From: an uncultured Gammaproteobacteria bacterium
GTDB taxonomy: Bacteria; Pseudomonadota; Gammaproteobacteria; Steroidobacterales; MnTg04
Length of the DNA stretch: 64,000 bases
Reading direction: 5' to 3'
Assembly: GCA_964568075.1 (NCBI GenBank)
Contig: CAZMOM010000004.1
Coordinates: 89,227-153,226 of the forward strand
In this document: one piece after another, positions 1 to 64,000 of the stretch
Layout: every line of letters starts with the position of its first letter
Position numbering within the stretch: the first letter of the stretch is position 1
Program-made: the position numbers and the translations under genes
The notes under the pieces: model-generated
Told to the model about the DNA's origin: nothing
Database searches by the model: none
Seen by the model: only the letters and a program-made list of their open reading frames with translations

Positions 1-7278: not shown

Positions 7279-8502
7279 TCAACCGCGGTCGGCGAGCACG
7301 GTTTCGGAATGAGTATCCTTCCCCTGCGGGCCGTCGAAGCGTGGCTCGGCGTGCACTTTGTTTCGACCTGCGGATTTTGCTACGTACAAGGCCTCGTCCG
7401 CGCGTCGGATGGTCTCCTTGATGTCTTCATTTGCCCGGTACTGAGACACGCCGACCGAAACGGTGACCTTAATATTATCAACGAATTTTCTTTCAGCTGT
7501 CAGTTCACGGATGCGCTCCGCGCAGTTGACGGCGCCCGGCAGGCCGGTTGCCGGCAGCAGAACGATAAATTCCTCGCCACCGTAACGACCCATCGGATGT
7601 CCACGGCGGCGAACCTGATCCATCGTCCGCAGCACGCTACTCGCCCGTAAGGTAAATTCCGCGAGGACCTGGTCGCCGGCCAGGTGCCCGAAGCGGTCGT
7701 TGACGCGCTTGAAATGGTCGAGGTCGAAGATGCAGATCGAAAAAGTTTGGTTCTTGTCATCGGCGCGGATTTTTTCCTGATCGAGGCTGCCCATGATGAA
7801 ACGGCGACTGTACGCTCTCGTCAGGTCGTCTCTGTCCGCCTGATAGGTCACGCTCTCGACGGAGCGCCTCAGGTCACGATTTTGTTGGCGCAGCGTCTGC
7901 TTGAGGCGGCCAACGTAATTACCGAAATAGGCGCACCAGATGACCATGACCGACAGGACTGCAAAGTGTAACGATTCGCGGGTACGTTCTGCCTGACCAG
8001 CATCGAATACACCTTCGGACGCCAAAAGGAAGCCGTAACCGGCCAGCGCAAAAAGTGCCAGGAAGACAAGTTCGCCTCTGCTCAACTGGAACATGCCAAA
8101 CAGCATCGTCATGACATAGACCATCAGCATCAGGTCGCGAGCCGGAGGTGAAAAATACATCAACGCCAGGATCCAGCACATGGCGACCATGCATTGAAAA
8201 AGCGTCAGCGACGGATCCGTGAATAACTTGTTCAGGCCCGAACGAATCACAACGAAGACGACAGAATTGCTAATCACGATACCGCCCACCATCAGCAGCA
8301 TTGGATGAATCGGCAGCGACAAATCATTCTCGATCGGCAGAACGCCACCGAAATATCCGGCGAGGCCCAAGGCGATCCACAGGCCATACGATATTACCGC
8401 CATAAAAAAACGGCGCAGGCGAAGAGCCTGCTTTTCGTCATTCGTCGGTATGATCGATATATCCACGCACCAATCCCTGGACCAGCGTATGCCGCACAGC
8501 AT
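7279..8502 (-). CDS. membrane-anchored diguanylate cyclase (GGDEF domain)
   Basis: The N-terminal half has multiple TM helices. The C-terminal half has FDLDHFKRVNDRFGHLAGD and the active-site motif GRYGGEEFIVLL. Confidence 0.9.
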   Translation of the reverse strand: MLCGIRWSRDWCVDISIIPTNDEKQALRLRRFFMAVISYGLWIALGLAGYFGGVLPIENDLSLPIHPMLLMVGGIVISNSVVFVVIRSGLNKLFTDPSLTLFQCMVAMCWILALMYFSPPARDLMLMVYVMTMLFGMFQLSRGELVFLALFALAGYGFLLASEGVFDAGQAERTRESLHFAVLSVMVIWCAYFGNYVGRLKQTLRQQNRDLRRSVESVTYQADRDDLTRAYSRRFIMGSLDQEKIRADDKNQTFSICIFDLDHFKRVNDRFGHLAGDQVLAEFTLRASSVLRTMDQVRRRGHPMGRYGGEEFIVLLPATGLPGAVNCAERIRELTAERKFVDNIKVTVSVGVSQYRANEDIKETIRRADEALYVAKSAGRNKVHAEPRFDGPQGKDTHSETVLADRG

Positions 8503-8668
8503 CAGGGAAAACGCGTTTCAAAAACGTGAGCAAGTTCGCACTCACGGCAAACAAAGGCTTATGTAAAATGACTTATATCAAAAACCCCGAATCTATTGGT
8601 CTTCAACCAGATGATGTTGGTCGGGCAGAGTGGCAAAACCGGGGTGAAAACAACGATGCGCTCAGCGC

Positions 8669-9838
8669 TTAGCCCAGGATACTTTCGCGCCGGTAAAAGC
8701 GGCCCGCGAGCCAGGTGAAAACAATACCGGCAAGCAGAGTGCTCGCTGCCGAGGCCAGGATCCATTCAGTCTTCAGCGCTTCGCCCTTCATCAGCGTCGT
8801 GATCAGCAGATGCTGGCTGAGACTGGGAACAGCCATTAACCCAAAACTGGGATCCAGCGAATAAATCGCCGCGAAAATAATCGGCAACGTAGGCACGAGC
8901 AGAACCGCCGTCAGATAGGTCTGTGCTTCTTTATAGCTGCGAGTAAACGACGCGACGAGCGTCATCAGGCCGGCGCCGAACAGGGTAAATGGCAGCATTA
9001 CCGCGAACACGGACAGCGCGATCGCCGGCCCGAAATTCGCCTGCATGCCGAGTGCCTGGAGATCGATGAAATTAATGCTGATAGAAAACGCGGTTACGGT
9101 CAGCGCTAATGCCACCAGCATGAATGTGCAGGTTGCCGCGACCTTGCCAAGAATCAACTGGCCGGTGGGTACCGGCAGGGTCAGCAACGGTTCCAGTGAG
9201 CCACGCTCCCGTTCACCTGCCGTCGTGTCGATCGCCAGGTACATGCCGCCCATCAACATCGAAAATAATATGAAGTAGGTCATCATGCCGAGTACGATCA
9301 GCGCTCGTCCTACCGCTGTGGAAACATCGACTTCGTCAACGACCAGCGGATACAGGACCAGCGGGTTGATGCCGCGGGCCTGCAAGCGCATGGCGGCGAG
9401 TTGCTGACGGTAAACATCCAGCAGCGCTTTTACTTTGCGGGTATCATCGCGGTCGCTTCTGTTGGCGTTGTCGACCACCAGTTGCACCGGCGCGGCCCGG
9501 CCTGCGCGAATCTGTTCACCGAGCGATGCGGGGATGACCAGCACCATGCTTACATCGCCACGGCTGACCGCCTCGCGAGCGTCCGCCGGGCCGGGCACAA
9601 CTTTGACGCCATTGCCACCGAGCCAGCTGATCAGTTCGGCGGCGTGTTCCTGCCCGCTGACAGGTAATTCAAGCAGCTCGTCGATATTGGAGGTCGCTTC
9701 GTTAAGCATGATATTGATCATGAAAACGAAAAGTATCGGGCCAAACAACGGGCCGAACATCAGTGACGAAAGCAGCGTGCGCCGGTCACGCAGATTGTCC
9801 AGTACCTCTTTTACCCATACGGTCGTCAGCAGCGTCAT
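8669..9838 (-). CDS. ABC-2 type transporter permease (NatB-like)
   Basis: 389 aa with an N-terminal TM helix, a large periplasmic loop and a C-terminal TM bundle. Its start overlaps the upstream ATPase stop as ATGA. Confidence 0.8.
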   Translation of the reverse strand: MTLLTTVWVKEVLDNLRDRRTLLSSLMFGPLFGPILFVFMINIMLNEATSNIDELLELPVSGQEHAAELISWLGGNGVKVVPGPADAREAVSRGDVSMVLVIPASLGEQIRAGRAAPVQLVVDNANRSDRDDTRKVKALLDVYRQQLAAMRLQARGINPLVLYPLVVDEVDVSTAVGRALIVLGMMTYFILFSMLMGGMYLAIDTTAGERERGSLEPLLTLPVPTGQLILGKVAATCTFMLVALALTVTAFSISINFIDLQALGMQANFGPAIALSVFAVMLPFTLFGAGLMTLVASFTRSYKEAQTYLTAVLLVPTLPIIFAAIYSLDPSFGLMAVPSLSQHLLITTLMKGEALKTEWILASAASTLLAGIVFTWLAGRFYRRESILG

Positions 9839-10563
9839 CGCGCATTCTCCAACCCGACGAGATCAACAAATGCGGACTCCAGGTCATCAGCGCCGGTTCT
9901 GGCAAGAATTTTCTCCGGCGTGCCATCGGCGACGACCCGGCCATGGGCGATGATGACAATCTGGTCGGCCAGTGCGGCGACCTCCTGCATGATATGGCTG
10001 GATAGCAAGATGCAATGCCCCTGGTCTTTCAATTCCAGCAGCAACTTGCGTAGAGATCGCGTCGCCATCACGTCCAGGCCATTGGTGGGTTCATCCAGCA
10101 GAAGGTTTTTTGGCTGGTGTACGAGTGCGCGCGCTAGCGCGACTCGGGTTCGTTCACCCTGGGAAAACCCCTTGGCGTGCCGATCCGCGATAGGCCCCAG
10201 TTCCAAAACAGTGGTCAACTCGGAAACACGCTGTTCAAGCTCCGCTTTTTCCAGGCCGCTAAGCCGCCCGTAATAGCGGATGTTTTCCAACGCAGTCAGG
10301 TGCGGGTACAGACCGGCGCTATGCGGCAAAACACCGAGCCTGCGGCGTGCCGCTAGCAAATCGGCCTGGTTGTCAGCGCCGTCGATCAACGCCTGGCCGG
10401 CATCGGGTTTCAATACCGTGTAAAGCATGCGCAGGGTGGTTGATTTGCCCGCGCCGTTGGGTCCGAGCAGGGCCGTAATCTTCCCGTCTTCGGCATCGAA
10501 AGATACGTTGTCCACAGCGTGAATTTTGCCAAAAGATTTACTGAGTCCCTGTGCGCGTATCAT
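9835..10563 (-). CDS. ABC transporter ATP-binding protein (NatA-like)
   Basis: Walker A GPNGAGKST, signature-like FSQGERTRVALARAL, Walker B LLLDEPTNGLD. It has ATGA overlaps with both neighbouring genes. Confidence 0.9.
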   Translation of the reverse strand: MIRAQGLSKSFGKIHAVDNVSFDAEDGKITALLGPNGAGKSTTLRMLYTVLKPDAGQALIDGADNQADLLAARRRLGVLPHSAGLYPHLTALENIRYYGRLSGLEKAELEQRVSELTTVLELGPIADRHAKGFSQGERTRVALARALVHQPKNLLLDEPTNGLDVMATRSLRKLLLELKDQGHCILLSSHIMQEVAALADQIVIIAHGRVVADGTPEKILARTGADDLESAFVDLVGLENAR

Positions 10564-12137
10564 GGCGACGGCCCGTTGAAATCGAGGAAAAAGCCAGTCG
10601 GTTTTGTGTTTTTCTTACAGGAATCGTCCAGCGCCAGCGGATCGGGATTGGCGATAAACTCGCCCAATAACTTCGGCATACAACCGGTGCTGATCTGCCC
10701 ATGGCCTTGCCCAGTCAGCTCCACGTGCCGGGAATTGCTCAACGTTGCCATGGCCCGCTCGGCATAGGACGGCGGAGTCACCGGGTCCGCCTCGCCCGAC
10801 AGCAGCAGGACTGGTATGTCGCTGACCACCGGGGTCTTGAAATCGTCGTCGATTACGCCGGCCGGCCAGACTTCGCAAATGGCGGTCATGCTATCCAGCA
10901 TCACGGTGCCGAGGAATGTTTTTTCCAGTTCCGGCCGGTAGCTGTCCGGATCCCGGTAAAAGGGAACGTCTTCTGTGCAGACGATTGCGTTGTGCATACC
11001 CAGCGCCAGCGATGTGTTGATGCTGTCGGTGATCATCAGGGATTGCGCCAGCAAGGGGGCGGGGTTCCCGTTTACCGCTTCGTGCAGCAGCAGCGGTATC
11101 AATGCGACCGTAAGCGGCGAGTAATTGAGTAGGCGCAGAGCGATCGCCAATTGATTTCCGTCGAAGCGTGCTTCAGTAAGCTCACCAGTCAGCGGGTCGG
11201 GCAGGGTCAGATCAACAGGCTCTGCGGTCAGGTTATTGTTGAGCAGTTTCAGATCGGCCGCGGGGTCGGGAAATGCCTCGCGGCAGGCGGGGCTCGCAGC
11301 ACAGCGGGCAAAACCCATATCGAGAGCTCTTTGTGCTGCGGTCGCGATGCCGGGGCCCAGCGCCATATCGGCCGGCACGACGCCGTCGATCACGACCGCA
11401 CGCGTAGCTTGCGGGTAGCGCCTGAGATAATGCAGAGCGACTCGTGTGCCATACGAGCCACCAAGCAGGTTCAGTTGCTCGAAGCCGAGTACCTGCCTCA
11501 CCTCATCCAGATCGCGAACCGCGACGCTGGTCGTGTAAAAACGGCTATCGGTATCCAGGTTATCAAGACACTCGCTGACAACCTTGCGCATCAACTCTTC
11601 GCTCCACTCCCGATCTTCAATTTCCTCTTGTTGCTCACAGTCCAGCCGGTTGGACATGCCGGTGCCGCGCTGATCGACCAGTAAGATCGGATGCTTATTG
11701 CGAACTCTCGAAAGCGCCGGCGCGATGCTGGTGTAGAAATCCTGCGCGGCCTGCCCCGGCCCACCCGCCAGCAATGCTAATGGCGCGCCGCCGGCTGTTT
11801 TATCAACCGCCGGTACCAGCGCGATGTGCAGGCGGATTTTCCTGCTGCCTGCGTCGTCGCGGTTCTCGGTTACCTCAACCCAGCCGCAGCGGGCCTCGAT
11901 GCGCCGCAGACCGGATGGCGCTGTCAGGTTACAGTCTGCGAGATCCGCGGCAGAAACGATAGCCGGCGCATCTTCAGGCATATCGCTGGCGGCCTGGACA
12001 GCGGATACAGGCAGGACAAAAACCGTCCCGGCAACAAAAACCACGGGCATCCTGACCCATCGTATAAAACAGGGACAGCCCGAAAAAAATGAAAATGTAA
12101 CCCGGCGGACGAGCGATCTGAAGTCAGACATCGGCAC
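10560..12137 (-). CDS. secreted alpha/beta hydrolase (TAP-like / prolyl-tripeptidyl aminopeptidase family)
   Basis: [10 protein letters not shown], nucleophile elbow GGSYGT, C-terminal SGEADPVTP and GQGHG. The likely true start is ATG 12050, giving the signal peptide [20 protein letters not shown]. Confidence 0.8.
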
Positions 12138-12203
12138 AAGTCTCTATCGCTTCGCAAGTTGTGTAAAGCGGTTTGCTGGTCTGAAAGCGTCTCCGGACAT
12201 ACA

Positions 12204-14132
12204 ATGCGTCATTCGATACAGGCCAGTGATGTGATCAAGCACCCGGAAAAATTTGCTGTCATCGTCGTCGGCGGTGGTCATGCCGGCACCGAGGCGGCGC
12301 TCGCAGCGGCGCGCATGGGTGCGCGTACGCTTTTGTTAACGCAAAATATCGAGACCCTGGGTCAGATGAGTTGCAACCCGGCCATCGGCGGCATCGGCAA
12401 AGGTCATTTGACACGTGAAGTGGATGCGCTGGGTGGTGCGATGGCACATGCGGCAGACCTGGCCGGTATCCAGTTTCGCACCCTGAATGCCAGCAAGGGA
12501 CCGGCAGTCCGCGCGACACGAGCACAGGCGGACCGGGTGCTGTACCGCCAGGCAATCCACGCCATCGTCGAAAACCAACCCGGGCTGAGCCTGTTTCAGC
12601 AGACAGTCGATGACCTGATCATCAGTGACGACAGCGTCCGCGGCGTCGTTACAGGGATGGGGCTCCGTTTTTCGGCGCCGACAGTCGTATTGACCGTCGG
12701 TACATTTCTCGGCGGCAAAATTCATGTCGGCGAGAGCCAGTACCGGGGAGGTCGCGCCGGAGACCCGCCATCGAATCGGCTGGCTTCGAGACTGCGTGAA
12801 CTACCATTCCGGGTTGGCCGTCTCAAAACCGGCACGCCGCCGCGACTGGACGGGCGCAGCATTGATTTTAGCGAGCTGACCGAGCAACAAGGCGATGATC
12901 CGGCGCCGGTATTTTCTTTTTTGGGTCGGCGTGAAGAGCACCCGCCGCAGGTCAGCTGTCATATCACGGCGACGAACGAAAAGACCCACGATGTAATTCG
13001 CAAGGCGTTGCACCGTTCACCGATGTACAGCGGGGCGATCGATGGCGTCGGTCCAAGATATTGCCCGTCGATCGAAGACAAGATCGTACGTTTCGCCGAT
13101 AAAGCGTCGCACCAGATTTTTGTCGAGCCCGAAGGGCTGAACACACACGAGGTTTATCCGAACGGAATCTCGACCAGTCTGCCGTTTGACGTGCAGCTGG
13201 ATTTTCTCCGCAGTATTCGCGGGTTTGAAAATGTTCATGTTACACGGCCCGGGTACGCAATCGAGTACGATTATTTCGACCCGCGCGATTTGCGCGGCAG
13301 CCTGGAAACGAAATTCATTTCCGGCCTGTTTTTCGCCGGACAGATCAACGGCACCACCGGTTATGAAGAGGCCGCGGCGCAGGGAGTTCTCGCTGGCATC
13401 AACGCAGCCCTGAAAATTCGTGGTGACGCCGACTGGTGCCCGCAGCGGCACGAGGCTTATATCGGCGTGCTAGTTGACGACCTGATCACCCGGGGAACGA
13501 CCGAACCATACCGCATGTTCACGAGCCGTGCCGAGCATCGCCTGCTGTTGCGCGAGGACAATGCAGATCTTCGCCTGACTCCCGCCGGTCGCGAGATTGG
13601 CGTCATCGACGACCGCCGCTGGATAATTTTCGAAGAGAAACGCACAGCCATTGAGGCAGAGAGCGAGCGTCTTGAGAAAATCGTCCTGCGGCCGACGGAT
13701 ATTCCGCAAGATGTCGCCGAGAGAATCGGCGGTGCACCGGCTCGTGATGTCCGGGCGATGGAATTGCTGCGGCGGCCGCAGGTCGATTACGCAATGCTGG
13801 CGTCGTTGCCGCGAGTGCATGAGCCGGACCACGATGATCCCTGGCTGTGGCAGCAGGTCACACAGCAGGTCGAGATTCAGGCCCGCTATTCGGGCTATAT
13901 CGAGCGCCAGGAAGCCGAAATCAAAAGACTCGACCGGCAGGCTGGTGCCCGGCTGCCGGACGATCTGGAGTACTCGGAGATCAGCGGCTTGTCTGCGGAG
14001 GTCAGGCAGAAGCTGTCCGCTATTCGTCCGGCCACTGTTGGCCAGGCTGCGCGAATTTCCGGGGTTACGCCGGCCGCGTTGTCCCTGTTGCTTGTTCATT
14101 TGAAAAAGCGCAGCTACAAACGCTCGGCTTAA
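12204..14132 (+). CDS. mnmG: tRNA uridine 5-carboxymethylaminomethyl modification enzyme MnmG (GidA)
   Basis: FAD motif [19 protein letters not shown], and [16 protein letters not shown]. Full-length similarity to E. coli MnmG. The start is ambiguous (TTG 12159, ATG 12204 or GTG 12231). Confidence 0.93.
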
Positions 14133-14181
14133 TCTGCAGTCAACTATATACTTCCTGCGTGCCCACTGGACGGACACGGAA

Positions 14182-15813
14182 ATGCGAAGAGCCACAATTC
14201 TGCTTGGACTGGCTTTACTGGTCTGGATAGGCTGGCGCCAAATCGACGATGCAACACCTGGTGGCGAGCGGCAGCTCGATGCACAGACCGGTGTGCTGCA
14301 TCGGGGCAACGGACCTGAGCTCGAATCGATGGACCCCCAGATCGCCCGCAGTGACTCCTCGGGGGCAATACTCCGTGACCTGTTCGAAGGACTGACCCGT
14401 TTGAGTCCGGAAGGCCAGGTCATTCCAGGCGCTGCATCGGGCTGGGATGTCTCCGAGGATAGAAAAATCTATCTTTTCCACCTCCGACCGGAGGCGCGCT
14501 GGTCCAACAATGAACCGCTGACCGCAGACGATTTCGTATTCTCGATGCGCCGTCTGGTCGCTCCAGACACCGCTGCTGCCTTTGCATTTTTTCTCAATCC
14601 CGTCGTCAATGCAGCGGAAATAATCGCCGGGGACAAGGCGGCTGAAACTTTGGCCGTGAAGGCGATCAATGAGCACACACTGGAAATTACCCTCAATGCG
14701 CCGACCCCTTATCTGCCTGGCGTGCTGACGCACCCGGCGACTTTTCCGGTTCACCGCGCGTCGCTTGCCAAACACGGCCGCCGATTTACTCGTCCCGGAA
14801 ACCTGATCTCAAACGGCGCCTATGTTTTGACAGAAGCGGTGACGGGCTCGCGCTATTCGATACGGAAAAACGGGTATTACTGGGACGCTGTCAACACCAG
14901 CATCGAACAAGTTGTTTACCATCAGATCGTCGATCAGAACGCGGAGCTGGCGAGATTCAGATCCGCGGAGCTGGACATTACTTATACTGTGCCAAACAAC
15001 CAGTTTGTCCTGGCAAAGGAAAATTATCCGCAGCAACTCAAGGTCTCGCCGCAGCTGACGACCTATTATTACGGATTTAATCTTCGCAGACCGCCGTTTG
15101 CGGGCCAACCCGGCTTGAGGCGTGCGCTGTCCATGATTGTGGACCGGGATTTGCTGGCCAATAGCATACTGACTGCCGGTCAGTTACCGGCCAATGGCTG
15201 GGTGCCACCGGGTGTCGCGAACTACACCGCCGTGGAGCCGGAGTGGGCCTCGTGGACGATGGAGCAAAGGCTGGCAGAGGCACGGCGTCTTTATCACGAA
15301 GCCGGATATAGCGATGAACAACCGCTGGAAGTGGAAATTCGCTTCAACAGCGCGGACATCCATAGAAGCATTGCTGTTGCGATCTCCAGTATATGGCGGG
15401 ATACACTGGGCGCCAGGGTGAGCCTGCTCAACGAAGAATTCCAGGTGTTGCTGCAGGATATGCGAAACGGCAACGCAGATGTGTTTCGCAGCAGCTGGGT
15501 TGCCGATTACGACGACGCCTACACTTTTCTGGAGGTGCTGCATACCGACGCGGCCGCCAATTTCACCGGTTATCACAACGAACAATACGATGCGCTGCTG
15601 GAACAAGCTGCGATGACGCCTGATGTCGATCAACGTAAAGCGACGTTGCGAAAAGCCGAGTCCATCATGCTCAAAGACCAGCCGCTGATGCCGATTTATT
15701 TCTACGTCAACAAACGAATGGTCAGTTCGCGGGTCGATGGTTGGAAAAACAACAGTCTGAACATCCACTATAGTCAGGATCTGTCGCTGCACTCTGCGGC
15801 TAAGTCGGATTGA
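14182..15813 (+). CDS. oppA: peptide ABC transporter periplasmic substrate-binding protein (family 5, OppA-like)
   Basis: 543 aa with a signal peptide. Typical family-5 SBP features (GLTRLSPEG, YYYGFN, WVADYDDAYTFLE). It is followed by oppBCDF. Confidence 0.8.
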   Translation: MRRATILLGLALLVWIGWRQIDDATPGGERQLDAQTGVLHRGNGPELESMDPQIARSDSSGAILRDLFEGLTRLSPEGQVIPGAASGWDVSEDRKIYLFHLRPEARWSNNEPLTADDFVFSMRRLVAPDTAAAFAFFLNPVVNAAEIIAGDKAAETLAVKAINEHTLEITLNAPTPYLPGVLTHPATFPVHRASLAKHGRRFTRPGNLISNGAYVLTEAVTGSRYSIRKNGYYWDAVNTSIEQVVYHQIVDQNAELARFRSAELDITYTVPNNQFVLAKENYPQQLKVSPQLTTYYYGFNLRRPPFAGQPGLRRALSMIVDRDLLANSILTAGQLPANGWVPPGVANYTAVEPEWASWTMEQRLAEARRLYHEAGYSDEQPLEVEIRFNSADIHRSIAVAISSIWRDTLGARVSLLNEEFQVLLQDMRNGNADVFRSSWVADYDDAYTFLEVLHTDAAANFTGYHNEQYDALLEQAAMTPDVDQRKATLRKAESIMLKDQPLMPIYFYVNKRMVSSRVDGWKNNSLNIHYSQDLSLHSAAKSD

Positions 15814-15817
15814 GTCT

Positions 15818-16732
15818 GTGCTGGCATTTACGCTGAAGAGATTACTATCGGCGATTCCCACCTTGCTGCTGGTGATTGCGACCGCATTTTTTCTGATTCG
15901 GATCGCGCCCGGCGGCCCCTTTGACAGCGAGAGAAATCTTCCTGCCGATATCCGGGCCAATATCGAGCGCAGCTATCATCTGGACCAGCCATTGGTGCAG
16001 CAGTTCGGGAATTACCTGCAAGGAATCGTCAAAGGCGATTTTGGTCCGTCCTATCACTACCTTGACCGGGATGTCAGCGAACTGATTGCAGAAAGCTTTC
16101 CGGTTTCGCTGCAGTTAGGACTTGCGGCGCTGGCGTTGTCGCTGATGGTCGGTATAGGAGCCGGCACGCTGGCGGCCCTGCGCCACCATCGTCTTGCAGA
16201 CCACGCGCTGATGGGGCTGGCGATGACCGGGATATCGATTCCGAATTTTGTTCTTGCGCCGTTGCTGGTTCTGATATTCGCCGTACATTTGCACTGGCTG
16301 CCGGCCGGAGGCTGGGGTGGCTTGTCCGGGATGGTTCTGCCGACCATAGCGCTGGCTTTGCCACAGGTCGCCTACATCGCCCGGCTGACCCGGGCCAGTC
16401 TGCTCGATGTCCTGGGCAGCGACTTTTTGCGTACCGCCAGGGCAAAGGGATTAACTGAAAGCCAGGCGGTCATGCGCCACGCGATGAAACCGACCTTGTT
16501 GCCGGTCGTGTCTTACCTCGGCCCGGCGACCGCGGCACTGCTGACCGGGTCGGTCGTGATCGAGCAGATTTTCCAGATACCCGGACTCGGCCGGTATTTT
16601 GTCACCGGCGCGCTGAATCGCGATTACACACTGGTTATGGGCGTCGTGATTTTCTACGGAACGCTGATCATCTTGATGAATCTGGTTGTGGATTTGCTTT
16701 ACGCATGGCTGGATCCGCGGACCCGGCAATAA
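15818..16732 (+). CDS. oppB: oligopeptide ABC transporter permease OppB
   Basis: Near-colinear similarity to E. coli OppB (IPTLLLV..F..R.APGGPF, HLDQP, RTARAKGL, ALNRDY). Confidence 0.9.
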   Translation: MLAFTLKRLLSAIPTLLLVIATAFFLIRIAPGGPFDSERNLPADIRANIERSYHLDQPLVQQFGNYLQGIVKGDFGPSYHYLDRDVSELIAESFPVSLQLGLAALALSLMVGIGAGTLAALRHHRLADHALMGLAMTGISIPNFVLAPLLVLIFAVHLHWLPAGGWGGLSGMVLPTIALALPQVAYIARLTRASLLDVLGSDFLRTARAKGLTESQAVMRHAMKPTLLPVVSYLGPATAALLTGSVVIEQIFQIPGLGRYFVTGALNRDYTLVMGVVIFYGTLIILMNLVVDLLYAWLDPRTRQ

Positions 16733-16734
16733 AG

Positions 16735-17628
16735 ATGAGCGGACGAACGTCAACCACTGTTTCGGAGAGCGGGCGCAGCATGTGGCAGGATGCCGGCGAC
16801 CGTCTGCGAGCGAATCGTATTGCTATGCTGAGCGGCAAAATAATGCTAGCGCTTCTCATTTTGGTACTTGTCGGTCCCTGGCTGAGTCCGCACGACTACG
16901 CAGAGATCGACCTGAACCTTGGCTCTACAGGCCCCAGCTTTACGACCGGACACTGGTTTGGAACCGACGCGCTGGGCCGTGACCTGCTGGCAAGGACACT
17001 GGCCGGCGGCAGGATTTCATTGATGGTCGGACTCGCCGCGACCGTCGTTTCACTATTTATCGGTGTTTTCTGGGGCGCCCTAGCAGGCTACGTCGGTGGC
17101 CGGACAGACGCGCTGATGATGCGCTTCGTCGATCTGCTGTACGCGATGCCATTTATGTTCTTTGTCATTTTGCTGATGGTGGTTTTCGGTAGAAATATTC
17201 TTTTGATTTTTGTCGCGATCGGCGCAATCAACTGGCTGGACATGGCGCGCATCGTGCGTGGCCAGACTATCAGTTTGCGCGAGCGCGAATTTATCCAGGC
17301 GGCTAGGCTGATGGGCGCCGGCCCGATCAGAATCATTTTTCGCCATGTGATACCCAATCTGCTCGGGGTCGTCGCCGTCTATGTCACGCTGACTATTCCA
17401 CAGGTCATCCTTGTGGAGTCCTTCCTCAGCTACCTGGGACTCGGCGTGCAGGAACCGATGACATCCTGGGGTGTGCTGGTCAACCAGGGAGCGCTGGAAA
17501 TGGAGACCGCGCCATGGTTGTTGATTTTTCCCGCGGTTTTTCTGGCCGGCACGTTGTTCTGTTTTAACTTCATTGGTGACGGATTGCGCGACGCACTCGA
17601 CCCGAAATGCGGCGAGGCCAGACGGTGA
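16735..17628 (+). CDS. oppC: oligopeptide ABC transporter permease OppC
   Basis: BPD-transporter motifs (GTDALGRDLLAR, REFIQAARLMGAG). ATG 16735 lies just after the oppB stop. The ORF track starts at 16705. Confidence 0.88.
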   Translation: MSGRTSTTVSESGRSMWQDAGDRLRANRIAMLSGKIMLALLILVLVGPWLSPHDYAEIDLNLGSTGPSFTTGHWFGTDALGRDLLARTLAGGRISLMVGLAATVVSLFIGVFWGALAGYVGGRTDALMMRFVDLLYAMPFMFFVILLMVVFGRNILLIFVAIGAINWLDMARIVRGQTISLREREFIQAARLMGAGPIRIIFRHVIPNLLGVVAVYVTLTIPQVILVESFLSYLGLGVQEPMTSWGVLVNQGALEMETAPWLLIFPAVFLAGTLFCFNFIGDGLRDALDPKCGEARR

Positions 17629-18602
17629 GCCTGTTGCAGGTTTCAGGTTTGAATGTCAGTTATCCGGCCGGTGACGGGATGATCCGCGCCGTTCGCGATC
17701 TGAGCTTTGTTCTGGATGCGGGAGGGTCGCTCGGTATTGCCGGGGAGTCCGGTTCCGGCAAAAGCCAGACTGCGTTGGCCATCATGGGTCTGCTGCCGGG
17801 CAACGCCACAATTGAAGGCAGCGTCCGGCTTGATGACGAAGAATTGATCGGGCAATGCGAAGAGACGCTGTGCAAACTGCGTGGCAGCAAAATGGCGATG
17901 GTTTTTCAGGACCCGATGACAGCGTTGAATCCTTACATGAGCGTGGGGCGTCAAATTGGCGAAGTTCTGGAACTGCACCAGAAAATGAACGCAAAAACCG
18001 CCGCTGATCGGAGCTGCGAATTGTTACAGATGGTCGGCATAGAAAATGCGACTCGCCGGATCTCATCTTACCCACACGAATTTTCGGGTGGCCAGCGGCA
18101 GCGCGTTATGATCGCTATTGCCCTGGCGTGTCGTCCGCGACTGTTGATTGCCGACGAACCAACGACGGCGCTCGATGTAACCGTGCAGAAACAGATTCTG
18201 GAATTGCTTGGTTCACTGTGCGAGGAACTGGGGACCGGGTTGCTATTGATCAGCCACGACCTGGCCGTACTTTCCGGCCTGTGCGGAAATTTAATAATCA
18301 TGTATGCGGGCATGACGATGGAGTCCGGAAGGACCCGTTCGGTTTTGTCCCGCGCCAGGCATCCTTATACCAGAGCTTTACTGGAAACCCTGGCGGGGCT
18401 GCATGGCGACGAGGGAAGATTGCCCGTGATACCCGGTGAACCACCGGATTTTCTGCACCCTCCGAACGGCTGCCCGTTTCACCCGCGTTGCAGACATGCC
18501 TTCGAGCCCTGTGACAAAGTTGATCCGTCTTACAGGTTTTCTTCCGATAGCGATGAGGCGACGGCCGGATACGCAGCATGTCACCTGGAACAGCGCCTGT
18601 GA
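17607..18602 (+). CDS. oppD: oligopeptide ABC transporter ATP-binding protein OppD
   Basis: Walker A GESGSGKSQ, signature FSGGQRQRVMIA, Walker B LLIADEPTTALD, and the oligopeptide C-terminal domain (HPYT, CPFHPRC). Confidence 0.9.
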   Translation: MRRGQTVSLLQVSGLNVSYPAGDGMIRAVRDLSFVLDAGGSLGIAGESGSGKSQTALAIMGLLPGNATIEGSVRLDDEELIGQCEETLCKLRGSKMAMVFQDPMTALNPYMSVGRQIGEVLELHQKMNAKTAADRSCELLQMVGIENATRRISSYPHEFSGGQRQRVMIAIALACRPRLLIADEPTTALDVTVQKQILELLGSLCEELGTGLLLISHDLAVLSGLCGNLIIMYAGMTMESGRTRSVLSRARHPYTRALLETLAGLHGDEGRLPVIPGEPPDFLHPPNGCPFHPRCRHAFEPCDKVDPSYRFSSDSDEATAGYAACHLEQRL

Positions 18603-19369
18603 GCGAAATAATTCTCAAAGCAGAGAATATCAGCGTTACTTATCGCGGGCCGGGCAAGACCCTCCGGGCGCTGGATCGAGTTGGCTTCGAGCTTGCGCGA
18701 GGAGAGACGCTTGCCGTGGTGGGAGAGTCCGGCTCTGGAAAATCGACACTGGCGCGCGTCTGTGCCGGGCTCCTGGTACCTGATTCGGGTACGGTTGAAT
18801 TGCTCGGCCGGCGACTGGAAACAACCCGAAGCCGTGATTTTAAGTGGCAATCACAGCATCTGCAGATGGTATTCCAGGACCCGCTTTCTTCGCTGAATCC
18901 GCGCCAGACGATCGGCGACTCGATCGCCGAGCCCTTTGGACCGGGACAACTCTCGACGGATCTTTATCCACGGGTCGCCGCGCTCGCCGAACAGGTCGGC
19001 TTACGCCGGGAATACCTTGTCCGTTATCCACATGAACTATCGGGCGGACAATGCCAGCGCGTCGCCATCGCGAGAGCGTTGGCCATTCAGCCGGAGGTAT
19101 TGATCTGCGATGAACCGGTCAGTGCTCTGGATATATCGGTCCGGGCGCAGGTCATCAACCTGCTGCTCGATCTGCAGCAGCAAATGGATCTTTGCATCTT
19201 GTTTATCGCCCATGACCTTGGCCTGGTACGCAGAATCGCCAGCCGCCTGATCGTCATGCAAAAAGGGCGAGTGGTTGAGCGTGGCCCGGCGCAGCAAATC
19301 CTCTCGCGTCCGCAGCATCGATACACGCAGGATCTGCTGGCCGCAGAACCGGTGCTGATTACAGCCTGA
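18578..19369 (+). CDS. oppF: oligopeptide ABC transporter ATP-binding protein OppF
   Basis: Walker A GESGSGKST, signature LSGGQCQRVAIARAL, Walker B LICDEPVSALD. An alternative GTG start at 18599 overlaps the oppD stop as GTGA. Confidence 0.9.
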   Translation: MSPGTAPVSEIILKAENISVTYRGPGKTLRALDRVGFELARGETLAVVGESGSGKSTLARVCAGLLVPDSGTVELLGRRLETTRSRDFKWQSQHLQMVFQDPLSSLNPRQTIGDSIAEPFGPGQLSTDLYPRVAALAEQVGLRREYLVRYPHELSGGQCQRVAIARALAIQPEVLICDEPVSALDISVRAQVINLLLDLQQQMDLCILFIAHDLGLVRRIASRLIVMQKGRVVERGPAQQILSRPQHRYTQDLLAAEPVLITA

Positions 19370-19388
19370 AGCCTCCCCGCCGTTTTTG

Positions 19389-20732
19389 CTATTGCGGGAC
19401 CATCGGGATTGGCATCGGCAAACCATTGACGGTCAACAAGCCACCGCCATATTCAGCCGACAGCACCAGGCGCTCACCTTCTTCGATCAACATGCCCGAT
19501 TGCAGCAACGCGTCCAATTGCTGTTGCATGAGCGGATTGCTCCGAGCGATATGTTCGTACAAAGACCTGTCAAGACGCAGGGTCGATTTGGCGGACAAGG
19601 ACAGCATCGCGTTCATCGCAGCGGCTTCCCCGTTGAGTCGGCTTTCCGGGATATCGATATCCAGCGCAAAGACCAGGTCGCCCTGTTCGGTGCGAACCTC
19701 AAGATCAGATATTGAGAGACCCAGACCTTTTGCCAGTAAAGTCATACCGTATTGCTGTAATTCGAACGTCAGCACCGCCGCGGTGTCTTCACCAGCCAGA
19801 TTTCCATTGGCAAGGAATTGTTGAATCTGCCCGAGGGTAGCCGCGTCCAAATCTCGGGCAGACATTTCGAGATTCAGGGATGTGTTCTGCATTTCACTGA
19901 AGTCCAAATCGGCGATGTCCAAATTCACTTCGGCGAAATACCTATCCTCCTCCAGCCTGACGTCACTCGAAACGGACATTCCCGTGATGGCCACTCTTTC
20001 CTGACCGTTCGAGCCCTTACCGGATACTATAATCTCCGCCAGATCGACTGATGAGCCGCCGACCCATATTCCGAAATCTGTGTAGTCGGCAGAGCTGTAC
20101 AAACGAATTTCGCCCAAGCGGATAAACCCATCGGGGGCTTCGATACTCAAGGGACTTATCGATCCTTCGGACTCGATATGCGTGACGCCCGCATCGTACC
20201 GTATGTCAATTTGCGCGCCGTCCCATGTAAAGCTGGCCGCATTTCTTTCGTCTTCTTCGCCGAATTTCTGCGATACCTGGTCGAAGATGAAGCGCAGCGA
20301 GCTATCGCCATTAAACGCGATGTGGTGATAAATACCTCCGGGCAAAACGAAGGGATCTTTGCCGTCAGCGGCGAAGGTGACCGTCGTGCGAGTGATGACC
20401 GCGCCGAAACTCAGAGCAGGCATGTGCGGATCGCCGGTACCCATGATAAGCGGTCCATGCAAAATCTCGGTATCCAGGAATATGCCGCTGTGCTGATCGC
20501 TCACGGAGCCGTCTTCGCCGATCTGGAAATCCGTGAAGACCAGCTCCTGGCGAGTTTTCGAGGAAAACCAACCACGGTCATAGCTGACCTCTTCAAATTC
20601 AAGGCCCGGCAGTTTTTCCTCCACCAATTCCAGCGAACTCCGATACTGCTTCGCGGCTATCGAGCCGGTCAATGCGGGGGAGATCATCGCCAGGACAACC
20701 AGCACGACCAGAACAATCAAAATACGGCGCAT
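19389..20732 (-). CDS. YdgA/DUF945 family periplasmic protein
   Basis: 447 aa with an N-terminal anchor MRRILIVLVVLVVLAM. Overall colinearity with E. coli YdgA, including the C-terminal ...LTVNGLPMPIPM. Confidence 0.7.
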   Translation of the reverse strand: MRRILIVLVVLVVLAMISPALTGSIAAKQYRSSLELVEEKLPGLEFEEVSYDRGWFSSKTRQELVFTDFQIGEDGSVSDQHSGIFLDTEILHGPLIMGTGDPHMPALSFGAVITRTTVTFAADGKDPFVLPGGIYHHIAFNGDSSLRFIFDQVSQKFGEEDERNAASFTWDGAQIDIRYDAGVTHIESEGSISPLSIEAPDGFIRLGEIRLYSSADYTDFGIWVGGSSVDLAEIIVSGKGSNGQERVAITGMSVSSDVRLEEDRYFAEVNLDIADLDFSEMQNTSLNLEMSARDLDAATLGQIQQFLANGNLAGEDTAAVLTFELQQYGMTLLAKGLGLSISDLEVRTEQGDLVFALDIDIPESRLNGEAAAMNAMLSLSAKSTLRLDRSLYEHIARSNPLMQQQLDALLQSGMLIEEGERLVLSAEYGGGLLTVNGLPMPIPMVPQ

Positions 20733-20801
20733 GATACGTTCCTAAACAGGGTATGTCCGGGATGCTAACACAGCAATCTGCGCGTCATACTTTGCCGGTA
20801 C

Positions 20802-20960
20802 ATGGTGAGCAACATGAGAGGTTTTTTTGATATCGAACTGGCGGGAATCGACGGAGGCGAGGACCTGGCCGGTGGGCTTCGTCTGCGGGCGATCCTGATA
20901 GTCATTGTAGCCAGCGCATGCGGATTTACGCCTCAATACGGCGGCGGCGACACTCGATGA
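20802..20960 (+). pseudogene. glutathione peroxidase N-terminal remnant
   Basis: A short frame (below the ORF-track cutoff) reads MVSNMRGFFDIELAGIDGGEDLAGGLRLRAILIVIVASACGFTPQYGGGDTR*. It contains the GPx/BtuE active-site block (L)IVNVAS.CG.TPQY, then terminates after about 50 of an expected 160 aa. Confidence 0.5.
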
Positions 20961-21111
20961 CGCCGGGTTTTTGCTCGATCTGCAGGCCGTCCTGTAGCGG
21001 TCAGCCACAGCAAAAAAGACGGTCAGTGGAAATTTTGCCACCGGACATCTAAGATTTCGCTACCTGCACAAGAGTGCAGTCCAACGGCCAAGCCGGACGG
21101 AGAACATAATC

Positions 21112-21429
21112 GTGATAAAGAAAAAGCTGATAGTGATGTTGGCAACCATGTTGCCTGTGGTCGCGCTGGCGGACGGTGATGCCAAAAATGGCCGGGCTCT
21201 GACAGACACCTGTCTCGGTTGTCATGCGATCCCGCATTACAAAACGACCTACCCGATGTACAAGGTTCCGAAACTGGGCGGGCAGAACGAGGCTTATATC
21301 GTTGCGGCGCTTAAGGCATATCGCGACGGTAACCGCCCGCACAAGACCATGCATGCACAGGCGGCTACGCTGAGCGACCAGGAAATGGCAGATGTGGCGG
21401 CATACTTCGCCAGCCGCTTCGCAGACTGA
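21112..21429 (+). CDS. monoheme class I cytochrome c (c4/c5-like)
   Basis: Signal peptide, heme-binding CLGCHA, distal Met region KTMHAQ, and the conserved LSDQEMADVAAYFAS. Confidence 0.85.
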   Translation: MIKKKLIVMLATMLPVVALADGDAKNGRALTDTCLGCHAIPHYKTTYPMYKVPKLGGQNEAYIVAALKAYRDGNRPHKTMHAQAATLSDQEMADVAAYFASRFAD

Positions 21430-21432
21430 GGA

Positions 21433-21777
21433 GTGATCATAATGAGAAAAAGCATCGTTCAGCTCCTTTGCCTGGTGGCAGGAGTCATCTTCGGATCGGC
21501 AAACGTGTTGGCAGACGGCGACGTAGCCGCTGGCAAAGAAAAGTCTGTAGTCTGCGCCAGCTGTCACGGAGTCAGCGGCGAATCGGTTGCGCCGGATTAC
21601 CCGGTTCTCGCCGGGCAGCATCAGGACTACCTGGAGCAGGCGCTGAAGGGATACCGTAGCGGTGAGAGGAATGACGCGATCATGGCGGCTTTTGTTGCCA
21701 CGCTGACCGACGAAGATATTTCCGACCTGGCCGCTTATTACGCGGCACAGAAGGGATTGTTCACGTTGAGCCGCTGA
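21433..21777 (+). CDS. monoheme class I cytochrome c (c4/c5-like)
   Basis: Signal peptide, heme-binding CASCHG, and LTDEDISDLAAYYAAQ. It starts 3 nt after the previous gene. Confidence 0.85.
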   Translation: MIIMRKSIVQLLCLVAGVIFGSANVLADGDVAAGKEKSVVCASCHGVSGESVAPDYPVLAGQHQDYLEQALKGYRSGERNDAIMAAFVATLTDEDISDLAAYYAAQKGLFTLSR

Positions 21778-21780
21778 TTC

Positions 21781-21827
21781 GCCGGCGGATCGAAATACCA
21801 AGGCTGGCTACACGCGCCGGCTTTTTT
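21781..21827 (+). terminator. possible rho-independent terminator after the cytochrome c pair
   Basis: gccggcg (21781-87) pairs with cgccggc (21815-21) and is followed by tttttt (21822-27). The loop is long, so the structure is weak. Confidence 0.4.
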
Positions 21828-21849
21828 ATATGGGGAATAGCTGGCGACC

Positions 21850-22818
21850 ATGAGCAAAACCAACGACAAATTCGAACCGGATATCATTGATCAGGGCGAT
21901 GGCGTTTTCGCCATCGATACCGGTTATTTACGACCGCGTATGGATGCAAGCCACCTGATCGTGGCGCAGGGACGCGGTGCGTTTGTCGATACCGGCACCG
22001 CGTATTCCGTGCCCGCTTTGCTGGCGGCGCTGAAAGAACTCGCTCTGGATGTGGCAGACATCGATTATGTTCTGTTGACCCATATTCACCTGGACCATGC
22101 CGGCGGAGCCGGTCAATTAATGGCCGCATTGCCAAATGCAACCCTGGTGGTTCACCCGCGTGGCGCGCGGCACATGGCAAACCCGGAAAAACTGATTGCC
22201 GGCAGTATCGAGGTTTATGGCGAGGAACTTTACCGTGAGCTGTACGGTGAATTGTTGCCAATAGCCGAAGAGCGAATTCACGTTATCGAGGACGCAGAAA
22301 AACTGCGACTGGCCGATCGGGAATTGAAGTTTTTGCATACGCCGGGACACGCGCTGCATCATTACAGCATCGTTGACCGCGAGTCCGACGGCATATTCAC
22401 GGGCGATAGTTTTGGCATTTCCTACCGCGAGTTCGATACAGCGGCCGGCGCCTTTATCATGCCAACGACGACGCCTGTCCATTTCGATCCTGAAGCCGCC
22501 CATGAGACGATCGATCGTCTGCTGAGTTACAAAACCAGACGAATGTTTCTCACCCACTACAGCGCCGTGTCTCCGCCGGATAAACTGGCTCGGGATCTGC
22601 ATCAGGACCTGGACGCTTTCGTTCAATTTGCCCATCGACACGCGGCGAGCGACGACAGGCATGGGGATATAGTTGGCGATATGTATGATTATCTCGACAA
22701 GCGCCTGGATAGGCACGGATGCGCCCTGGAACAGAAAGAGCGGCATCGTCTGCTCGAGCCCGACGTAGAACTCAACACGCAAGGTCTCGAGTTCTGGATG
22801 GATCGGCACATGCGTTAA
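21850..22818 (+). CDS. MBL-fold metallo-hydrolase
   Basis: The metal motif LLTHIHLDHAGG, with later HTPGH and D..GD. Confidence 0.85.
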   Translation: MSKTNDKFEPDIIDQGDGVFAIDTGYLRPRMDASHLIVAQGRGAFVDTGTAYSVPALLAALKELALDVADIDYVLLTHIHLDHAGGAGQLMAALPNATLVVHPRGARHMANPEKLIAGSIEVYGEELYRELYGELLPIAEERIHVIEDAEKLRLADRELKFLHTPGHALHHYSIVDRESDGIFTGDSFGISYREFDTAAGAFIMPTTTPVHFDPEAAHETIDRLLSYKTRRMFLTHYSAVSPPDKLARDLHQDLDAFVQFAHRHAASDDRHGDIVGDMYDYLDKRLDRHGCALEQKERHRLLEPDVELNTQGLEFWMDRHMR

Positions 22819-22884
22819 TGAGGCCGCAGCATGGTCTCCCCGGCGGGCGGCCACACGGTCGATGCGATCAATGACAGGGGCAAC

Positions 22885-23892
22885 ATGAGCGTAGCGAGCG
22901 AATTAGGAAAATTTAAAGCGTTCCGAATTCACAAAAAGGACGGGCAGATTACAGCCAGACTCGAAACGCTGGACCTCGATGATCTCAGCGCCGGGGAGGT
23001 CGTAATCAAAGCCGCGTATTCGGGAATCAATTACAAGGACGCGCTGGCGGCGACCGGGACAGGAAAAATTTTGCGTACATTTCCATTGGTCGGCGGCATC
23101 GACGTTGCCGGAACGGTCTTTAGCAGTGACGACCCGCGTTACCAGCAAGGCGACCCGGTCGTGGTCACCGGCTGTGGTCTGGGCGAAGAATATGATGGCG
23201 GCTATGCGGAATACGTCCGGGTAAAGGGCGAGAGCGTTATTCCTCTGCCGAAAAGTCTCAGTGAAAAGCAAGCAATGATTCTGGGTACGGCGGGATTTAC
23301 TGCGGCGCTTGCGATCACTCGCATGGAGCACAATGGCTTAACACCGGAGTCAGGGCCGGTTGTTGTCACCGGTGCGACCGGTGGCGTCGGTAGCCTCGCG
23401 ATCGACATGCTTGCCGGATGTGGTTATTCGGTCACAGCCGTAACCGCTAAGGCGGACCGCCAGGATTATCTGCGCGAGTTGGGGGCCGTTACGATTTTAT
23501 TGCGCGGTGAAATCGATTTCGGCCGACGGCCCTTGGAAAAGGCCTTGTGGGCTGGTGCTATCGATAATGTGGGTGGCGAAATGCTGACCTGGCTGACCCG
23601 GACGATGAACTGGTGGGGCAATATTGCCAGCATCGGCCTGGCGGGCAGCCATGAACTGCACACTACCGTCTTGCCGTTCATCCTTCGCGGCGTCAGCCTG
23701 CTTGGGATCAATTCGATGGCGACGCCACGCGAGCAGCGCCTGAAAATATGGAAGCGGCTGGCCGGCGACCTGCGTCCGGCTCATCTTGACCGGGTTTGCA
23801 CCCGCGTCATCGCCTTCGGCGAGTTACCCGACGCCTTTACCGGTTACCTGGAAGGCACGATCACCGGCCGAACGGTCGTTGCAATCCAATAA
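22885..23892 (+). CDS. yhdH: YhdH/AcuI family NADPH-dependent quinone oxidoreductase / acrylyl-CoA reductase
   Basis: Colinear with E. coli YhdH (SGINYKDALAATGTGKI, PLVGGIDVAGTV, VTGATGGVGS, GRTVV). ATG 22885 is preferred over the ORF-track start at 22831. Confidence 0.88.
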   Translation: MSVASELGKFKAFRIHKKDGQITARLETLDLDDLSAGEVVIKAAYSGINYKDALAATGTGKILRTFPLVGGIDVAGTVFSSDDPRYQQGDPVVVTGCGLGEEYDGGYAEYVRVKGESVIPLPKSLSEKQAMILGTAGFTAALAITRMEHNGLTPESGPVVVTGATGGVGSLAIDMLAGCGYSVTAVTAKADRQDYLRELGAVTILLRGEIDFGRRPLEKALWAGAIDNVGGEMLTWLTRTMNWWGNIASIGLAGSHELHTTVLPFILRGVSLLGINSMATPREQRLKIWKRLAGDLRPAHLDRVCTRVIAFGELPDAFTGYLEGTITGRTVVAIQ

Positions 23893-24048
23893 TTCAGTTG
23901 GAGTACCCACGTTTCTCGGGGCCGGACCCGCCAAAGACCGGTCTGGACAAGCCTGGCATTTGGGGATGGCCCCTTCGCTGCGCTAACATAGCCGCCCCTT
24001 TTCGCAGGTCCGCCGAATCATCGGGCGGCACAAGGAGATGGCGACAGC

Positions 24049-24936
24049 ATGAGCACAGCGAATTCCGCGGGTGAGCGCTTCTGGCAGGCGATGGACGAAG
24101 AACAGCCGCTGCAGATTGTGGGCACCATCAACGCGTTTAGCGCGTTGCAGGCTGAAAGAGCCGGTTTTAAAGCGATCTACCTGTCGGGGGCCGGCGTAGC
24201 CAGCGCTTCCTTCGGTTTTCCCGATCTGGGAATCACCAGCCTTAACGACGTCTGTGAGGACGTTCGCAGAATCTGCGGAGTAGTGGAATTGCCATTACTG
24301 GTGGATGCCGATACCGGCTGGGGCCAGGCCTTTATGATTGCGCGCACGGCACACGACTTGTGCGTCGCGGGCGCGGCCGGCATGCACCTGGAAGATCAGA
24401 TCGGCGCCAAACGTTGTGGCCACAGGCCGGGTAAAGAACTGGTCGCGGCCGATGAAATGGCGGACAGAATCAAGGCGGCGGTCGATGGCCGGGCCGACGA
24501 ACGATTCGTTATCATGGCCCGTACCGACGCTTATGCGGTGGAGGGCCAGCGAGCTGCGATCGACCGAGCGATGCACTATGTTGAGGCAGGCGCCGATATG
24601 ATTTTCGCCGAAGCGCTGACCGAGCTGGACGAATATCGCCAGTTCGCAGCGCAGGTCGGCGTGCCGGTTCTTGCCAACATCACCGAGTTTGGCAAGACGC
24701 CGCTGTTCACCCTGGACGAGCTGACCAGCGCCGATGTGCGGCTGGCGCTTTATCCGTTGTCTGCGTTCCGTGCCATGAGTAAAGCAGCGGAGCAGGTGTA
24801 TGCAGCGCTAAGACAAAGTGGAACGCAAAAAAGCTGCACTGACATGATGCAGACGCGGGATGAATTGTATGCAGTCCTGCGTTATCACGAGTACGAGAAA
24901 AAATTGGATGAACTGTTCGCCTCCGGGAAAAAATAA
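24049..24936 (+). CDS. prpB: methylisocitrate lyase PrpB
   Basis: ICL/PEP-mutase family motifs (DADTGWG, HLEDQ...KRCGH) and a prpC/prpD neighbourhood. Confidence 0.92.
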
Positions 24937-25002
24937 AGCAGCGAGCACGTTGATTCAGATATGACCCCAAGTCCGGGTTAAGAATATTGATGGAGAAAGT
25001 TG

Positions 25003-26127
25003 ATGAACGATAAGACGAAAGGTGGAGGCCTGGCCGACATAGTCGCTGGCGAAACGGCCATTGCCACCGTAGGCAAGGAAGGCGCCGGGCTGACCTACCG
25101 CGGATATGACATCGAGGACATGGCGAAAAACGCTACCTTCGATGAAGTAGCCTACCTTTTACATCATGGCGATCTGCCGAACCGCAGCCAGCTCGACACC
25201 TACCTGGGCAAACTCAAAAGCATGAGGGGCTTGCCGAAGCTGCTAAAGGACGTTTTGGAGAACACGCCGGCAGATTCCCACCCGATGGACGTATTGCGTA
25301 CCGGTTGCTCGGTGCTGGGAAACCTCGAGCCCGAAGGAGATTTCTCCAATCAGGTTGACGTCGCCGACCGCTTGCTCGGCTGTTTCCCGTCGATGCTGAT
25401 GTACTGGCACCGCTATCACACTGATGGTGTGCGCATCGACACAGAAACCGATGACAATTCGGTCGCCGGCCATTTTCTGCACTTGTTGCACGGTAAGCCG
25501 CCCAGTGATTTCCACCGCCGGGTGCTGGATATCTCCCTGATGCTGTATGCGGAACACGAGTTTAATGCTTCGACTTTTACCGCACGAGTTATCGCCGCGA
25601 CGCTGTCCGATTTCCACTCGGCTGTAACCGGTGCGATTGGCGCTTTGCGCGGGCCGCTGCACGGCGGGGCCAACGAAGCCGCGATGGCATTGATCGAACG
25701 CTTCGCGAACGCGGGGGAGGCTACCAAGGGGATCCACCAGGCACTCGCACAGAAAGAGAAAATCATGGGCTTTGGCCACCGTGTCTATACCACTTCGGAC
25801 CCGCGTAACGTGGTGATCAAGGAACTCTCGCGACAATTGTCGGAGGAAGTTGGCGATACGCATCTGTTTGCCGTGTCCGAGGCGATCGACAAGGTGATGT
25901 GGGACGAGAAGAAACTGTTCCCCAATGCAGATTTTTACTCGGCGACGGCCTACCACTTCATGGGTATCCCGACGCCGCTGTTCACACCAATCTTTGTGTG
26001 CTCGCGTATCACCGGCTGGTCCGCCCATATCATGGAGCAACGCGCGGACAACCGGCTGATTCGCCCGGCTGCGGATTACATTGGTCCAGGTCTGCGCGAG
26101 TGGGTGCCCGTCGAAGCGCGTGATTGA
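25003..26127 (+). CDS. prpC: 2-methylcitrate synthase PrpC
   Basis: Citrate-synthase family motifs (LYAEHEFNAST, GPLHGGANE, MGFGHRVY, PNADFYS). Confidence 0.92.
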   Translation: MNDKTKGGGLADIVAGETAIATVGKEGAGLTYRGYDIEDMAKNATFDEVAYLLHHGDLPNRSQLDTYLGKLKSMRGLPKLLKDVLENTPADSHPMDVLRTGCSVLGNLEPEGDFSNQVDVADRLLGCFPSMLMYWHRYHTDGVRIDTETDDNSVAGHFLHLLHGKPPSDFHRRVLDISLMLYAEHEFNASTFTARVIAATLSDFHSAVTGAIGALRGPLHGGANEAAMALIERFANAGEATKGIHQALAQKEKIMGFGHRVYTTSDPRNVVIKELSRQLSEEVGDTHLFAVSEAIDKVMWDEKKLFPNADFYSATAYHFMGIPTPLFTPIFVCSRITGWSAHIMEQRADNRLIRPAADYIGPGLREWVPVEARD

Positions 26128-26133
26128 GTCTTG

Positions 26134-26389
26134 ACCCGCATATTTCACCAAGGCGTTGGCCGCCGGGGGTAAGCTGCGGAATATTCAGGTATTTTTGGGT
26201 ATCGGTACGTTGATGGCTAATTACATATTGTACGCCGGCGTCCACCTATCGCGGCCCTGGCTGGTTCTCGGGCGGCTGAGCTTGGTCTTCACTCAACCCA
26301 TAGCTACCGTTATGGGTTTCGCTCCAGACCTGCCCTCAGCCGCCCGAGCCCTCACCCAGAATCCGCGATCCGTGGTGAAATATGCGGGT
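26134..26389. mobile_element. MITE-like non-coding element with terminal inverted repeats and nested internal hairpins
   Basis: A perfect 17-bp terminal inverted repeat, acccgcatatttcacca (26134-26150) / tggtgaaatatgcgggt (26373-26389). An internal perfect 14-bp IR, ctcgggcggctgag (26267-80) / ctcagccgcccgag (26335-48), encloses the hairpin aacccata/tatgggtt (26295-26318). A partial second copy lies at 47511-47562. Confidence 0.55.
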
Positions 26390-26431
26390 TAACAGGCCGG
26401 GCTCGCTGCCCGGCCGTCTTCAGGAGCAATA

Positions 26432-27883
26432 ATGTCTTCCAGTGATATCCGTTCGGCCAAACGGCCGGAGCCCGATCTGTTGTTAACGAAAATCGCGGAC
26501 TATGTCTGTGCTTACCAGATCGACAGTGAATTGGCCTACGACACAGCGCGTTATTGCCTGATGGACACCCTGGCCTGCGGTTTCCAGGCCTTGTCATACC
26601 CGGCCTGCACCAAGTTGCTCGGGCCCATCGTCCCCGGCGCCACGCTGCCCGGCGGCGCACGCGTGCCCGCTACCAGTTTCGAGCTGGAGCCGGTCATGGC
26701 GGCGTTCAATATCGGTTCGCTGATCCGCTGGCTGGACTTCAATGACACCTGGCTGGCCGCCGAATGGGGACATCCGTCGGACAACCTGGGTGGCATCCTG
26801 GCCACCGCCGATTACCTGAGCCGGCAGGCCGAAGCAAATGGCAAAGATCCCCTGACCGTCCATGACGTGCTGACCGCGATGATCAAGGCGCACGAAATCC
26901 AGGGCGTACTCGCGCTGGAGAACAGCTACAACCGGGTCGGTCTCGATCATGTGTTGCTCGTACGGGCAGCAACCACCGCGGTCGTGGCCCGTATGTTGGG
27001 CGGCGATCGCGACACCGTTATCAACGCGGTCTCCAACGCCTGGATCGACGGCGGTGCGCTGCGAACATACCGGCACGCACCGAACACCGGATCGAGAAAA
27101 AGCTGGGCGGCCGGCGATGCGACCAGCCGCGGCGTGCGGCTGGCATTGATGGCGATGACCGGCGAGATGGGCTACCCATCGGCACTGAGCACGCCAGGCT
27201 GGGGCTATTACGATGTGCTGTTCAAGGGAAACGAATTCAGCCTGCCACAGGAATTTGGCAGCTATGTCATGGAAAATATTCTGTTCAAGGTTTCTTTCCC
27301 CGCCGAGTTTCATGGGCAAACCGCGGTTGAATGCGCGATGACTCTGCACCAGCAGGTTAAAGACCGTCTCGACGAGATCGAGAAGATCGTCATTGAAACT
27401 CAGGAAGCCAGCATCCGCATCATCGATAAAACCGGCCCGCTCGATAATCCGGCGGATCGCGATCATTGCATTCAGTACATGGTGGCCATTCCGCTGATTT
27501 TTGGCCGCCTCGTTGCCGCCGACTATGAAGACGATATGGCTGCCGATCCGCGCGTCGATACTGTGCGGGGGAGAATGGAGGTCGTCGAGAACAAGGATTT
27601 CACGACGTCGTATTTCGATCCCGAGCGGCGTTATATTGGCAACGCTTTGCAGGTCTTCTTCAAAGACGGCAGCAAGACAGAGCGGATCGAAGTGGAGTAC
27701 CCGATCGGTCACCGCAAGAGAAGGGATGAAAGTATTCCTGCGTTGGTGGCCAAGTTCGAGCGCTCAGCAGCGGAACAACTCGACGGCGGTCAGTGCAAAG
27801 CACTGAACAGCCTGTTTGGTGACCCACGACGATTGTCGAGAACTGCGGTTTCCGACTTCATGGCGATGATGGTCAAGGCCTGA
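26432..27883 (+). CDS. prpD: 2-methylcitrate dehydratase PrpD
   Basis: 483 aa. MmgE/PrpD family features and prpBC context. Confidence 0.9.
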
Positions 27884-27966
27884 AGAGGGATTACCGGGTT
27901 GCGACGTGTAGCGACCGCTTCTGCGACTGCACCGCGACGATCTTTTTTTACCCGGGGAGAAGAGAA

Positions 27967-29544
27967 GTGATAAAAGTTATCCATCGTGTTCTGGCGGCTA
28001 TCGGCGCATTCGTGGTCGTGGCGGTCATTACCGTATGGGGGTTTTCGCACTGGCAGAATTCAGGTCGGGCCAACGCGAGCGATAGCCAGTCATACGCCGG
28101 CGAAGACGCGGCGCCGGAATTTCCATCCGGTATGGACTGGCTGAATACCGGGGGGCGCGAGTTGAGCATCGAGCAGTTGCGCGGCAAGGCTATCCTGCTC
28201 GATTTCTGGACTTACGGATGTGTCAACTGCCTGCATATAATTCCGGACCTCAAGCGACTCGAAAAAAAATATGCCGAAGAACTGGTCGTTATCGGCGTTC
28301 ACTCGGGAAAATTCGAGCGTGAATCGACAACCGCCGGGATCCGGCGTTTCGTTCAGCGCTACGAGATCATCCACCCGGTTGTTAACGACGGCAAATATCG
28401 AATCTGGAACGATTTCGATGTGCGCGCCTGGCCGACGCTCGTCGTGATCGATCCGGCGGGCAAGCTCGTAGGCAGTGTGTCCGGCGAAGGTCATTATCAA
28501 TTGCTCGACACGATTATTGGCAGTCTGGTCAACGAATTTGAAATCGACAGGTCTTCTTTGAACCTGGTAGCCGAAGCACGGCCGACCGGCGTGCTCAGTT
28601 TCCCGGGCAAGGTGTTGGCGGACCCGGACGGCAGCCGGTTGTTTATCGCCGATACGGGGCACCATCGTCTGATCATCACCGATCTGGCCGGTGAGGTTCA
28701 GGCGGTGATCGGTAGCGGTACGGCGGGCTTTGCAGACGGCAGTTTCGCCGATGCGCAGTTTCGCCTCCCGCAGGGCATGACCCTGCTGGACCAAAACACG
28801 CTGCTGTTGGCGGATACCGAAAATCATGCGCTACGCCAGATCGATCTTGAATCGGAGACGGTGTCGACGATTGCCGGCAATGGGCAACAGGCTTATCTTT
28901 TTGAAGATGAAGCCGGCGCCGAAAGCATGCTCAATTCTCCATGGGACCTGCTGAATGTGGACGGCACTATTTTCGTTGCGATGGCGGGACAACACCAGAT
29001 CTGGAGCCTCGACCCGGACAGCGGCCGCCTGAAGGCATTCGCCGGATCGCGGCGCGAACAACTGAAGGATGGGAAGCTGCTCTCGGCAGGCCTCAATCAA
29101 CCCAGCGGGCTGGCAAGCGACGGCGACAACCTCTACATCGCGGACAGCGAGGCCAGCGCGATTCGAAAGGCCGACCTCGACCCCGATGGCAGGCTGATTA
29201 CGCTGATTGGCACCGGGCTTTTCGATTTTGGTGATGTGGACGGCCGCGGGCGCAGGGTGAAATTGCAACACCCGCTGGGCGTCGCCTGGCATGACGATAT
29301 GCTCTACATCGCCGATACCTACAACAGCAAAATCAAACGTCTGGACCCGGATAGCCTTAAGGTGAAAAGCCTGACGCCCGGCGCGCCGACTCTGGACGAG
29401 CCGGGCGGCCTGAGTATTGCGGCCGGGAAGATCTATATCCCTGATACCAACAATCACCGTGTTCGAATTCTCGACCTGGCGACGCAGAAACTGGTGGATT
29501 TTTCACTGAGAGATCCCAAAAAGCTGTTGTCGGGAAGTGAATGA
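27967..29544 (+). CDS. membrane-anchored thioredoxin-like (redoxin) domain protein with C-terminal NHL beta-propeller repeats
   Basis: N-terminal TM helix and a Trx-fold block LLDFWTYGCVNCLHIIPDL. Repeated NHL-type units follow (P.G...D......L.IADT.NH.(L/V)R). Confidence 0.8.
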   Translation: MIKVIHRVLAAIGAFVVVAVITVWGFSHWQNSGRANASDSQSYAGEDAAPEFPSGMDWLNTGGRELSIEQLRGKAILLDFWTYGCVNCLHIIPDLKRLEKKYAEELVVIGVHSGKFERESTTAGIRRFVQRYEIIHPVVNDGKYRIWNDFDVRAWPTLVVIDPAGKLVGSVSGEGHYQLLDTIIGSLVNEFEIDRSSLNLVAEARPTGVLSFPGKVLADPDGSRLFIADTGHHRLIITDLAGEVQAVIGSGTAGFADGSFADAQFRLPQGMTLLDQNTLLLADTENHALRQIDLESETVSTIAGNGQQAYLFEDEAGAESMLNSPWDLLNVDGTIFVAMAGQHQIWSLDPDSGRLKAFAGSRREQLKDGKLLSAGLNQPSGLASDGDNLYIADSEASAIRKADLDPDGRLITLIGTGLFDFGDVDGRGRRVKLQHPLGVAWHDDMLYIADTYNSKIKRLDPDSLKVKSLTPGAPTLDEPGGLSIAAGKIYIPDTNNHRVRILDLATQKLVDFSLRDPKKLLSGSE

Positions 29545-30176
29545 CGCTGGTGGGAAAATTGCGCCGCGGCCTGGATCAACTGGATATGCAGTTGCCGGCC
29601 GACGACGAGTCAAAGCTGATCGCGTTCCTGGAATTACTAAATCACTGGAATCGCAGTTTTAACCTGACGGCAATACGCGAACCCGGGCAGATGGTCGCGG
29701 CTCATTTGCTCGACAGTCTCATTATTCGGCCATGGCTTGTCGGCAGCCGGGTACTCGATGTCGGCTCAGGCGCGGGACTGCCGGGTATCCCCCTGGCGAT
29801 CGCTGAACCTGAACGGTTTTTCGTTTTACTGGACAGCACCGCGAATCGCTGCCGTTTCCTGACTCAAGCCTGCCTCGAACTCGATCTGAAAAACGTACAG
29901 GTAGAAAACCATCGCGTTGAGGATTATCTTGTGTCGCCAGACCAGGCGCCCTCATACACAACAATTACCGCGCGGGCATTTTCCAGTCTGGACAAATTTG
30001 TCGCGTCGGCCGGCCGGTTGCTGGCCGCCGACGGCAGATTGTTGGCGATGAAGGGCAGGCTGCAGCATGATGAGATGAAAGCGTTGCCAGCGGGCTGGCA
30101 AATCGAAAGTATTGAAAATCTGGTCGTTCCGGGACTGTCTGCGGATCGACACCTGCTGATCGTGACGCGGCAGTAA
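29541..30176 (+). CDS. rsmG: 16S rRNA (guanine527-N7)-methyltransferase RsmG (GidB)
   Basis: WNRSFNLTAIREP, the SAM motif VLDVGSGAGLPGIPLAI, and a position upstream of parAB. Confidence 0.92.
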   Translation: MTLVGKLRRGLDQLDMQLPADDESKLIAFLELLNHWNRSFNLTAIREPGQMVAAHLLDSLIIRPWLVGSRVLDVGSGAGLPGIPLAIAEPERFFVLLDSTANRCRFLTQACLELDLKNVQVENHRVEDYLVSPDQAPSYTTITARAFSSLDKFVASAGRLLAADGRLLAMKGRLQHDEMKALPAGWQIESIENLVVPGLSADRHLLIVTRQ

Positions 30177-30198
30177 GAACAAGGAATCAGGAATTCTG

Positions 30199-31032
30199 AT
30201 GGCAAGAATTATCGCGATAGCGAATCAGAAAGGCGGCGTGGGCAAGACCACGACCGCGGTGAATCTTGCCGCCTCGCTTGGCGCAACCCGGCGCCGGGTT
30301 CTGCTGGTGGACGTCGACCCGCAGGGCAACGCAACGATGGGTTCGGGCGTCGACAAGTACAGGCTGGAGGCTGGGACCTATGAAGTCCTGCTCGGCGAAT
30401 GCGCGGCGAAGGATGCGCTGCTGACGCTCGCAGAAGCCCGCTTCGATCTGCTGCCCGGTAATGAGGATCTGACCGCCGCGGAGGTCAAATTGCTCAACGA
30501 GTTCGGCCGCGAGCTGAAGTTACGCAAGGTTCTGGAACCGATTGCCGACGATTACGATTACGTTATTATTGACTGTCCACCATCGCTCAACATGCTGACA
30601 GTTAACGCGCTGACGGCGGCGAACAGTGTCCTGATACCGATGCAGTGCGAATATTACGCGCTGGAGGGACTGACCAGCCTGGTCGGCACGATCGAGCAGA
30701 TTCGTGAAACCGTAAATCCCACGTTGCGCATCGAGGGTGTGCTGCGCTGCATGTTCGATCCGCGAAACAACCTTGCCAACGATGTTTCGGCCCAGTTGAT
30801 CCTGCATTTCAAGGACAAGGTATTTCGCACCGTGATCCCCCGCAATATAAGGCTGGCGGAGGCGCCGAGCTTCGGCATACCGGTGCTTTATCATGACAAG
30901 CATTCGCGTGGCGCGATGGCGTATTTGGCGCTGGCCGGGGAAATTATCCGGCGGCGGGAAAGGCGTCTGGCGATGGCGAATACGGCCTTGCAGCCCGTTG
31001 AAAAGTCCTCGGCCGGCACAATACGGCGTTAA
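30199..31032 (+). CDS. parA: chromosome partitioning ATPase ParA (Soj)
   Basis: Deviant Walker A NQKGGVGKTTT, IIDCPPSL, and RLAEAPSFG. Confidence 0.93.
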   Translation: MARIIAIANQKGGVGKTTTAVNLAASLGATRRRVLLVDVDPQGNATMGSGVDKYRLEAGTYEVLLGECAAKDALLTLAEARFDLLPGNEDLTAAEVKLLNEFGRELKLRKVLEPIADDYDYVIIDCPPSLNMLTVNALTAANSVLIPMQCEYYALEGLTSLVGTIEQIRETVNPTLRIEGVLRCMFDPRNNLANDVSAQLILHFKDKVFRTVIPRNIRLAEAPSFGIPVLYHDKHSRGAMAYLALAGEIIRRRERRLAMANTALQPVEKSSAGTIRR

Positions 31033-31076
31033 GAATCGGTTCAAAATGCTTATGTACTGGCGTGTACACTGCGCTG

Positions 31077-31179
31077 CCGGGGCAGGACACCCAAATGCCG
31101 CGGAGCCCAGGGACGGGCGAGAGCGGCGCCGGGCAGGACACCCAAATGCCGCGGAGCCCAGGGACGGGCGAGAGCGGCG
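31077..31179. repeat. two tandem copies of a ~52-bp unit in the parA-parB intergenic region
   Basis: cc(g)gggcaggacacccaaatgccgcggagcccagggacgggcgagagcggcg occurs at 31077-31128 and again at 31129-31179. The copies are identical apart from one extra g in the first. Confidence 0.9.
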
Positions 31180-31285
31180 TCTCGCCGATTCTTGCCTTGT
31201 CTCGCGCTCGCCTGAGGACTTTTCAACAGGCTGCTAGATGTGATTATCTTGTTTACAATTGAGAAAACCGGAAGGGAATGACTTG

Positions 31286-32143
31286 ATGTCGGCAAAACGG
31301 AGAGGTCTCGGGCGCGGTCTTGATGTGCTGTTGAGCGGCGCCGCGCCAGCGGGTGGTGATGGTGAGAACCTGCGATTGCTGCCGATCGACCTGGTAAAGC
31401 CCGGACGATTCCAGCCGCGTCAGGACATGCGCGAGGACACATTGAAGGAACTGGCCGATTCGATTCGCGCGCAGGGCGTGGTGCAGCCGATCGTGGTCCG
31501 GCCGCTGGGCGATGGCGAGCAGTTTGAAATTATCGCAGGCGAGCGCCGCTGGCGTGCGGCACAAATGGCCGGGCTACAGGAAATCGCTTCCGTCGTGCGG
31601 CAGATTCCGGACCACGCCGCCATCGCATTGGCGCTGATCGAGAATATCCAGCGCGAAGACCTGAATCCGCTGGAGGAGGCGGGTGCGCTGGACCGACTGA
31701 TTCGCGAATTCGACATGACGCACCAGCAAGCCGCCGAGGCTGTCGGTCGCTCGAGAGCGGCAGTCAGTAACCTGCTGCGGTTGCTCGAGCTTGGCGCGAA
31801 GCTTCGCAAGTTGCTGGAATGTCGAGCGCTGGACATGGGACATGCCAGGGCTTTGCTGGGATTACCGACGCAGCGCCAACAAACCGAGGTCGGCGTGCTG
31901 GTCGCGAAAAAAGGCTTGTCGGTGCGCGAAACCGAGGCACTGGTTCGGAGCCTGTTGAGCGGAGGTAAAAAAGAGCACAAGGCGGTCCGCAAGAACCCTG
32001 ACATCGCGCGCCTGGAAAAAGAGCTGGGTGAAAAACTCGGTGCGAAGGTCAGTCTCAGCCATGGTGCCAAAGGCAAGGGCAAACTGGTCATCAGCTACAA
32101 CAGCCTCGACGAACTCGAAGGTATTCTCGGACACATTAAATAA
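31286..32143 (+). CDS. parB: chromosome partitioning protein ParB (Spo0J)
   Basis: RGLGRGLDVLL, the ParB box IVVRP......EIIAGERRWRAA, and an HTH region. ATG 31286 has the upstream RBS ggaaggga. The ORF-track start is 31259. Confidence 0.92.
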   Translation: MSAKRRGLGRGLDVLLSGAAPAGGDGENLRLLPIDLVKPGRFQPRQDMREDTLKELADSIRAQGVVQPIVVRPLGDGEQFEIIAGERRWRAAQMAGLQEIASVVRQIPDHAAIALALIENIQREDLNPLEEAGALDRLIREFDMTHQQAAEAVGRSRAAVSNLLRLLELGAKLRKLLECRALDMGHARALLGLPTQRQQTEVGVLVAKKGLSVRETEALVRSLLSGGKKEHKAVRKNPDIARLEKELGEKLGAKVSLSHGAKGKGKLVISYNSLDELEGILGHIK

Positions 32144-32279
32144 TCCCTATTTTGTTGCCAGTCTAAAAGACCACCACTATAATAGTGCGGCTTTGGGCCA
32201 CCCCCTGGGCTAAAGGCGGGCGGATGACTTTTCAGGGGGAAAACAGGACGCCACATGCCGTATTGAAAGTCCATCGGTT

Positions 32280-33600
<1,321 letters not shown>

Positions 33601-33630
33601 TCCATTGAGTCGCTATTTTTTAGTTCTTGA

Positions 33631-33927
<297 letters not shown>

Positions 33928-33975
33928 TCGGCGTAGCGTTAATCAGTTACATCAGTCCAAGACAGGAGATATCAG

Positions 33976-34446
33976 GTGGATATCAATGCGACCATTATTG
34001 GCCAGACCATAGCCATGATCGTTTTCGTGTGGTTTTGCATGAAGTTTATCTGGCCACCGATCATGCAGGCGCTGGAGGAGCGGCAACAGAATGTTGCCGA
34101 CGGAATGGCGGCTGCGGACAAGGCGCAGCAGGACCTGGCGGCGGCGGCGGAAAAATCTGCAGCTATTATCGAAGACGCCCGTGCGCGGGCGCTCGAGATC
34201 GTGGATCAGGCTCAGCAACGGGCCAATCAGGTGATGGCCGATGCGAAGAGCGACGCGGTCGTCGCAGGCAAACGGTTGGTCGAAGCGGCGCGCTCCGAAA
34301 TCGAACAGGAATCCAACAAGGCCAGAGACGGTCTTCGCGGCGAGATCGCAAACATTGCCGTCGCGGGCGCCGCCAGGTTACTGGGCCGTGAAGTGGACAA
34401 GAAAACGCATGCCGATTTGCTCGACAAGCTGGTGGCCGAACTCTAG
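33976..34446 (+). CDS. atpF: F0F1 ATP synthase subunit b
   Basis: N-terminal TM helix followed by a long charged coiled coil (PPIMQALEERQ..). Operon position. Confidence 0.93.
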   Translation: MDINATIIGQTIAMIVFVWFCMKFIWPPIMQALEERQQNVADGMAAADKAQQDLAAAAEKSAAIIEDARARALEIVDQAQQRANQVMADAKSDAVVAGKRLVEAARSEIEQESNKARDGLRGEIANIAVAGAARLLGREVDKKTHADLLDKLVAEL

Positions 34447-34469
34447 GGGTCTGACCTCGGGAGCTTGTT

Positions 34470-35006
34470 ATGGCTGAAAAAATCACGGTCGCACGTCCCT
34501 ATGCCAAAGCGGTGTTTACGCTCGCCTGCGAGCAGAACAAGCTCGCGCAGTGGTCTGCGACCCTGGGCATGGCCGCAACCGTGGTCGGTGACCGGCAGGT
34601 TACCGGATTGCTCACGGACCCGCGGGTGACCAGCACAGAACTGGCGGATCTGATCATCGGCCTGTGCGCGGACCAGGCCGATAAGCTGGCCGCTAATTTT
34701 ATCCGGGTGCTGGCTCAGTACCGCCGGCTGGATGTGTTGCCAGAAATCGTCAGCCTGTTTGCGGCGCTGCGAGCCGAATATGAAAACTCGGTGGATGTAT
34801 CGCTGATTTCATCTGCGCCTGTGGGTAAGGCTCATCGGGACAAGATCGCCAGCGCGCTGAAAAAACGGCTGGGCCGCGATGTTCGCCTGCATTGTGAGAT
34901 TGACGAAAGTCTTATTGGTGGTGCAGTGATACGCGCCAGGGATTTGGTTATTGATGGCTCGTTAAGCGGTCGCCTTGCGCGGCTGGCAACCGAGCTGACA
35001 CATTAA
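34470..35006 (+). CDS. atpH: F0F1 ATP synthase subunit delta
   Basis: 178 aa starting VARPYAKA.F, with the C-terminal IGG..IR..D.V.DGS. Confidence 0.93.
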   Translation: MAEKITVARPYAKAVFTLACEQNKLAQWSATLGMAATVVGDRQVTGLLTDPRVTSTELADLIIGLCADQADKLAANFIRVLAQYRRLDVLPEIVSLFAALRAEYENSVDVSLISSAPVGKAHRDKIASALKKRLGRDVRLHCEIDESLIGGAVIRARDLVIDGSLSGRLARLATELTH

Positions 35007-35018
35007 GAGGTTTGTTTT

Positions 35019-36560
35019 ATGTCTATCAAGGCATCTGAGATCAGCAACCTGATCAAGGAAAAAATCGAGAATTTTCAGGCCGGCGCGGAAGCCCGTGACG
35101 AAGGTACTGTGGTCACCGTGACCGACGGTATCGTTCGCATTCACGGACTGTCCAATGCCCGCTACGGTGAAATGCTCGAGTTTCCGGGCGAAACCTTTGG
35201 CATCGCCCTGAATCTGGAACAGGATTCGGTCGGTGCCGTGGTACTCGGTAGTTACCGGCACATCACCGAAGGCGATACCGTCAAGACGACCGGCCGTATC
35301 CTCGAAGTGCCCGTCGGCGAGTCTCTGCTCGGCCGCGTGGTTAACTCGCTGGGACAGCCAGTCGATGGCAAGGGGGCTATCGACAGCAAGCGCTCCGAGC
35401 CAATCGAAAAAGTCGCGCCGGGCGTGATCTGGAGGCAATCGGTAAAGCAGCCGGTGCAGACCGGATTGAAGTCGATCGACTCGATGGTACCGATCGGCCG
35501 TGGGCAGCGCGAGCTGATCATCGGCGATCGCCAGACCGGCAAGACCGCGCTCGCGATCGATACGATCATCAATCAGAAAGGCTCCGGCATTAAATGTATT
35601 TACGTGGCGATCGGACAGAAGAACTCGTCCATCGCCGGCGTCGTGCACAAACTCGAAGAGCATGGCGCAATGGCGCACACGATCGTCGTGGCCGCGCCGG
35701 CAGCCGAATCGGCGGCGATGCAGTACATCGCCCCGTATGCCGGTTGCGCAATGGGCGAATACTTTCGCGACCGTGGCGAAGATGCGCTGATCATCTATGA
35801 TGATCTGACCAAGCAAGCCTGGGCTTATCGTCAGGTTTCGCTGTTGCTACGCCGTCCGCCAGGACGCGAAGCCTATCCGGGTGACGTCTTTTACCTCCAT
35901 TCGCGTTTGCTGGAGCGCGCCGCAAGAGTCAACGCCGAGTTCGTCGAAAAAGCGACCGCTGGCGAGGTCAAGGGTCAGACCGGCTCGCTGACCGCGTTGC
36001 CGATCATCGAAACTCAGGCCGGTGACGTGTCGGCGTTCGTCCCGACCAACGTGATTTCCATTACCGACGGCCAGATCTTCCTGGAAAGTGATTTGTTCAA
36101 CGCCGGCATCCGGCCGGCCATTAACGCCGGTCTTTCTGTTTCTCGCGTCGGTGGCGCGGCGCAGACCACGATCATCAAAAAACTCGGTGGCGGCGTGCGA
36201 CTGGCGCTTGCGCAGTATCGTGAATTGGCCGCGTTCGCCCAGTTTGCATCGGATCTCGATGAAACGACCCGGAAACAGCTTGAACGTGGTCAGCGGGTTA
36301 CCGAGCTGATGAAACAGAAACAATATTCGCCGCTGACGGTCGCCGACATGGCGGTTTCGCTGTATGCGGTCAACGAAGGATTTATCGACGAAGTCGATGT
36401 GAAGAAAGTGGTGGATTACGAAGCTGCGTTGCATGCGTTCGTTCGTGCCAACCATGCAGAGCTGATGGATACCATCAACTCCACCGGCGACTACGACGAC
36501 GAGATCGCGAACGGCCTGCGCAAGGCGATCGAAGACTTCAAGGCGAACGGCGCTTACTAA
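35019..36560 (+). CDS. atpA: F0F1 ATP synthase subunit alpha
   Basis: Walker [10 protein letters not shown], plus DDLTKQA.AYRQ and PAINAG.SVSRVG. Confidence 0.98.
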
Positions 36561-36572
36561 GCGGAGTATCAA

Positions 36573-38851
<2,279 letters not shown>

Positions 38852-38869
38852 GGCAGATATGATCGAGAC

Positions 38870-39292
38870 ATGAACAAGATTGAAGTCAACATCGTCAGTG
38901 CGGAAGGAGAGATATTCTCCGGTTTTGCGAGCATGGTCTTCGCGCCGGCGCAAATGGGCGAGATCGGTATTGCGCCGCGTCATGCGCCCTTGCTGACGGG
39001 CCTGAAGCCCGGCGAGGTCCGTGTGCAGACCCCGGACGGCGAGGAGCACTTCTTTTATGTATCCGGCGGTAGCATTGAAGTACAGCCCCACCTGGTGACG
39101 ATTCTCGCGGATACTGCCCTGCGCGCCCGTGACATCGATGAAGCCGCTGCGCTGGAAGCTAAACAGCGAGCCGAGGAAGCGCTGTCCACTCAGGAAGGCG
39201 AATTCGATATCGCGCATGCGCGAGCCGAGCTCGCCCAGATCCAGGCGCAGCTCAAATCGCTGGCAAGATTGCGAAAATCCGCTAAACGATAA
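38870..39292 (+). CDS. atpC: F0F1 ATP synthase subunit epsilon
   Basis: 140 aa with a beta-sandwich and C-terminal helices. It is the last gene of the atp operon. Confidence 0.93.
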   Translation: MNKIEVNIVSAEGEIFSGFASMVFAPAQMGEIGIAPRHAPLLTGLKPGEVRVQTPDGEEHFFYVSGGSIEVQPHLVTILADTALRARDIDEAAALEAKQRAEEALSTQEGEFDIAHARAELAQIQAQLKSLARLRKSAKR

Positions 39293-39315
39293 GCTTGTTC
39301 TAAGAATAATGGTTG

Positions 39316-39341
39316 GAGGCGCTGGGGACAGCGCCTTTTTC
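39316..39341 (+). terminator. rho-independent terminator of the atp operon
   Basis: aggcgctg (39317-24), loop ggga, cagcgcct (39329-36), then a T-run. Confidence 0.75.
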
Positions 39342-39546
39342 ATAAGCGCCGTCCCTTGTCGGCACGACGCGCCTGCTATAGACGGCACTATTATCGCTCG
39401 CCGGATTCAGGGACATTTAGCCCAAACATTTAACCGGAAAAGCGTTAACGGGGTCACTGTTTTTATCCTCTCACAAGTCTACATTCGGTAACGGTTCGCA
39501 TCCGAAACGGATGCACAACTCGCATGCAATCAGACGGGAGAGAGTT

Positions 39547-39807
39547 ATGAAACAGTTTGGCGGTTTGTTGTTTATGTTCGGGGCCGGCTCCATTGTGCTT
39601 GGGTTCGTCGGTTATGAATTCAGCCTGCTGATGTGGATCGATAATTGGGGCACGGCAGTAGGGTGGGCGATTCGTGCGGCGATAATCGTGGCTGGCGGCG
39701 CATTGTGGATGCTTGCCAAGAGTAAAAAAGTCGCGCAATCCGAAACACCACCCGAGTCACACCCGGCGCACAGCCCGATGGATAGCTCAGGTAGCGAGAC
39801 CATGTAA
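39547..39807 (+). CDS. small two-TM membrane protein, unknown function
   Basis: MKQFGGLLFMFGAGSIVLGFVGY... preceded by the RBS gggagagag. The ORF-track start at 39511 is less likely. Confidence 0.5.
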   Translation: MKQFGGLLFMFGAGSIVLGFVGYEFSLLMWIDNWGTAVGWAIRAAIIVAGGALWMLAKSKKVAQSETPPESHPAHSPMDSSGSETM

Positions 39808-39852
39808 CATCCTGGATTCAAAGAGCCGATAAGGCTGGAATCTTTGATGAGT

Positions 39853-39880
39853 AAAAAGCGCTGGCAACAGCGCTTTTTTT
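39853..39880 (+). terminator. rho-independent terminator
   Basis: aaaaagcgctg (39853-63), loop gcaa, cagcgcttttt (39868-78), then more T. It lies inside the 5' end of ORF 39844..41019, so that ORF must start further downstream. Confidence 0.7.
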
Positions 39881-40017
39881 ATTGCCGCAGATTACCCCGC
39901 CGCATAGTTGCAAATGGCGCAGCCGTTAATTTTTTCGATGATTTCCCGCGGGCTCGACCCTTTCTTCTGTGTGTGATTCAATTGATCGGATGTATTCGCC
40001 GACCGGCTGGAGGTTTC

Positions 40018-41019
40018 TTGGCTAATTCGTTATCAACCCGTGAACCCCGCAAGTTGCCAGCGATCTCATTGATCGCGCTTACGTTTTTTTCTGGATTAAT
40101 GATTCTTCATTGGGCCGCGGTTGACAGCGAGCCCATCGATACGCAGCCGGACAGCGATCCCTATTTGCTGGTACTCGGCATTGCGCAGGATGGCGGCACT
40201 CCCCAGGCCGGCACCAGGGAGCATCCGGGTTGGACAGACCAGAAATTCCGGCGAAGGGTCGTCAGTCTCGCCGTGGTCGATCCGGTTACTGATGAAAGAT
40301 GGTTGTTCGAGGCGACTCCCGATTTTCGGGAACAGCTGCAGCGCCTCGACCAGCTGGCACCGGTCAGGGATCAGCCGGGCATCGCAGGCATATTTCTGTC
40401 TCACGCTCATATAGGCCACTACACGGGCCTGATGTTTCTCGGGCACGAGTCGATGGGCGCCGAGGGTATACCGGTTTATGTCATGCCGAGAATGGCGGAG
40501 TTTCTGAGGAACAACGGCCCGTGGAGTCAGCTGGTTCGCTATCAGAACATCGTGATCCGAACGCTGAACGACGACGCACCGGTGCGACTCAATGAACGAT
40601 TGACAGTTGCACCTTTCCTGGTGCCGCACCGGCAGGAATATTCGGAGGTCGTCGGTTTTCATATCCAGGGCCCAAATCGTTCAGTGCTGTTTATTCCGGA
40701 CATCGACAGCTGGGAGGCGTGGGACGAAATGGGCGTGCACATTGAAGACATGATCGCTGCAGTCGATGTCGCTTATCTCGACGGAACATTTTTCGCTAAC
40801 GGTGAAATTCCCGGGCGCGACATGTCGGGATTTCCGCATCCTTTTATCTCACATAGCATGCAACGGTTCGAAAACCTCGAAGGCAAGGAAAAGGCAAAAA
40901 TTCGTTTTATTCATCTGAATCACAGTAACTCAGCCTTGTGGCCGGACAGCGATGCTCGTGCAAGCGTAATCGGCAATGGATTTCAGGTGGCCGAAGAAGG
41001 CGAGCGCGTTGATTTTTGA
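40018..41019 (+). CDS. PqqB-like MBL-fold metallo-hydrolase, probably exported
   Basis: LVLGIAQDGGTPQAG, FLSHAHIGHYTGL and a C-terminal HLNHSN. I propose a TTG start at 40018 after the RBS ggagg. The ORF-track start at 39844 overlaps a terminator. Confidence 0.7.
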   Translation: MANSLSTREPRKLPAISLIALTFFSGLMILHWAAVDSEPIDTQPDSDPYLLVLGIAQDGGTPQAGTREHPGWTDQKFRRRVVSLAVVDPVTDERWLFEATPDFREQLQRLDQLAPVRDQPGIAGIFLSHAHIGHYTGLMFLGHESMGAEGIPVYVMPRMAEFLRNNGPWSQLVRYQNIVIRTLNDDAPVRLNERLTVAPFLVPHRQEYSEVVGFHIQGPNRSVLFIPDIDSWEAWDEMGVHIEDMIAAVDVAYLDGTFFANGEIPGRDMSGFPHPFISHSMQRFENLEGKEKAKIRFIHLNHSNSALWPDSDARASVIGNGFQVAEEGERVDF

Positions 41020-41336
41020 GACGGAGATTGTTGGTTGACATGAATTGGATGCCCTACATCTTTTGCGTGGTCGGCAGCATGATTTGCTTTCTTAACCTTT
41101 ATACATCCTTTGTCCGGCAATACTGGATAAGGTGGCGACACGATATTCCGTTTGACCAGCAACAGCACGTTTCCGGCGCGCCGCTATTCGGGTCGTTGCT
41201 CGCGGTGGCCGGGGCGTTCGCTCTACCTGACAATTCAGGACTGTTTACCCCGGTACTGCTGATTGCCTTTTTCGATACCGGTGGCCTGCATGTTTTTGCC
41301 GCGGTAATGATTTATCAGAAATTAAAGGGCCAGTAA
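41016..41336 (+). CDS. hypothetical small membrane protein
   Basis: 106-aa ORF with hydrophobic segments, overlapping the previous stop. There is no motif support. Confidence 0.35.
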   Translation: MRRRLLVDMNWMPYIFCVVGSMICFLNLYTSFVRQYWIRWRHDIPFDQQQHVSGAPLFGSLLAVAGAFALPDNSGLFTPVLLIAFFDTGGLHVFAAVMIYQKLKGQ

Positions 41337-41607
41337 ATGACGGCAGCTGCGCCAAGGCGCATCGTGTATTGGAAGTGGGCCAGCGATGTTGGTTTGAAGG
41401 AGTGCCCGGTACGGTAGTTGTTATATGCTGCGATATCGAAAGCTGTGAATTATGGTCGCGGGATTGTAGAAGAAAGAGCGGATTTGGATCCTGCGCTGCC
41501 GGCATCTGATCCGAGTCCGTCATCCAGATAACAGTGAACCTGTCGACAGCGCATAGTTGAAAAAAAGGCAGTTCGACGAATACCAATAAAAAACTATTGG
41601 AGAGAAC

Positions 41608-42960
41608 ATGACTGATACAGGCAGACCGCGATTCCGGTTTCCGCACCCGATGGTTCTTCTTTTTGGGGTCATCCTGCTGGCAGCACTGATGAGTTACCTG
41701 GTGCCCGCAGGACAATTCGACCGTCAGGTTGATGAGGCGACCGGGCGTACCGTCGTCGTCGCCGGAACCTATCATGAAGTTGAACAAAGCCCGGTGAACC
41801 TGTTCGCTGCGATTGTGGCGATACCCAGAGGATTGATCGCCGCTGCCGATGTGATTTTTCTGATCTTTCTGATCGGCGGCGCCTTTACCGTACTCGACGA
41901 AACCGGGACATTGCGCCGCGCGGTCTCCTCGCTGGTAAAGCATACCGGGGGCAGTCACATGGTGATTCCGATCGTGTCGCTGTTTTTCGCGATCGGTGGT
42001 GTGGTCGAAAACATGCAGGAGGAGATAATCGCCCTGGTGCCGGTACTGCTTATTCTGACCCGCCGGGTTGGCTATCGACCGGCCGTGGCCGTATCGATGA
42101 GCCTCGGAGCGGCGATGGTCGGGTCCGCGTTCAGCCCGATTAATCCCTTCCAGGTGCAGATCGCGCAGAAGCTGGCTGAGTTACCCCTTGGCTCGGGAGG
42201 TATTTTTCGACTCGTTTTTCTCGTCATGGCGCTCGCCCTCTGGATTGGCCTCACGATGCGCTATGCAGAAAGAACCCGGGTAGCCGTTCAGGCGACGGAG
42301 GACGCGGCCGGGCAGTCAATGAGCAACGGCGATGGCCTGAACCTGGGGATTGTCGCTGCAACCTTTGCAGCTGTCGTTTGGGGGATGACATCTCAGGACT
42401 GGGGATTCAACGAGCTTTCCGCAGCATTTCTCATTATGGGTATGGTCATCGGGATAGTTGGCGGCCTGGGTATATCGGGGACGGCCGACGCCTTTGTGAA
42501 GGGGTTTCGCTCGATGGCTTACGCCGCCGTTCTGGTTGGTTTTGCCCGAACGGTATTCGTGGTGCTGCAGGACGGACAGATCGTAGATACGATGATCAAT
42601 GCGATGTTCAGCCCACTGCAGGAGCTTCCGCTGCTCGTATCGGCCTTCGGCATGATGGTCGCGCAAACCGCGATTCACGTTCCAGTCTCAAGCGTCAGCG
42701 GGCAAGCGGTTCTCACGATGCCCGTGCTGGTTCCGTTATCGGACTTGCTGGGGATGTCGCGGCAGGTAACGGTGCTCGCTTACCAGTATGGTGCCGGCTT
42801 GTGCGACCTGATCACGCCAACAAATGGTGCCTTGATGGCCATTCTCAGCATCGCCGGACTGACTCTTGCGGACTGGCTCAGGTTTATGTTGCGGATGTAC
42901 CTGGGTCTTTTCGCTATCGGGCTGTTGTCCATTGGCGTGGCCATCGCTATCGGGCTGTAG
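41608..42960 (+). CDS. YfcC family (DcuC-like) membrane transporter
   Basis: 450 aa. The N-terminus (FRFPHP.VLLFGVILLAALMSYLVPAGQFDR) is typical of YfcC-family proteins, and there are many TM segments. Confidence 0.75.
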   Translation: MTDTGRPRFRFPHPMVLLFGVILLAALMSYLVPAGQFDRQVDEATGRTVVVAGTYHEVEQSPVNLFAAIVAIPRGLIAAADVIFLIFLIGGAFTVLDETGTLRRAVSSLVKHTGGSHMVIPIVSLFFAIGGVVENMQEEIIALVPVLLILTRRVGYRPAVAVSMSLGAAMVGSAFSPINPFQVQIAQKLAELPLGSGGIFRLVFLVMALALWIGLTMRYAERTRVAVQATEDAAGQSMSNGDGLNLGIVAATFAAVVWGMTSQDWGFNELSAAFLIMGMVIGIVGGLGISGTADAFVKGFRSMAYAAVLVGFARTVFVVLQDGQIVDTMINAMFSPLQELPLLVSAFGMMVAQTAIHVPVSSVSGQAVLTMPVLVPLSDLLGMSRQVTVLAYQYGAGLCDLITPTNGALMAILSIAGLTLADWLRFMLRMYLGLFAIGLLSIGVAIAIGL

Positions 42961-42990
42961 ACCCACACAGGGGAAACCCGGGAGTTGTGC

Positions 42991-43323
42991 ATGATTCAAC
43001 GGCTTTTCGTTTACGGCACACTTGCTCCCGGCCAACCCAACGAACACGTGCTGAAAGACATAAAAGGCGCCTGGGAACCAGCTTCGGTAAGAGGGCGGCT
43101 GTATCCGGTCGGCTGGGGAGCTGACTACGGCTACCCGGCGATTGTGCTTGACGACACTGCGGACGAGGTGGCTGGGTTGATATTTAATTCCAGCCATCTC
43201 GAAGGACATTGGCAGATGCTGGACGATTTCGAAGGGGATGGATATCGACGCGTACTGACGACCGCAAGAAAGGATAGCGGGTCGATTGTTGAAGTCTATA
43301 TTTATGAACTGGAGAACGAATAA
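42991..43323 (+). CDS. gamma-glutamylcyclotransferase (AIG2/GGCT-like) family protein
   Basis: LFVYGTLAPGQPNEHVL..., later G.L and YRR. ATG 42991 follows the RBS gggag. The ORF track starts at TTG 42985. Confidence 0.75.
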   Translation: MIQRLFVYGTLAPGQPNEHVLKDIKGAWEPASVRGRLYPVGWGADYGYPAIVLDDTADEVAGLIFNSSHLEGHWQMLDDFEGDGYRRVLTTARKDSGSIVEVYIYELENE

Positions 43324-43485
43324 TAATCGAGCGGTGCGGCGGGCCGGGGTGCATGATAATGCGCACTATGAGTGCGGTACATAACAACGGTGATCTCGTG
43401 GGTAAAATCCATCACGAAAATTTAGATTTATATTCTGGGATTAGAACACGGTTCAGGAGTTCAATTAACAAGAGCAGTAGTCATC

Positions 43486-43842
43486 ATGACCGAAGTCATC
43501 CTGAAAAGATTTGCAGAGCCCGACGAAGTCACTCTTTTTGCAAAGGGCAGGTTCGAGACCGTCACGCTCGGCGGAATGACCATCGGCCGGGCGACATACG
43601 AGCCCGGCTGGAAGTGGTCGGTCGATGTCGGCCCCGGTATTGGCGAGCCGTACTGCACCGTCGAGCATGTCGGAATGGTCATCTCGGGAACCGCAACCGC
43701 CGCATTTGCCGATGGCAGGGCAACGGAATTGAAAGCGGGTGATGTTTTTTACGTGCCGGCCGAACCACACGACAGTTGGGTCGTTGGCGACGAACCCTAT
43801 GTTTCGCTCCATTTTTTGGGGGCAGCGAAATACGCAAAGTAG
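43486..43842 (+). CDS. cupin domain protein
   Basis: 118 aa with the cupin-like blocks CTVEHVGMVISG and AGDVFYVPAEPHDSW. Confidence 0.65.
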   Translation: MTEVILKRFAEPDEVTLFAKGRFETVTLGGMTIGRATYEPGWKWSVDVGPGIGEPYCTVEHVGMVISGTATAAFADGRATELKAGDVFYVPAEPHDSWVVGDEPYVSLHFLGAAKYAK

Positions 43843-43859
43843 ATTCGCCGGGAGCATCG

Positions 43860-44489
43860 ATGACTGATATCGCTGGCGGGACGGCCTACCGGATCGAGAC
43901 CGAGCGCTTGCTGATCCGGTGCTGGTCTCCGCAAGATGCACCGCTATTACGGGCAGCTCTTGATGAGTCCGATCAGCATCTGCGGCCATGGATCCCATGG
44001 ATGAAGGATGAACCCAAATCGTTGAATGAGACGGTTTCGTGGTTGCAGACAAAGCGAGCCAACTTCGACTTAAGGAAAGATTTCTGGTACGCGATCTTTG
44101 ATGCAACCGGTGACACGCTGCTTGGTGAAATCGGCCTGATGACGCGCGCGGGTCCTGGCGCCCGGGAAATTGGCTACTGGATCAGCAAATCGAGTGAAGG
44201 CCAGGGCTATACGTCGGAGGCAACCGCGGCCATGATCAAGGTGGCGTTTGAAATCGACAATGTCTCCCGCATCGAAATATATTGTGCGCCTGAGAATGAA
44301 CCCAGTGTCGCGATCCCCAGGAAGTTGGGTTTTCTCCACGAGGCCACGCTCGCCAGCCGGTATACGGATAGCGAAGGAGACGTCCACGACACGATGGTCT
44401 GGACTTTGTTTGCTGCGGCTTATTCCGGGTCGAGTGCCAAAAAGATCGTTCTTGCGGCATTTGATTGTCTTGGGCAAAAAATTCTTTGA
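43860..44489 (+). CDS. GNAT family N-acetyltransferase (RimJ/RimL-like)
   Basis: IETERLLIRCW, GEIGL and GYWISKSSEGQGYTSEA. ATG 43860 follows the RBS gggag. The ORF-track start at 43776 overlaps the cupin gene. Confidence 0.8.
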   Translation: MTDIAGGTAYRIETERLLIRCWSPQDAPLLRAALDESDQHLRPWIPWMKDEPKSLNETVSWLQTKRANFDLRKDFWYAIFDATGDTLLGEIGLMTRAGPGAREIGYWISKSSEGQGYTSEATAAMIKVAFEIDNVSRIEIYCAPENEPSVAIPRKLGFLHEATLASRYTDSEGDVHDTMVWTLFAAAYSGSSAKKIVLAAFDCLGQKIL

Positions 44490-44563
44490 GCCGTCCGGGA
44501 AGAAAACCCTCGTCTGCAAGCGTATTATAGTGGGCTTTCGGAGCCCCAATATGGAGTGTTCGC

Positions 44564-45292
44564 ATGAGTGTTGACAGCCTCGCGGCCTACGATGTGCCGG
44601 AACGGGTCAAATCCTATGACGCCGATATGGATGTTATGCACCCGCTTCGCCACGAAATGATCGAAGTGGTTCTGGAGACTTTGCCCTTCGCAGCGGACAG
44701 CGAACTAAGGGTCATGGATCTGGGCGCCGGCACCGGGATTTTTTCTGCGCGAGTGCTCGAACGATTTGCGAATGCCAGCGTTCTTGCCGTTGACGGAGCG
44801 GCCGCGATGGTCGACCTGGCAACCGGCCGTATGGGGCCGCTGGCGGACCGGATGGAATGGGTGACAGCCGACTTTAGAAAGTTACCGGCGGAAACCGTCG
44901 AGCCCGGCAGTTACGATCTCTTTATTTCCTCCTACGCACTTCATCATCTGAATGCGGACGAAAAATCGGCACTGCTGCGAACAATATTTTCCGCGCTCAA
45001 GCCCGGGGGATGGTTGTTTAATGCTGATATCGTCGTCGCCGAGAGCGAGGTGATGGAGCAGCGCTTCCAGCAACTCAGGATTGAAGGCGTTACCTCCCGG
45101 GCGGCGGAGGGAGACAAACGATTTTCCAATGCCGAAACCACTCGTACCTACCTGACGGAAATGGAAATTGCGGAAAACGATCAGCCGCAGACGGCCGCCA
45201 TGGATTTGGCGATTATTCGCGAGGCGGGATTCGCCAGCGCCGAGATTCTGTGGAAAAAATTCCGGGAAGTCGTGATTGGTGGATCAAAATAG
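44564..45292 (+). CDS. class I SAM-dependent methyltransferase
   Basis: Motif I VMDLGAGTGIFS, plus later DLFISSYALHHL and LKPGGWL. Confidence 0.85.
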   Translation: MSVDSLAAYDVPERVKSYDADMDVMHPLRHEMIEVVLETLPFAADSELRVMDLGAGTGIFSARVLERFANASVLAVDGAAAMVDLATGRMGPLADRMEWVTADFRKLPAETVEPGSYDLFISSYALHHLNADEKSALLRTIFSALKPGGWLFNADIVVAESEVMEQRFQQLRIEGVTSRAAEGDKRFSNAETTRTYLTEMEIAENDQPQTAAMDLAIIREAGFASAEILWKKFREVVIGGSK

Positions 45293-45344
45293 AACACGCT
45301 GGTGATGTCGGAAACCACGAGCGCGTTATCAATCGCAGTCATTG

Positions 45345-45717
45345 GTGACAGATCTTATTAAAAAACTTCAGATAAAAGACGGTATGCATGGAGCGGTGTT
45401 TGAATTACCGCTCGAAGTCGATCTGGGGGTACCGGACAGCACGCGGAGCGACCCGGATTTTTGCGATAGCGTTCGTCAGCCGTTCCGTCAATGTTAAGCG
45501 TCTGATTGAACCCGGGACGGACACCCTGAAAGAGGACGGCATTCTTTGGTTTTGCTACCCGAAGAAAAGTACGGGCATAAAAACAGATATCAGTCGCGAT
45601 CTGGGCTGGGAACCGTTATGGGCGATGGGCTATCAGGGAGTCCGGCAGATTTCCATAGATTCGGTCTGGTCGGCGCTGCGTTTTCGAGAAAAGAGATTCG
45701 TCCACAAGTCGAAATGA
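45345..45717 (+). pseudogene. small conserved-looking gene split by a +1 frameshift in a T5 run
   Basis: Frame A (45345-45497) reads VTDLIKKLQIKDGMHGAVFELPLEVDLGVPDSTRSDPDF... Frame B (ORF 45388..45717) continues ...FAIAFVSRSVNVKRLIEPGTDTLKEDGILWFCYPKKSTGIKTDISRD. Removing one T from ttttt (45458-45462) joins them into a single ORF of about 123 aa. Confidence 0.5.
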
Positions 45718-45774
45718 GCATCAAATGACGTAGTTGGCAATCTGTTGGCACCGGTCAAAATGGGGGATACCTAA

Positions 45775-46164
45775 ATGACTACCGAGCTTAACTACCTGAC
45801 CTGGATAACGGCATTGACCGCGTTTATGTGGATGCCCTATATCCTCAATTCGATCAAGGTACGCGGATTGCTGAACACGGTCAGCTATCCCGAGTTTCCT
45901 CAGCCTTTGGCATCCTGGGCCACGCGAATGAAAGCCGCGCATACGAATGCAGTGGAAAATCTGGCTGTCTTCGCGACGCTCGTTCTGATCGCTCATGTTG
46001 CCAGTATCAGCAACGAGGCGACGGTAACCGCCTGCGCCGTATATTTCTGGGCAAGATTGTTTCATTTCATTATTTACAGCATGCGTATCCCGTGGCTGAG
46101 GACTTTTTCCTTTGTTGCGGGTTTTGGCGCCCAGGTAACGCTGGCCTGGCAAATTCTTTCCTGA
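45775..46164 (+). CDS. MAPEG family membrane protein
   Basis: 129 aa with 4 hydrophobic helices and the motif AHTNAVENLAVFA. Confidence 0.75.
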   Translation: MTTELNYLTWITALTAFMWMPYILNSIKVRGLLNTVSYPEFPQPLASWATRMKAAHTNAVENLAVFATLVLIAHVASISNEATVTACAVYFWARLFHFIIYSMRIPWLRTFSFVAGFGAQVTLAWQILS

Positions 46165-46265
46165 TTTGAAATGAACCGGATTACAGATTCCAACCGGGCG
46201 TCGGACCAGGTTTCGGTGAACTGTTTTGCGTTACGAGTGGGCAACCAGACGGGCCGGAGCTTTTC

Positions 46266-47093
46266 TTGAAAACAAACGACGTCGTGCTAATTGGAATCTG
46301 CTCGGATGATAATTCGTCGTTCATGAAAGGGTCGGCTGAGGCGCCGGCAAAAATTCGCGAGGTGCTTCATAACGGCTCGGCCAACCTTGTATCGGAAATG
46401 GGCTGCGACCTGCACGAAAATTCCCGATTCGTCGATCTGGGCGATCGCGAAATAGAATCCGGCCCCGACGCTTTTATGAAAATCGAGCAATATATAGCCG
46501 AAATTCTCGATAGCGGCGCGTTGCCACTGAGTCTGGGCGGCGATCATGCGATCACCTATCCGATCATGCGGGCGGTTCACGCCAGGCACGGACCGGTCGG
46601 TATTTTGCATTTCGATGCGCATCCGGATCTGTATGACGAATATGGAGGGAATCGTCTCTCTCATGCCTGTCCGTTCGCCCGGATCATGGAAAACGGTTTG
46701 GCTTCCCGCCTGGTGCAGGTCGGGATCAGGACACTGAACGGGCATCAGAGAGAGCAGGCCGAACGGTTTGGCGTAGAGGTCCACGAGATGAGGAATTTTG
46801 ACTCATCGTCGTTTGCCCCTGACTTCGATGGCCCGGTTTACCTGACCATAGATTTGGACGTCTTTGACCCGGCTTATGCTCCGGGCGTGTCGCATCACGA
46901 GCCGGGGGGGTTGTCCGTCAGAGACGTGATCGGCATTATTCATCGCATGCGGGGAGCGGTCATCGGGGCCGATATCGTCGAATACAACCCAGGGCGTGAT
47001 ATCAATGACATAACTGCAACAGTAGCCGCAAAGCTATTAAAGGAAGTTGGCGGCAGGATGATCGCCGACAGCGACCAGGTTTCTTGCCGCTGA
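46266..47093 (+). CDS. agmatinase / ureohydrolase (arginase family)
   Basis: Mn-binding motifs GGDHAITYP, HFDAHPDL, DLDVFDPAYAPGVS and EPGGL. The start codon is TTG. Confidence 0.88.
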   Translation: MKTNDVVLIGICSDDNSSFMKGSAEAPAKIREVLHNGSANLVSEMGCDLHENSRFVDLGDREIESGPDAFMKIEQYIAEILDSGALPLSLGGDHAITYPIMRAVHARHGPVGILHFDAHPDLYDEYGGNRLSHACPFARIMENGLASRLVQVGIRTLNGHQREQAERFGVEVHEMRNFDSSSFAPDFDGPVYLTIDLDVFDPAYAPGVSHHEPGGLSVRDVIGIIHRMRGAVIGADIVEYNPGRDINDITATVAAKLLKEVGGRMIADSDQVSCR

Positions 47094-47111
47094 ACCCAGA
47101 GGATAAACATC

Positions 47112-47495
47112 ATGCATCGCAGTCGACTGGCCGGATTCATTATTGATTGCGACACCGAGGACCTGGACGAGGCTGCAGAGTTTTGGAGCAAGGCGCTCGG
47201 TTATCCGCTGTCGCGCAGCGACGATCCAGCTGAAAAAGACTATGTCATGCTGGTTACACCGGCCGACGAGGTTCATATCGAGGTGCAAAAAGTCAGTCAC
47301 TCGAGTCGTCTGCACCTGGATATCGAAACCGACGATATTGAGGCTGAAGTTGCGCGGCTTGAAAAACTCGGCGCGAAGCGCGTTGCCAAAATAAGGCGCT
47401 GGTGCGTCATGGAAGCGCCGACCGGTCAGCGCTTTTGCGTGGTTAATGCGACTCGCCGTGATTTCAAATCCGCAGCCAGCACCTGGGACGACTGA
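47112..47495 (+). CDS. VOC (glyoxalase/bleomycin-resistance fold) family protein
   Basis: 127 aa with LAGFIIDC...A..FW...LGY, HLDIETDD.EAEVARLE.LGA and APTGQRFCVV. Confidence 0.7.
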   Translation: MHRSRLAGFIIDCDTEDLDEAAEFWSKALGYPLSRSDDPAEKDYVMLVTPADEVHIEVQKVSHSSRLHLDIETDDIEAEVARLEKLGAKRVAKIRRWCVMEAPTGQRFCVVNATRRDFKSAASTWDD

Positions 47496-47510
47496 CAACA
47501 AATCATCCTG

Positions 47511-47562
47511 CGTCAGCCCTCACCCAGAATCCATGATTCCTGGTGAAATACGCTGGCTGACG
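47511..47562. repeat. hairpin carrying a partial copy of the right arm of the 26.1-26.4 kb element
   Basis: cgtcagcc (47511-18) pairs with ggctgacg (47555-62). Inside the loop, agccctcacccagaatcc (47515-32) and tggtgaaata (47541-50) are identical to 26347-64 and 26373-82. Confidence 0.6.
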
Positions 47563-47623
47563 TTCCAATTTTCTACGGGCTGCAGGCAAGGTATGATTAC
47601 GAACTCGTGTTGAATGGACTCAT

Positions 47624-48994
47624 ATGCCACTGAATATCGTCATACTCGCCGCCGGACAAGGCACCCGTATGAAATCGGATCTGCCCAAGGTTTTGCAGCC
47701 ATTGGCGGGCCGGCCGATGCTGGAACATGTATTGGAGCGATGCTCTGGTCTGGGTGCCGGGTCAGTGCGCGTTGTCTATGGGTATGGCGGAGACCTGGTG
47801 CCGCAGGCCTTGGCCGACTGGCCGGTCGAGTGGATTTTGCAGGAGCAACAACTGGGCACGGGCCATGCGGTTGGCCAGGCGATGCCGGGTATTGCCGATA
47901 AAGGCCTGGTCCTGGTCCTGTACGGAGATGTTCCGCTGATCAGGGAAAGCACCCTTGACGAATTGCTGGAAAAAGCGGGCTCCGGATCGCTGGCCTTACT
48001 CAGCGTCATTCTAACCGACCCGACCGGGTATGGCCGGGTCATCAGAAACGATCGGGGCCAGGTGCAAAAAATTGTCGAGCAAAAGGAAGCCAGGGAGACG
48101 GAATTAAAGGTGTGCGAGGTTAATACTGGCATACTGGCTTGCCCGGCCGAACGCCTCAGGGACTGGCTGGGTAAACTGGGCAACGACAACTCGCAGGGCG
48201 AATATTATCTGACCGACGTCATCGCGATGGCGGTGGCGGATCAATACCCGGTAGACGTACTGATCGCTCCGGGCGAAATCGAGGTAATGGGTGTGAATGA
48301 CAAACGACAACTGGCGGAAATGGAGTCGGCGAATCGTGCTGAAAAGGCTGCCGGCCTGATGCGCGCTGGCGTGACCCTGCTTGACCCGGCGCGGGTGGAT
48401 GTGCGTGGAAAACTGAGCTGTGGCCGTGATGTGGTCATCGACATCAATGCAATTTTCGAAGGCGACGTAGAACTGGGCGATGGCGTTCACATCGGCCCAA
48501 ATGTCATCGTTCGGAACTCAAAGCTTGGTGCGGGCTGCACAGTGCATGCGAATACCGTCATCGAAGATGCAGAGATCGGCAAGTTCTGCGAACTGGGCCC
48601 ATTTGCCAGGGTCCGCCCTGGGACAGTTCTCGAAGCGACGGTGAAGCTGGGTAACTTCGTCGAAGTCAAGAAAAGTCATATCGGCAAAGGCAGCAAGGTG
48701 AATCACCTTAGCTATATCGGCGACACCGAGATCGGCGAGCGCGTGAACATCGGCGCAGGATTGATTACCTGCAATTACGATGGCGCCAACAAATTCAAGA
48801 CGACCATAGAGGACGATGTGTTCATCGGCTCCGGCGTCGAGCTGGTTGCACCGGTAACCGTGGAGAAAGGGGCGACTATCGGTGCTGGCTCCACGATCAG
48901 CGAGAGCGCCCCGGCGAATGAGTTGACGGTGGCGCGCAGCAGACAGACGACAGTCGAAGGCTGGAAAAACCCACGGAAGAAAGCTAAGGAATAG
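47624..48994 (+). CDS. glmU: bifunctional UDP-N-acetylglucosamine pyrophosphorylase / GlcN-1-P acetyltransferase GlmU
   Basis: The N-terminal motif ILAAGQGTRMKS.LPKVL and C-terminal hexapeptide repeats. Confidence 0.96.
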   Translation: MPLNIVILAAGQGTRMKSDLPKVLQPLAGRPMLEHVLERCSGLGAGSVRVVYGYGGDLVPQALADWPVEWILQEQQLGTGHAVGQAMPGIADKGLVLVLYGDVPLIRESTLDELLEKAGSGSLALLSVILTDPTGYGRVIRNDRGQVQKIVEQKEARETELKVCEVNTGILACPAERLRDWLGKLGNDNSQGEYYLTDVIAMAVADQYPVDVLIAPGEIEVMGVNDKRQLAEMESANRAEKAAGLMRAGVTLLDPARVDVRGKLSCGRDVVIDINAIFEGDVELGDGVHIGPNVIVRNSKLGAGCTVHANTVIEDAEIGKFCELGPFARVRPGTVLEATVKLGNFVEVKKSHIGKGSKVNHLSYIGDTEIGERVNIGAGLITCNYDGANKFKTTIEDDVFIGSGVELVAPVTVEKGATIGAGSTISESAPANELTVARSRQTTVEGWKNPRKKAKE

Positions 48995-49005
48995 CGAGGA
49001 AGCGT

Positions 49006-50841
<1,836 letters not shown>

Positions 50842-50922
50842 TTCGAGTCGGTAAGACCCGATTCCCAGGTAGTGCCGACACGACTGACCGTGTGGATATA
50901 AACCCTGCGCTTCTGACACAGC

Positions 50923-50968
50923 ATTTAACGGTGTTATATTGCTCCATCTTTAGAATTAACTGTTAGGT
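50923..50968 (+). repeat. short attC-like or attI-like remnant preceding the first cassette
   Basis: atttaac (50923-29) ... gttaggt (50962-68). At 46 bp it is shorter than typical attC sites. Confidence 0.3.
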
Positions 50969-50980
50969 GGTGCAAAGACT

Positions 50981-51547
50981 GTGCGCAAGATTCTGGTCGC
51001 AATAATTCTTTCAGTCCCGTTCTTAATATCTGCGTCTGGCGAGGAACTAGACAAGTGGGAAGCTGCCGATCGGGAAACCGTACGACTTCCGCCTAGCGAT
51101 TTTCCGAACCTGCCAAAAAGCGTGAGAAACGATCTCGACGCACGGGGTTGTACGATTCCACAGGTATATTGCTGCAACCGCCAGCCGCACAATGTAATTA
51201 GCGGGCACTTCAAGAAATCCGGTCAGGTTGATTGGGCGGTCCTTTGTTCAATCGACCGCCAGTCAACTCTACTCGTCTATTGGGGCGGATCTGCTGAGAC
51301 CGTTTCGGAGCTATCAACTTCGGCCGACCAGCACTGGTTGCAGGGTATCGGCGGCGACAACGTTGGATTCGACCACGGTATCTCAACCGTTGATGCAAAG
51401 TACATAACGGTTCATGCTCGCTCGTACGGTGGCGAAGTACCGGCGGTACTCGATCATGAAGGGATCGATGACGGGTACATGGGAAAGGCTTCCATCGTCC
51501 GTTACTGGTTTGAAGGCGAGTGGCTTATATTGCGGGGAGCGGATTGA
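50981..51547 (+). CDS. cassette 1: secreted protein, unknown function
   Basis: 188 aa with a GTG start and the signal peptide MRKILVAIILSVPFLISASG. No recognised domain. Confidence 0.65.
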   Translation: MRKILVAIILSVPFLISASGEELDKWEAADRETVRLPPSDFPNLPKSVRNDLDARGCTIPQVYCCNRQPHNVISGHFKKSGQVDWAVLCSIDRQSTLLVYWGGSAETVSELSTSADQHWLQGIGGDNVGFDHGISTVDAKYITVHARSYGGEVPAVLDHEGIDDGYMGKASIVRYWFEGEWLILRGAD

Positions 51548-51557
51548 TCACAACACC

Positions 51558-51657
51558 ACCTAACCAGGCGCTGAACTTGACACCAAGCATCTGTCACGCA
51601 GCTTGCATACGCAACCTACGCGCCAGATACTTGGCGCAAGTTAGCTAAACGTTAGGT
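51558..51657 (+). repeat. integron attC site 1
   Basis: ACCTAAC (51558-64) and its perfect complement GTTAGGT (51651-57). The inner arms gctgaacttg..ccaag / cttggcgcaagttagc pair with bulges and are separated from the core boxes by about 5 unpaired nt. Confidence 0.8.
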
Positions 51658-51772
51658 GGCATAGTCGACATTGTGCCGTTCCCGTGTCCGCTTCCGACCC
51701 AAAGCGAACCTTCGACATTCAATGTCACGATTGCCTAAGTTATAAAAAGTACGAGTTAACGAACAATCCGAC

Positions 51773-52273
51773 ATGGAACCTAAATACATCGCAAGAATAC
51801 TATTACTAATTGTTTTCGCGACGATTCTAATCGGCTGTGAACGACGTCCAGAGATAATCTTGGATCGAATGCTTCAAGCGGAAAATCTTGAGGAATTTAA
51901 TAGGTACGCAGAACGGGCTCGAGCACTTGAACAAGATGGCATTCCCTTATTATTGGCAGTACTCGAGGACAGTCTGACGACCCGCTACAGCCTGCTTAGT
52001 TACGGTAAGACAAATACCTGCCTTATGCATCTGCACGAACTGGCATCTGAGGGGATTTACACGGTTGAGGAAGTTCCGACGTTGCTTCGGGTGATCAACG
52101 AGCAGATCGCGATTATGGATACGCTCGTCACGGCGGAGATTCTTGAAATGATTACCGGAGTTGATGTTGGTTATGATGAGGAGTTCGCTACTAGCTACGC
52201 GCCCAGCGATAATGCAAAGCGAGAAAGAATGATTACCGATTGGGAACGCTGGTATGAAGCAGCGTCAAAATAG
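51773..52273 (+). CDS. cassette 2: putative lipoprotein, unknown function
   Basis: 166 aa with the lipobox-like LIGC after a hydrophobic N-terminus. No recognised domain. Confidence 0.65.
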   Translation: MEPKYIARILLLIVFATILIGCERRPEIILDRMLQAENLEEFNRYAERARALEQDGIPLLLAVLEDSLTTRYSLLSYGKTNTCLMHLHELASEGIYTVEEVPTLLRVINEQIAIMDTLVTAEILEMITGVDVGYDEEFATSYAPSDNAKRERMITDWERWYEAASK

Positions 52274-52295
52274 CTCAATGGTCTCGCGATATGCC

Positions 52296-52398
52296 ATCTA
52301 ACCAGGCGCTGCACTGGCCGCCTTTCCGTATCTGTCACGCCGCTTGCATACGCAATAGCCGCGCCAGATACTGGGCGCAAGTGAGCTAAACGTTAGAA
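52296..52398 (+). repeat. integron attC site 2
   Basis: ATCTAAC (52296-302) ... GTTAGAA (52392-98). The internal sequence is nearly identical to that of attC 1 and attC 4. Confidence 0.75.
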
Positions 52399-52409
52399 GG
52401 CGCAAGCAC

Positions 52410-52865
52410 ATGCCAATAGAATTCGACAATGTAGATCACTGCGAGGACTTTATTCGTCTCAACGAGCAATGGATCTCTGAGCACTTCTCAATCGAGGAGT
52501 CCGATCGCAAGTTGGCCGCCAATCCATTTAGGATCGTCTCCGACGGAGGTCATATCATAAGCCTGGTTGAGAATGGTTGTGTCATTGGTGTATGCGCACT
52601 GTTCAAGATCAGTGAGGATCGCTATGAACTCGCGCGAATGGCCGTAGAGCCCAGCGAGAGAGGCAAGGGTTACGGCGAGGCACTGATCACCGCGGCCCTC
52701 AGTCGTGCGCGCGACAAAGGAGCCTCAAACATATACCTCAACTCAAATACGGTGCTTGCTCCTGCTATCGCTCTTTATCGCAAGCATGGGTTTAAAACAG
52801 TGTCGGAAGGACCTCATGCGGAGTACGCTCGCTGCAACATCGTGATGGAATTGCGCTGGAAGTGA
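52410..52865 (+). CDS. cassette 3: GNAT family N-acetyltransferase
   Basis: 151 aa with RMAVEPSERGKGYGEALI (acetyl-CoA binding Q/RxxGxG/A) and ALYRKHGF. Confidence 0.8.
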   Translation: MPIEFDNVDHCEDFIRLNEQWISEHFSIEESDRKLAANPFRIVSDGGHIISLVENGCVIGVCALFKISEDRYELARMAVEPSERGKGYGEALITAALSRARDKGASNIYLNSNTVLAPAIALYRKHGFKTVSEGPHAEYARCNIVMELRWK

Positions 52866-52899
52866 CGCTCCAAAAGACGGCGAGCGCGGGAGTGGCGCC

Positions 52900-52972
52900 T
52901 TCTAACAATACTTTCAACACGGACGCACAACACGCTGCGCGTGTTGTGCGCCGGTTAACGTGAACGTTAGAT
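52900..52972 (+). repeat. integron attC site 3 (short, different sequence class)
   Basis: ttctaac (52900-06) ... GTTAGAT (52966-72), with the central palindrome gcgcacaacacgc/gcgtgttgtgcgc. Confidence 0.6.
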
Positions 52973-53012
52973 GGCGAGTCGCCAGCGTCCGCAGGTACTT
53001 GGGAGCACAATA

Positions 53013-53447
53013 ATGTTTGCCGAATCGCTCAAAGTTCGGATATTGCTTTTTGCCACAGTAATCGCTGCCCCAACTTGGGCGCAGGAAATACCGCCTGACA
53101 TATTTTCAATTCGGCCCAATGATCTGACCTGGCAAGAAAGTACTGTTGGCTGGGACAAGGCTGAGCTTTACGGTGACATGACCAGTAGCGAATATTCTGT
53201 GGTTCGGTTACGAATGCCGCCGAATTGGGAGGCGCCTGTACACAAGCATGTTCGGACGAAGCTTGAAGTGGTGAGAGTATTGAAGGGAATCCTATTCCTT
53301 GCATTCGGTGAAGATTCAAATCGGGAATCCGCAGTGGAGTATGGTCCTGAGTCCTTCATTGTCTATGCGGAGGGTACCTCAGTTCGAATGTTTACCGGCG
53401 ATGAAGAAGTGTTGGTCGAAATCACTCATCTACCGCGCGCTGAATGA
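53013..53447 (+). CDS. cassette 4: secreted cupin-like protein
   Basis: The signal peptide MFAESLKVRILLFATVIAAPTWA follows the RBS gggag. The ORF-track start at 52971 lies inside the attC core. Domain assignment is weak. Confidence 0.6.
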   Translation: MFAESLKVRILLFATVIAAPTWAQEIPPDIFSIRPNDLTWQESTVGWDKAELYGDMTSSEYSVVRLRMPPNWEAPVHKHVRTKLEVVRVLKGILFLAFGEDSNRESAVEYGPESFIVYAEGTSVRMFTGDEEVLVEITHLPRAE

Positions 53448-53478
53448 CTCGTCGGGATTGCACGCGTGGGTAATCGCC

Positions 53479-53578
53479 ATCTAACCAGTCGCTGCACTTG
53501 CCCCTGGCTATCTATCACCCCTCTTGCATACGCAACAGCCGCGCCAGATACTGGGCGCAAGTGAGCTAAACGTTAGGT
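53479..53578 (+). repeat. integron attC site 4
   Basis: ATCTAAC (53479-85) ... GTTAGGT (53572-78). It belongs to the same sequence class as attC 1 and attC 2. Confidence 0.8.
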
Positions 53579-53584
53579 GGCTTC

Positions 53585-54001
53585 ATGCAGGTCGTTAGAT
53601 TGCTCATGAAACTGATATTTGGAACATTTGCAGCAGCACTAGTCGCGGTTGTCTTGTTGGTCTATATCGCTAAACCGGAGGTACCTGAAGTAAGCGGTAT
53701 ACCGGACTATGATGCTGGGGCCGGCTGTCTCCGTGAAATCCCAAGACAATACGATCCAGAATTTTTCACTTTTAAAGGATGGGTCAAGGCTTTGTACGCT
53801 TACCACGCTGACAAGTGGGGGATAGAAATGAGCCCAGGACTACTCAGCTACTACAAGAGATACTTTCAGTTGCAACTGGATGTAGATTGTTACGTCCGGT
53901 CGGCTAATGATACAGGCCTCAATTTAACGCTGTCGCCAACGGAATTTAAAGCAGTTTATAACGCGATTGCAGAGAACCATGGACTTGAAAGAATTCGCTG
54001 A
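53585..54001 (+). CDS. cassette 5: N-terminally anchored protein, unknown function
   Basis: 138 aa with one N-terminal TM helix. No recognised domain. Confidence 0.6.
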   Translation: MQVVRLLMKLIFGTFAAALVAVVLLVYIAKPEVPEVSGIPDYDAGAGCLREIPRQYDPEFFTFKGWVKALYAYHADKWGIEMSPGLLSYYKRYFQLQLDVDCYVRSANDTGLNLTLSPTEFKAVYNAIAENHGLERIR

Positions 54002-54007
54002 TACGCA

Positions 54008-54082
54008 ATCTAACCATTACCTCCAGCCGGCCGCCTCCGTCGCTGGCGCTCCTCCGGCATCGGCTGAGGCAAGCCGTTAGGC
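54008..54082 (+). repeat. integron attC site 5 (short class)
   Basis: ATCTAAC (54008-14) ... the canonical GTTAGGC (54076-82), with GC-rich paired arms. Confidence 0.7.
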
Positions 54083-54095
54083 GTCAGTTAAGGAT

Positions 54096-54521
54096 GTGGT
54101 CATGACCATTCGCGGTAGCTGCCTTTGTGGCGGCGTTCAATACGAGATTCTTGGCAAGCTACATGACGCCGGGAATTGCCACTGTTCGATGTGCCGTCGA
54201 ACGCACGGTGCTGCGTTCGGTACCTATGCGCGTGTTGATGCAGACGAGTTCCGGTGGCTGTCTGGCGAGGATCTCATTACCGCTTACGAATCCTCGCCTG
54301 GCGGTCATCGCTGTTTTTGTCGTCAATGCGGCTCGCCTTTGGGGGCTGTGGCGGAAGGTGGAAAATTGAGTTGGGTTACGCTGGGCACTGTTACAGGTGA
54401 TCCGGGGTTGCGTCCCGAAACCCATATTTTCGTGGGCTCGAAAGCGCCCTGGTATGAGATAACAGACCATCTCCCCCAATTTGATGAATGGCCACCGGGC
54501 TTCGGACCTGAATCATTCTGA
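54096..54521 (+). CDS. cassette 6: GFA (glutathione-dependent formaldehyde-activating / CENP-V) family protein
   Basis: Zinc-Cys motifs GSCLCGGVQY, CHCSMCRR.HGA and CRQCGSPL. Confidence 0.85.
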   Translation: MVMTIRGSCLCGGVQYEILGKLHDAGNCHCSMCRRTHGAAFGTYARVDADEFRWLSGEDLITAYESSPGGHRCFCRQCGSPLGAVAEGGKLSWVTLGTVTGDPGLRPETHIFVGSKAPWYEITDHLPQFDEWPPGFGPESF

Positions 54522-54527
54522 TCTGCC

Positions 54528-54649
54528 GCCCAACAAATCGCGGAACTTGCCGCCGGGCAGCATCTGTCACAGTTCTTGCAGGATTATTGATATTTGCATT
54601 CGTAACAACCGTACCAGATACTTGGCGCAAGTAAGCTTAGACGTTAGGC
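54528..54649 (+). repeat. integron attC site 6
   Basis: GCCCAAC (54528-34) ... GTTAGGC (54643-49). Its right half (ccagatacttggcgcaagtaagct) is shared with attC 1, 2 and 4. Confidence 0.7.
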
Positions 54650-54664
54650 GCCAACGAGACGACG

Positions 54665-55102
54665 ATGCGAACTTCTGAGAAATGGGACCAAATGACCGAC
54701 GCCGATTGGACTTCATTCGCGGCCTCTTGGTTAGAAGAACTTCACAGTCCTATCGAACCAACTGATTCTGATATCGGCCAATCGGTAGTTTTTATGAACT
54801 TTACGGCAACCCCAGCGCAACAGTGGAAATTCATTGTTGCAGCAGTTGCATGCGCCAAGTCCGATGAGGAACTTGGGCATCTCGCCGTGGGGCCAATGGA
54901 GCATTTGCTCGGGCACCACGGAGAGAAAATTATCGCCCAAGTTGAGGATCGCTCAAAAAGTGATTCTGCTTTTGCGAGGATGTTGACGGGAGTGTGGAAA
55001 TATATGATTTCTGATGAAGTATGGAAGCGCATCCAGGCCATTCAGGCCGGCGTCAAAGACCCTTTGGACCCCCCGGTTGGTAATGACGCAAGTGGTGCCT
55101 GA
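54665..55102 (+). CDS. cassette 7: cytoplasmic protein, unknown function
   Basis: 145-aa ORF with no recognised domain. Confidence 0.6.
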   Translation: MRTSEKWDQMTDADWTSFAASWLEELHSPIEPTDSDIGQSVVFMNFTATPAQQWKFIVAAVACAKSDEELGHLAVGPMEHLLGHHGEKIIAQVEDRSKSDSAFARMLTGVWKYMISDEVWKRIQAIQAGVKDPLDPPVGNDASGA

Positions 55103-55200
55103 CAAGGCGCTGCACTGGCCGCCGGTCATGATTGTCGCGGGTCTTGCATTTAGAGCAACACAAGCGCCAATCACCGGCGCCAGTGGGCTAAGACGTAGGC
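55097..55200 (+). repeat. degenerate attC-like site 7
   Basis: gcctgac (55097-103) ... cgtaggc (55194-200). Both core sites deviate from consensus. Confidence 0.4.
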
Positions 55201-55219
55201 AGCCCGGAGTGGTTCATCC

Positions 55220-55618
55220 ATGAGTCAAGATATTGGAATCGTAGCAATCTACGCAGCTCTCAATGGCTTGCTAATTCTCGGGCTCTCATACAACGTCGGA
55301 CGGCATCGCGCACGAACTGATTCGTTAACGCCGGGAGCCATGGGGGACGAGATACTGATTCGTGCTATTCGAGCTCATGGCAATGCAACCGAGTACATTC
55401 CACTGGCAATCGTTATGCTGCTCATTCTGGCGCTGCTGTCAGCCCCTTCCTCTCTGATCCACGGCCTCGGCGCTGGATTCACTTTCGGACGATTGGCTCA
55501 GGCTTTTGGTATAACTCGTACTAAACACCCGAACGCGATCCGATTCACTGGCAACCTATGCACTGGCTTGGTTTACCTCATCGGTTCAATCGCATGCATC
55601 TACTACGGAGTGGCTTAG
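55220..55618 (+). CDS. cassette 8: MAPEG family membrane protein
   Basis: 132 aa with 4 TM helices and the motif RAHGNATEYIPLAIV. It is a second MAPEG gene in the window (see 45775..46164). Confidence 0.75.
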   Translation: MSQDIGIVAIYAALNGLLILGLSYNVGRHRARTDSLTPGAMGDEILIRAIRAHGNATEYIPLAIVMLLILALLSAPSSLIHGLGAGFTFGRLAQAFGITRTKHPNAIRFTGNLCTGLVYLIGSIACIYYGVA

Positions 55619-55631
55619 TGGCCACACGGCT

Positions 55632-55730
55632 GCCTAACCACTCGCTCCAGCGGAGCAAGCGAAGCGTCACGCATTTTTCTTTCGCAAAAGTCGCGCCTTT
55701 TCACTGCGCCGCTGAGCTCAAACGTTATAT
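55632..55730 (+). repeat. integron attC-like site 8
   Basis: GCCTAAC (55632-38) ... gttatat (55724-30). The right core site is imperfect. Confidence 0.5.
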
Positions 55731-55755
55731 GTAATACAGCAGGAGAGGTGCCGAA

Positions 55756-56103
55756 ATGGCGTCTGATTTAGATTTTGTCGAATTCGTAGTCGATCAAATG
55801 GAAAATGCCGGTGTTATTGCGTACAGAAAAATGTTTGGAGAATATGCGGTTTATTGTGAAGGCAAAGTCGTAGCGCTTATATGCGATAATCAGTTATTTA
55901 TTAAACCGACGAAAGCTGGTAAATCCTATATTGGTAATGTAGTAGAGGCGCCTCCCTATCCCGGAGCCAAACCGTCCTTTCTCATAGAGGAGCAAATCGA
56001 AGACAAAGATTGGATTAGCAACTTGGTGAGACTGACGGAAAGAGAGCTCCCGGAGCCCAAACCGAAGAAAAAACCGAAGCGCAAACGTGGAAAAAACACA
56101 TAG
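55756..56103 (+). CDS. cassette 9: TfoX N-terminal domain protein
   Basis: 115 aa. The FVEFVVDQMENAG.I.YRKMFGEYAVYC.GK.VALICDNQLF.K pattern is typical of the TfoX_N domain. It has a Lys-rich tail. Confidence 0.75.
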   Translation: MASDLDFVEFVVDQMENAGVIAYRKMFGEYAVYCEGKVVALICDNQLFIKPTKAGKSYIGNVVEAPPYPGAKPSFLIEEQIEDKDWISNLVRLTERELPEPKPKKKPKRKRGKNT

Positions 56104-56230
56104 CAAGTCATTCAAGTACGCAGCCTGGCGGCTGGCGGACGCCTGCAGCGCAGGCGCCGCTTAATTCAAGCGTTATGTGGCCGTTTTTTCTGGATTCTGA
56201 GGCGCTCCAAGAAATATAGCGCATCGGCAT

Positions 56231-56593
56231 TTAATCGGGTCCGCCCTCTTTTTGTGCATCGCTTTCTTTTTTTTCTCCGGGCCCCGATGAGACAGACAAA
56301 CTGGATTTCAGTTTGACGATCACGAGCAATAAAAAGGTAATGGCCCAAAAGAAAAGATAAAGCCAACCACCTTTACCAACAAAAACATTACTGACAAAAA
56401 TTACAATAAGTATCAAACTGAGAACGAGCAACAGATACTGTATAACACTGGCTGTCCTGCTTTGAACCAGCAACGCACCACAATTGGAACATTCGTGGCC
56501 TTTCACCGCGTTCAAAAAAATTCGATGCAGCAACGGCAACCGAAAACCGCACGAAGGACATCTTGATCGATAACTATTTTCCGATAAACTCAT
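56231..56593 (-). CDS. putative Rhs immunity protein: zinc-ribbon + two/three TM helices
   Basis: ATG 56593 overlaps the Rhs TGA as ATGA. Two CxxC pairs (CPSCGF, CSNCGA) are followed by strongly hydrophobic segments. The ORF-track start at GTG 56602 is also possible. Confidence 0.6.
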   Translation of the reverse strand: MSLSENSYRSRCPSCGFRLPLLHRIFLNAVKGHECSNCGALLVQSRTASVIQYLLLVLSLILIVIFVSNVFVGKGGWLYLFFWAITFLLLVIVKLKSSLSVSSGPGEKKESDAQKEGGPD

Positions 56594-59500
56594 TCGCCGC
56601 ACTCATCCTCACAATCGTTCCCCGCAGCAAGTATTCTGGCTGCGATAGCTCCGGCGATACCGCCTGTCGCGCCACCAACAGCACCGGTCACAGGGTCAGT
56701 ACCGATGGCGCCGCCTAACGCCCCGCTCACTGCGGCTGCTGTAGCGCCATCACCCAGAAGATCGCCTGCGACGGCACCAACCGCCGCACCTGCAGCAGAG
56801 CGCGCTTTACCGCCAGGACCAGAATTCGTTGCAACAGCCGCCATTCCTACTCCACCTGCAGCACCAACTTGCTGAATGACTATTGCCGACGCCATACCAA
56901 CGCCCGCTCCCCGAACCGCGCCAGCCAGTCCCAATGCAATAGCTCCAGGGATTCCTCCTACCACAGCACCGGTAATTGCTCCCGACACCAAACCGCCGAA
57001 GCCTCCGCCAATGCTCGCTGCAATCGCATTAATCTGGACTTGTGTTAAACAATACAGTCCATAAGGGTCGAAATAAACAATGGGACTGTTTTTGGCGTAT
57101 ACAAAAAGATTGATAGCAGCTGATTGACCTAACGGGTCGGTAGACACGTATCGACCAGTTCCTGGATCATAAAAACGAAAGTAGTTGTAATGCAACCCGG
57201 ACTCGGCATCGAAATACTGACCCGGAAACCTCAGGTTGAGTGTGACATTTGATCCATCTCCATCCGGATCGCCATCAGCGGCGACCCCCCCAAACCCATC
57301 ACCATCCCATCGCCAGACGATTTTCCCCGTATCATCGGTGCCACTGCGCACGGTCGCCAGGTGGTCGCTGTGCAAATAAGTCAACCTCTCCTCGGTCGTC
57401 GTCGTGACCTTGCCCTTGCCATTGCCATTGCCATTGCCATTGCCCTTGCCATTGCCATTGCCATTGCCCTTGCCCTTGCCATTGCCATTGCCATTGCCCT
57501 TGCCATTCCTTGTTGTCGTCGTGACCGGGCCGATTTGCGCTACCGGCCTGTTGCCAAGCCACAGATAGCTGGTCTCCGCCACTCCGCCGTCGGTAGTCTC
57601 GAGAATCAGATTGCCGCCAAGATCATAGTGATAGATCGTGGATCTCCCGTTCGCAATTTTTTTCACCCGCTGACCGAGCGCATTGTAGGTGTACACGCCA
57701 ACTTCTGTAATCGTCGTCTTTGGCTTACCCCTGTACTTGGTCGTGACAGCGGCTGACACAGACTGCAGGCGTCCGGAATCGTTGTAGGCCAGGTCCATCC
57801 CGCGCAAGGATGTGGTGTTGCCGGCGGCATCGAGAACCACGCTCTCACCGGCGATGGCGGTGAGCCGGTTCGAGAGGCTCAGGTAGTCATACGTACCACT
57901 GCTATCGCTGGTTCGATTGCCGTTGGCATCATAGGTAAATGCATCTCCGGCATAATTTCCCTGGTCGGTCTCCAGTCGATTCAGCGCATCATAGGTAAAC
58001 GACTGGTTCATGGCCGGATCGACAAGGTCTGTAATGCCCAGGATGTTCCCGACCGGGTCCAGGCCGTACGACTTATCCAGCAAGCCATTCATGGTGATAC
58101 CGGTTACCCGGTACGCCTGATCATAGGCATAATCCATCGACACGCCGTTGGCGTAGGTCATGGATGTGACTGGCCCAAATGGCTCATAGGCCGCGTTGCT
58201 AATAATCGCTGTCGTAACGCTGTCGACCGAGGTGTTGACCTGGGTCAGCTGTCCGGCGGCATCCCTGACATAGCTGACAATACGCCCGTCCGGGTAGGTT
58301 ATATCGGTGATATTGCCGGCACCGTCATACAGATAGCTGGTCGTATAACTGACGCCGTCGATGACTTTCACATCGCTTACGACGTCACCAAATGTGTTGT
58401 AGCCATAGGATGTTATGCCGCTTTGATCCGCGATCGCTGCTAATCTTGCAATGCCACTCGTTCCCGTGTCGAACGTATAGGTGACATTTTCGCTGGCGTC
58501 GGGATACTGTGTCTTCGTTACGCGATTCAGCACATCGTAACTGTAGGTGGTCGTGACGCCTCTGGCATCTGTCACGCCGACCACATTGCCTGCGATGTCG
58601 TGCGTGTAGAATATTTGTCCTCGATCGGGGCTGCTTTCTGACAACAGGTTGCCCAGGTCGTCATACTCGTAGGTTGTCAGGGCACCGTTTGGCGCATGAA
58701 CGCTGGTGAGATTATCGGTGACGTCGTAGCCATAGACGGTTGACCCAGACAAAGCATCGAGTGTGTCGGTCAATCGATTGAGAGGATCGTAGTTGTTCGT
58801 CGTCGCGTTCAGGTTGGCATCGGTCTCTGAATCCAGATTACCGAGCGCATCAAACAACAGGTCCGTAATGGAACTGCCATTGTTGATCGTATCGATGTTG
58901 TCCCAGATGTCATAAGTTTTCGTCAGCGTCCGCTTGAGCACATTGCTCGCGTCGTAAATCTTCTCCTCTGCCTGATTGCCTTTGAGGTCGTAGGTGTAAT
59001 CAATGTGATTGCCTAGCTCGTCGGTTACGGACAACAGGTTATGCGCCGCGTCGTAGGTATATGTCAGCGTTACACCAGCAGGCGACGTGTTGGTCTTAAG
59101 CTGCCCGGCGTTGTCGTAAGTCATCAACATCGTGCGTGCCGTACCACCGCTCGGCGACTGGCTGATGGTGGTCACCCGTCCCCTCAGATCGTAAATATAG
59201 GTAGTGACGAGGCCATTCGGATCGGTTGACTGCGTCAACCGACCTGCTGCGTCATAACTGTCATAAGTGGTGACGTGGCCCAATGCGTTGGTAACCGACA
59301 GCAGTTGACCGCATTCGGCGCCTGTCGCGCAATTGTAATAAGAAAATTTAGTTGTGTCGGAATCGTCCGTACGCGGACCGTCGACCGATGTAATCTGACC
59401 ATTGGTGTTGTACCGAAACGATATGCTTCGGCTCACGGCCGTGCCGTCTGGCCGATAACCATCGATCGTCACACTCTCGGGTAACTGCGCCGCGTTATAG

Positions 59501-61266
59501 GCCGTGATGACTTGCCGATCGTTGCCGGTGAATACGCTCGGCGATGTCACCTGCGCCAGGCGGCTCGTGTGGTTGTCGAGATACAGATAGCTCGTCAGCC
59601 TTTCTTCGGCCGTACCCACGGCTTCTGTTTTGCTGATCTTATGGTAGGTGTCGTAGGTGTAGCTGGTCTGAACGCCACGTTCATTGGTGGTACTGAGAAT
59701 TCGCCGTCTTTGGTCGCCGAAGGGATGAGCGTAAGCAATGCTTGTTGACTGCCCGCCAAATGCTGTGCCATTGACCCGTTTCGCCCAGCTAGTATCCGTG
59801 GTGAAAGAATAGGTCTTGATGTTCCCGGCGGCGTCAGTAACCAGCGTGTCGCCATTCGCTTCGTAGCTCAACGTGAGTCGTTCGTAACCACCCACATGTT
59901 CGGTCGAAATCGCACGACCGACCAGGTCGTACGCAAACATCGCAAATCGATCGCCATTTTCATCCGTAATCCCCGTCAGGTGGTTGGCGTATTTGATGTC
60001 CTCGTAGTGGTAGGTACGGACACTGCCGTCTTCGTGAGCGACGGTCGTAAGATTATTTCTCGAGTCATAGGCGTACTGGATAAGCTGTCCGTCCGGTGTT
60101 TGCACGCTTTCCAGGCGACCCAGGAAAAAGCCACTGGAATCGTAGTTAAACTTCAGCTGATGCCCGAACGGCCCGGTGACCGTATCGACCTGACCGGTGT
60201 TGTAGGTAATGGTCGTCGAACGACCCGCTTCGTCAACCAGCTCAACCAGCGCACCGGTTGCGTCATAGATTTCTCTCGCTCCGGTCTTTTGGTAAACGAC
60301 GAACTGATCAGCCTCTTTCTTGATGATCAGATCAACATTTTCATAAGCGATATAGGTATCGGTTGCGGAGTATCTCAGCGTATCCTGATGACCATCCCCG
60401 CGGATCAGTCCACTGGGATTTCCGCCATAAACAGTGATCCTGGCCTGGTAGTTATGCCGCCAGCCCACGCCGAGACCGGTCGATTTTTCTGAATTAAATG
60501 AATGATAAGTCCGTTCCAGCGATGGACCCGGACCCGTGTAATCCGATTCTTTCTGTAATTTGTCTCCGGAACCAACATCGCAGGGATTACCGACAGAGCA
60601 CGATTGAATCAGCGGCCGACCGGTTACTTTTCCGATATCGGGAAGAAAGCAATGAGGAATTGCCAGCCTGGACCAAAAAGGAGACTCGCATGCTATCGGG
60701 CGCCGTCTCGACCCACCGTCGTATGCTGCCATCGGAATGCAAGTTTCCAACGTACTGGACCATCCCCAGGTATCAACGTCGTAGTTACGATCCTGGTCCT
60801 CGACAATTTCGTACCACCAGCCATCCCATGGCGTATACCAATCTCCATCCGGCGTAACTGCCACAGGACTGCCAGCACAGTTGGCAGGCAACTGACTTTC
60901 ATATTTCACTTTCAGAAACGAAACATACTCTGCCTCGGTCGCATACAACTCGACATCAAAAAAATGCGTACTGTATTCCCACACTCCTATAACGGGATCT
61001 TTGGGCTCCGCGACAAATTTAAACCAAACGTGCTGGTCCGTGGTAATCCTGTCTACACCCGTTTCCTCGGTCAGGTATTCACCGTTATTGGTTACAACTT
61101 CCATTCTTGCGACGGCTTCGGCCTTGCTTTGAAAGGTCAAGAATTCTGTATCATTCGCCGCCTTCCATTCCCAGGGCTCATAGGCCGACACCTGATAGGA
61201 GACAATCAAGCTAAGAATTAAGGCAATCAACAACATCGACATTTTTTCTGGCGCAGGTAACTTCAT
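56590..61266 (-). CDS. Rhs/YD-repeat toxin with Sec signal peptide and glycine-zipper-like C-terminal domain
   Basis: Many YD repeats (YxYDxxGN/RL..), an N-terminal plug-like GNPCDVGSGDK, a DHL motif (YLHSDHLATV) and the core end RFYDPGTGRYVSTDP...YFDPYGL, followed by a 154-aa Gly/Ala-rich tail. ATG 61266 (MKLPAPEK.., RBS ggag) is preferred. The ORF track starts at 61314. Confidence 0.92.
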   Translation of the reverse strand: MKLPAPEKMSMLLIALILSLIVSYQVSAYEPWEWKAANDTEFLTFQSKAEAVARMEVVTNNGEYLTEETGVDRITTDQHVWFKFVAEPKDPVIGVWEYSTHFFDVELYATEAEYVSFLKVKYESQLPANCAGSPVAVTPDGDWYTPWDGWWYEIVEDQDRNYDVDTWGWSSTLETCIPMAAYDGGSRRRPIACESPFWSRLAIPHCFLPDIGKVTGRPLIQSCSVGNPCDVGSGDKLQKESDYTGPGPSLERTYHSFNSEKSTGLGVGWRHNYQARITVYGGNPSGLIRGDGHQDTLRYSATDTYIAYENVDLIIKKEADQFVVYQKTGAREIYDATGALVELVDEAGRSTTITYNTGQVDTVTGPFGHQLKFNYDSSGFFLGRLESVQTPDGQLIQYAYDSRNNLTTVAHEDGSVRTYHYEDIKYANHLTGITDENGDRFAMFAYDLVGRAISTEHVGGYERLTLSYEANGDTLVTDAAGNIKTYSFTTDTSWAKRVNGTAFGGQSTSIAYAHPFGDQRRRILSTTNERGVQTSYTYDTYHKISKTEAVGTAEERLTSYLYLDNHTSRLAQVTSPSVFTGNDRQVITAYNAAQLPESVTIDGYRPDGTAVSRSISFRYNTNGQITSVDGPRTDDSDTTKFSYYNCATGAECGQLLSVTNALGHVTTYDSYDAAGRLTQSTDPNGLVTTYIYDLRGRVTTISQSPSGGTARTMLMTYDNAGQLKTNTSPAGVTLTYTYDAAHNLLSVTDELGNHIDYTYDLKGNQAEEKIYDASNVLKRTLTKTYDIWDNIDTINNGSSITDLLFDALGNLDSETDANLNATTNNYDPLNRLTDTLDALSGSTVYGYDVTDNLTSVHAPNGALTTYEYDDLGNLLSESSPDRGQIFYTHDIAGNVVGVTDARGVTTTYSYDVLNRVTKTQYPDASENVTYTFDTGTSGIARLAAIADQSGITSYGYNTFGDVVSDVKVIDGVSYTTSYLYDGAGNITDITYPDGRIVSYVRDAAGQLTQVNTSVDSVTTAIISNAAYEPFGPVTSMTYANGVSMDYAYDQAYRVTGITMNGLLDKSYGLDPVGNILGITDLVDPAMNQSFTYDALNRLETDQGNYAGDAFTYDANGNRTSDSSGTYDYLSLSNRLTAIAGESVVLDAAGNTTSLRGMDLAYNDSGRLQSVSAAVTTKYRGKPKTTITEVGVYTYNALGQRVKKIANGRSTIYHYDLGGNLILETTDGGVAETSYLWLGNRPVAQIGPVTTTTRNGKGNGNGNGKGKGNGNGNGKGNGNGNGNGKGKVTTTTEERLTYLHSDHLATVRSGTDDTGKIVWRWDGDGFGGVAADGDPDGDGSNVTLNLRFPGQYFDAESGLHYNYFRFYDPGTGRYVSTDPLGQSAAINLFVYAKNSPIVYFDPYGLYCLTQVQINAIAASIGGGFGGLVSGAITGAVVGGIPGAIALGLAGAVRGAGVGMASAIVIQQVGAAGGVGMAAVATNSGPGGKARSAAGAAVGAVAGDLLGDGATAAAVSGALGGAIGTDPVTGAVGGATGGIAGAIAARILAAGNDCEDECGE
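57409..57510 (-). repeat. 17 tandem hexanucleotide units (ggcaat/ggcaag on the coding strand) encoding (GN/GK)17 inside the Rhs gene
   Basis: The plus strand reads cttgcc/attgcc repeated from 57409 to 57510. The peptide is RNGKGNGNGNGKGKGNGNGNGKGNGNGNGNGKGK, flanked by TTT and VTTTT. Confidence 0.95.
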
Positions 61267-61725
61267 AATGAAACAGCTCCGGACAATTCGTTTAGTACTG
61301 CCAATGGCTCGCATTCTTTAGTGAAAAACGCCGAGCAAGCATTGGCGACATGGTCCGCAGCATGTTTTCAGGTTCAGTACGTTCTTGCGAGATTCGAATC
61401 CGAACAGATCGATCAGAAATTCGATTAGCTGCTGATAAAGCAACCTACAGGTTGAAAATAGGTGCTGGTGTTAGGTTATGAAGATATTAATTGATTGGTT
61501 TTTGCTTGAATTCGAAATTGTATGTTTTTAAAACCTGGCGAATCGCAGATTCAGGTCGACAGAACTGGCTCGACTTTTTCGGCGTCCCTGCCATACCCAA
61601 TATCTGCTTCTGACAACCTTGGGATCGTGCTTTGGTGAAGTTGCATTTACCAGCCGGAAAACTGGCTCAAATAAGTAAATAACTTAACACCGGCACCATT
61701 TTCAAACTCGGCACCGTTGTCAAAC

Positions 61726-62538
61726 TCACCATGTCAAACGCGTTGTCGGGCCCGTGAATGGCCATCCGCGTTGCTGCGCGTAGAATTTCAAGTCCACGAT
61801 TCGATCGCCCCCGGACGGATGCGTCGAAAAATAAGTAACGAGGTCGGGAATGCCGTAATCATCACGGATCATTCGGTCAAAGAACCCCCAGGATTCATTC
61901 ACATGACCGTATTCTGCATACACGATTTCGAGTCCGAAACTGTCGGCATCGGATTCCTGCTCCCGGCTAAATCTACGCATGGTCAAATCGGCAATGCTGA
62001 TGCCAAAACTCCCACCTCCTTCATTGCTGCTCAACGCAGCGAACAAAATACCCAGAGCGATCCCCCGGCCAAGCTGGCGAATATGATCGCGATTTCGAAA
62101 GTGCCCGAACTCGTGACCCAACACAAATGCGAGCTCATTCTCCGTTTCGACGCGATCCAACAACGCCGTCGTAACGATAATCAGTCCACCGGGAAGCGCC
62201 ATCGCATTGGGCACTTCCGATTCACTGACTTCGAGACGAAACGTGTACGGTGAATCCGGCCAATGACGTGCCAAACGCTCGACCAATGCGCGTGTTTGGC
62301 TGTCCCGGTCATCATCGGCTTTTATCGAAATGAGATCGTCCGGTGTCCAGGTTGAAAAGAATTTTGCCTCCGTCTCGGTGGACACGAACGTCAAGACCAG
62401 GTCAACAAAAAAGACCACCGCCAGTACGATGACCACGAAAATTGCCGACAGACCTAAAACCAGTGTGCCCGCTTCGGTAAGCGGATGCACGTCGCTGACA
62501 TTAATGCCTTCGCGTGGCTTCTTTGGTATGAATTTCAC
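61726..62538 (-). CDS. membrane-anchored M48 family zinc metallopeptidase
   Basis: N-terminal TM helix, the zinc motif FVLGHEFGHFRNRDH, and downstream E..AD. Confidence 0.85.
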   Translation of the reverse strand: MKFIPKKPREGINVSDVHPLTEAGTLVLGLSAIFVVIVLAVVFFVDLVLTFVSTETEAKFFSTWTPDDLISIKADDDRDSQTRALVERLARHWPDSPYTFRLEVSESEVPNAMALPGGLIIVTTALLDRVETENELAFVLGHEFGHFRNRDHIRQLGRGIALGILFAALSSNEGGGSFGISIADLTMRRFSREQESDADSFGLEIVYAEYGHVNESWGFFDRMIRDDYGIPDLVTYFSTHPSGGDRIVDLKFYAQQRGWPFTGPTTRLTW

Positions 62539-62558
62539 TGCAACTTGCGGACCCGCAG

Positions 62559-63032
62559 TTACGTCAGTGTAACGGCGGTGCCGAACGCAAGCATTTCAAC
62601 TCCTGCCGTGCCCTGACCGTCCTTGCGGGCACTGGCCAGTCGCGACGTTTCGAGACGCACATTGACAACCGCATCATAGCCACGAGCTTTCGCGTCTTCG
62701 ATCATCCGCAGCACAGCCTCACGGCGTGCCCGATCCAGGAGCGGTTCGTACGTTTTCACCCGTCCTCCGATGATGCCGCGCAAGCCGGCAATGATGCGTT
62801 TGAAATAATCCAATGACACCACCACACTACCAGTCACCAGTTCAGCGGACCCAACACGCCAATCGGACGGTAACGTAGCAAACGTTATGACTGGAAAACC
62901 GTGCATCTTCTCTTCCCGGGCACGTATTTCCTTGTAGTGCTTTTTCTCAATGGCGTTGCCTATAAAATAGGCAGCGATCAGCACGAGCAGCGGGATGCCA
63001 AAATTCACGATCAAGTCAAAATAATCTGTCAT
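62559..63032 (-). CDS. TM-anchored YbjQ/UPF0145 family protein
   Basis: MTDYFDLIVNFGIPLLVLIAAYFIG (TM helix) followed by a YbjQ-like domain (GGR...YE.LL...R.EA..RM...A...G.DAVVN.R...S, F.GTAV). ATG 63032 follows the RBS aggag. The ORF-track start at 63122 would overlap the upstream gene. Confidence 0.75.
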   Translation of the reverse strand: MTDYFDLIVNFGIPLLVLIAAYFIGNAIEKKHYKEIRAREEKMHGFPVITFATLPSDWRVGSAELVTGSVVVSLDYFKRIIAGLRGIIGGRVKTYEPLLDRARREAVLRMIEDAKARGYDAVVNVRLETSRLASARKDGQGTAGVEMLAFGTAVTLT

Positions 63033-63042
63033 GAAGGTGCTC

Positions 63043-63381
63043 CTAGGCGACGCGCACGGCGGTTCCGTACGCGAACAATTCGGCTGCACCTTGAGCAACT
63101 GAACTCGTTGCATAGCGCACATTTATGACCGCGTTTGCACCCATGGATTGCGCTTGCGCGACCATACGTTCAGTCGCCTCACGCCGGGATTCTTGCAACA
63201 GCTCCGTGTAACCTTTTAGCTCGCCACCTACGATGTTTTTGAAACCAGCCATGATGTCCCGACCGATGTGTTTGGCCCGCACAGTATTGCCTGTGACTAG
63301 CCCATAAAATTCGGCGATCTGTTTGCCGGGGACGGTCTCCGTGTTGCTCAAAATAATAGGGTATCTGCTTTCGGGGCTCAT
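63043..63381 (-). CDS. YbjQ/UPF0145 family protein
   Basis: 112 aa with the typical G..I.....LV.G..V.......D..A....I.GGE...Y..L....R..A..RM...A...GANAV...R pattern. Confidence 0.8.
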   Translation of the reverse strand: MSPESRYPIILSNTETVPGKQIAEFYGLVTGNTVRAKHIGRDIMAGFKNIVGGELKGYTELLQESRREATERMVAQAQSMGANAVINVRYATSSVAQGAAELFAYGTAVRVA

Positions 63382-63581
63382 AAGTGCTCCTTTCGATCAC
63401 GGAAATGAATCATGTACCGCGTCAATTCTACCACTGCTCAAAGAGACCCGGAAGTTGGTACGGGTCGTTAAGTTAGTAAGTTATTGATTTTTCGGCGGTG
63501 TCCGTCCTGTATCTCTTTTACCGTCAACTCGATAACTGGTTCAAACAACTAAATAACTTAATGACCGGCACGATATTCTCG

Positions 63582-63890
63582 CTAGGGCATTTGTTGGTGT
63601 ACAACGATATACGCTAGTGCGAGCAGGAAAACCGTATAGACGCTTATTCCTGTCCAGCTTTGCCACCTCACAGTTTTCCGGCAGGTCGATGCAGCGACCG
63701 CAAGCGCGACTGGCGGAACCAGCCCTACAAACGGATATCCCGGTGCAGCTGCGAGATATAGTGATATCGGTATGATCAAGATAACACCAACCCAGACCAA
63801 GTATGGTTTTCTCAACCAGGCACCAGCCGTCGCGAGCAACAGAGCGCTCACAGGGCTTGGCCAACCCACAAGAATTCCGATCGTATCCAT
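63582..63890 (-). CDS. small membrane protein, unknown function
   Basis: 102 aa with 3-4 hydrophobic helices and no motif. Confidence 0.45.
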   Translation of the reverse strand: MDTIGILVGWPSPVSALLLATAGAWLRKPYLVWVGVILIIPISLYLAAAPGYPFVGLVPPVALAVAASTCRKTVRWQSWTGISVYTVFLLALAYIVVHQQMP

Positions 63891-63919
63891 GCTATTTGGA
63901 ATTAAGTTGGTACCGGTTA

Positions 63920-64000
63920 TTAAGCCTTGACGCAGGGATCTTCATCGTCACTATGCCAGGTCAGGTTATGAGGTTCAAAATCGTCTTCCAATGTTGGCTT
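63920..64000 (-). CDS. possible 3' end of a CDS truncated by the window edge
   Basis: The open frame runs to the window edge and reads ...KPTLEDDFEPHNLTWHSDDEDPCVKA* (stop at 63922-63920). There is no other support. Confidence 0.25.
   Translation of the reverse strand, partial: KPTLEDDFEPHNLTWHSDDEDPCVKA

What the first reader, a model, noticed from the sequence alone, without database searches (positions are those of the whole stretch)
50842..56180. Integrase-less integron cassette array (CALIN) placed directly downstream of glmS
Starting about 80 bp after the glmS stop, nine short plus-strand ORFs are each followed by a 73-122 bp site with the attC hallmarks. These are an inverse core RYYYAAC (for example ACCTAAC, ATCTAAC, GCCTAAC, GCCCAAC), a complementary core GTTRRRY (GTTAGGT, GTTAGGC, GTTAGAT), about 5 unpaired nt next to the core boxes, and imperfectly paired inner arms with bulged bases. 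The orientation (ORF, then RYYYAAC...GTTRRRY) predicts attI/intI on the glmS side, but only about 140 bp is available there and no integrase is present anywhere in the window. The glmS 3' flank is the classical Tn7-family attachment hotspot, so a cassette array at exactly this position, without tns or intI genes, is notable. It could be a decayed Tn7-like or integron element, or a cassette reservoir mobilised in trans.
Basis: partly seen in the sequence, partly recalled or inferred. Interest (0 to 1): 0.7.

Follow-up and report, generated by a model that had tools for sequence, protein, structure and literature searches.

The report
Integrase-less integron cassette array after glmS
This is a genuine integron gene-cassette array with no integrase gene nearby, docked at a conserved site just after glmS in uncultured deep-sea Woeseiaceae-like bacteria; this kind of element is already known, and the window's cassette order may be an assembly misjoin.

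Summary
Nine plus-strand ORFs (50963-56172) are each followed by a 73-122 nt attC site. The sites show covarying R and L boxes, a bulged base and 5-6 nt unpaired spacers. A model built from them hits nothing else in the window and nothing in 842 kb of unrelated glmS loci. Independent contigs diverge exactly at the G|TT crossover of attC sites, which is the mark of integron-integrase recombination. No integrase, integrase remnant or Tn7 feature was detected in the window.

Two additions matter.

1. The array head, 121 nt after glmS, is an ~85-nt block conserved in seven related genomes. It ends in AAyTAmCTG|TTA and carries an extended -10 promoter-like motif. Five different first cassettes sit at the same nucleotide, so it behaves like an orphan attI serviced in trans.

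2. The window equals two contigs of another assembly of the same sample, joined through one exactly duplicated 574-bp GNAT cassette. In that assembly cassettes 4-9 end a separate array with at least 24 attC sites beside an Rhs gene, and the glmS array continues to mtgA, as it does in relatives. The nine-cassette order is therefore probably a repeat-mediated misjoin.

Verdict: a CALIN, a new member of a known kind.

The parts
49006..50841 (+). glmS (611 aa), the left chromosomal flank of the array. It is preceded by glmU (47624-48994).
   Evidence: Pfam SIS plus GATase domains for glmS; Hexapep and NTP_transf_3 for glmU.
50889..50962 (+). Conserved head block, read as an attI-like docking site. 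It ends in GAATTAACTG|TT, with the crossover between G50962 and T50963.
   Evidence: The block aligns in the six genomes compared and conservation stops at the crossover; MnTg04 carries the same block. The first cassette differs in five lineages. The core AAyTAmCTGTTA occurs in 1.15 Mb of fetched DNA only at array heads and at one TA-module end inside an array.
50913..50940 (+). Promoter-like site CTGACA-16 nt-TATATT with TG upstream (extended -10), pointing into the array. A possible Pc equivalent.
   Evidence: It is the best promoter-like match in 50700-56700, at 10 of 12 positions. The TGnTATATT element is conserved in all relatives. No plus-strand terminator-like site lies between glmS and ORF1. 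Function was not tested.
50963..51651 (+). Cassette 1: ORF 50981-51547 (188 aa, no Pfam match) plus attC1 51558-51657.
   Evidence: The reverse complement of R'' plus its flank matches the cassette's own 5' end over 11 consecutive nt.
51652..52392 (+). Cassette 2: ORF 51869 (or 51773)-52273 (134/166 aa, no Pfam match) plus attC2 52296-52398.
52393..52966 (+). Cassette 3: GNAT acetyltransferase ORF 52410-52865 plus attC3 52900-52972. This 574-bp unit is present, 100% identical, in two different arrays of an independent assembly, and it is where the window switches between them.
   Evidence: Pfam Acetyltransf_1. Identity to scaffold_1 ends at 52969. Identity to scaffold_265 starts at 52391. A 12-nt end-complementarity run.
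52967..53572 (+). Cassette 4: ORF 53013-53447 (144 aa, no Pfam match) plus attC4 53479-53578.
   Evidence: 12-nt run.
53573..53594 (+). A 22-bp remnant between two G|TT crossovers, read as a deleted or empty cassette.
   Evidence: The R'' flank of cassette 5 complements GTTAGATTGC at 53594, not the R' of attC4.
53595..54076 (+). Cassette 5: ORF 53585 (or 53606)-54001 (138/131 aa, hydrophobic N-terminus) plus attC5 54008-54082.
54077..54643 (+). Cassette 6: GFA-family ORF 54096-54521 plus attC6 54528-54649.
   Evidence: Pfam GFA.
54644..55195 (+). Cassette 7: DUF6869 ORF 54665-55102 plus the degenerate attC7 55097-55200 (R'' GCCTGAC, R' G-TAGGC). Probably no longer recombinogenic.
   Evidence: Pfam DUF6869; sequence; model score 66.9 bits.
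55196..55724 (+). Cassette 8: MAPEG ORF 55220-55618 plus attC8 55632-55730.
   Evidence: Pfam MAPEG. An 11-nt end complementarity once the deleted T is restored.
55725..56172 (+). Cassette 9: TfoX_N ORF 55756-56103 plus attC9 56098-56178. The last crossover G is at 56172 and the array ends here.
   Evidence: Pfam TfoX_N. No further attC downstream. The linkage of cassette 9 to the Rhs flank is confirmed by an independent Logan contig.
56231..61314 (-). Right flank in this window: a 123-aa zinc-ribbon/TM ORF (56231-56602) and an Rhs protein (56590-61314). These are not part of the array and are probably not the native right flank of the glmS array.
   Evidence: Pfam RHS_repeat and DUF6531. In relatives and in scaffold_1 the glmS array ends at NnrU/mtgA. 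GC skew changes sign here.

Best explanation
The region is an array of integron gene cassettes. Each cassette is a mostly promoterless ORF followed by an attC site, and no integron integrase is encoded nearby. That makes it a CALIN. The host is an uncultured gammaproteobacterium close to MAG MnTg04 (JTB255/Woeseiaceae).

Proposed mechanism. [quoted passage not shown] It recombines that site, between the G and TT of GTTRRRY, with another attC or with the double-stranded head site. The head site is a lineage-conserved ~85-nt block, 50889-50962, ending in AAyTAmCTG|TTA. It acts as an attI-like docking point where new cassettes enter. An extended -10 promoter-like motif inside it, together with read-through from glmS, would express the proximal cassettes.

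The array points the same way as glmS and the atp operon, on the strand with positive GC skew. Its attC bottom strands are therefore inferred to lie on the leading-strand template, as in most sedentary chromosomal integrons.

Shown: attC structure and specificity, crossover-exact cassette turnover, the conserved head with variable first cassettes, and the absence of intI and tns in cis.

Inferred: that IntI acts in trans, that the head block is a functional attI and promoter, and the replication orientation.

The particular order of cassettes 1-3 followed by 4-9 and Rhs is one of two paths through an exactly duplicated GNAT cassette, and is probably not the native one.
For: attC identity.
- R and L box covariation with a bulged base.
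- Bottom-strand folding advantage.
- Model hits only in arrays: 9 of 9 in the window, none elsewhere in the window and none below E=0.23 in 842 kb of control DNA.
- A literature-consensus detector gives 3 hits against 0 in the control.
- The R'' flank of each cassette is complementary to that cassette's own 5' end beyond the 7-bp box, with runs of 10-12 nt for cassettes 1, 3, 4, 5 and 8. The same holds for about 15 cassettes in related arrays.

Recombination at G|TT.
- scaffold_1 is 100% identical to window 39006-52969 and diverges in the R' of attC3.
- scaffold_265 is 100% identical from 52391, the R' of attC2.
- L095, L096 and L097 share the first cassette and diverge right after ...CG|TTA.

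Head site.
- The block is conserved in the window, L092, L093/94, L095-97 and MnTg04, with five different first cassettes at the same nucleotide.
- The same 17-nt core heads an array at another locus in a different MAG.

Promoter-like site.

No integrase or tns.
- tblastn with IntI1.
- The precomputed Pfam lists of all neighbouring genes show no integrase or tns families.

Orientation. gidB, parA, atp and glmUS lie on the plus strand with positive GC skew. The known orientation bias of sedentary chromosomal integrons is 25 of 30 (PMC5371416).

Cassette cargo is typical of chromosomal integrons: GNAT, GFA, MAPEG, TfoX_N, DUFs and toxin-antitoxin modules.
Against: - No IntI gene of this lineage was found, so trans action is an inference.
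- IntegronFinder's own attC model could not be run. My model was trained on the sites themselves, although it generalises to non-training sites.
- The head block could owe its conservation to another role, such as a glmS 3' element. Different first cassettes could also have spread by homologous recombination through the flanks rather than by repeated site-specific insertion.
- attC7 is degenerate and attC9 is weak, so part of the array may be frozen.
- The window's cassette order is contradicted by another assembly of the same sample.
Confidence: 0.85

Rival explanations
1. Assembly chimera. This rival concerns the structure, not the nature, of the array. In the real genome the glmS array runs cassette 1, cassette 2, GNAT, then other cassettes, then NnrU/mtgA. 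Cassettes 4-9 are the tail of a separate long array next to the Rhs gene. The window joins the two through the exactly duplicated 574-bp GNAT cassette.
For: - The window is 100% identical to scaffold_1 up to 52969 and to scaffold_265 from 52391. The overlap is exactly one cassette, crossover to crossover.
- scaffold_265 carries at least 17 more model-detected attC sites upstream of GNAT and starts inside the array.
- Logan contigs of the same run break around this cassette.
- Relatives L093 and L094 have glmS-array-NnrU-mtgA. The tail of scaffold_1 is orthologous to that: 82% identity over the NnrU 5' end and 85% over mtgA. The window's tail flank has no counterpart there.
- GC skew and gene orientation flip at 56.2 kb, only about 25 kb from gidB/parA. 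That is odd for an origin-proximal region.
Against: Both paths use the same four junctions, so the other assembly could be the wrong one. A real inversion or exchange between two arrays through the shared cassette, or a mixed population, is also possible. No read-level data were available.
Confidence: 0.65
2. Fossil of a decayed integron. An ancestral integron sat next to glmS, its intI was deleted, and the array is now an inert remnant.
For: - The conserved attI-like block and promoter-like motif look like the leftover of an integron platform.
- Loss of intI is one accepted origin of CALINs (PMC4889954).
- Some sites are degenerate (attC7, attC9, the 22-bp remnant).
Against: - No intI remnant exists. 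Only 121 nt separate glmS from the first crossover, and tblastn finds nothing.
- The array is not inert. First cassettes differ at the same nucleotide in genomes sharing at least 90% GlmS identity. Genomes with identical GlmS differ from the second cassette on. An identical cassette sits in two arrays.
- An origin by intI loss in the common ancestor is not excluded. Inactivity is.
Confidence: 0.12
3. Secondary-site (attG) origin. A cassette was first inserted by IntI at a chance GWT site downstream of glmS. The array then grew by attC x attC insertion, and the head is not a dedicated attI.
For: - IntI inserts cassettes at GWT genome sites, more often near oriC. This has been proposed as a source of small CALINs (bioRxiv 10.1101/2022.09.11.507474).
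- The locus is origin-proximal.
- The crossover is at G|TT.
Against: - A one-off attG junction would freeze the first cassette, yet five different first cassettes use the same nucleotide.
- About 85 nt upstream are conserved while the DNA just after the glmS stop is not.
- The same 12-17-nt core recurs at another array head and at a TA-module end. That argues for a sequence-specific site rather than a bare GWT.
Confidence: 0.2
4. Remnant of a Tn7-like element that carried an integron, inserted at the glmS attachment site.
For: Only the position, 3' of glmS, the classical attTn7 neighbourhood. The conserved block begins with TGTG about 30-105 nt after the stop codon.
Against: - No TnsA, B, C, D or E genes and no transposase in the window or in any related glmS locus.
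- No inverted copy of the block downstream and no repeated binding-site motifs inside it.
- In Tn7 the tns genes, not the integron, lie next to glmS (established knowledge).
Confidence: 0.02

Closest known systems
[quoted passage not shown] 2016, PMC4889954)
   Same: Two or more attC sites in one orientation, each after a short ORF. No intI or intI pseudogene nearby. Cargo is mostly of unknown or accessory function. Found on the chromosome.
   Different: Most CALINs are small and have heterogeneous attC sites. Here four or five sites belong to one ~100-nt homogeneous family. The array sits at the same locus in seven related genomes and keeps a conserved attI-like head block. Its content turns over between near-identical genomes.
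Sedentary chromosomal integrons at a fixed housekeeping locus, such as the Xanthomonas integron beside ilvD or the Vibrio superintegron
   Same: Fixed chromosomal position across a lineage. Lineage-specific, homogeneous attC repeats. Strain-specific cassette content. Toxin-antitoxin cassettes. attC bottom strands inferred to be on the leading-strand template (PMC5371416).
   Different: Those elements have intI, intact or as a pseudogene, next to attI. Here no trace of intI exists at the locus in any of the seven genomes, and at least one other array with the same attC family exists in the same population or genome.
attI sites of integrons (e.g. attI1) and the double-stranded attG genome sites (bioRxiv 10.1101/2022.09.11.507474)
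   Same: Crossover at G|TT. The first cassette abuts the site. The core is a short inverted pair (cTAAC-T-GTTAg), like the L/R 'simple site' of attI1. A promoter lies upstream, facing the cassettes.
   Different: It is not adjacent to an integrase gene. No binding or recombination data exist. The similarity to attI1 is architectural only and recalled from knowledge; it is not a sequence match.
Tn7 and its class 2 integron at attTn7
   Same: Location just downstream of glmS, and the presence of integron cassettes.
   Different: No transposition genes, ends or target duplication. The cassettes abut glmS directly.

Membership tests
integron attC recombination site | Inverse core R'' (RYYYAAC) and core R' (GTTRRRY) at the two ends, complementary to each other | tested here: met
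   Six of nine R'' boxes and four of nine R' boxes match the consensus exactly. Most of the rest differ by one base; attC7 and attC9 are degenerate. The R-box helix is 84% paired, with compensatory changes in 3 of 7 pairs.
integron attC recombination site | L''/L' helix separated from the R box by about 5 unpaired nt on each side, with extrahelical base(s) on the L'' side. The bottom strand is the recombinogenic, better-folding strand. | tested here: met
   The L helix is 86% paired with a constant bulged column, and 5 of 7 pairs are compensatory. The MFE folds show 5+5 nt internal loops and bulges on the 3' half of the bottom strand. The bottom strand is more stable in five sites and about equal in four.
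integron attC recombination site | Recombination crossover between G and TT of R', so that a cassette starts with TTRRRY and ends with G | tested here: met
   Contig-to-contig breakpoints fall at 52391/52392, at 52966-52969 and at ...CG|TTA in L095-97. Cassette-end complementarity extends beyond the box.
integron attC recombination site | Recognition by the IntegronFinder attC covariance model | not testable with these tools
   That model is not available and Rfam has no matching family. The surrogate was my own model plus negative controls.
CALIN | At least two attC sites clustered together | tested here: met
   Nine sites in 5.3 kb, with spacing of 450-1180 nt.
CALIN | No integron-integrase gene or pseudogene nearby (4-10 kb in Cury et al.) | tested here: met
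   tblastn of IntI1 against the whole window gives a best E-value of 0.28 and nothing at E<=0.01 in 1.13 Mb of loci. The Pfam lists of neighbouring genes lack PF00589.
complete integron | intI encoding a tyrosine recombinase with the IntI-specific insertion, adjacent to attI | tested here: not met
   None in the window or in any related glmS locus.
complete integron | attI site at the array head and a Pc promoter | tested here: inconclusive
   A conserved head block with variable first cassettes and an extended -10 motif. No cognate IntI was available for comparison and there was no functional test.
sedentary chromosomal integron | Same chromosomal locus across the lineage, homogeneous attC repeats, large array | tested here: inconclusive
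   The locus and the attC family are conserved. The glmS arrays have roughly 10-13 ORFs and no intI. The array with at least 24 attC sites is at another locus.
Tn7-like transposon | tnsA/B/C plus a target selector, and terminal inverted repeats with TnsB-binding repeats | tested here: not met
   No such genes in the gene lists. No inverted or internal repeats.

The most novel reading that the evidence does not exclude
In this JTB255/Woeseiaceae lineage the integron system may be split. An ~85-nt orphan attI with its own promoter is fixed downstream of glmS, and a related core sits at other loci. One integrase encoded elsewhere would service several dispersed, attI-headed arrays in trans. On this reading some 'CALINs' are functional satellite platforms rather than debris.
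Probability: 0.35. Interest if true: 0.6.

Novelty: new member of a known kind. Interest (0 to 1): 0.4.

Why it matters
CALINs are about as common as complete integrons, and their origin and activity are debated. They may come from integrase loss, from secondary-site insertion, or from rearrangement. This locus gives a clean natural example in an abundant, uncultured marine-sediment clade. An integrase-less array keeps a conserved docking site and shows crossover-exact cassette turnover, including at its head. That argues for activity in trans, and the head site can be tested directly.

There is also a practical lesson. Identical cassettes shared between arrays can make metagenome assemblers join unrelated loci, so array length and flanks in MAGs need read-level checks.

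Tried and rejected
- Rfam, at gathering and permissive thresholds: no family matches the sites or the head block. No tRNA or tmRNA in the window.
- Tn7 hypothesis: no tns genes, no terminal inverted repeats, no repeated motifs in the head block.
- The variable gene island between atpC and glmU (39.4-47.6 kb) looked cassette-like but has no attC, even with filters off.
- Search for the integrase. I walked scaffold_265 to its start, but the contig begins inside the array. tblastn of IntI1 over all fetched loci found nothing. The integrase of this lineage was not found.
- The GTDB scan with the attC 3' consensus found only two other MAGs. Both arrays abut ordinary genes without intI, and the window's own genome was not in that set.
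- JGI metagenome relatives of GlmS are at most 72% identical and carry no array. They served only as a negative control.
- Looser versions of my consensus detector were too unspecific to use: 68 to 1268 control hits.
- Two look-ups intended to annotate window 1-39 kb returned only short contigs.

Full report
WHAT IS THERE

glmU (47624-48994) and glmS (49006-50841) close an origin-proximal gene run on the plus strand: gidB, parA, the atp operon, then glmU and glmS. From 50963 to 56172 there are nine plus-strand ORFs, each followed by a 73-122 nt repeat. The Pfam content is typical of chromosomal integron cargo:
- GNAT (cassette 3)
- GFA (cassette 6)
- DUF6869 (cassette 7)
- MAPEG (cassette 8)
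- TfoX_N (cassette 9)
- no Pfam match for the other four

To the right lie a small zinc-ribbon/TM ORF, a 1574-aa Rhs protein, an M48 peptidase and a YbjQ protein, all on the minus strand.

ARE THE REPEATS attC SITES?

Structure.
- Every site starts with an RYYYAAC-like box and ends with a GTTRRRY-like box.
- On the alignment of the nine bottom strands I imposed one structure: a 7-bp R helix, unpaired spacers, and a 7-bp L helix interrupted by one bulged column.
- 85% of cells pair. Eight of 14 pairs show changes on both sides. No shuffle out of 500 reaches the observed covariation. Sliding the partners by 1-3 columns collapses pairing to 25-40%.
- MFE folds of the long sites show the canonical picture: R stem, a 5+5 nt internal loop, an L stem with bulges on the L'' side, and a long imperfect stem.
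- The bottom strand is 4.5-13.7 kcal/mol more stable than the top strand in five sites.

Specificity.
- A covariance model built from the nine sites finds only these nine in the whole window.
- It finds nothing in the atpC-glmS region with filters off.
- It finds nothing below E=0.23 in 842 kb of 80 unrelated glmS loci.
- It finds many non-training sites, always one per short ORF and in one orientation, in related arrays.
- A strict detector written only from the published consensus gives 3 hits in the window, all in the array, and 0 in the control. Looser settings were uninformative.
- The repeats are therefore not a dispersed REP family.
- Rfam has no matching family. IntegronFinder's model could not be run.

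EVIDENCE OF INTEGRASE-TYPE RECOMBINATION

In a cassette, the bases after the crossover G|TT at its 5' end and the R'' box at its 3' end derive from one attC site, so they should be complementary beyond the 7-bp box. Cassettes 1, 3, 4 and 8 show runs of 11-12 nt, and cassette 5 shows a 10-nt run. For cassette 5 the run is with a second crossover at 53594, which leaves a 22-bp remnant. About 15 cassettes in related arrays show the same signature.

Independent contigs give stronger evidence still.
- ENA assembly ERZ23500248, scaffold_1, is 100% identical to window 39006-52969 and then continues with other cassettes. It diverges inside the R' of attC3.
- scaffold_265 of the same sample is 100% identical to window 52391-64000 and differs upstream, starting at the R' of attC2.
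- Three NCBI MAGs with at least 90% GlmS identity share the first cassette and diverge immediately after ...CG|TTA of its attC.

NO INTEGRASE AND NO Tn7

- It finds nothing at E<=0.01 in the 1.13 Mb of loci fetched by then.
- The precomputed Pfam lists for all neighbouring genes in ten related loci show no tyrosine recombinase and no Tns proteins.
- There are no terminal inverted repeats around the array and no repeated motifs in the head region.

THE HEAD OF THE ARRAY

The first crossover is G50962|T50963, 121 nt after the glmS stop. GlmS cluster members at 90% identity or more include the published MAG MnTg04, assigned to JTB255/Woeseiaceae. Every such relative I could read has an array directly after glmS: L092, L093/L094, L095, L096, L097 and L100.

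The alignment shows that the DNA just after the stop codon is not conserved, while the ~85 nt before the crossover are. The block reads ...GCGCTTCTrA..AACGGTGwTATATTGCyCyATC..AAyTAmCTG|TTA, and conservation stops at the crossover.

Five different first cassettes occupy that nucleotide, each with an R'' that complements its own start:
- window: the 188-aa ORF
- L092: a HigBA-like toxin-antitoxin module
- L093/L094: an 89-aa membrane protein
- L095-97: a CPCC protein
- MnTg04: a 61-aa ORF

The core AAyTAmCTGTTA occurs in 1.15 Mb of fetched DNA, both strands, only at three kinds of place: these heads, the head of an array behind an AMP-binding-enzyme gene in another MAG, and the end of the toxin-antitoxin module inside scaffold_1's array. 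Each time it sits at a cassette 5' boundary.

The best promoter-like match in the 6-kb region lies inside the block and faces the cassettes. It is an extended -10 (TGnTATATT) conserved in all relatives. No terminator-like site separates it from glmS.

I read the block as an attI-like docking site with a Pc-like promoter. This is an inference: no binding or recombination was tested, and the lineage's true intI-attI was not found.

THE WINDOW'S CASSETTE ORDER IS DOUBTFUL

The piece shared by scaffold_1 and scaffold_265 is exactly one cassette, the 574-bp GNAT cassette 52393-52966, crossover to crossover.

In that assembly:
- scaffold_1 runs glmS, cassette 1, cassette 2, GNAT, about nine other cassettes, a truncated NnrU, further cassettes, then mtgA.
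- scaffold_265 starts inside an array, carries at least 17 model-detected attC sites upstream of GNAT, and then has GNAT, cassettes 4-9 and Rhs.

The window is the other pairing of the same four junctions.

Three observations favour scaffold_1's pairing.
- Relatives L093 and L094 have glmS-array-NnrU-mtgA. scaffold_1's tail is orthologous to theirs: 82% identity over the NnrU start and 85% over mtgA. The window's tail flank has no counterpart there.
- Logan contigs of the same run break around the cassette, and one independently confirms cassettes 5-9 linked to Rhs.
- GC skew and gene orientation flip at 56.2 kb.

I put about 65% on a repeat-mediated misjoin. A real exchange between two arrays, or a mixed population, remains possible. 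Either way, cassettes 1-3 directly after glmS, the absence of intI, and the attC identity of all nine sites stand.

HOW IT MOST LIKELY WORKS

An IntI encoded elsewhere recombines folded bottom-strand attC sites with each other (excision, shuffling) and with the double-stranded head site (insertion). The proximal cassettes are transcribed from the head promoter and/or by glmS read-through. Toxin-antitoxin cassettes in the related arrays may stabilise them. The same ~100-nt attC family in at least two arrays of one population, in a second array of MAG JAPUGL01 that also has the glmS array, and in MAG JADFSO01 fits one integrase serving several arrays. The orientation places attC bottom strands on the leading-strand template, as in 25 of 30 sedentary chromosomal integrons (PMC5371416).

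COMPARISON WITH WHAT IS KNOWN

By definition this is a CALIN (PMC4889954). CALINs are abundant: 2961 in 21,105 genomes, and 95% have no nearby intI pseudogene (bioRxiv 10.1101/2022.09.11.507474). Proposed origins are intI loss, rearrangement, and secondary-site or attG insertion.

What goes beyond a routine case is the conserved head block with repeated use, and the fixed locus across a lineage of uncultured sediment bacteria. No paper combining Woeseia and integrons appeared among the ten top-ranked results of a search of the held library. I rate it a new member of a known kind, with moderate interest.

Noticed in passing
window 53573-53594: A 22-bp piece lies between two G|TT crossovers (GTTAGGTGGCTTCATGCAGGTC|GTTAGATTGC). 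Cassette 5's R'' complements the second crossover, so this looks like the remnant of a deleted cassette. The longest ORF of cassette 5 starts inside it.
   Followed up: partly
window 55097-55200 and 56098-56104: attC7 has R'' GCCTGAC, whose TGA is the stop codon of cassette 7, and an R' with one T deleted (G-TAGGC). Cassettes 7 and 8 are probably locked together. The R'' of attC9 (ACATAGC) contains the TAG stop of cassette 9.
   Followed up: partly
window 56231-61314 (minus strand): The Rhs protein carries an odd (NG/KG)n insert encoded by a 6-nt repeat at 57381-57519, flanked by TTTT motifs. Its C-terminal domain after ...DPYGL is Gly/Ala-rich and hydrophobic. The downstream 123-aa zinc-ribbon/TM ORF is the likely immunity protein.
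   Followed up: partly
window ~56200: GC skew is positive in almost every bin from 1 to 56 kb and negative from 56 to 64 kb. Gene orientation flips at the same point. This is a terminus-like pattern only about 25 kb from gidB/parA. It is consistent with a misjoin or an inversion at the array.
   Followed up: partly
window 61642-61687, 63447-63578, 63904-63924; L001 17602-17732: A short repeated element flanks the M48/YbjQ genes. An 80%-identical copy sits inside scaffold_1's array, right after a truncated NnrU gene, where a second block of cassettes begins. It may be a small mobile or REP-like element.
   Followed up: no
window 39400-47600: The stretch between atpC and glmU holds co-oriented small accessory genes: metallo-beta-lactamase fold, DcuC, GGACT, cupin, GNAT, methyltransferase, MAPEG, arginase and glyoxalase. 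Their presence varies between relatives, but the stretch has no attC sites. It is a second variable island of a different kind.
   Followed up: partly
L001 14640-15299; L092 5127-5515: A HigBA-like toxin-antitoxin module is the first cassette after glmS in L092. In scaffold_1 it lies inside the array, preceded by a truncated 32-nt attC and ending in AATTAACTG|TTAGAG. That is the head-site core rather than an attC, which is reminiscent of reported 'delta-attI-type' cassettes (PMC12901181, title and abstract only).
   Followed up: partly
L007 (JADFSO010000014.1) 4470-4822; L008 (JAPUGL010000127.1): Two GTDB MAGs carry arrays with the same attC family at other loci: one behind an AMP-binding-enzyme gene and one behind OsmC. 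Neither has intI within the fetched DNA. JAPUGL01 also has the glmS array (L097), so this lineage carries several integrase-less arrays per genome.
   Followed up: partly
L093 16249-16349: A run of N (a scaffold gap) lies inside the DUF6265 cassette of scaffold ZHOU22-1_SAMN16252669. It is another sign that these arrays are hard to assemble.
   Followed up: no

Follow-up and report, generated by a model that had tools for sequence, protein, structure and literature searches.

A glycine-zipper tail on a signal-peptide-bearing Rhs protein and its zinc-ribbon membrane partner, a predicted toxin and immunity pair

The window, a 64,000-nucleotide stretch of a contig from an uncultured gammaproteobacterium, encodes on its minus strand an Rhs protein ending in a glycine- and alanine-rich tail, and a small gene overlaps its stop codon. 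We infer, as the account that we somewhat favour, a Sec-exported, T6SS-independent Rhs protein with a membrane-depolarising glycine-zipper toxin at its end and an inner-membrane immunity protein encoded beside it. The carrier protein is described by the following features:

56590..61314, minus strand: Rhs/YD-repeat protein, 1574 aa (ORF list and translation)
61183..61266, minus strand: Sec-type signal peptide, aa 17-44, MKLPAPEK-MSMLLIALILSLIV-SYQVSA followed, after the predicted cut, by YE (by eye from the translation)
60385..60591, minus strand: DUF6531 domain, aa 242-310 (Pfam PF20148, E 2.9e-12, 47.2 bits, cut-off 24.1)
57055..57258, minus strand: Rhs-associated core with aspartyl autoprotease motif, aa 1353-1420 (NCBIfam TIGR03696)

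The identity of the carrier is clear from profile searches, in which the ORF matched Pfam RHS_repeat in 13 stretches (E 2e-73), the YD repeat TIGR01643 (E 1.9e-48), and the NCBIfam models YD_repeat_2x, RHS_core, and Rhs_assc_core. Its closest sequence matches in the PDB are Rhs cages, Tse5 among them, and the protein is predicted to form a cage of YD repeats that includes a DUF6531 domain, which we take to be the N-terminal plug of the cage. Residues 1-241 retrieved no Pfam domain at E<=1. On a near-identical contig the gene caller starts the same ORF at M17 (nt 61266), for a product of 1558 aa, and it is from this methionine that the signal peptide can be read, with a charged n-region, a 14-residue hydrophobic core, and V-S-A before the predicted cut. 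The six other full-length members of the family all have signal or lipoprotein-type N-termini (signal-peptide-like) as well. No PAAR, prePAAR, or VgrG domain was found in the window protein by Pfam search, nor was PAAR or VgrG detected in the six relatives.

The surroundings point the same way. No T6SS genes lie within about 10 kb on either side of the locus, where the neighbours are genes for an M48 peptidase, two YbjQ proteins, TfoX_N, and MAPEG, and no TcA/TcB-like partner was seen near the loci examined. A T6SS-delivered Rhs effector of the Tse5 type was considered and rejected for the window protein, which shows signal peptides instead of PAAR/VgrG domains or T6SS neighbours. The association of the tail family with Sec signal peptides rather than with the T6SS bears on how Gram-negative Rhs cages reach their targets without a contractile injector. 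As a separate observation, one that speaks against a toxin, there is no evident way for the protein to cross the outer membrane of its producer or that of a target.

The end of the Rhs core can be placed to the residue. The TIGR03696 match stops exactly at aa 1420, which is position 76 of the 76 in the model, and the motif YFDPYGL occupies aa 1414-1420, so that a sequence-only reading of this DNA had correctly put the end of the core at this motif with 154 aa behind it. When the protein was compared by phmmer to the shell chain of Tse5 (8cp6_B), the segments stDPLGq and fDPYGL aligned with qDPLGl and yDPTGL of Tse5, D1393 (nt 57136-57138) and D1416 (nt 57067-57069) aligned with D1141 and D1164, and L1420 fell on the last residue of the shell chain. 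In Tse5, D1141 and D1164 are catalytic and the protein is cut before Ile1169, as the Edman N-terminus IIPLV indicates (PMC9637101); the two-Asp motif of Tse5 and of other Rhs/TcC proteins cuts after DPxGL. The autoprotease motif of the window protein thus appears intact, with cleavage predicted after L1420, and what would be released is the following:

56593..57054, minus strand: C-terminal cargo, a predicted membrane-inserting toxin, aa 1421-1574, 154 aa (composition, periodicity, family)

The composition of this tail had been put at about 60% glycine and alanine, which is too high, as a count gives 39 Gly and 38 Ala (77/154, or 50%). The repeated GxxxG/A spacing described along with it is real. 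We counted glycine-zipper motifs, defined as [GAS]xxxGxxxG or GxxxGxxx[GST], and found 16 of them against 5.7±2.4 in shuffled versions of the tail, with 0/3000 shuffles reaching as many. At lag 4 there are 18 Gly-Gly pairs, where shuffled tails give 9.4±2.4 (z 3.6); lag 8 is also raised (z 2.05), and lags 5 and 6 are depleted. The glycine spacing of the tail thus exceeds what its composition explains, and the same holds over 24 family tails, where the mean z for glycine-zipper motifs is about 4. The tail has three cysteines, C1422 (its second residue, hence Cys2), C1568, and C1572, the last two within the acidic C-terminus NDCEDECGE, which was found in the translation as the sequence-only reading had it.

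Prediction of the tail structure with AlphaFold2 from an alignment of 20 sequences gave an all-helical model at medium confidence (pLDDT 70.3, pTM 0.60). Foldseek found no match to this model in the PDB with E below 0.7, and searches of the tail against Pfam, NCBIfam, and PDB sequences returned nothing significant and no enzymatic family. Neither Pfam, the family profiles, nor Foldseek gave any receptor-like or enzymatic feature. The closest approach to a known family was a sub-threshold match to PF05433, Glycine zipper 2TM domain (Rick_17kDa_Anti; E 0.053, 13.9 bits, cut-off 24.2). Profile and Foldseek searches, which had been proposed as a check, therefore assigned the last 154 aa to no family at all, a non-toxin structural family included. 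Hydropathy is a separate matter: the 19-residue Kyte-Doolittle (KD) maxima of the tail are 1.2-1.8, and only aa 26-44 of the tail (1.8) rise above 1.6, and this marginal hydrophobicity, with a single window above that value, speaks against a membrane toxin.

The tail was searched exhaustively by phmmer against 1.84 billion representative proteins, which returned 12 matches, all of them Rhs tips; a profile search and two collection scans raised the number of relatives to about 30, again all Rhs tips. They begin with [YWF]CL[ST]xxQIxAIA and end with GNDC-x(1-3)-C. Among 30 distinct complete tails, Cys2 is present in 29, the cysteine pair at the end in 26, and exactly three cysteines in 28. The ratio dN/dS of the window tail against two relatives is approximately 0.13-0.14. 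Taken together, these comparisons mark the tail as what appears to be a distinct, conserved cargo of Rhs proteins, neither nuclease or deaminase nor junk, and, by analogy, one that most likely inserts into bacterial membranes. The resemblance to membrane-inserting toxins rather than to nuclease or deaminase tips that had been noticed from the letters is thus borne out, at the level of prediction, by zipper periodicity, helical fold, and conserved family.

The candidate immunity gene lies directly downstream of the tail:

56231..56593, minus strand: predicted immunity gene, 120 aa (ATGA overlap with the Rhs stop)
56480..56560, minus strand: zinc ribbon of the predicted immunity protein, CPSCG (C12, C15), 19 residues, CSNCG (C35, C38) (translation, alignment)
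56303..56446, minus strand: two-helix membrane hairpin of the predicted immunity protein, approximately aa 50-97 (KD, AF2)

Each element that had been described for this gene was found: an ATGA overlap at 56590-56593 (Rhs stop TGA at 56590-56592, downstream ATG at 56591-56593), two CxxC pairs (C12/C15 and C35/C38), and transmembrane (TM) helices in the hydrophobic segments aa 54-72 (KD 3.04) and 77-95 (KD 2.25). The hairpin has a short loop, NVFVGKGGW, and is followed by a charged C-terminal tail, and a single-sequence AF2 model places helices at 35-71 and 77-99 (pLDDT approximately 70-83). A word-indexed search of 5.8 billion proteins with this partner protein returned itself as the sole match. 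In an alignment of eight zinc-ribbon partners from the family loci, the columns of C12/C15 and C35/C38 are invariant.

These partners most resemble TIGR04104 (cxxc_20_cxxc putative zinc finger), a family whose architecture of CxxC, about 20 residues, CxxC, and then two TM helices fits theirs. The window protein scores 21.1 bits against this model (E 3.1e-4) and does not reach the curated cut-off of 45, and all 8 zinc-ribbon partners match it at E<=0.01, the best at a still weak 7.4e-7. DUF983 (PF06170) is matched by 1/4 partners and by the window protein at 19.0 bits (E 0.0018), below the threshold of 22.6, and the remaining matches of the window protein are a weak one to PRK05978 and sub-threshold ones to zinc ribbons. 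By sequence, the partners may be distant relatives of TIGR04104 at most. TIGR04104 and DUF983 are, like the partner, small zinc-ribbon proteins with two TM helices, families whose function is uncharacterised, and the literature searched holds no toxin-immunity role for either; papers on DUF983 reportedly concern energy metabolism, mitochondrial ancestry, and marine nitric-oxide genes. The link between the toxin and a conserved partner resembling TIGR04104/DUF983 would offer a testable function for such proteins.

The immunity reading of the downstream gene gains most from the comparison of 17 distinct loci. In all 17, a gene for a small predicted membrane protein overlaps or abuts the Rhs stop. 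Seven of these partners have a zinc ribbon followed by two TM helices, two have a TM helix with a C-terminal zinc ribbon, and eight have TM helices only, with the partner type varying with the tail subfamily. Five loci (L003, L006, L011, L012, and L016) are orphan modules of tip and partner without a full Rhs gene, and a further one (L015) has two zinc-ribbon partners in tandem. Partner switching by tail subfamily and orphan modules are what one would expect of polymorphic toxin/immunity pairs, and they lend support, along with the 17 of 17 loci, to the earlier suggestion that the downstream product is a plausible membrane immunity protein. The zinc-ribbon membrane protein is thus, judging from these loci, the tail's likely antidote, and we lean towards reading the locus as a polymorphic Rhs module of toxin and immunity gene, with a cargo that targets membranes and is not an enzyme. 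Set beside this, and counting against a toxin, is the zinc ribbon itself, which is predicted to be cytoplasmic, has no obvious part in neutralising a membrane toxin, and is dispensed with at 8/17 loci.

The nearest characterised counterpart is Tse5/Tsi5 (PA2684/PA2683) of Pseudomonas aeruginosa, in which the C-terminal fragment of an Rhs effector forms pores and the immunity protein has two TM helices (PMC9637101, PMC10684867). Tse5 and the window protein share the Rhs cage, a two-Asp motif with identical 23-residue spacing, the cut after DPxGL (predicted for the window protein), and a cargo of about 150 aa (149 in Tse5) that is helical, inserts into membranes, and is not an enzyme, again predicted on the window side. 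Tsi5, like the window partner, is a two-TM inner-membrane protein encoded beside the toxin; its description gives two TM regions and mentions no zinc ribbon (PMC9637101). In contrast to the signal peptides and absent PAAR/VgrG of the window protein and its relatives, the N-terminus of Tse5 is PAAR-like and the effector requires VgrG and the T6SS. The cargos differ too: Tse5-CT starts with IIPLV and has a mass of 15,571 Da over 149 aa, or 104.5 Da per residue, whereas the window tail starts with YCLTQ and averages 87.7. No protein of the length of Tse5 (1317 aa) is among the 12 phmmer matches to the tail in the 1.84 billion representatives. By N-terminus, mass, and search results, the window tail appears to be set apart from Tse5-CT, with no detectable sequence kinship.

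Other membrane-active toxins provide looser parallels. Tox-WTIP (Zhang et al. 2012, Biol Direct 7:18; PMC3482391) was the one pore-forming domain in the polymorphic-toxin census of 2012. This small, hydrophobic, helical domain sits at the C-terminus of proteobacterial RHS toxins with signal peptides ('T2SS'), is predicted to form a pore, and is recognised by an RxxR and a Wx[ST]IP motif carried on two TM helices. The window tail is likewise a predicted helical C-terminal domain on an RHS protein with a signal peptide, and an identity with Tox-WTIP was rejected on the grounds that the tail has no Trp, neither motif, about 150 aa, and 4-5 helices. The CDI ionophores (CdiA-CT of E. coli EC93 and relatives) are polymorphic, helical toxins that depolarise membranes, carry a putative glycine zipper, and are paired with CdiI immunity proteins that are small and integral to the membrane (PMC11630599); the type VII secretion system has LXG glycine-zipper toxins (TelE, EsxX, and TspA), and these also have membrane immunity proteins (PMC12744356). 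They differ in delivery: the former use CdiB/CdiA two-partner secretion and a separate entry domain that relies on target proteins such as AcrB, and the latter are Gram-positive, with an LXG/T7SS carrier and no Rhs cage, EsxX needing a soluble cytoplasmic immunity pair as well. No sequence similarity of the tail to LXG toxins or CDI ionophores was detected. A further parallel is offered by class IIa microcins, microcin V for example, which are Gly/Ala-rich, contain a disulfide, carry two cysteines at the C-terminus, and attack the inner membrane from the periplasm, but they are small peptides with a double-glycine leader and ABC-transporter export, not Rhs cargo. Kinship of the tail to microcin V was rejected (hhalign probability 0.7%, with a provisional MccV reference sequence).

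Sequence or fold kinship of the tail to characterised membrane toxins or pore formers was thus not detected, and because homology to characterised pore formers is not detectable, the pore mechanism rests on analogy and composition. The likeness appears to be one of kind and not of family; the pair is a weapon of a known kind, and the toxin/antidote family itself is so far without a name. In the mechanism that we propose, a cargo of approximately 13.5 kDa would be held inside the Rhs cage, cleaved off after L1420, and released at the inner membrane of the target cell, where its marginally hydrophobic small-xxx-small helices would insert and oligomerise. The inserted cargo would be an ion-conducting pore or an ionophore and would collapse the membrane potential, as do Tse5-CT, the CDI ionophores, and the LXG glycine-zipper toxins. 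In the oxidising periplasm, a disulfide among the three conserved cysteines probably joins the N- and C-termini of the tail. The partner would sit in the inner membrane of the producer, with its N- and C-termini and zinc ribbon in the cytoplasm and a short periplasmic loop, and may neutralise the toxin through contacts between their helices in the bilayer.

Several other explanations have to be weighed against this mechanism. The genetics of the locus support a toxin with membrane immunity and are silent on how the toxin kills, and a genuine toxin/immunity pair could have a cargo that blocks an inner-membrane protein or lipid carrier, or that aggregates at the surface like the glycine-zipper bacteriocin CdzC/CdzD of Caulobacter. 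CdzC/D are glycine-zipper proteins reported to kill by contact (PMC5380434), Group 1 CDI ionophores need the target protein AcrB (PMC11630599), and the conservation of three cysteines and of both end motifs speaks for a specific fold or interaction more than for an unspecific amphipathic peptide. On the other hand, where released toxin domains contain extended glycine zippers, these have so far been linked to depolarisation (PMC12744356, PMC9637101), and with nothing receptor-like or enzymatic in the tail we regard a non-pore cargo as unlikely. A toxin aimed at eukaryotic membranes of grazers or hosts, as is the cargo of ABC-toxin TcC, with the downstream protein only protecting the producer during export, would fit the lack of T6SS or CDI delivery apparatus near the locus or on relatives and the presence of one relative in Ca. 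Endobugula sertula, a bryozoan symbiont; toxin-related (YD-repeat) genes of deep-sea mussel symbionts are the subject of one paper (PMC4612132). Yet matched immunity types and orphan modules in the free-living Hydrocarboniphaga, Solimonas, and Roseateles fit conflict between bacteria, and no TcA/TcB-like partner was seen near any locus, which makes a eukaryotic target quite improbable.

A tail that serves as a membrane anchor or assembly element and tethers the Rhs cage to a membrane, like the glycine-zipper 2-TM segments of outer-membrane lipoproteins, with the downstream protein as assembly partner, is a poorer explanation still, and we think it very unlikely. It accords with the predicted Sec export and with the sub-threshold PF05433 match being the sole family match of any kind to the tail, but this match is given by only 1/12 family members, the tail stands behind an intact autoprotease motif and would be expected to end up severed and inside the cage, and orphan modules, tandem partners, and partner switching are properties of toxin/immunity pairs rather than of anchors. 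Hardly credible, lastly, is a low-complexity, degenerate, or non-functional remnant followed by a chance ORF. The low-complexity composition and the downstream protein that finds only itself would suit it, but the low dN/dS, the conserved end motifs, and the fixed Cys count do not, nor does a glycine periodicity beyond composition or the occurrence, in 7 distinct loci, of four-Cys partners in the equivalent place; periodicity, invariant partner cysteines, dN/dS, and motifs effectively refute it.

Returning to the membrane-depolarising toxin, a narrower version can be put forward with reserve, as possible rather than probable. It would be an unnamed, taxonomically scattered Gram-negative family of Sec-exported, T6SS-independent Rhs proteins with a Cys-stapled glycine-zipper ionophore as cargo, in which Cys2 is joined to the C-terminal NDC-x-C pair in the periplasm, so that activity is confined to the outside of the cytoplasm, and with TIGR04104/DUF983-like zinc-ribbon 2-TM proteins as immunity. 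If true, this would give the class of small zinc-ribbon membrane proteins its first function and would point to a delivery route for Rhs toxins that is independent of T6SS, T7SS, and ABC-toxin partners. The cysteine count is an observation apart: the number of conserved cysteines is odd, a single disulfide is insufficient to explain it, and it counts against the toxin model. Characterised membrane-depolarising cargos of polymorphic toxins are few (Tse5, the CDI ionophores, and the LXG glycine-zipper toxins), and the tail family would be a second, sequence-unrelated Rhs-borne predicted membrane toxin, with diagnostic motifs and three conserved cysteines. With products of only 154 aa and 120 aa, the module is small and lends itself to testing.

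One further feature lies in the Rhs core upstream of the cargo:

57408..57507, minus strand: in-frame hexamer tandem repeat within the Rhs core (TRF: period 6, 16.3 copies, 92% matches)

This repeat encodes an insert of N, G, and K residues that begins at aa 1270 (RNGKGNGNGNGKGK...NGKGK).

The tail forms the end of a single long ORF, and the sequence-only reading had placed it, 154 aa in length, directly after the motif YFDPYGL and ahead of an overlapping downstream gene. We found the same boundaries, which are listed here with the other features of the module in window coordinates or in residues of the Rhs protein.

56590..61314, reverse strand: Rhs/YD-repeat protein, 1574 aa, single ORF
aa 242-310 of the Rhs protein, reverse strand: DUF6531 (Pfam)
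56593..57054 (aa 1421-1574), reverse strand: tail, 154 aa, starting after YFDPYGL
56231..56593, reverse strand: downstream gene, 120 aa, in ATGA overlap with the Rhs stop

The Rhs protein matches RHS_repeat (Pfam) with an E of 2e-73 over 13 stretches, as well as the NCBIfam models YD_repeat_2x, RHS_core, and Rhs_assc_core, and by sequence it is matched best in the PDB by Rhs cages, that of Tse5 among them. Its DUF6531 domain is presumably the cage plug domain. The last model position of the Rhs-associated core (TIGR03696) falls on the Leu that closes YFDPYGL (aa 1420). When the protein was aligned by phmmer to the Tse5 shell chain (8cp6_B), the stretch ...STDPLGQ...YFDPYGL paired with ...QDPLGL...YDPTGL of Tse5 and the alignment ended on the chain's final residue, which makes D1393 and D1416 the counterparts of Tse5 D1141 and D1164, with an identical spacing of 23 residues, and L1420 the counterpart of L1168. 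In Tse5, D1141 and D1164 are the catalytic residues and cleavage takes place after L1168 (PMC9637101). These comparisons show a predicted cage with what reads as an intact autoprotease motif.

Within the Rhs core, shortly ahead of its C-terminal domain, lies an in-frame hexamer microsatellite at window 57408-57507 (Rhs aa from 1270), TTGCCA x16.3 on the forward strand or, alternatively scored, a 30-nt unit x3.2. Its product is RNGKGNGNGNGKGK...NGKGK, TTTT stands at both flanks, and slippage there could change the length while keeping the reading frame.

Gly and Ala make up 50% of the tail (Gly 39 + Ala 38 of 154), as opposed to the roughly 60% that had been estimated; this figure aside, the sequence-only reading described the tail and the downstream gene correctly, including the repeated glycine spacing and the acidic, Cys-containing C-terminus (NDCEDECGE). 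The tail holds 16 glycine-zipper motifs versus 5.7±2.4 in shuffled sequences, a count unmatched in 3000 shuffles. At lag 4 there are 18 Gly-Gly pairs versus 9.4±2.4 in shuffles (z 3.6); the z is 2.05 at lag 8, and such pairs are depleted at lags 5 and 6. This spacing is not a product of composition.

When the tail alone was the query, a word-indexed protein search retrieved one relative, and an exhaustive phmmer search of 1.84 billion representatives retrieved 12 matches; further relatives came from a profile search and from scans of GTDB genomes and JGI metagenomes, with a 4-sequence alignment used for the locus search. In every case the tail comes after an Rhs core terminating in DPxGL, and the sources label these proteins no more precisely than "RHS repeat-associated core domain-containing protein" or hypothetical. 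A Methylothermaceae MAG carries the closest relative (64% identity), and the other named carriers are Hydrocarboniphaga effusa AP103, an uncultured Hydrocarboniphaga MAG, Solimonas soli DSM 21787, two Roseateles MAGs, Ca. Endobugula sertula, and a Gallionellaceae MAG. Among the 30 distinct complete tails, lengths range from 135 to 178 aa and Gly+Ala content from 41 to 57%. A Cys at position 2, inside [YWF]CL[ST]xxQIxAIA, is present in 29 of these, a C-terminal [NQS][DNS]C-x(1-3)-C in 26, and exactly three Cys in 28, and glycine-zipper enrichment is family-wide (mean z ~4). Comparing the window tail with two relatives gave a dN/dS of 0.13-0.14, a rough value as dS is close to saturation. Chance low complexity is ruled out by the zipper shuffles, the dN/dS, and the conserved motifs and Cys count; judged from these comparisons, the tail is a protein domain under selection.

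AlphaFold2, supplied with a 20-sequence alignment, predicted an all-helical tail (helices 5-63, 65-75, 80-100, 104-116, and 121-145; pLDDT 70.3, pTM 0.60). Searches of Pfam and NCBIfam with the tail and 12 family members returned no match above threshold; the lone Pfam match of the tail was a sub-threshold "Glycine zipper 2TM" (13.9 bits versus 24.2), and NCBIfam gave no match to it. Querying PDB sequences with the tail, and likewise with the family profile, yielded chance matches only, e.g., antibodies, alpha-synuclein, and flagellin. The Foldseek comparison of the last 154 aa that the sequence-only reading had suggested, performed with the AlphaFold2 model against the PDB, produced no match with an E below 0.7, and we treated the weak matches, all of them polytopic membrane proteins, as a composition effect. 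By these sequence and model searches, the tail belongs to no known family in Pfam, NCBIfam, PDB sequences, or Foldseek/PDB. Two specific identities were also considered: Tox-WTIP was excluded, the tail having no Trp, no RxxR, and no WxTIP motif, and similarity to microcin V was rejected, the hhalign probability against a hand-entered reference sequence being 0.7%.

The downstream gene begins within the Rhs stop (TGA 56590-56592, ATG 56591-56593), and its product has the two CxxC pairs and TM helices that had been described, namely CPSCG-19 residues-CSNCG followed by two very hydrophobic segments (KD 3.0 and 2.25) and a charged tail. As a protein-search query it matched itself only, and relatives came to light solely in the sequence downstream of related Rhs tips. 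A single-sequence AlphaFold2 prediction resolved the TM hairpin and left the Zn ribbon unresolved. At all 17 distinct loci (handles beginning with L denote related loci and contigs), a small predicted membrane protein overlaps or lies a few bases from the Rhs stop.

Predicted architectures of the partner proteins
7 of 17 loci (window, L004, L005, L006, L012, L014, L015): N-terminal Zn ribbon and two TM helices
2 of 17 loci (L010, L024): one TM helix, then a C-terminal Zn ribbon
8 of 17 loci: 2-4 TM helices without a Zn ribbon

Tail subfamily and partner type go together. In an alignment of eight Zn-ribbon partners the four Cys are the sole invariant columns, and TIGR04104 ("cxxc_20_cxxc putative zinc finger protein") matches all eight at E<=0.01 (best 7.4e-7); the window protein, the one partner with a listed score, reaches 21.1 bits, well under the 45-bit cut-off. 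The window protein also has a weak match to DUF983. Orphan modules of tip and partner without a full Rhs gene occur at L003, L006, L011, L012, and L016. Polymorphic toxin/immunity systems are typically recognized genetically by just these traits: matched polymorphism, orphan modules, and partner genes in tandem (PMC3482391). Comparative genomics supports the interpretation already offered for the pair, that of a putative membrane toxin and its immunity protein.

Several neighboring arrangements were seen at these loci. At L015, two tandem genes for Zn-ribbon and 2-TM proteins follow the Rhs tip (1330-1662 and 1677-2018), possibly the cognate immunity gene and an extra one, and at L009 (Solimonas soli; 6775-7242) the partner gene has behind it an orphan piece that derives from a different Rhs tip. 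The reversed partner, which opens with one TM helix and closes with a CPxCG...CxxCG ribbon (L010 ~6500-6800; L024 and L025 3500-3802), accompanies the "YCLSPEAIGAISG...GQDCDC" tail subfamily, Ca. Endobugula sertula included, so that Zn ribbons are joined to TM segments in two ways beside this tail family. In the window, the G+C content is 42% for the putative immunity gene, 55% for the window as a whole, 53% for the Rhs core, and 60% for the tail, the last being expected from Gly and Ala codons; the contrast of the immunity gene fits a horizontally exchanged tip and immunity module.

On a metagenome contig 99.98% identical to the window (L001), a gene caller starts the Rhs protein at M17; from there its N-terminus reads MKLPAPEK-MSMLLIALILSLIV-SYQVSA|YE, and signal-peptide or lipoprotein-type N-termini are found in the six other full-length members as well. 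Neither the Rhs protein nor these six contain PAAR, VgrG, or other T6SS domains. The neighbors within ~10 kb of the Rhs gene encode an M48 peptidase, two YbjQ proteins, TfoX_N, MAPEG, and similar, with no T6SS genes in that range. Linkage to a T6SS is ruled out by the absence of PAAR, VgrG, and T6SS neighbors. A 2012 classification terms such proteins "T2SS/Sec-dependent" RHS toxins (PMC3482391).

The Rhs gene is preceded, in its own orientation, by the M48 peptidase gene and the two YbjQ-domain genes (window 61726-63381, reverse), an arrangement also present on L001 and not seen beside the other family members examined. The first 240 residues of the window Rhs protein contain no recognizable domain. 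In the closest full-length relative (L004, Methylothermaceae), a lipoprotein-type signal sequence ending ...LSMSSC is present, and a Peptidase_C39-like domain (~650-990, aa 187-299; E 4.4e-7) precedes the RHS repeats.

Rhs-borne membrane toxins paired with membrane immunity proteins are already known as a kind, and by analogy the Rhs tail and its partner may resemble Tse5/Tsi5 in the mode of action proposed for them. However, membership of that system failed on each comparison. Tse5 is PAAR-like and VgrG-dependent, whereas the Rhs protein here is without PAAR and VgrG; none of the 12 phmmer matches of the tail is a protein of Tse5 length; and Tse5-CT, compared by its published N-terminus and mass only, begins with IIPLV and averages 104.5 Da per residue, in contrast to 87.7 Da per residue (~13.5 kDa in total) for the window tail. 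We found no name in Pfam or NCBIfam, and no mention in the literature searched, of the tail family, the Cys signature, the Sec-not-T6SS context, or the Zn-ribbon partner family.

Taken across the family, the comparisons show a conserved, predicted helical glycine-zipper cargo with three Cys and a predicted membrane-protein partner at its stop codon. We infer that the ~13.5-kDa cargo would be enclosed in the cage and cut after L1420, and that the released cargo would insert into the target inner membrane and oligomerize via small-xxx-small contacts into an ion-conducting structure, dissipating the membrane potential, with the partner, its Zn ribbon presumably cytoplasmic, neutralizing it within the producer's inner membrane. 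More speculatively, since export would be into an oxidizing compartment, the conserved Cys may form a disulfide joining both ends of the tail. Precedents for a membrane-depolarizing toxin are Tse5-CT/Tsi5 (PMC9637101, PMC10684867), CDI ionophores (PMC11630599), and LXG glycine-zipper toxins (PMC12744356).

Nine small same-strand genes (window 50900-56230, forward), GNAT, GFA, DUF6869, MAPEG, and TfoX_N among them, occupy the interval from glmS (49006-50841) to the Rhs module and are separated by repeats that start with ...CTAAC and end with GTTAG....

51556-51660, 52297-52401, 53477-53581, 54530-54637, and ~55099-55123: ~105-nt repeats

When folded as single strands, three of four repeats formed long, imperfect hairpins (z -8.7, -2.0, and -2.6). 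The array resembles an integron-type attC cassette array, with no intI seen. The near-identical contig L001 ceases to match the window within this very array, below 52382, and different cassettes, a RelE/HTH pair among them, occupy that stretch of L001.

Follow-up and report, generated by a model that had tools for sequence, protein, structure and literature searches.

The 64,000-nucleotide stretch of DNA analysed here (the window) contains an Rhs/YD-repeat gene whose shell-coding region carries, just before the conserved YLHSDHLATV block, a long run of six-nucleotide units. We asked whether this run is genuine, how it arose, and whether the loop that it encodes does anything for the protein. 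The tract is real, but it is most likely a recent, tolerated expansion that involves no new mechanism.

An in-frame hexanucleotide tract with uniform codons

The microsatellite occupies 57409..57510 on the minus strand (102 nt; AGGAAT followed by 16 x GGCAA(G/T)) and encodes residues 1269–1302 of the Rhs protein. Read base by base, its coding strand is AGG AAT and then 16 units of GGC AAG or GGC AAT, giving the peptide RN(GK/GN)16 (RNGKGNGNGNGKGKGNGNGNGKGNGNGNGNGKGK) between the flanks PVTTTT and VTTTTEERLTYLHSDHLATV. The first-pass annotation had placed an in-frame tract of 17 Gly-Asn or Gly-Lys units at this position in the Rhs shell. The position and frame hold base for base, as does the count of 17 six-nucleotide units, but only 16 of these encode Gly-X, one being Arg-Asn (AGGAAT). 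The Thr runs said to bracket the tract are read directly on both sides, and the DHL motif lies 14 residues downstream in the same open reading frame (56590..61314, minus strand). A flanking direct repeat, also on the minus strand, has its 5' copy, GTCACGACGACAACA (VTTTT), in the last 15 nt of 57511..57549 and its 3' copy, GTCACGACGACGACC (VTTTT), at the start of 57367..57408. Two open reading frames that had been called spurious, 57332..57562 (minus strand; WQWQ/GQGQ) and 57361..57756 (plus strand; AIAIAL), are indeed artefacts of the repeat.

Tandem Repeats Finder describes the tract both with a period of 6 (16.3 copies, 92% matches, score 161) and with a period of 30 (3.2 copies, 97% matches, score 187). 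A 12-mer search gave 15 overlapping matches in the tract, compared with about 2 expected for the whole window, and 0 of 100 shuffles reached 15. Codon use is uniform: GGC encodes 16 of 16 Gly, AAT 11 of 11 Asn and AAG 6 of 6 Lys, whereas the rest of the Rhs gene uses these codons at 36%, 47% and 41%, respectively. Codon uniformity and the 30-nt higher-order period together point to a young expansion at the DNA level, the latest steps of which seem to have involved not only 6-nt units but also 30-nt blocks. The change in multiples of 6 proposed earlier fits the shorter period and is refined by the longer one. Both periods are multiples of three and lie inside the open reading frame, and the argument that the 6-nt unit preserves the frame stands.

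A scan of genome contigs for GGCAAK microsatellites of at least five units gave at least 120 DNA stretches from a variety of phyla. Long open reading frames with (GN)n or (GK)n account for many of those listed; none of those listed has an Rhs-like host, and the source genome is absent from them. The scan shows GGCAAK to be a common bacterial microsatellite and says nothing about the Rhs locus. No other (G[NK]) run of at least four units is present among the 464 proteins from the homology searches that were examined, and neither Pfam nor NCBIfam has a match covering residues 1269–1302.

The host gene encodes a predicted Rhs polymorphic toxin

The whole Rhs gene, on the minus strand, encodes 1574 residues from its first ATG; the database call begins at M17 and has 1558 residues. 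The protein consists, in order, of a Sec-type signal peptide, an N-terminal domain, a DUF6531 N-terminal plug (residues 242–310, by Pfam profile match), a YD shell, a core and a toxin. Pfam RHS_repeat matches it in 10 stretches (E = 2e-73), NCBIfam YD_repeat_2x at E = 1.9e-48 and TIGR03696 at 73.6 bits (cut-off 32.5). The TIGR03696 core match is split by the tract, and the profile resumes at position 12 only after the insert. The YLHSDHLATV block (57349..57378, minus strand; residues 1313–1322) is the start of the alignable Rhs-associated core, and alignments to Tse5, Tse15, the S. bongori Rhs protein and RhsA all begin there. The split match and the distance to DHL agree with the initial placement of the tract just upstream of this block.

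A DPYGL motif (57055..57069, minus strand; residues 1416–1420) is the predicted C-terminal autoproteolysis site, of the DPxGL type (PMC8636562), and marks the end of the cage. The C-terminal cargo domain that follows (56593..57054, minus strand; residues 1421–1574) is Gly/Ala-rich and hydrophobic, with GxxxG-type runs, a composition from which we would guess at a pore former; searches of Pfam, NCBIfam and PDB sequences found nothing significant for it. The Rhs stop codon is overlapped by the start of a putative immunity gene (56231..56593, minus strand; 120 residues), which encodes a CxxC...CxxC zinc ribbon and then transmembrane segments. By its repeats, fold, core and motif the host protein classes as an Rhs/YD-repeat polymorphic toxin, with toxicity and immunity both predicted. 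It has no PAAR or VgrG domain and there are no T6SS genes nearby; since it also has a Sec signal peptide, it would need its own route to its targets.

The tract is predicted to form a loop at a hairpin tip

An AlphaFold2 model of the host protein (model numbering is that of the open reading frame minus 235) has a pLDDT of 88.9 and a pTM of 0.82. Foldseek matches the model to solved Rhs cages at E = 1e-50 to 1e-60, among them 8qja, 8qjc, 8uxt, 7q97, 8cp6 and 7pq5 at E = 1e-53 to 1e-60, which, together with the Pfam and NCBIfam matches, upholds the original identification of an Rhs cage protein. The tract is modelled as coil between two 14-residue strands of a β-hairpin, the first RPVAQIGPVTTTT (57511..57549, minus strand; residues 1256–1268; model strand E1021–1034) and the second VTTTTEERLTYLHS (57367..57408, minus strand; residues 1303–1316; model strand E1068–1081). 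The strands are high-confidence (block pLDDT 91–94 before the loop and 91 after it); the coil has a pLDDT below 50 at model residues 1039–1063 and no predicted secondary structure. The tract is predicted to be a disordered loop of 33–34 residues at the tip of a long β-hairpin in the last ring of the cage wall, consistent with the flexible loop first proposed.

The tract lies about 30 residues upstream of the internal C-terminal plug. Sequence alignments likewise map its site upstream of the C-terminal plugs of Rhs1 (strip 420–1262, plug 1263–1357; PMC8636562) and Tse5 (plug 1092–1168; PMC10684867). In the S. bongori Rhs protein the site aligns to loop 1312–1315, which differs in length among solved Rhs cores (bioRxiv 10.1101/2024.02.26.582050).

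Homologues carry insertions at the same hairpin tip

In a census of 120 homologues, the tract site (profile node 1173) is by far the richest insertion site in the shell: 28 of the 120 carry inserts of at least 15 residues there, with 15–422 extra residues. Domains inserted at this node include Golvesin_C (one to five copies), Laminin_G_3 and Dockerin_1/TSP_3. The majority of homologues are short at the tract site (median 16–17 residues), so the expectation that canonical Rhs proteins have only a short linker here holds for most of them and fails for the 28 with longer inserts. According to the AlphaFold2 model and the census, the tract occupies the same node as the homologues' domains, with both flanking strands intact. 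On these alignments the hairpin tip before DHL is the dominant insertion site of the clade, and an insert there is no anomaly.

The homologues also bear on the direction in which the loop points. The lumen of a solved Rhs cage measures about 28,000 cubic angstroms and holds less than 25 kDa (PMC8636562). Because folded modules of up to 420 residues sit at the same node in homologues, the hairpin tip and its loop probably face outward, which narrows the earlier choice between a loop on or in the cage to one on it.

A short turn was probably amplified in place

The closest relative, P0259 on JGI contig L126, was recovered only by an exhaustive HMMER search; word-indexed searches with short queries listed no protein longer than about 1.75 times the query and did not recover the tract's own protein. 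Its tip, TKTTTT-GRGKKK-VTTTTT, has six residues and a single GGC AAG. A second relative (P0025/L128) has TTTT-GKGNNQ-VSTVT, written in different codons, and in a third (P0280/L127) this tip contains two exact tandem copies of a 30-nt unit (GKGKNKTTTT x2). Thr stalks with Gly/Lys tips are kept in four proteins of 39–90% identity with differing codons. Given the short, apparently ancestral-type GK tips of the relatives, the tract would be an in-situ amplification of a GKGN turn.

We regard it as probable that this amplification was recent and gave a tolerated loop at the hairpin tip of the Rhs cage. The starting state would have been a long Thr-rich β-hairpin, in the last cage-wall ring, with a Gly-Lys-Gly-Asn turn at its tip. 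Units of 6 nt, and at a later stage blocks of 30 nt, would then have multiplied by replication slippage or unequal exchange, giving a glycine-rich, disordered loop of 33–34 residues with a charge of +7. The cage would tolerate such a loop because inserts and displayed modules in this clade ordinarily sit at this probably outward-facing hairpin tip, and gain or loss of units would alter loop length without breaking the gene because the units are multiples of three. One GGC AAG in the closest relative, whose shell is 99.4% identical to that of the window gene and whose C-terminal module is about 15% diverged in DNA, compares with 16 units in the window gene. The tract may still be unstable in length. 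As to function, the loop is probably tolerated or at most a weakly beneficial cationic extension, with no specific role.

A cationic tether is a less likely reading

Two observations count against mere tolerance and hint at a function: the basic tip recurs in the subclade, and cationic windows cluster at residues 1182–1302. In an alternative that we consider possible but unlikely, the loop would be a length-tunable cationic tether. With the basic tip of H1, the long hairpin before it (57706..57744, minus strand; residues 1191–1203, TTKYRGKPKTTIT; Thr-flanked), it would form a positive patch on a strongly anionic cage. Such a tether would touch target cells with low specificity, at anionic envelope polymers or membranes, and would take the place of the lectin or dockerin modules that homologues have at this node; its reach would change with slippage. 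The insert has a net charge of +7 and the H1 tip +4, compared with −57 for the shell minus the insert, and Rhs cages have been reported to be negatively charged outside and inside. The three most positive 21-residue windows of the 1185-residue shell all fall within this cluster, and the most cationic of them contains the H1 tip. The conserved Thr stalks and Gly/Lys tips, the binding-type modules at the same node in homologues and the need of a Sec-exported protein without PAAR, VgrG or nearby T6SS genes for its own targeting all argue for the tether. However, the hairpin has a median net charge of −1 family-wide and reaches +3 or more in only 8%, a six-residue tip suffices in the closest relative, and perfect codon identity leaves no time for selection on the expanded form.

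An extended version of the tether is more doubtful still. Here the Thr stalk and Gly-Lys tip would be a minimal targeting element of Sec-exported Rhs cages, slippage would have made it a length-tunable cationic tentacle in this allele, and deamidation would act as a timer for the released cage. Asn-Gly is the most deamidation-prone sequence known, and the tract contains 11 Asn-Gly dipeptides; their deamidation after export would shift the loop from +7 towards net negative. If true, the tip would serve as a 'tuning knob', at the level of the protein, for how a polymorphic toxin contacts the target surface.

Assembly support and copy number

An ENA metagenome scaffold from the same sample encodes an identical 1558-residue protein, and a Logan contig of SRR8799000 that starts 29 nt inside the tract is identical in sequence. 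The existence of the tract is therefore robust; its exact copy number depends on a single read set. Assemblers are known to make errors at tandem repeats and can mis-count a tract with a 30-nt period (general problem: PMC6868369). All three assemblies derive from one sample (SAMN11268106/SRR8799000), the k-mer-based Logan contig breaks within the tract, and elsewhere the window contig bridges two ENA scaffolds at a repeated cassette of 589 nt. Nevertheless, we judge an assembly artefact, in the unit count or in the tract as a whole, very improbable: the same protein comes from two different assemblies, the Logan contig independently joins at least 4.8 units to the 3' flank, the tract keeps the frame of the 1574-residue open reading frame, its 102 nt are below common read lengths, and homologous Gly-Lys tips occur at the same place in relatives. 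No second copy of the tract allele was found, and its 90% protein cluster has a single member. Scans of metagenome contigs with the downstream flank TTTEERLTYLHSDHLATV (back-translated) and the upstream flank ETSYLWLGNRPV gave no matches, in a collection that evidently lacks JGI contig L126, an expected match for the upstream flank.

The tract is a long, perfect simple sequence repeat in an interbacterial-conflict gene, and on the plus strand its unit, TTGCCA, differs from the −35 consensus at a single base. We nevertheless see next to no chance of an ON/OFF phase-variation (contingency) switch, rejected since slippage of 6-nt units or 30-nt blocks cannot shift the frame. The same holds for a promoter or antisense role of the TTGCCA boxes, also rejected: the tract lies deep within the coding region, a consensus scan places neither a promoter-like nor a terminator-like site in it, and site counts in the region are the same as in shuffled sequence.

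Relation to known repeats and Rhs proteins

The tract resembles the SD repeats of staphylococcal Clf/Sdr proteins in being a dipeptide repeat with a short, multiple-of-three DNA unit and DNA-uniform units (PMC3324548; PMC12817950). Like these and other surface-protein VNTRs, it gives an exported protein a flexible, low-complexity stretch whose length can vary with the reading frame preserved. The SD regions form long stalks that link folded domains to the cell wall and are documented to vary between strains, whereas the tract is a cationic Gly-Lys/Gly-Asn loop of 34 residues at a hairpin tip within a cage domain.

Extra sequence between YD-shell strands that leaves the cage undisturbed is also known from mosquito SGS1, in which CBM, lectin-CRD and wedge domains interrupt the YD-repeat sequence and lie on the exterior (PMC9935623), and from the teneurin NHL domain and the TcB β-propeller. 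Whereas these are folded domains, no family matches the tract, which is predicted to be disordered. SGS1 has its insertions elsewhere in the shell, the wedge domain ending about 150 residues before the core; the lectin-like, ConA-like and dockerin modules in homologues of the host protein are at the tract's own node. With the solved T6SS Rhs cages Tse5 (8cp6), RhsA (7q97), Rhs1 (7pq5), S. bongori Rhs (8qjc) and Tse15 (8uxt) the host protein shares the fold, DUF6531 plug, core and DPxGL motif; it differs in having a Sec-type signal peptide and in lacking PAAR, VgrG and a prePAAR region. The loop equivalent to the tract varies in length among these cages, none of which has a repeat or long insert at the hairpin tip.

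The tract offers a clean natural case of the birth of a low-complexity loop, in which a four-residue turn appears to have been amplified in place, at a position tolerated by the fold and in a gene family that is subject to diversifying pressure. Signal-peptide Rhs toxins form a large, mostly uncultured clade, whose pre-DHL hairpin has repeatedly gained lectin-like, ConA-like and dockerin/TSP3 modules. This hairpin is a likely targeting or display site on signal-peptide Rhs cages and may be a practical position for engineered insertions into Rhs containers. If loop length varies among reads or strains, the tract would be, within the literature searched, the first in-frame repeat-variable element on an Rhs cage.

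The tract was also considered as a recombination crossover point, and rejected: divergence between the closest relative and the window gene rises 30–160 nt upstream of the tract, outside it, and there is no sign that the tract promotes recombination. The closest relative has a different C-terminal domain after its DPxGL motif, and downstream of it lie a remnant of the window toxin and its immunity gene as an orphan module. This arrangement, a feature of the locus separate from the repeat, resembles the displacement of Rhs C-termini with orphan toxin-immunity modules (bioRxiv 10.1101/2024.02.26.582050).

Repeat structure of the tract and its host gene

The tract occupies 57409..57510 on the minus strand, in frame within a Rhs/YD-repeat ORF of 1574 aa (56590..61314, minus strand), where it encodes residues 1269–1302, just before the DHL motif. 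The coding strand reads AGG AAT followed by 16 units of GGC AAG or GGC AAT, and the product, RNGKGNGNGNGKGKGNGNGNGKGNGNGNGNGKGK, is bordered by PVTTTT and VTTTTEERLTYLHSDHLATV. Re-reading these bases showed the first-pass annotation of the repeat to be right to the base, and the ORFs it had called spurious (57332..57562, minus strand; 57361..57756, plus strand) are indeed other frames of the repeat (WQWQ/GQGQ and AIAIAL). Tandem Repeats Finder gave a period of 6 (16.3 copies, 92% matches) and a second period of 30 (3.2 copies, 97% matches). The units run K N N N K / K N N N K / N N N N K / K, and the three 30-nt blocks differ by a single G-to-T substitution. In a 12-mer search the tract had 15 matches against ~2 expected for the whole window, a count reached in 0 of 100 shuffles.

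Codon use within the tract is uniform (Gly GGC 16/16, Asn AAT 11/11, Lys AAG 6/6), compared with 36% GGC, 47% AAT and 41% AAG for the same residues in the rest of the gene. This single-codon use, together with the near-perfect 30-nt blocks, shows amplification of a DNA unit rather than long-standing selection on the peptide and marks the tract as a young DNA-level repeat. An imperfect direct repeat lies on both flanks (GTCACGACGACAACA / GTCACGACGACGACC), each copy encoding VTTTT. Removal of the tract and one VTTTT copy leaves QIGPVTTTTEERLTYLHS, whose 18 residues are close to the PVA-to-DHL anchor spacing usual in the family (16–17 residues).

The host protein matches Pfam RHS_repeat in ten stretches and the Pfam DUF6531 N-terminal plug (aa 242–310). 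Its NCBIfam matches are YD_repeat_2x and TIGR03696, the Rhs-associated core; since this domain is split by the insert, the TIGR03696 match starts only at profile position 12 (aa 1353). Its N-terminus (MKLPAPEK-MSMLLIALILSLIV-SYQVSA/YE) looks like a Sec signal peptide, and no PAAR, VgrG or T6SS genes were found near the Rhs gene. Directly after the DPYGL motif (aa 1416–1420) comes a hydrophobic, Gly/Ala-rich cargo domain of 154 aa (56593..57054, minus strand) with many GxxxG-type spacings and CEDEC at its C-terminus; it had no match in Pfam, NCBIfam or the PDB. The presumed immunity gene (56231..56593, minus strand; 120 aa) overlaps the Rhs gene and encodes a CxxC...CxxC zinc ribbon followed by transmembrane segments, with weak, below-cut-off similarity to DUF983 and TIGR04104. 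These features would be compatible with a membrane-active toxin.

Position of the tract in the cage fold

An AlphaFold2 model of aa 236–1425, built from an alignment of 63 homologues (pLDDT 88.9, pTM 0.82), matched the solved Rhs cages 8qja, 8qjc, 8uxt, 7q97, 8cp6 and 7pq5 in Foldseek with E = 1e-53 to 1e-60. One long hairpin of the model has RPVAQIGPVTTTTR and VTTTTEERLTYLHS as its strands, 14 residues each; the intervening 33 residues are coil, and pLDDT is < 50 at model residues 1039–1063 (ORF numbering minus 235). The tract is shown here as a predicted disordered loop on an intact hairpin.

Alignments to the sequences of solved structures begin directly after the insert. The strip of P. 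laumondii Rhs1 spans residues 420–1262 and its plug 1263–1357 (PMC8636562), and the C-terminal plug of Tse5 spans 1092–1168 (PMC10684867); in sequence alignments the tract site falls ~30 residues ahead of both plugs, which places it in the barrel wall's last ring. Its counterpart in S. bongori is loop 1312–1315, whose length, as the authors of that study point out, varies between Rhs cores (bioRxiv 10.1101/2024.02.26.582050).

An insertion hot spot at the hairpin tip

We aligned the best 120 full-length homologues to a profile and counted inserts of at least 15 residues per node. The node coinciding with the tract (node 1173) is the dominant one within the shell, with inserts in 28/120 homologues, 22 of them 94–422 residues long. 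Minor sites are node 221 (~ORF aa 298, shortly after the DUF6531 plug; ~80 residues in 9 sequences) and node 1033 (~ORF aa 1118, ~150 residues before the main site; 222–324 residues in 5 sequences). The census covers these 120 homologues and ~340 fragments because the word-indexed protein search returns proteins up to ~1.75x the query length. The first pass gave canonical Rhs proteins only a short linker at this position, which holds for about three-quarters of the clade, but it overlooked that this is the clade's preferred site for extra sequence.

By Pfam, the inserts at the main site contain Golvesin_C (one to five copies), Laminin_G_3 (ConA-like) and Dockerin_1/TSP_3 calcium-binding repeats; several others had no Pfam match, and a few are of low complexity (e.g. 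P0086, P0032, P0102). The lumen of a solved Rhs cage measures ~28,000 cubic angstroms, with a capacity below 25 kDa (PMC8636562). Since folded modules of binding type, up to 420 residues long, are too big for the lumen, we infer that the hairpin tip faces outward. Mosquito SGS1, in which CBM and lectin domains inserted in the YD-repeat sequence sit on the shell exterior (PMC9935623), is a structural precedent for such decoration.

Inserted domains are already known to decorate YD shells (SGS1, teneurins, TcB), and in-frame dipeptide repeats of variable length are familiar from exported bacterial proteins, the staphylococcal SD repeats being one example (PMC3324548). The literature searched yielded no description of a microsatellite-encoded loop on a Rhs cage, or of the pre-DHL hairpin as a recurrent insertion or display site of signal-peptide Rhs proteins. 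We regard the hot spot as a by-product more useful than the tract.

Relatives and origin of the tract

An exhaustive HMMER search with aa 1216–1420 identified P0259, encoded by a sister locus (L126; JGI 3300037247, Ga0392330_0023234, 1..4350) corresponding to window 56291..59157. The two DNAs are 99.4% identical over 1615 nt upstream (9 mismatches); 7 mismatches then fall in the final 30 nt ahead of the tract, followed by 84.6% identity over 280 nt. In DNA comparison the toxin regions have no similarity. Downstream, L126 carries an orphan core-end/toxin/immunity module (2892–3353, core-end remnant ...NPLNYFDEFGL; transmembrane protein 3376–3750) and then, at 3911–4350, a remnant of the window's toxin end and immunity gene (97.7% identity). 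By sequence, the pair has the form of a classic Rhs C-terminal displacement, with the identity break 30–160 nt upstream of the tract, and the module arrangement shows that toxin modules are actively exchanged at this locus.

The L126 tip, TKTTTT-GRGKKK-VTTTTT (...ACC ACG ACG ACA GGT CGT GGC AAG AAA AAG GTC ACG ACA ACG...), has GGC AAG once, against sixteen units in the window. P0025 (locus L128; 39% identical overall) has ITTTT-GKGNNQ-VSTVT in quite different codons. P0280/P0396 (L127, JGI 3300035130) have TTTT-GKGKNK-TTTT-GKGKNK-TTTTTTT at the corresponding tip, an independent and perfect 30-nt tandem duplication (ACT GGC AAG GGG AAG AAC AAA ACC ACA ACG x2, codons for aa 130–165 of P0280). 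P0280 is 53% identical to the window protein across the aligned C-terminal segment; its preceding long hairpin, VTTTAGKGKKKTTTTT, has a Thr-flanked GKGKKK tip, where the window protein has VTTKYRGKPKTTIT. Of 224 proteins with a parsable hairpin, 4 distinct ones have a Thr-rich stalk that ends in a Gly-Lys-Gly-Asn/Lys turn. The tips in L126, P0025 and P0280 indicate that this form is ancestral in a small subclade, and the window tract is best read as its Gly-Lys-Gly-Asn/Lys turn amplified in situ.

No run of at least 4 (G[NK]) units was found in the other proteins among 464 fetched, and no same-allele comparator for the tract was found. At least 120 species genomes from many phyla carry GGCAAK runs of 5 or more units (L002–L121), the arrays among these being up to 18 units long. 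Many read (GN)n or (GK)n in long ORFs, and several directly follow signal-peptide-like N-termini (e.g. L012, Siccibacter; L079).

Role of the tract

The sequence and model comparisons show a recent in-frame expansion of the hairpin turn at the DNA level and a disordered loop that sits on an intact hairpin, at the clade's insertion hot spot. The expansion would have arisen by slippage, its length may still be labile, and the loop would point outward. We consider this structural and evolutionary account probable, and think it most likely that the cage tolerates the loop without requiring it.

Less probable is a genuine function as a tunable cationic tether or contact element. Published descriptions give Rhs cages a strong negative charge (bioRxiv 10.1101/2024.02.26.582050); in this shell, counted without the insert, Lys+Arg number 81 and Asp+Glu 138 (net charge −57). 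The insert (+7) and the preceding hairpin tip (+4; aa 1191–1203) leave room for such a function, and all three of the shell's most positive 21-residue windows fall within aa 1182–1302; however, the family-wide median net charge of this hairpin is −1, and the closest relative (P0259) has only six tip residues. The tract is unlikely to be simply an assembly artefact: the identical protein comes from two assemblies, and a third contains the 3' junction. One read set underlies all three, however, from sample SAMN11268106, the origin of the uncultured gammaproteobacterial MAG to which the window belongs, and copies can be miscounted in a tract with a 30-nt period (PMC6868369). The unit length excludes ON/OFF phase variation, and no promoter-like signal was found in the tract.

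Other features of the window

By appearance, 50957..56180 is an integron-type gene-cassette array, with small plus-strand ORFs at 51773..56103 and intergenic repeats of ~105 nt (51556–51660, 52297–52401 and 53477–53581; shorter relatives near 54004, 54528, 55097, 55628 and 56154). The ~105-nt repeats start ..TCTAAC/CCTAAC and end GTTAGGT/GTTAGAA/GTTAGAT, corresponding to attC inverse-core and core sites. Beside the array no integrase gene was found; glmS ends at 50841. The last attC-like site adjoins the Rhs-immunity pair.

The window contig matches ENA scaffold_1 to 52969 (100% identity) and scaffold_265 from 52382 on (99.98%). The two overlap (52382..52969) in a 589-nt acetyltransferase cassette only, beyond which each continues differently, and the join across this repeated cassette reflects either true recombination or chimeric assembly. 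The Rhs tract, 5 kb away, is unaffected. Elsewhere, 31080..31179 is a perfect tandem duplication of a GC-rich 51-nt unit (2.0 copies, 100% match, TRF score 200).
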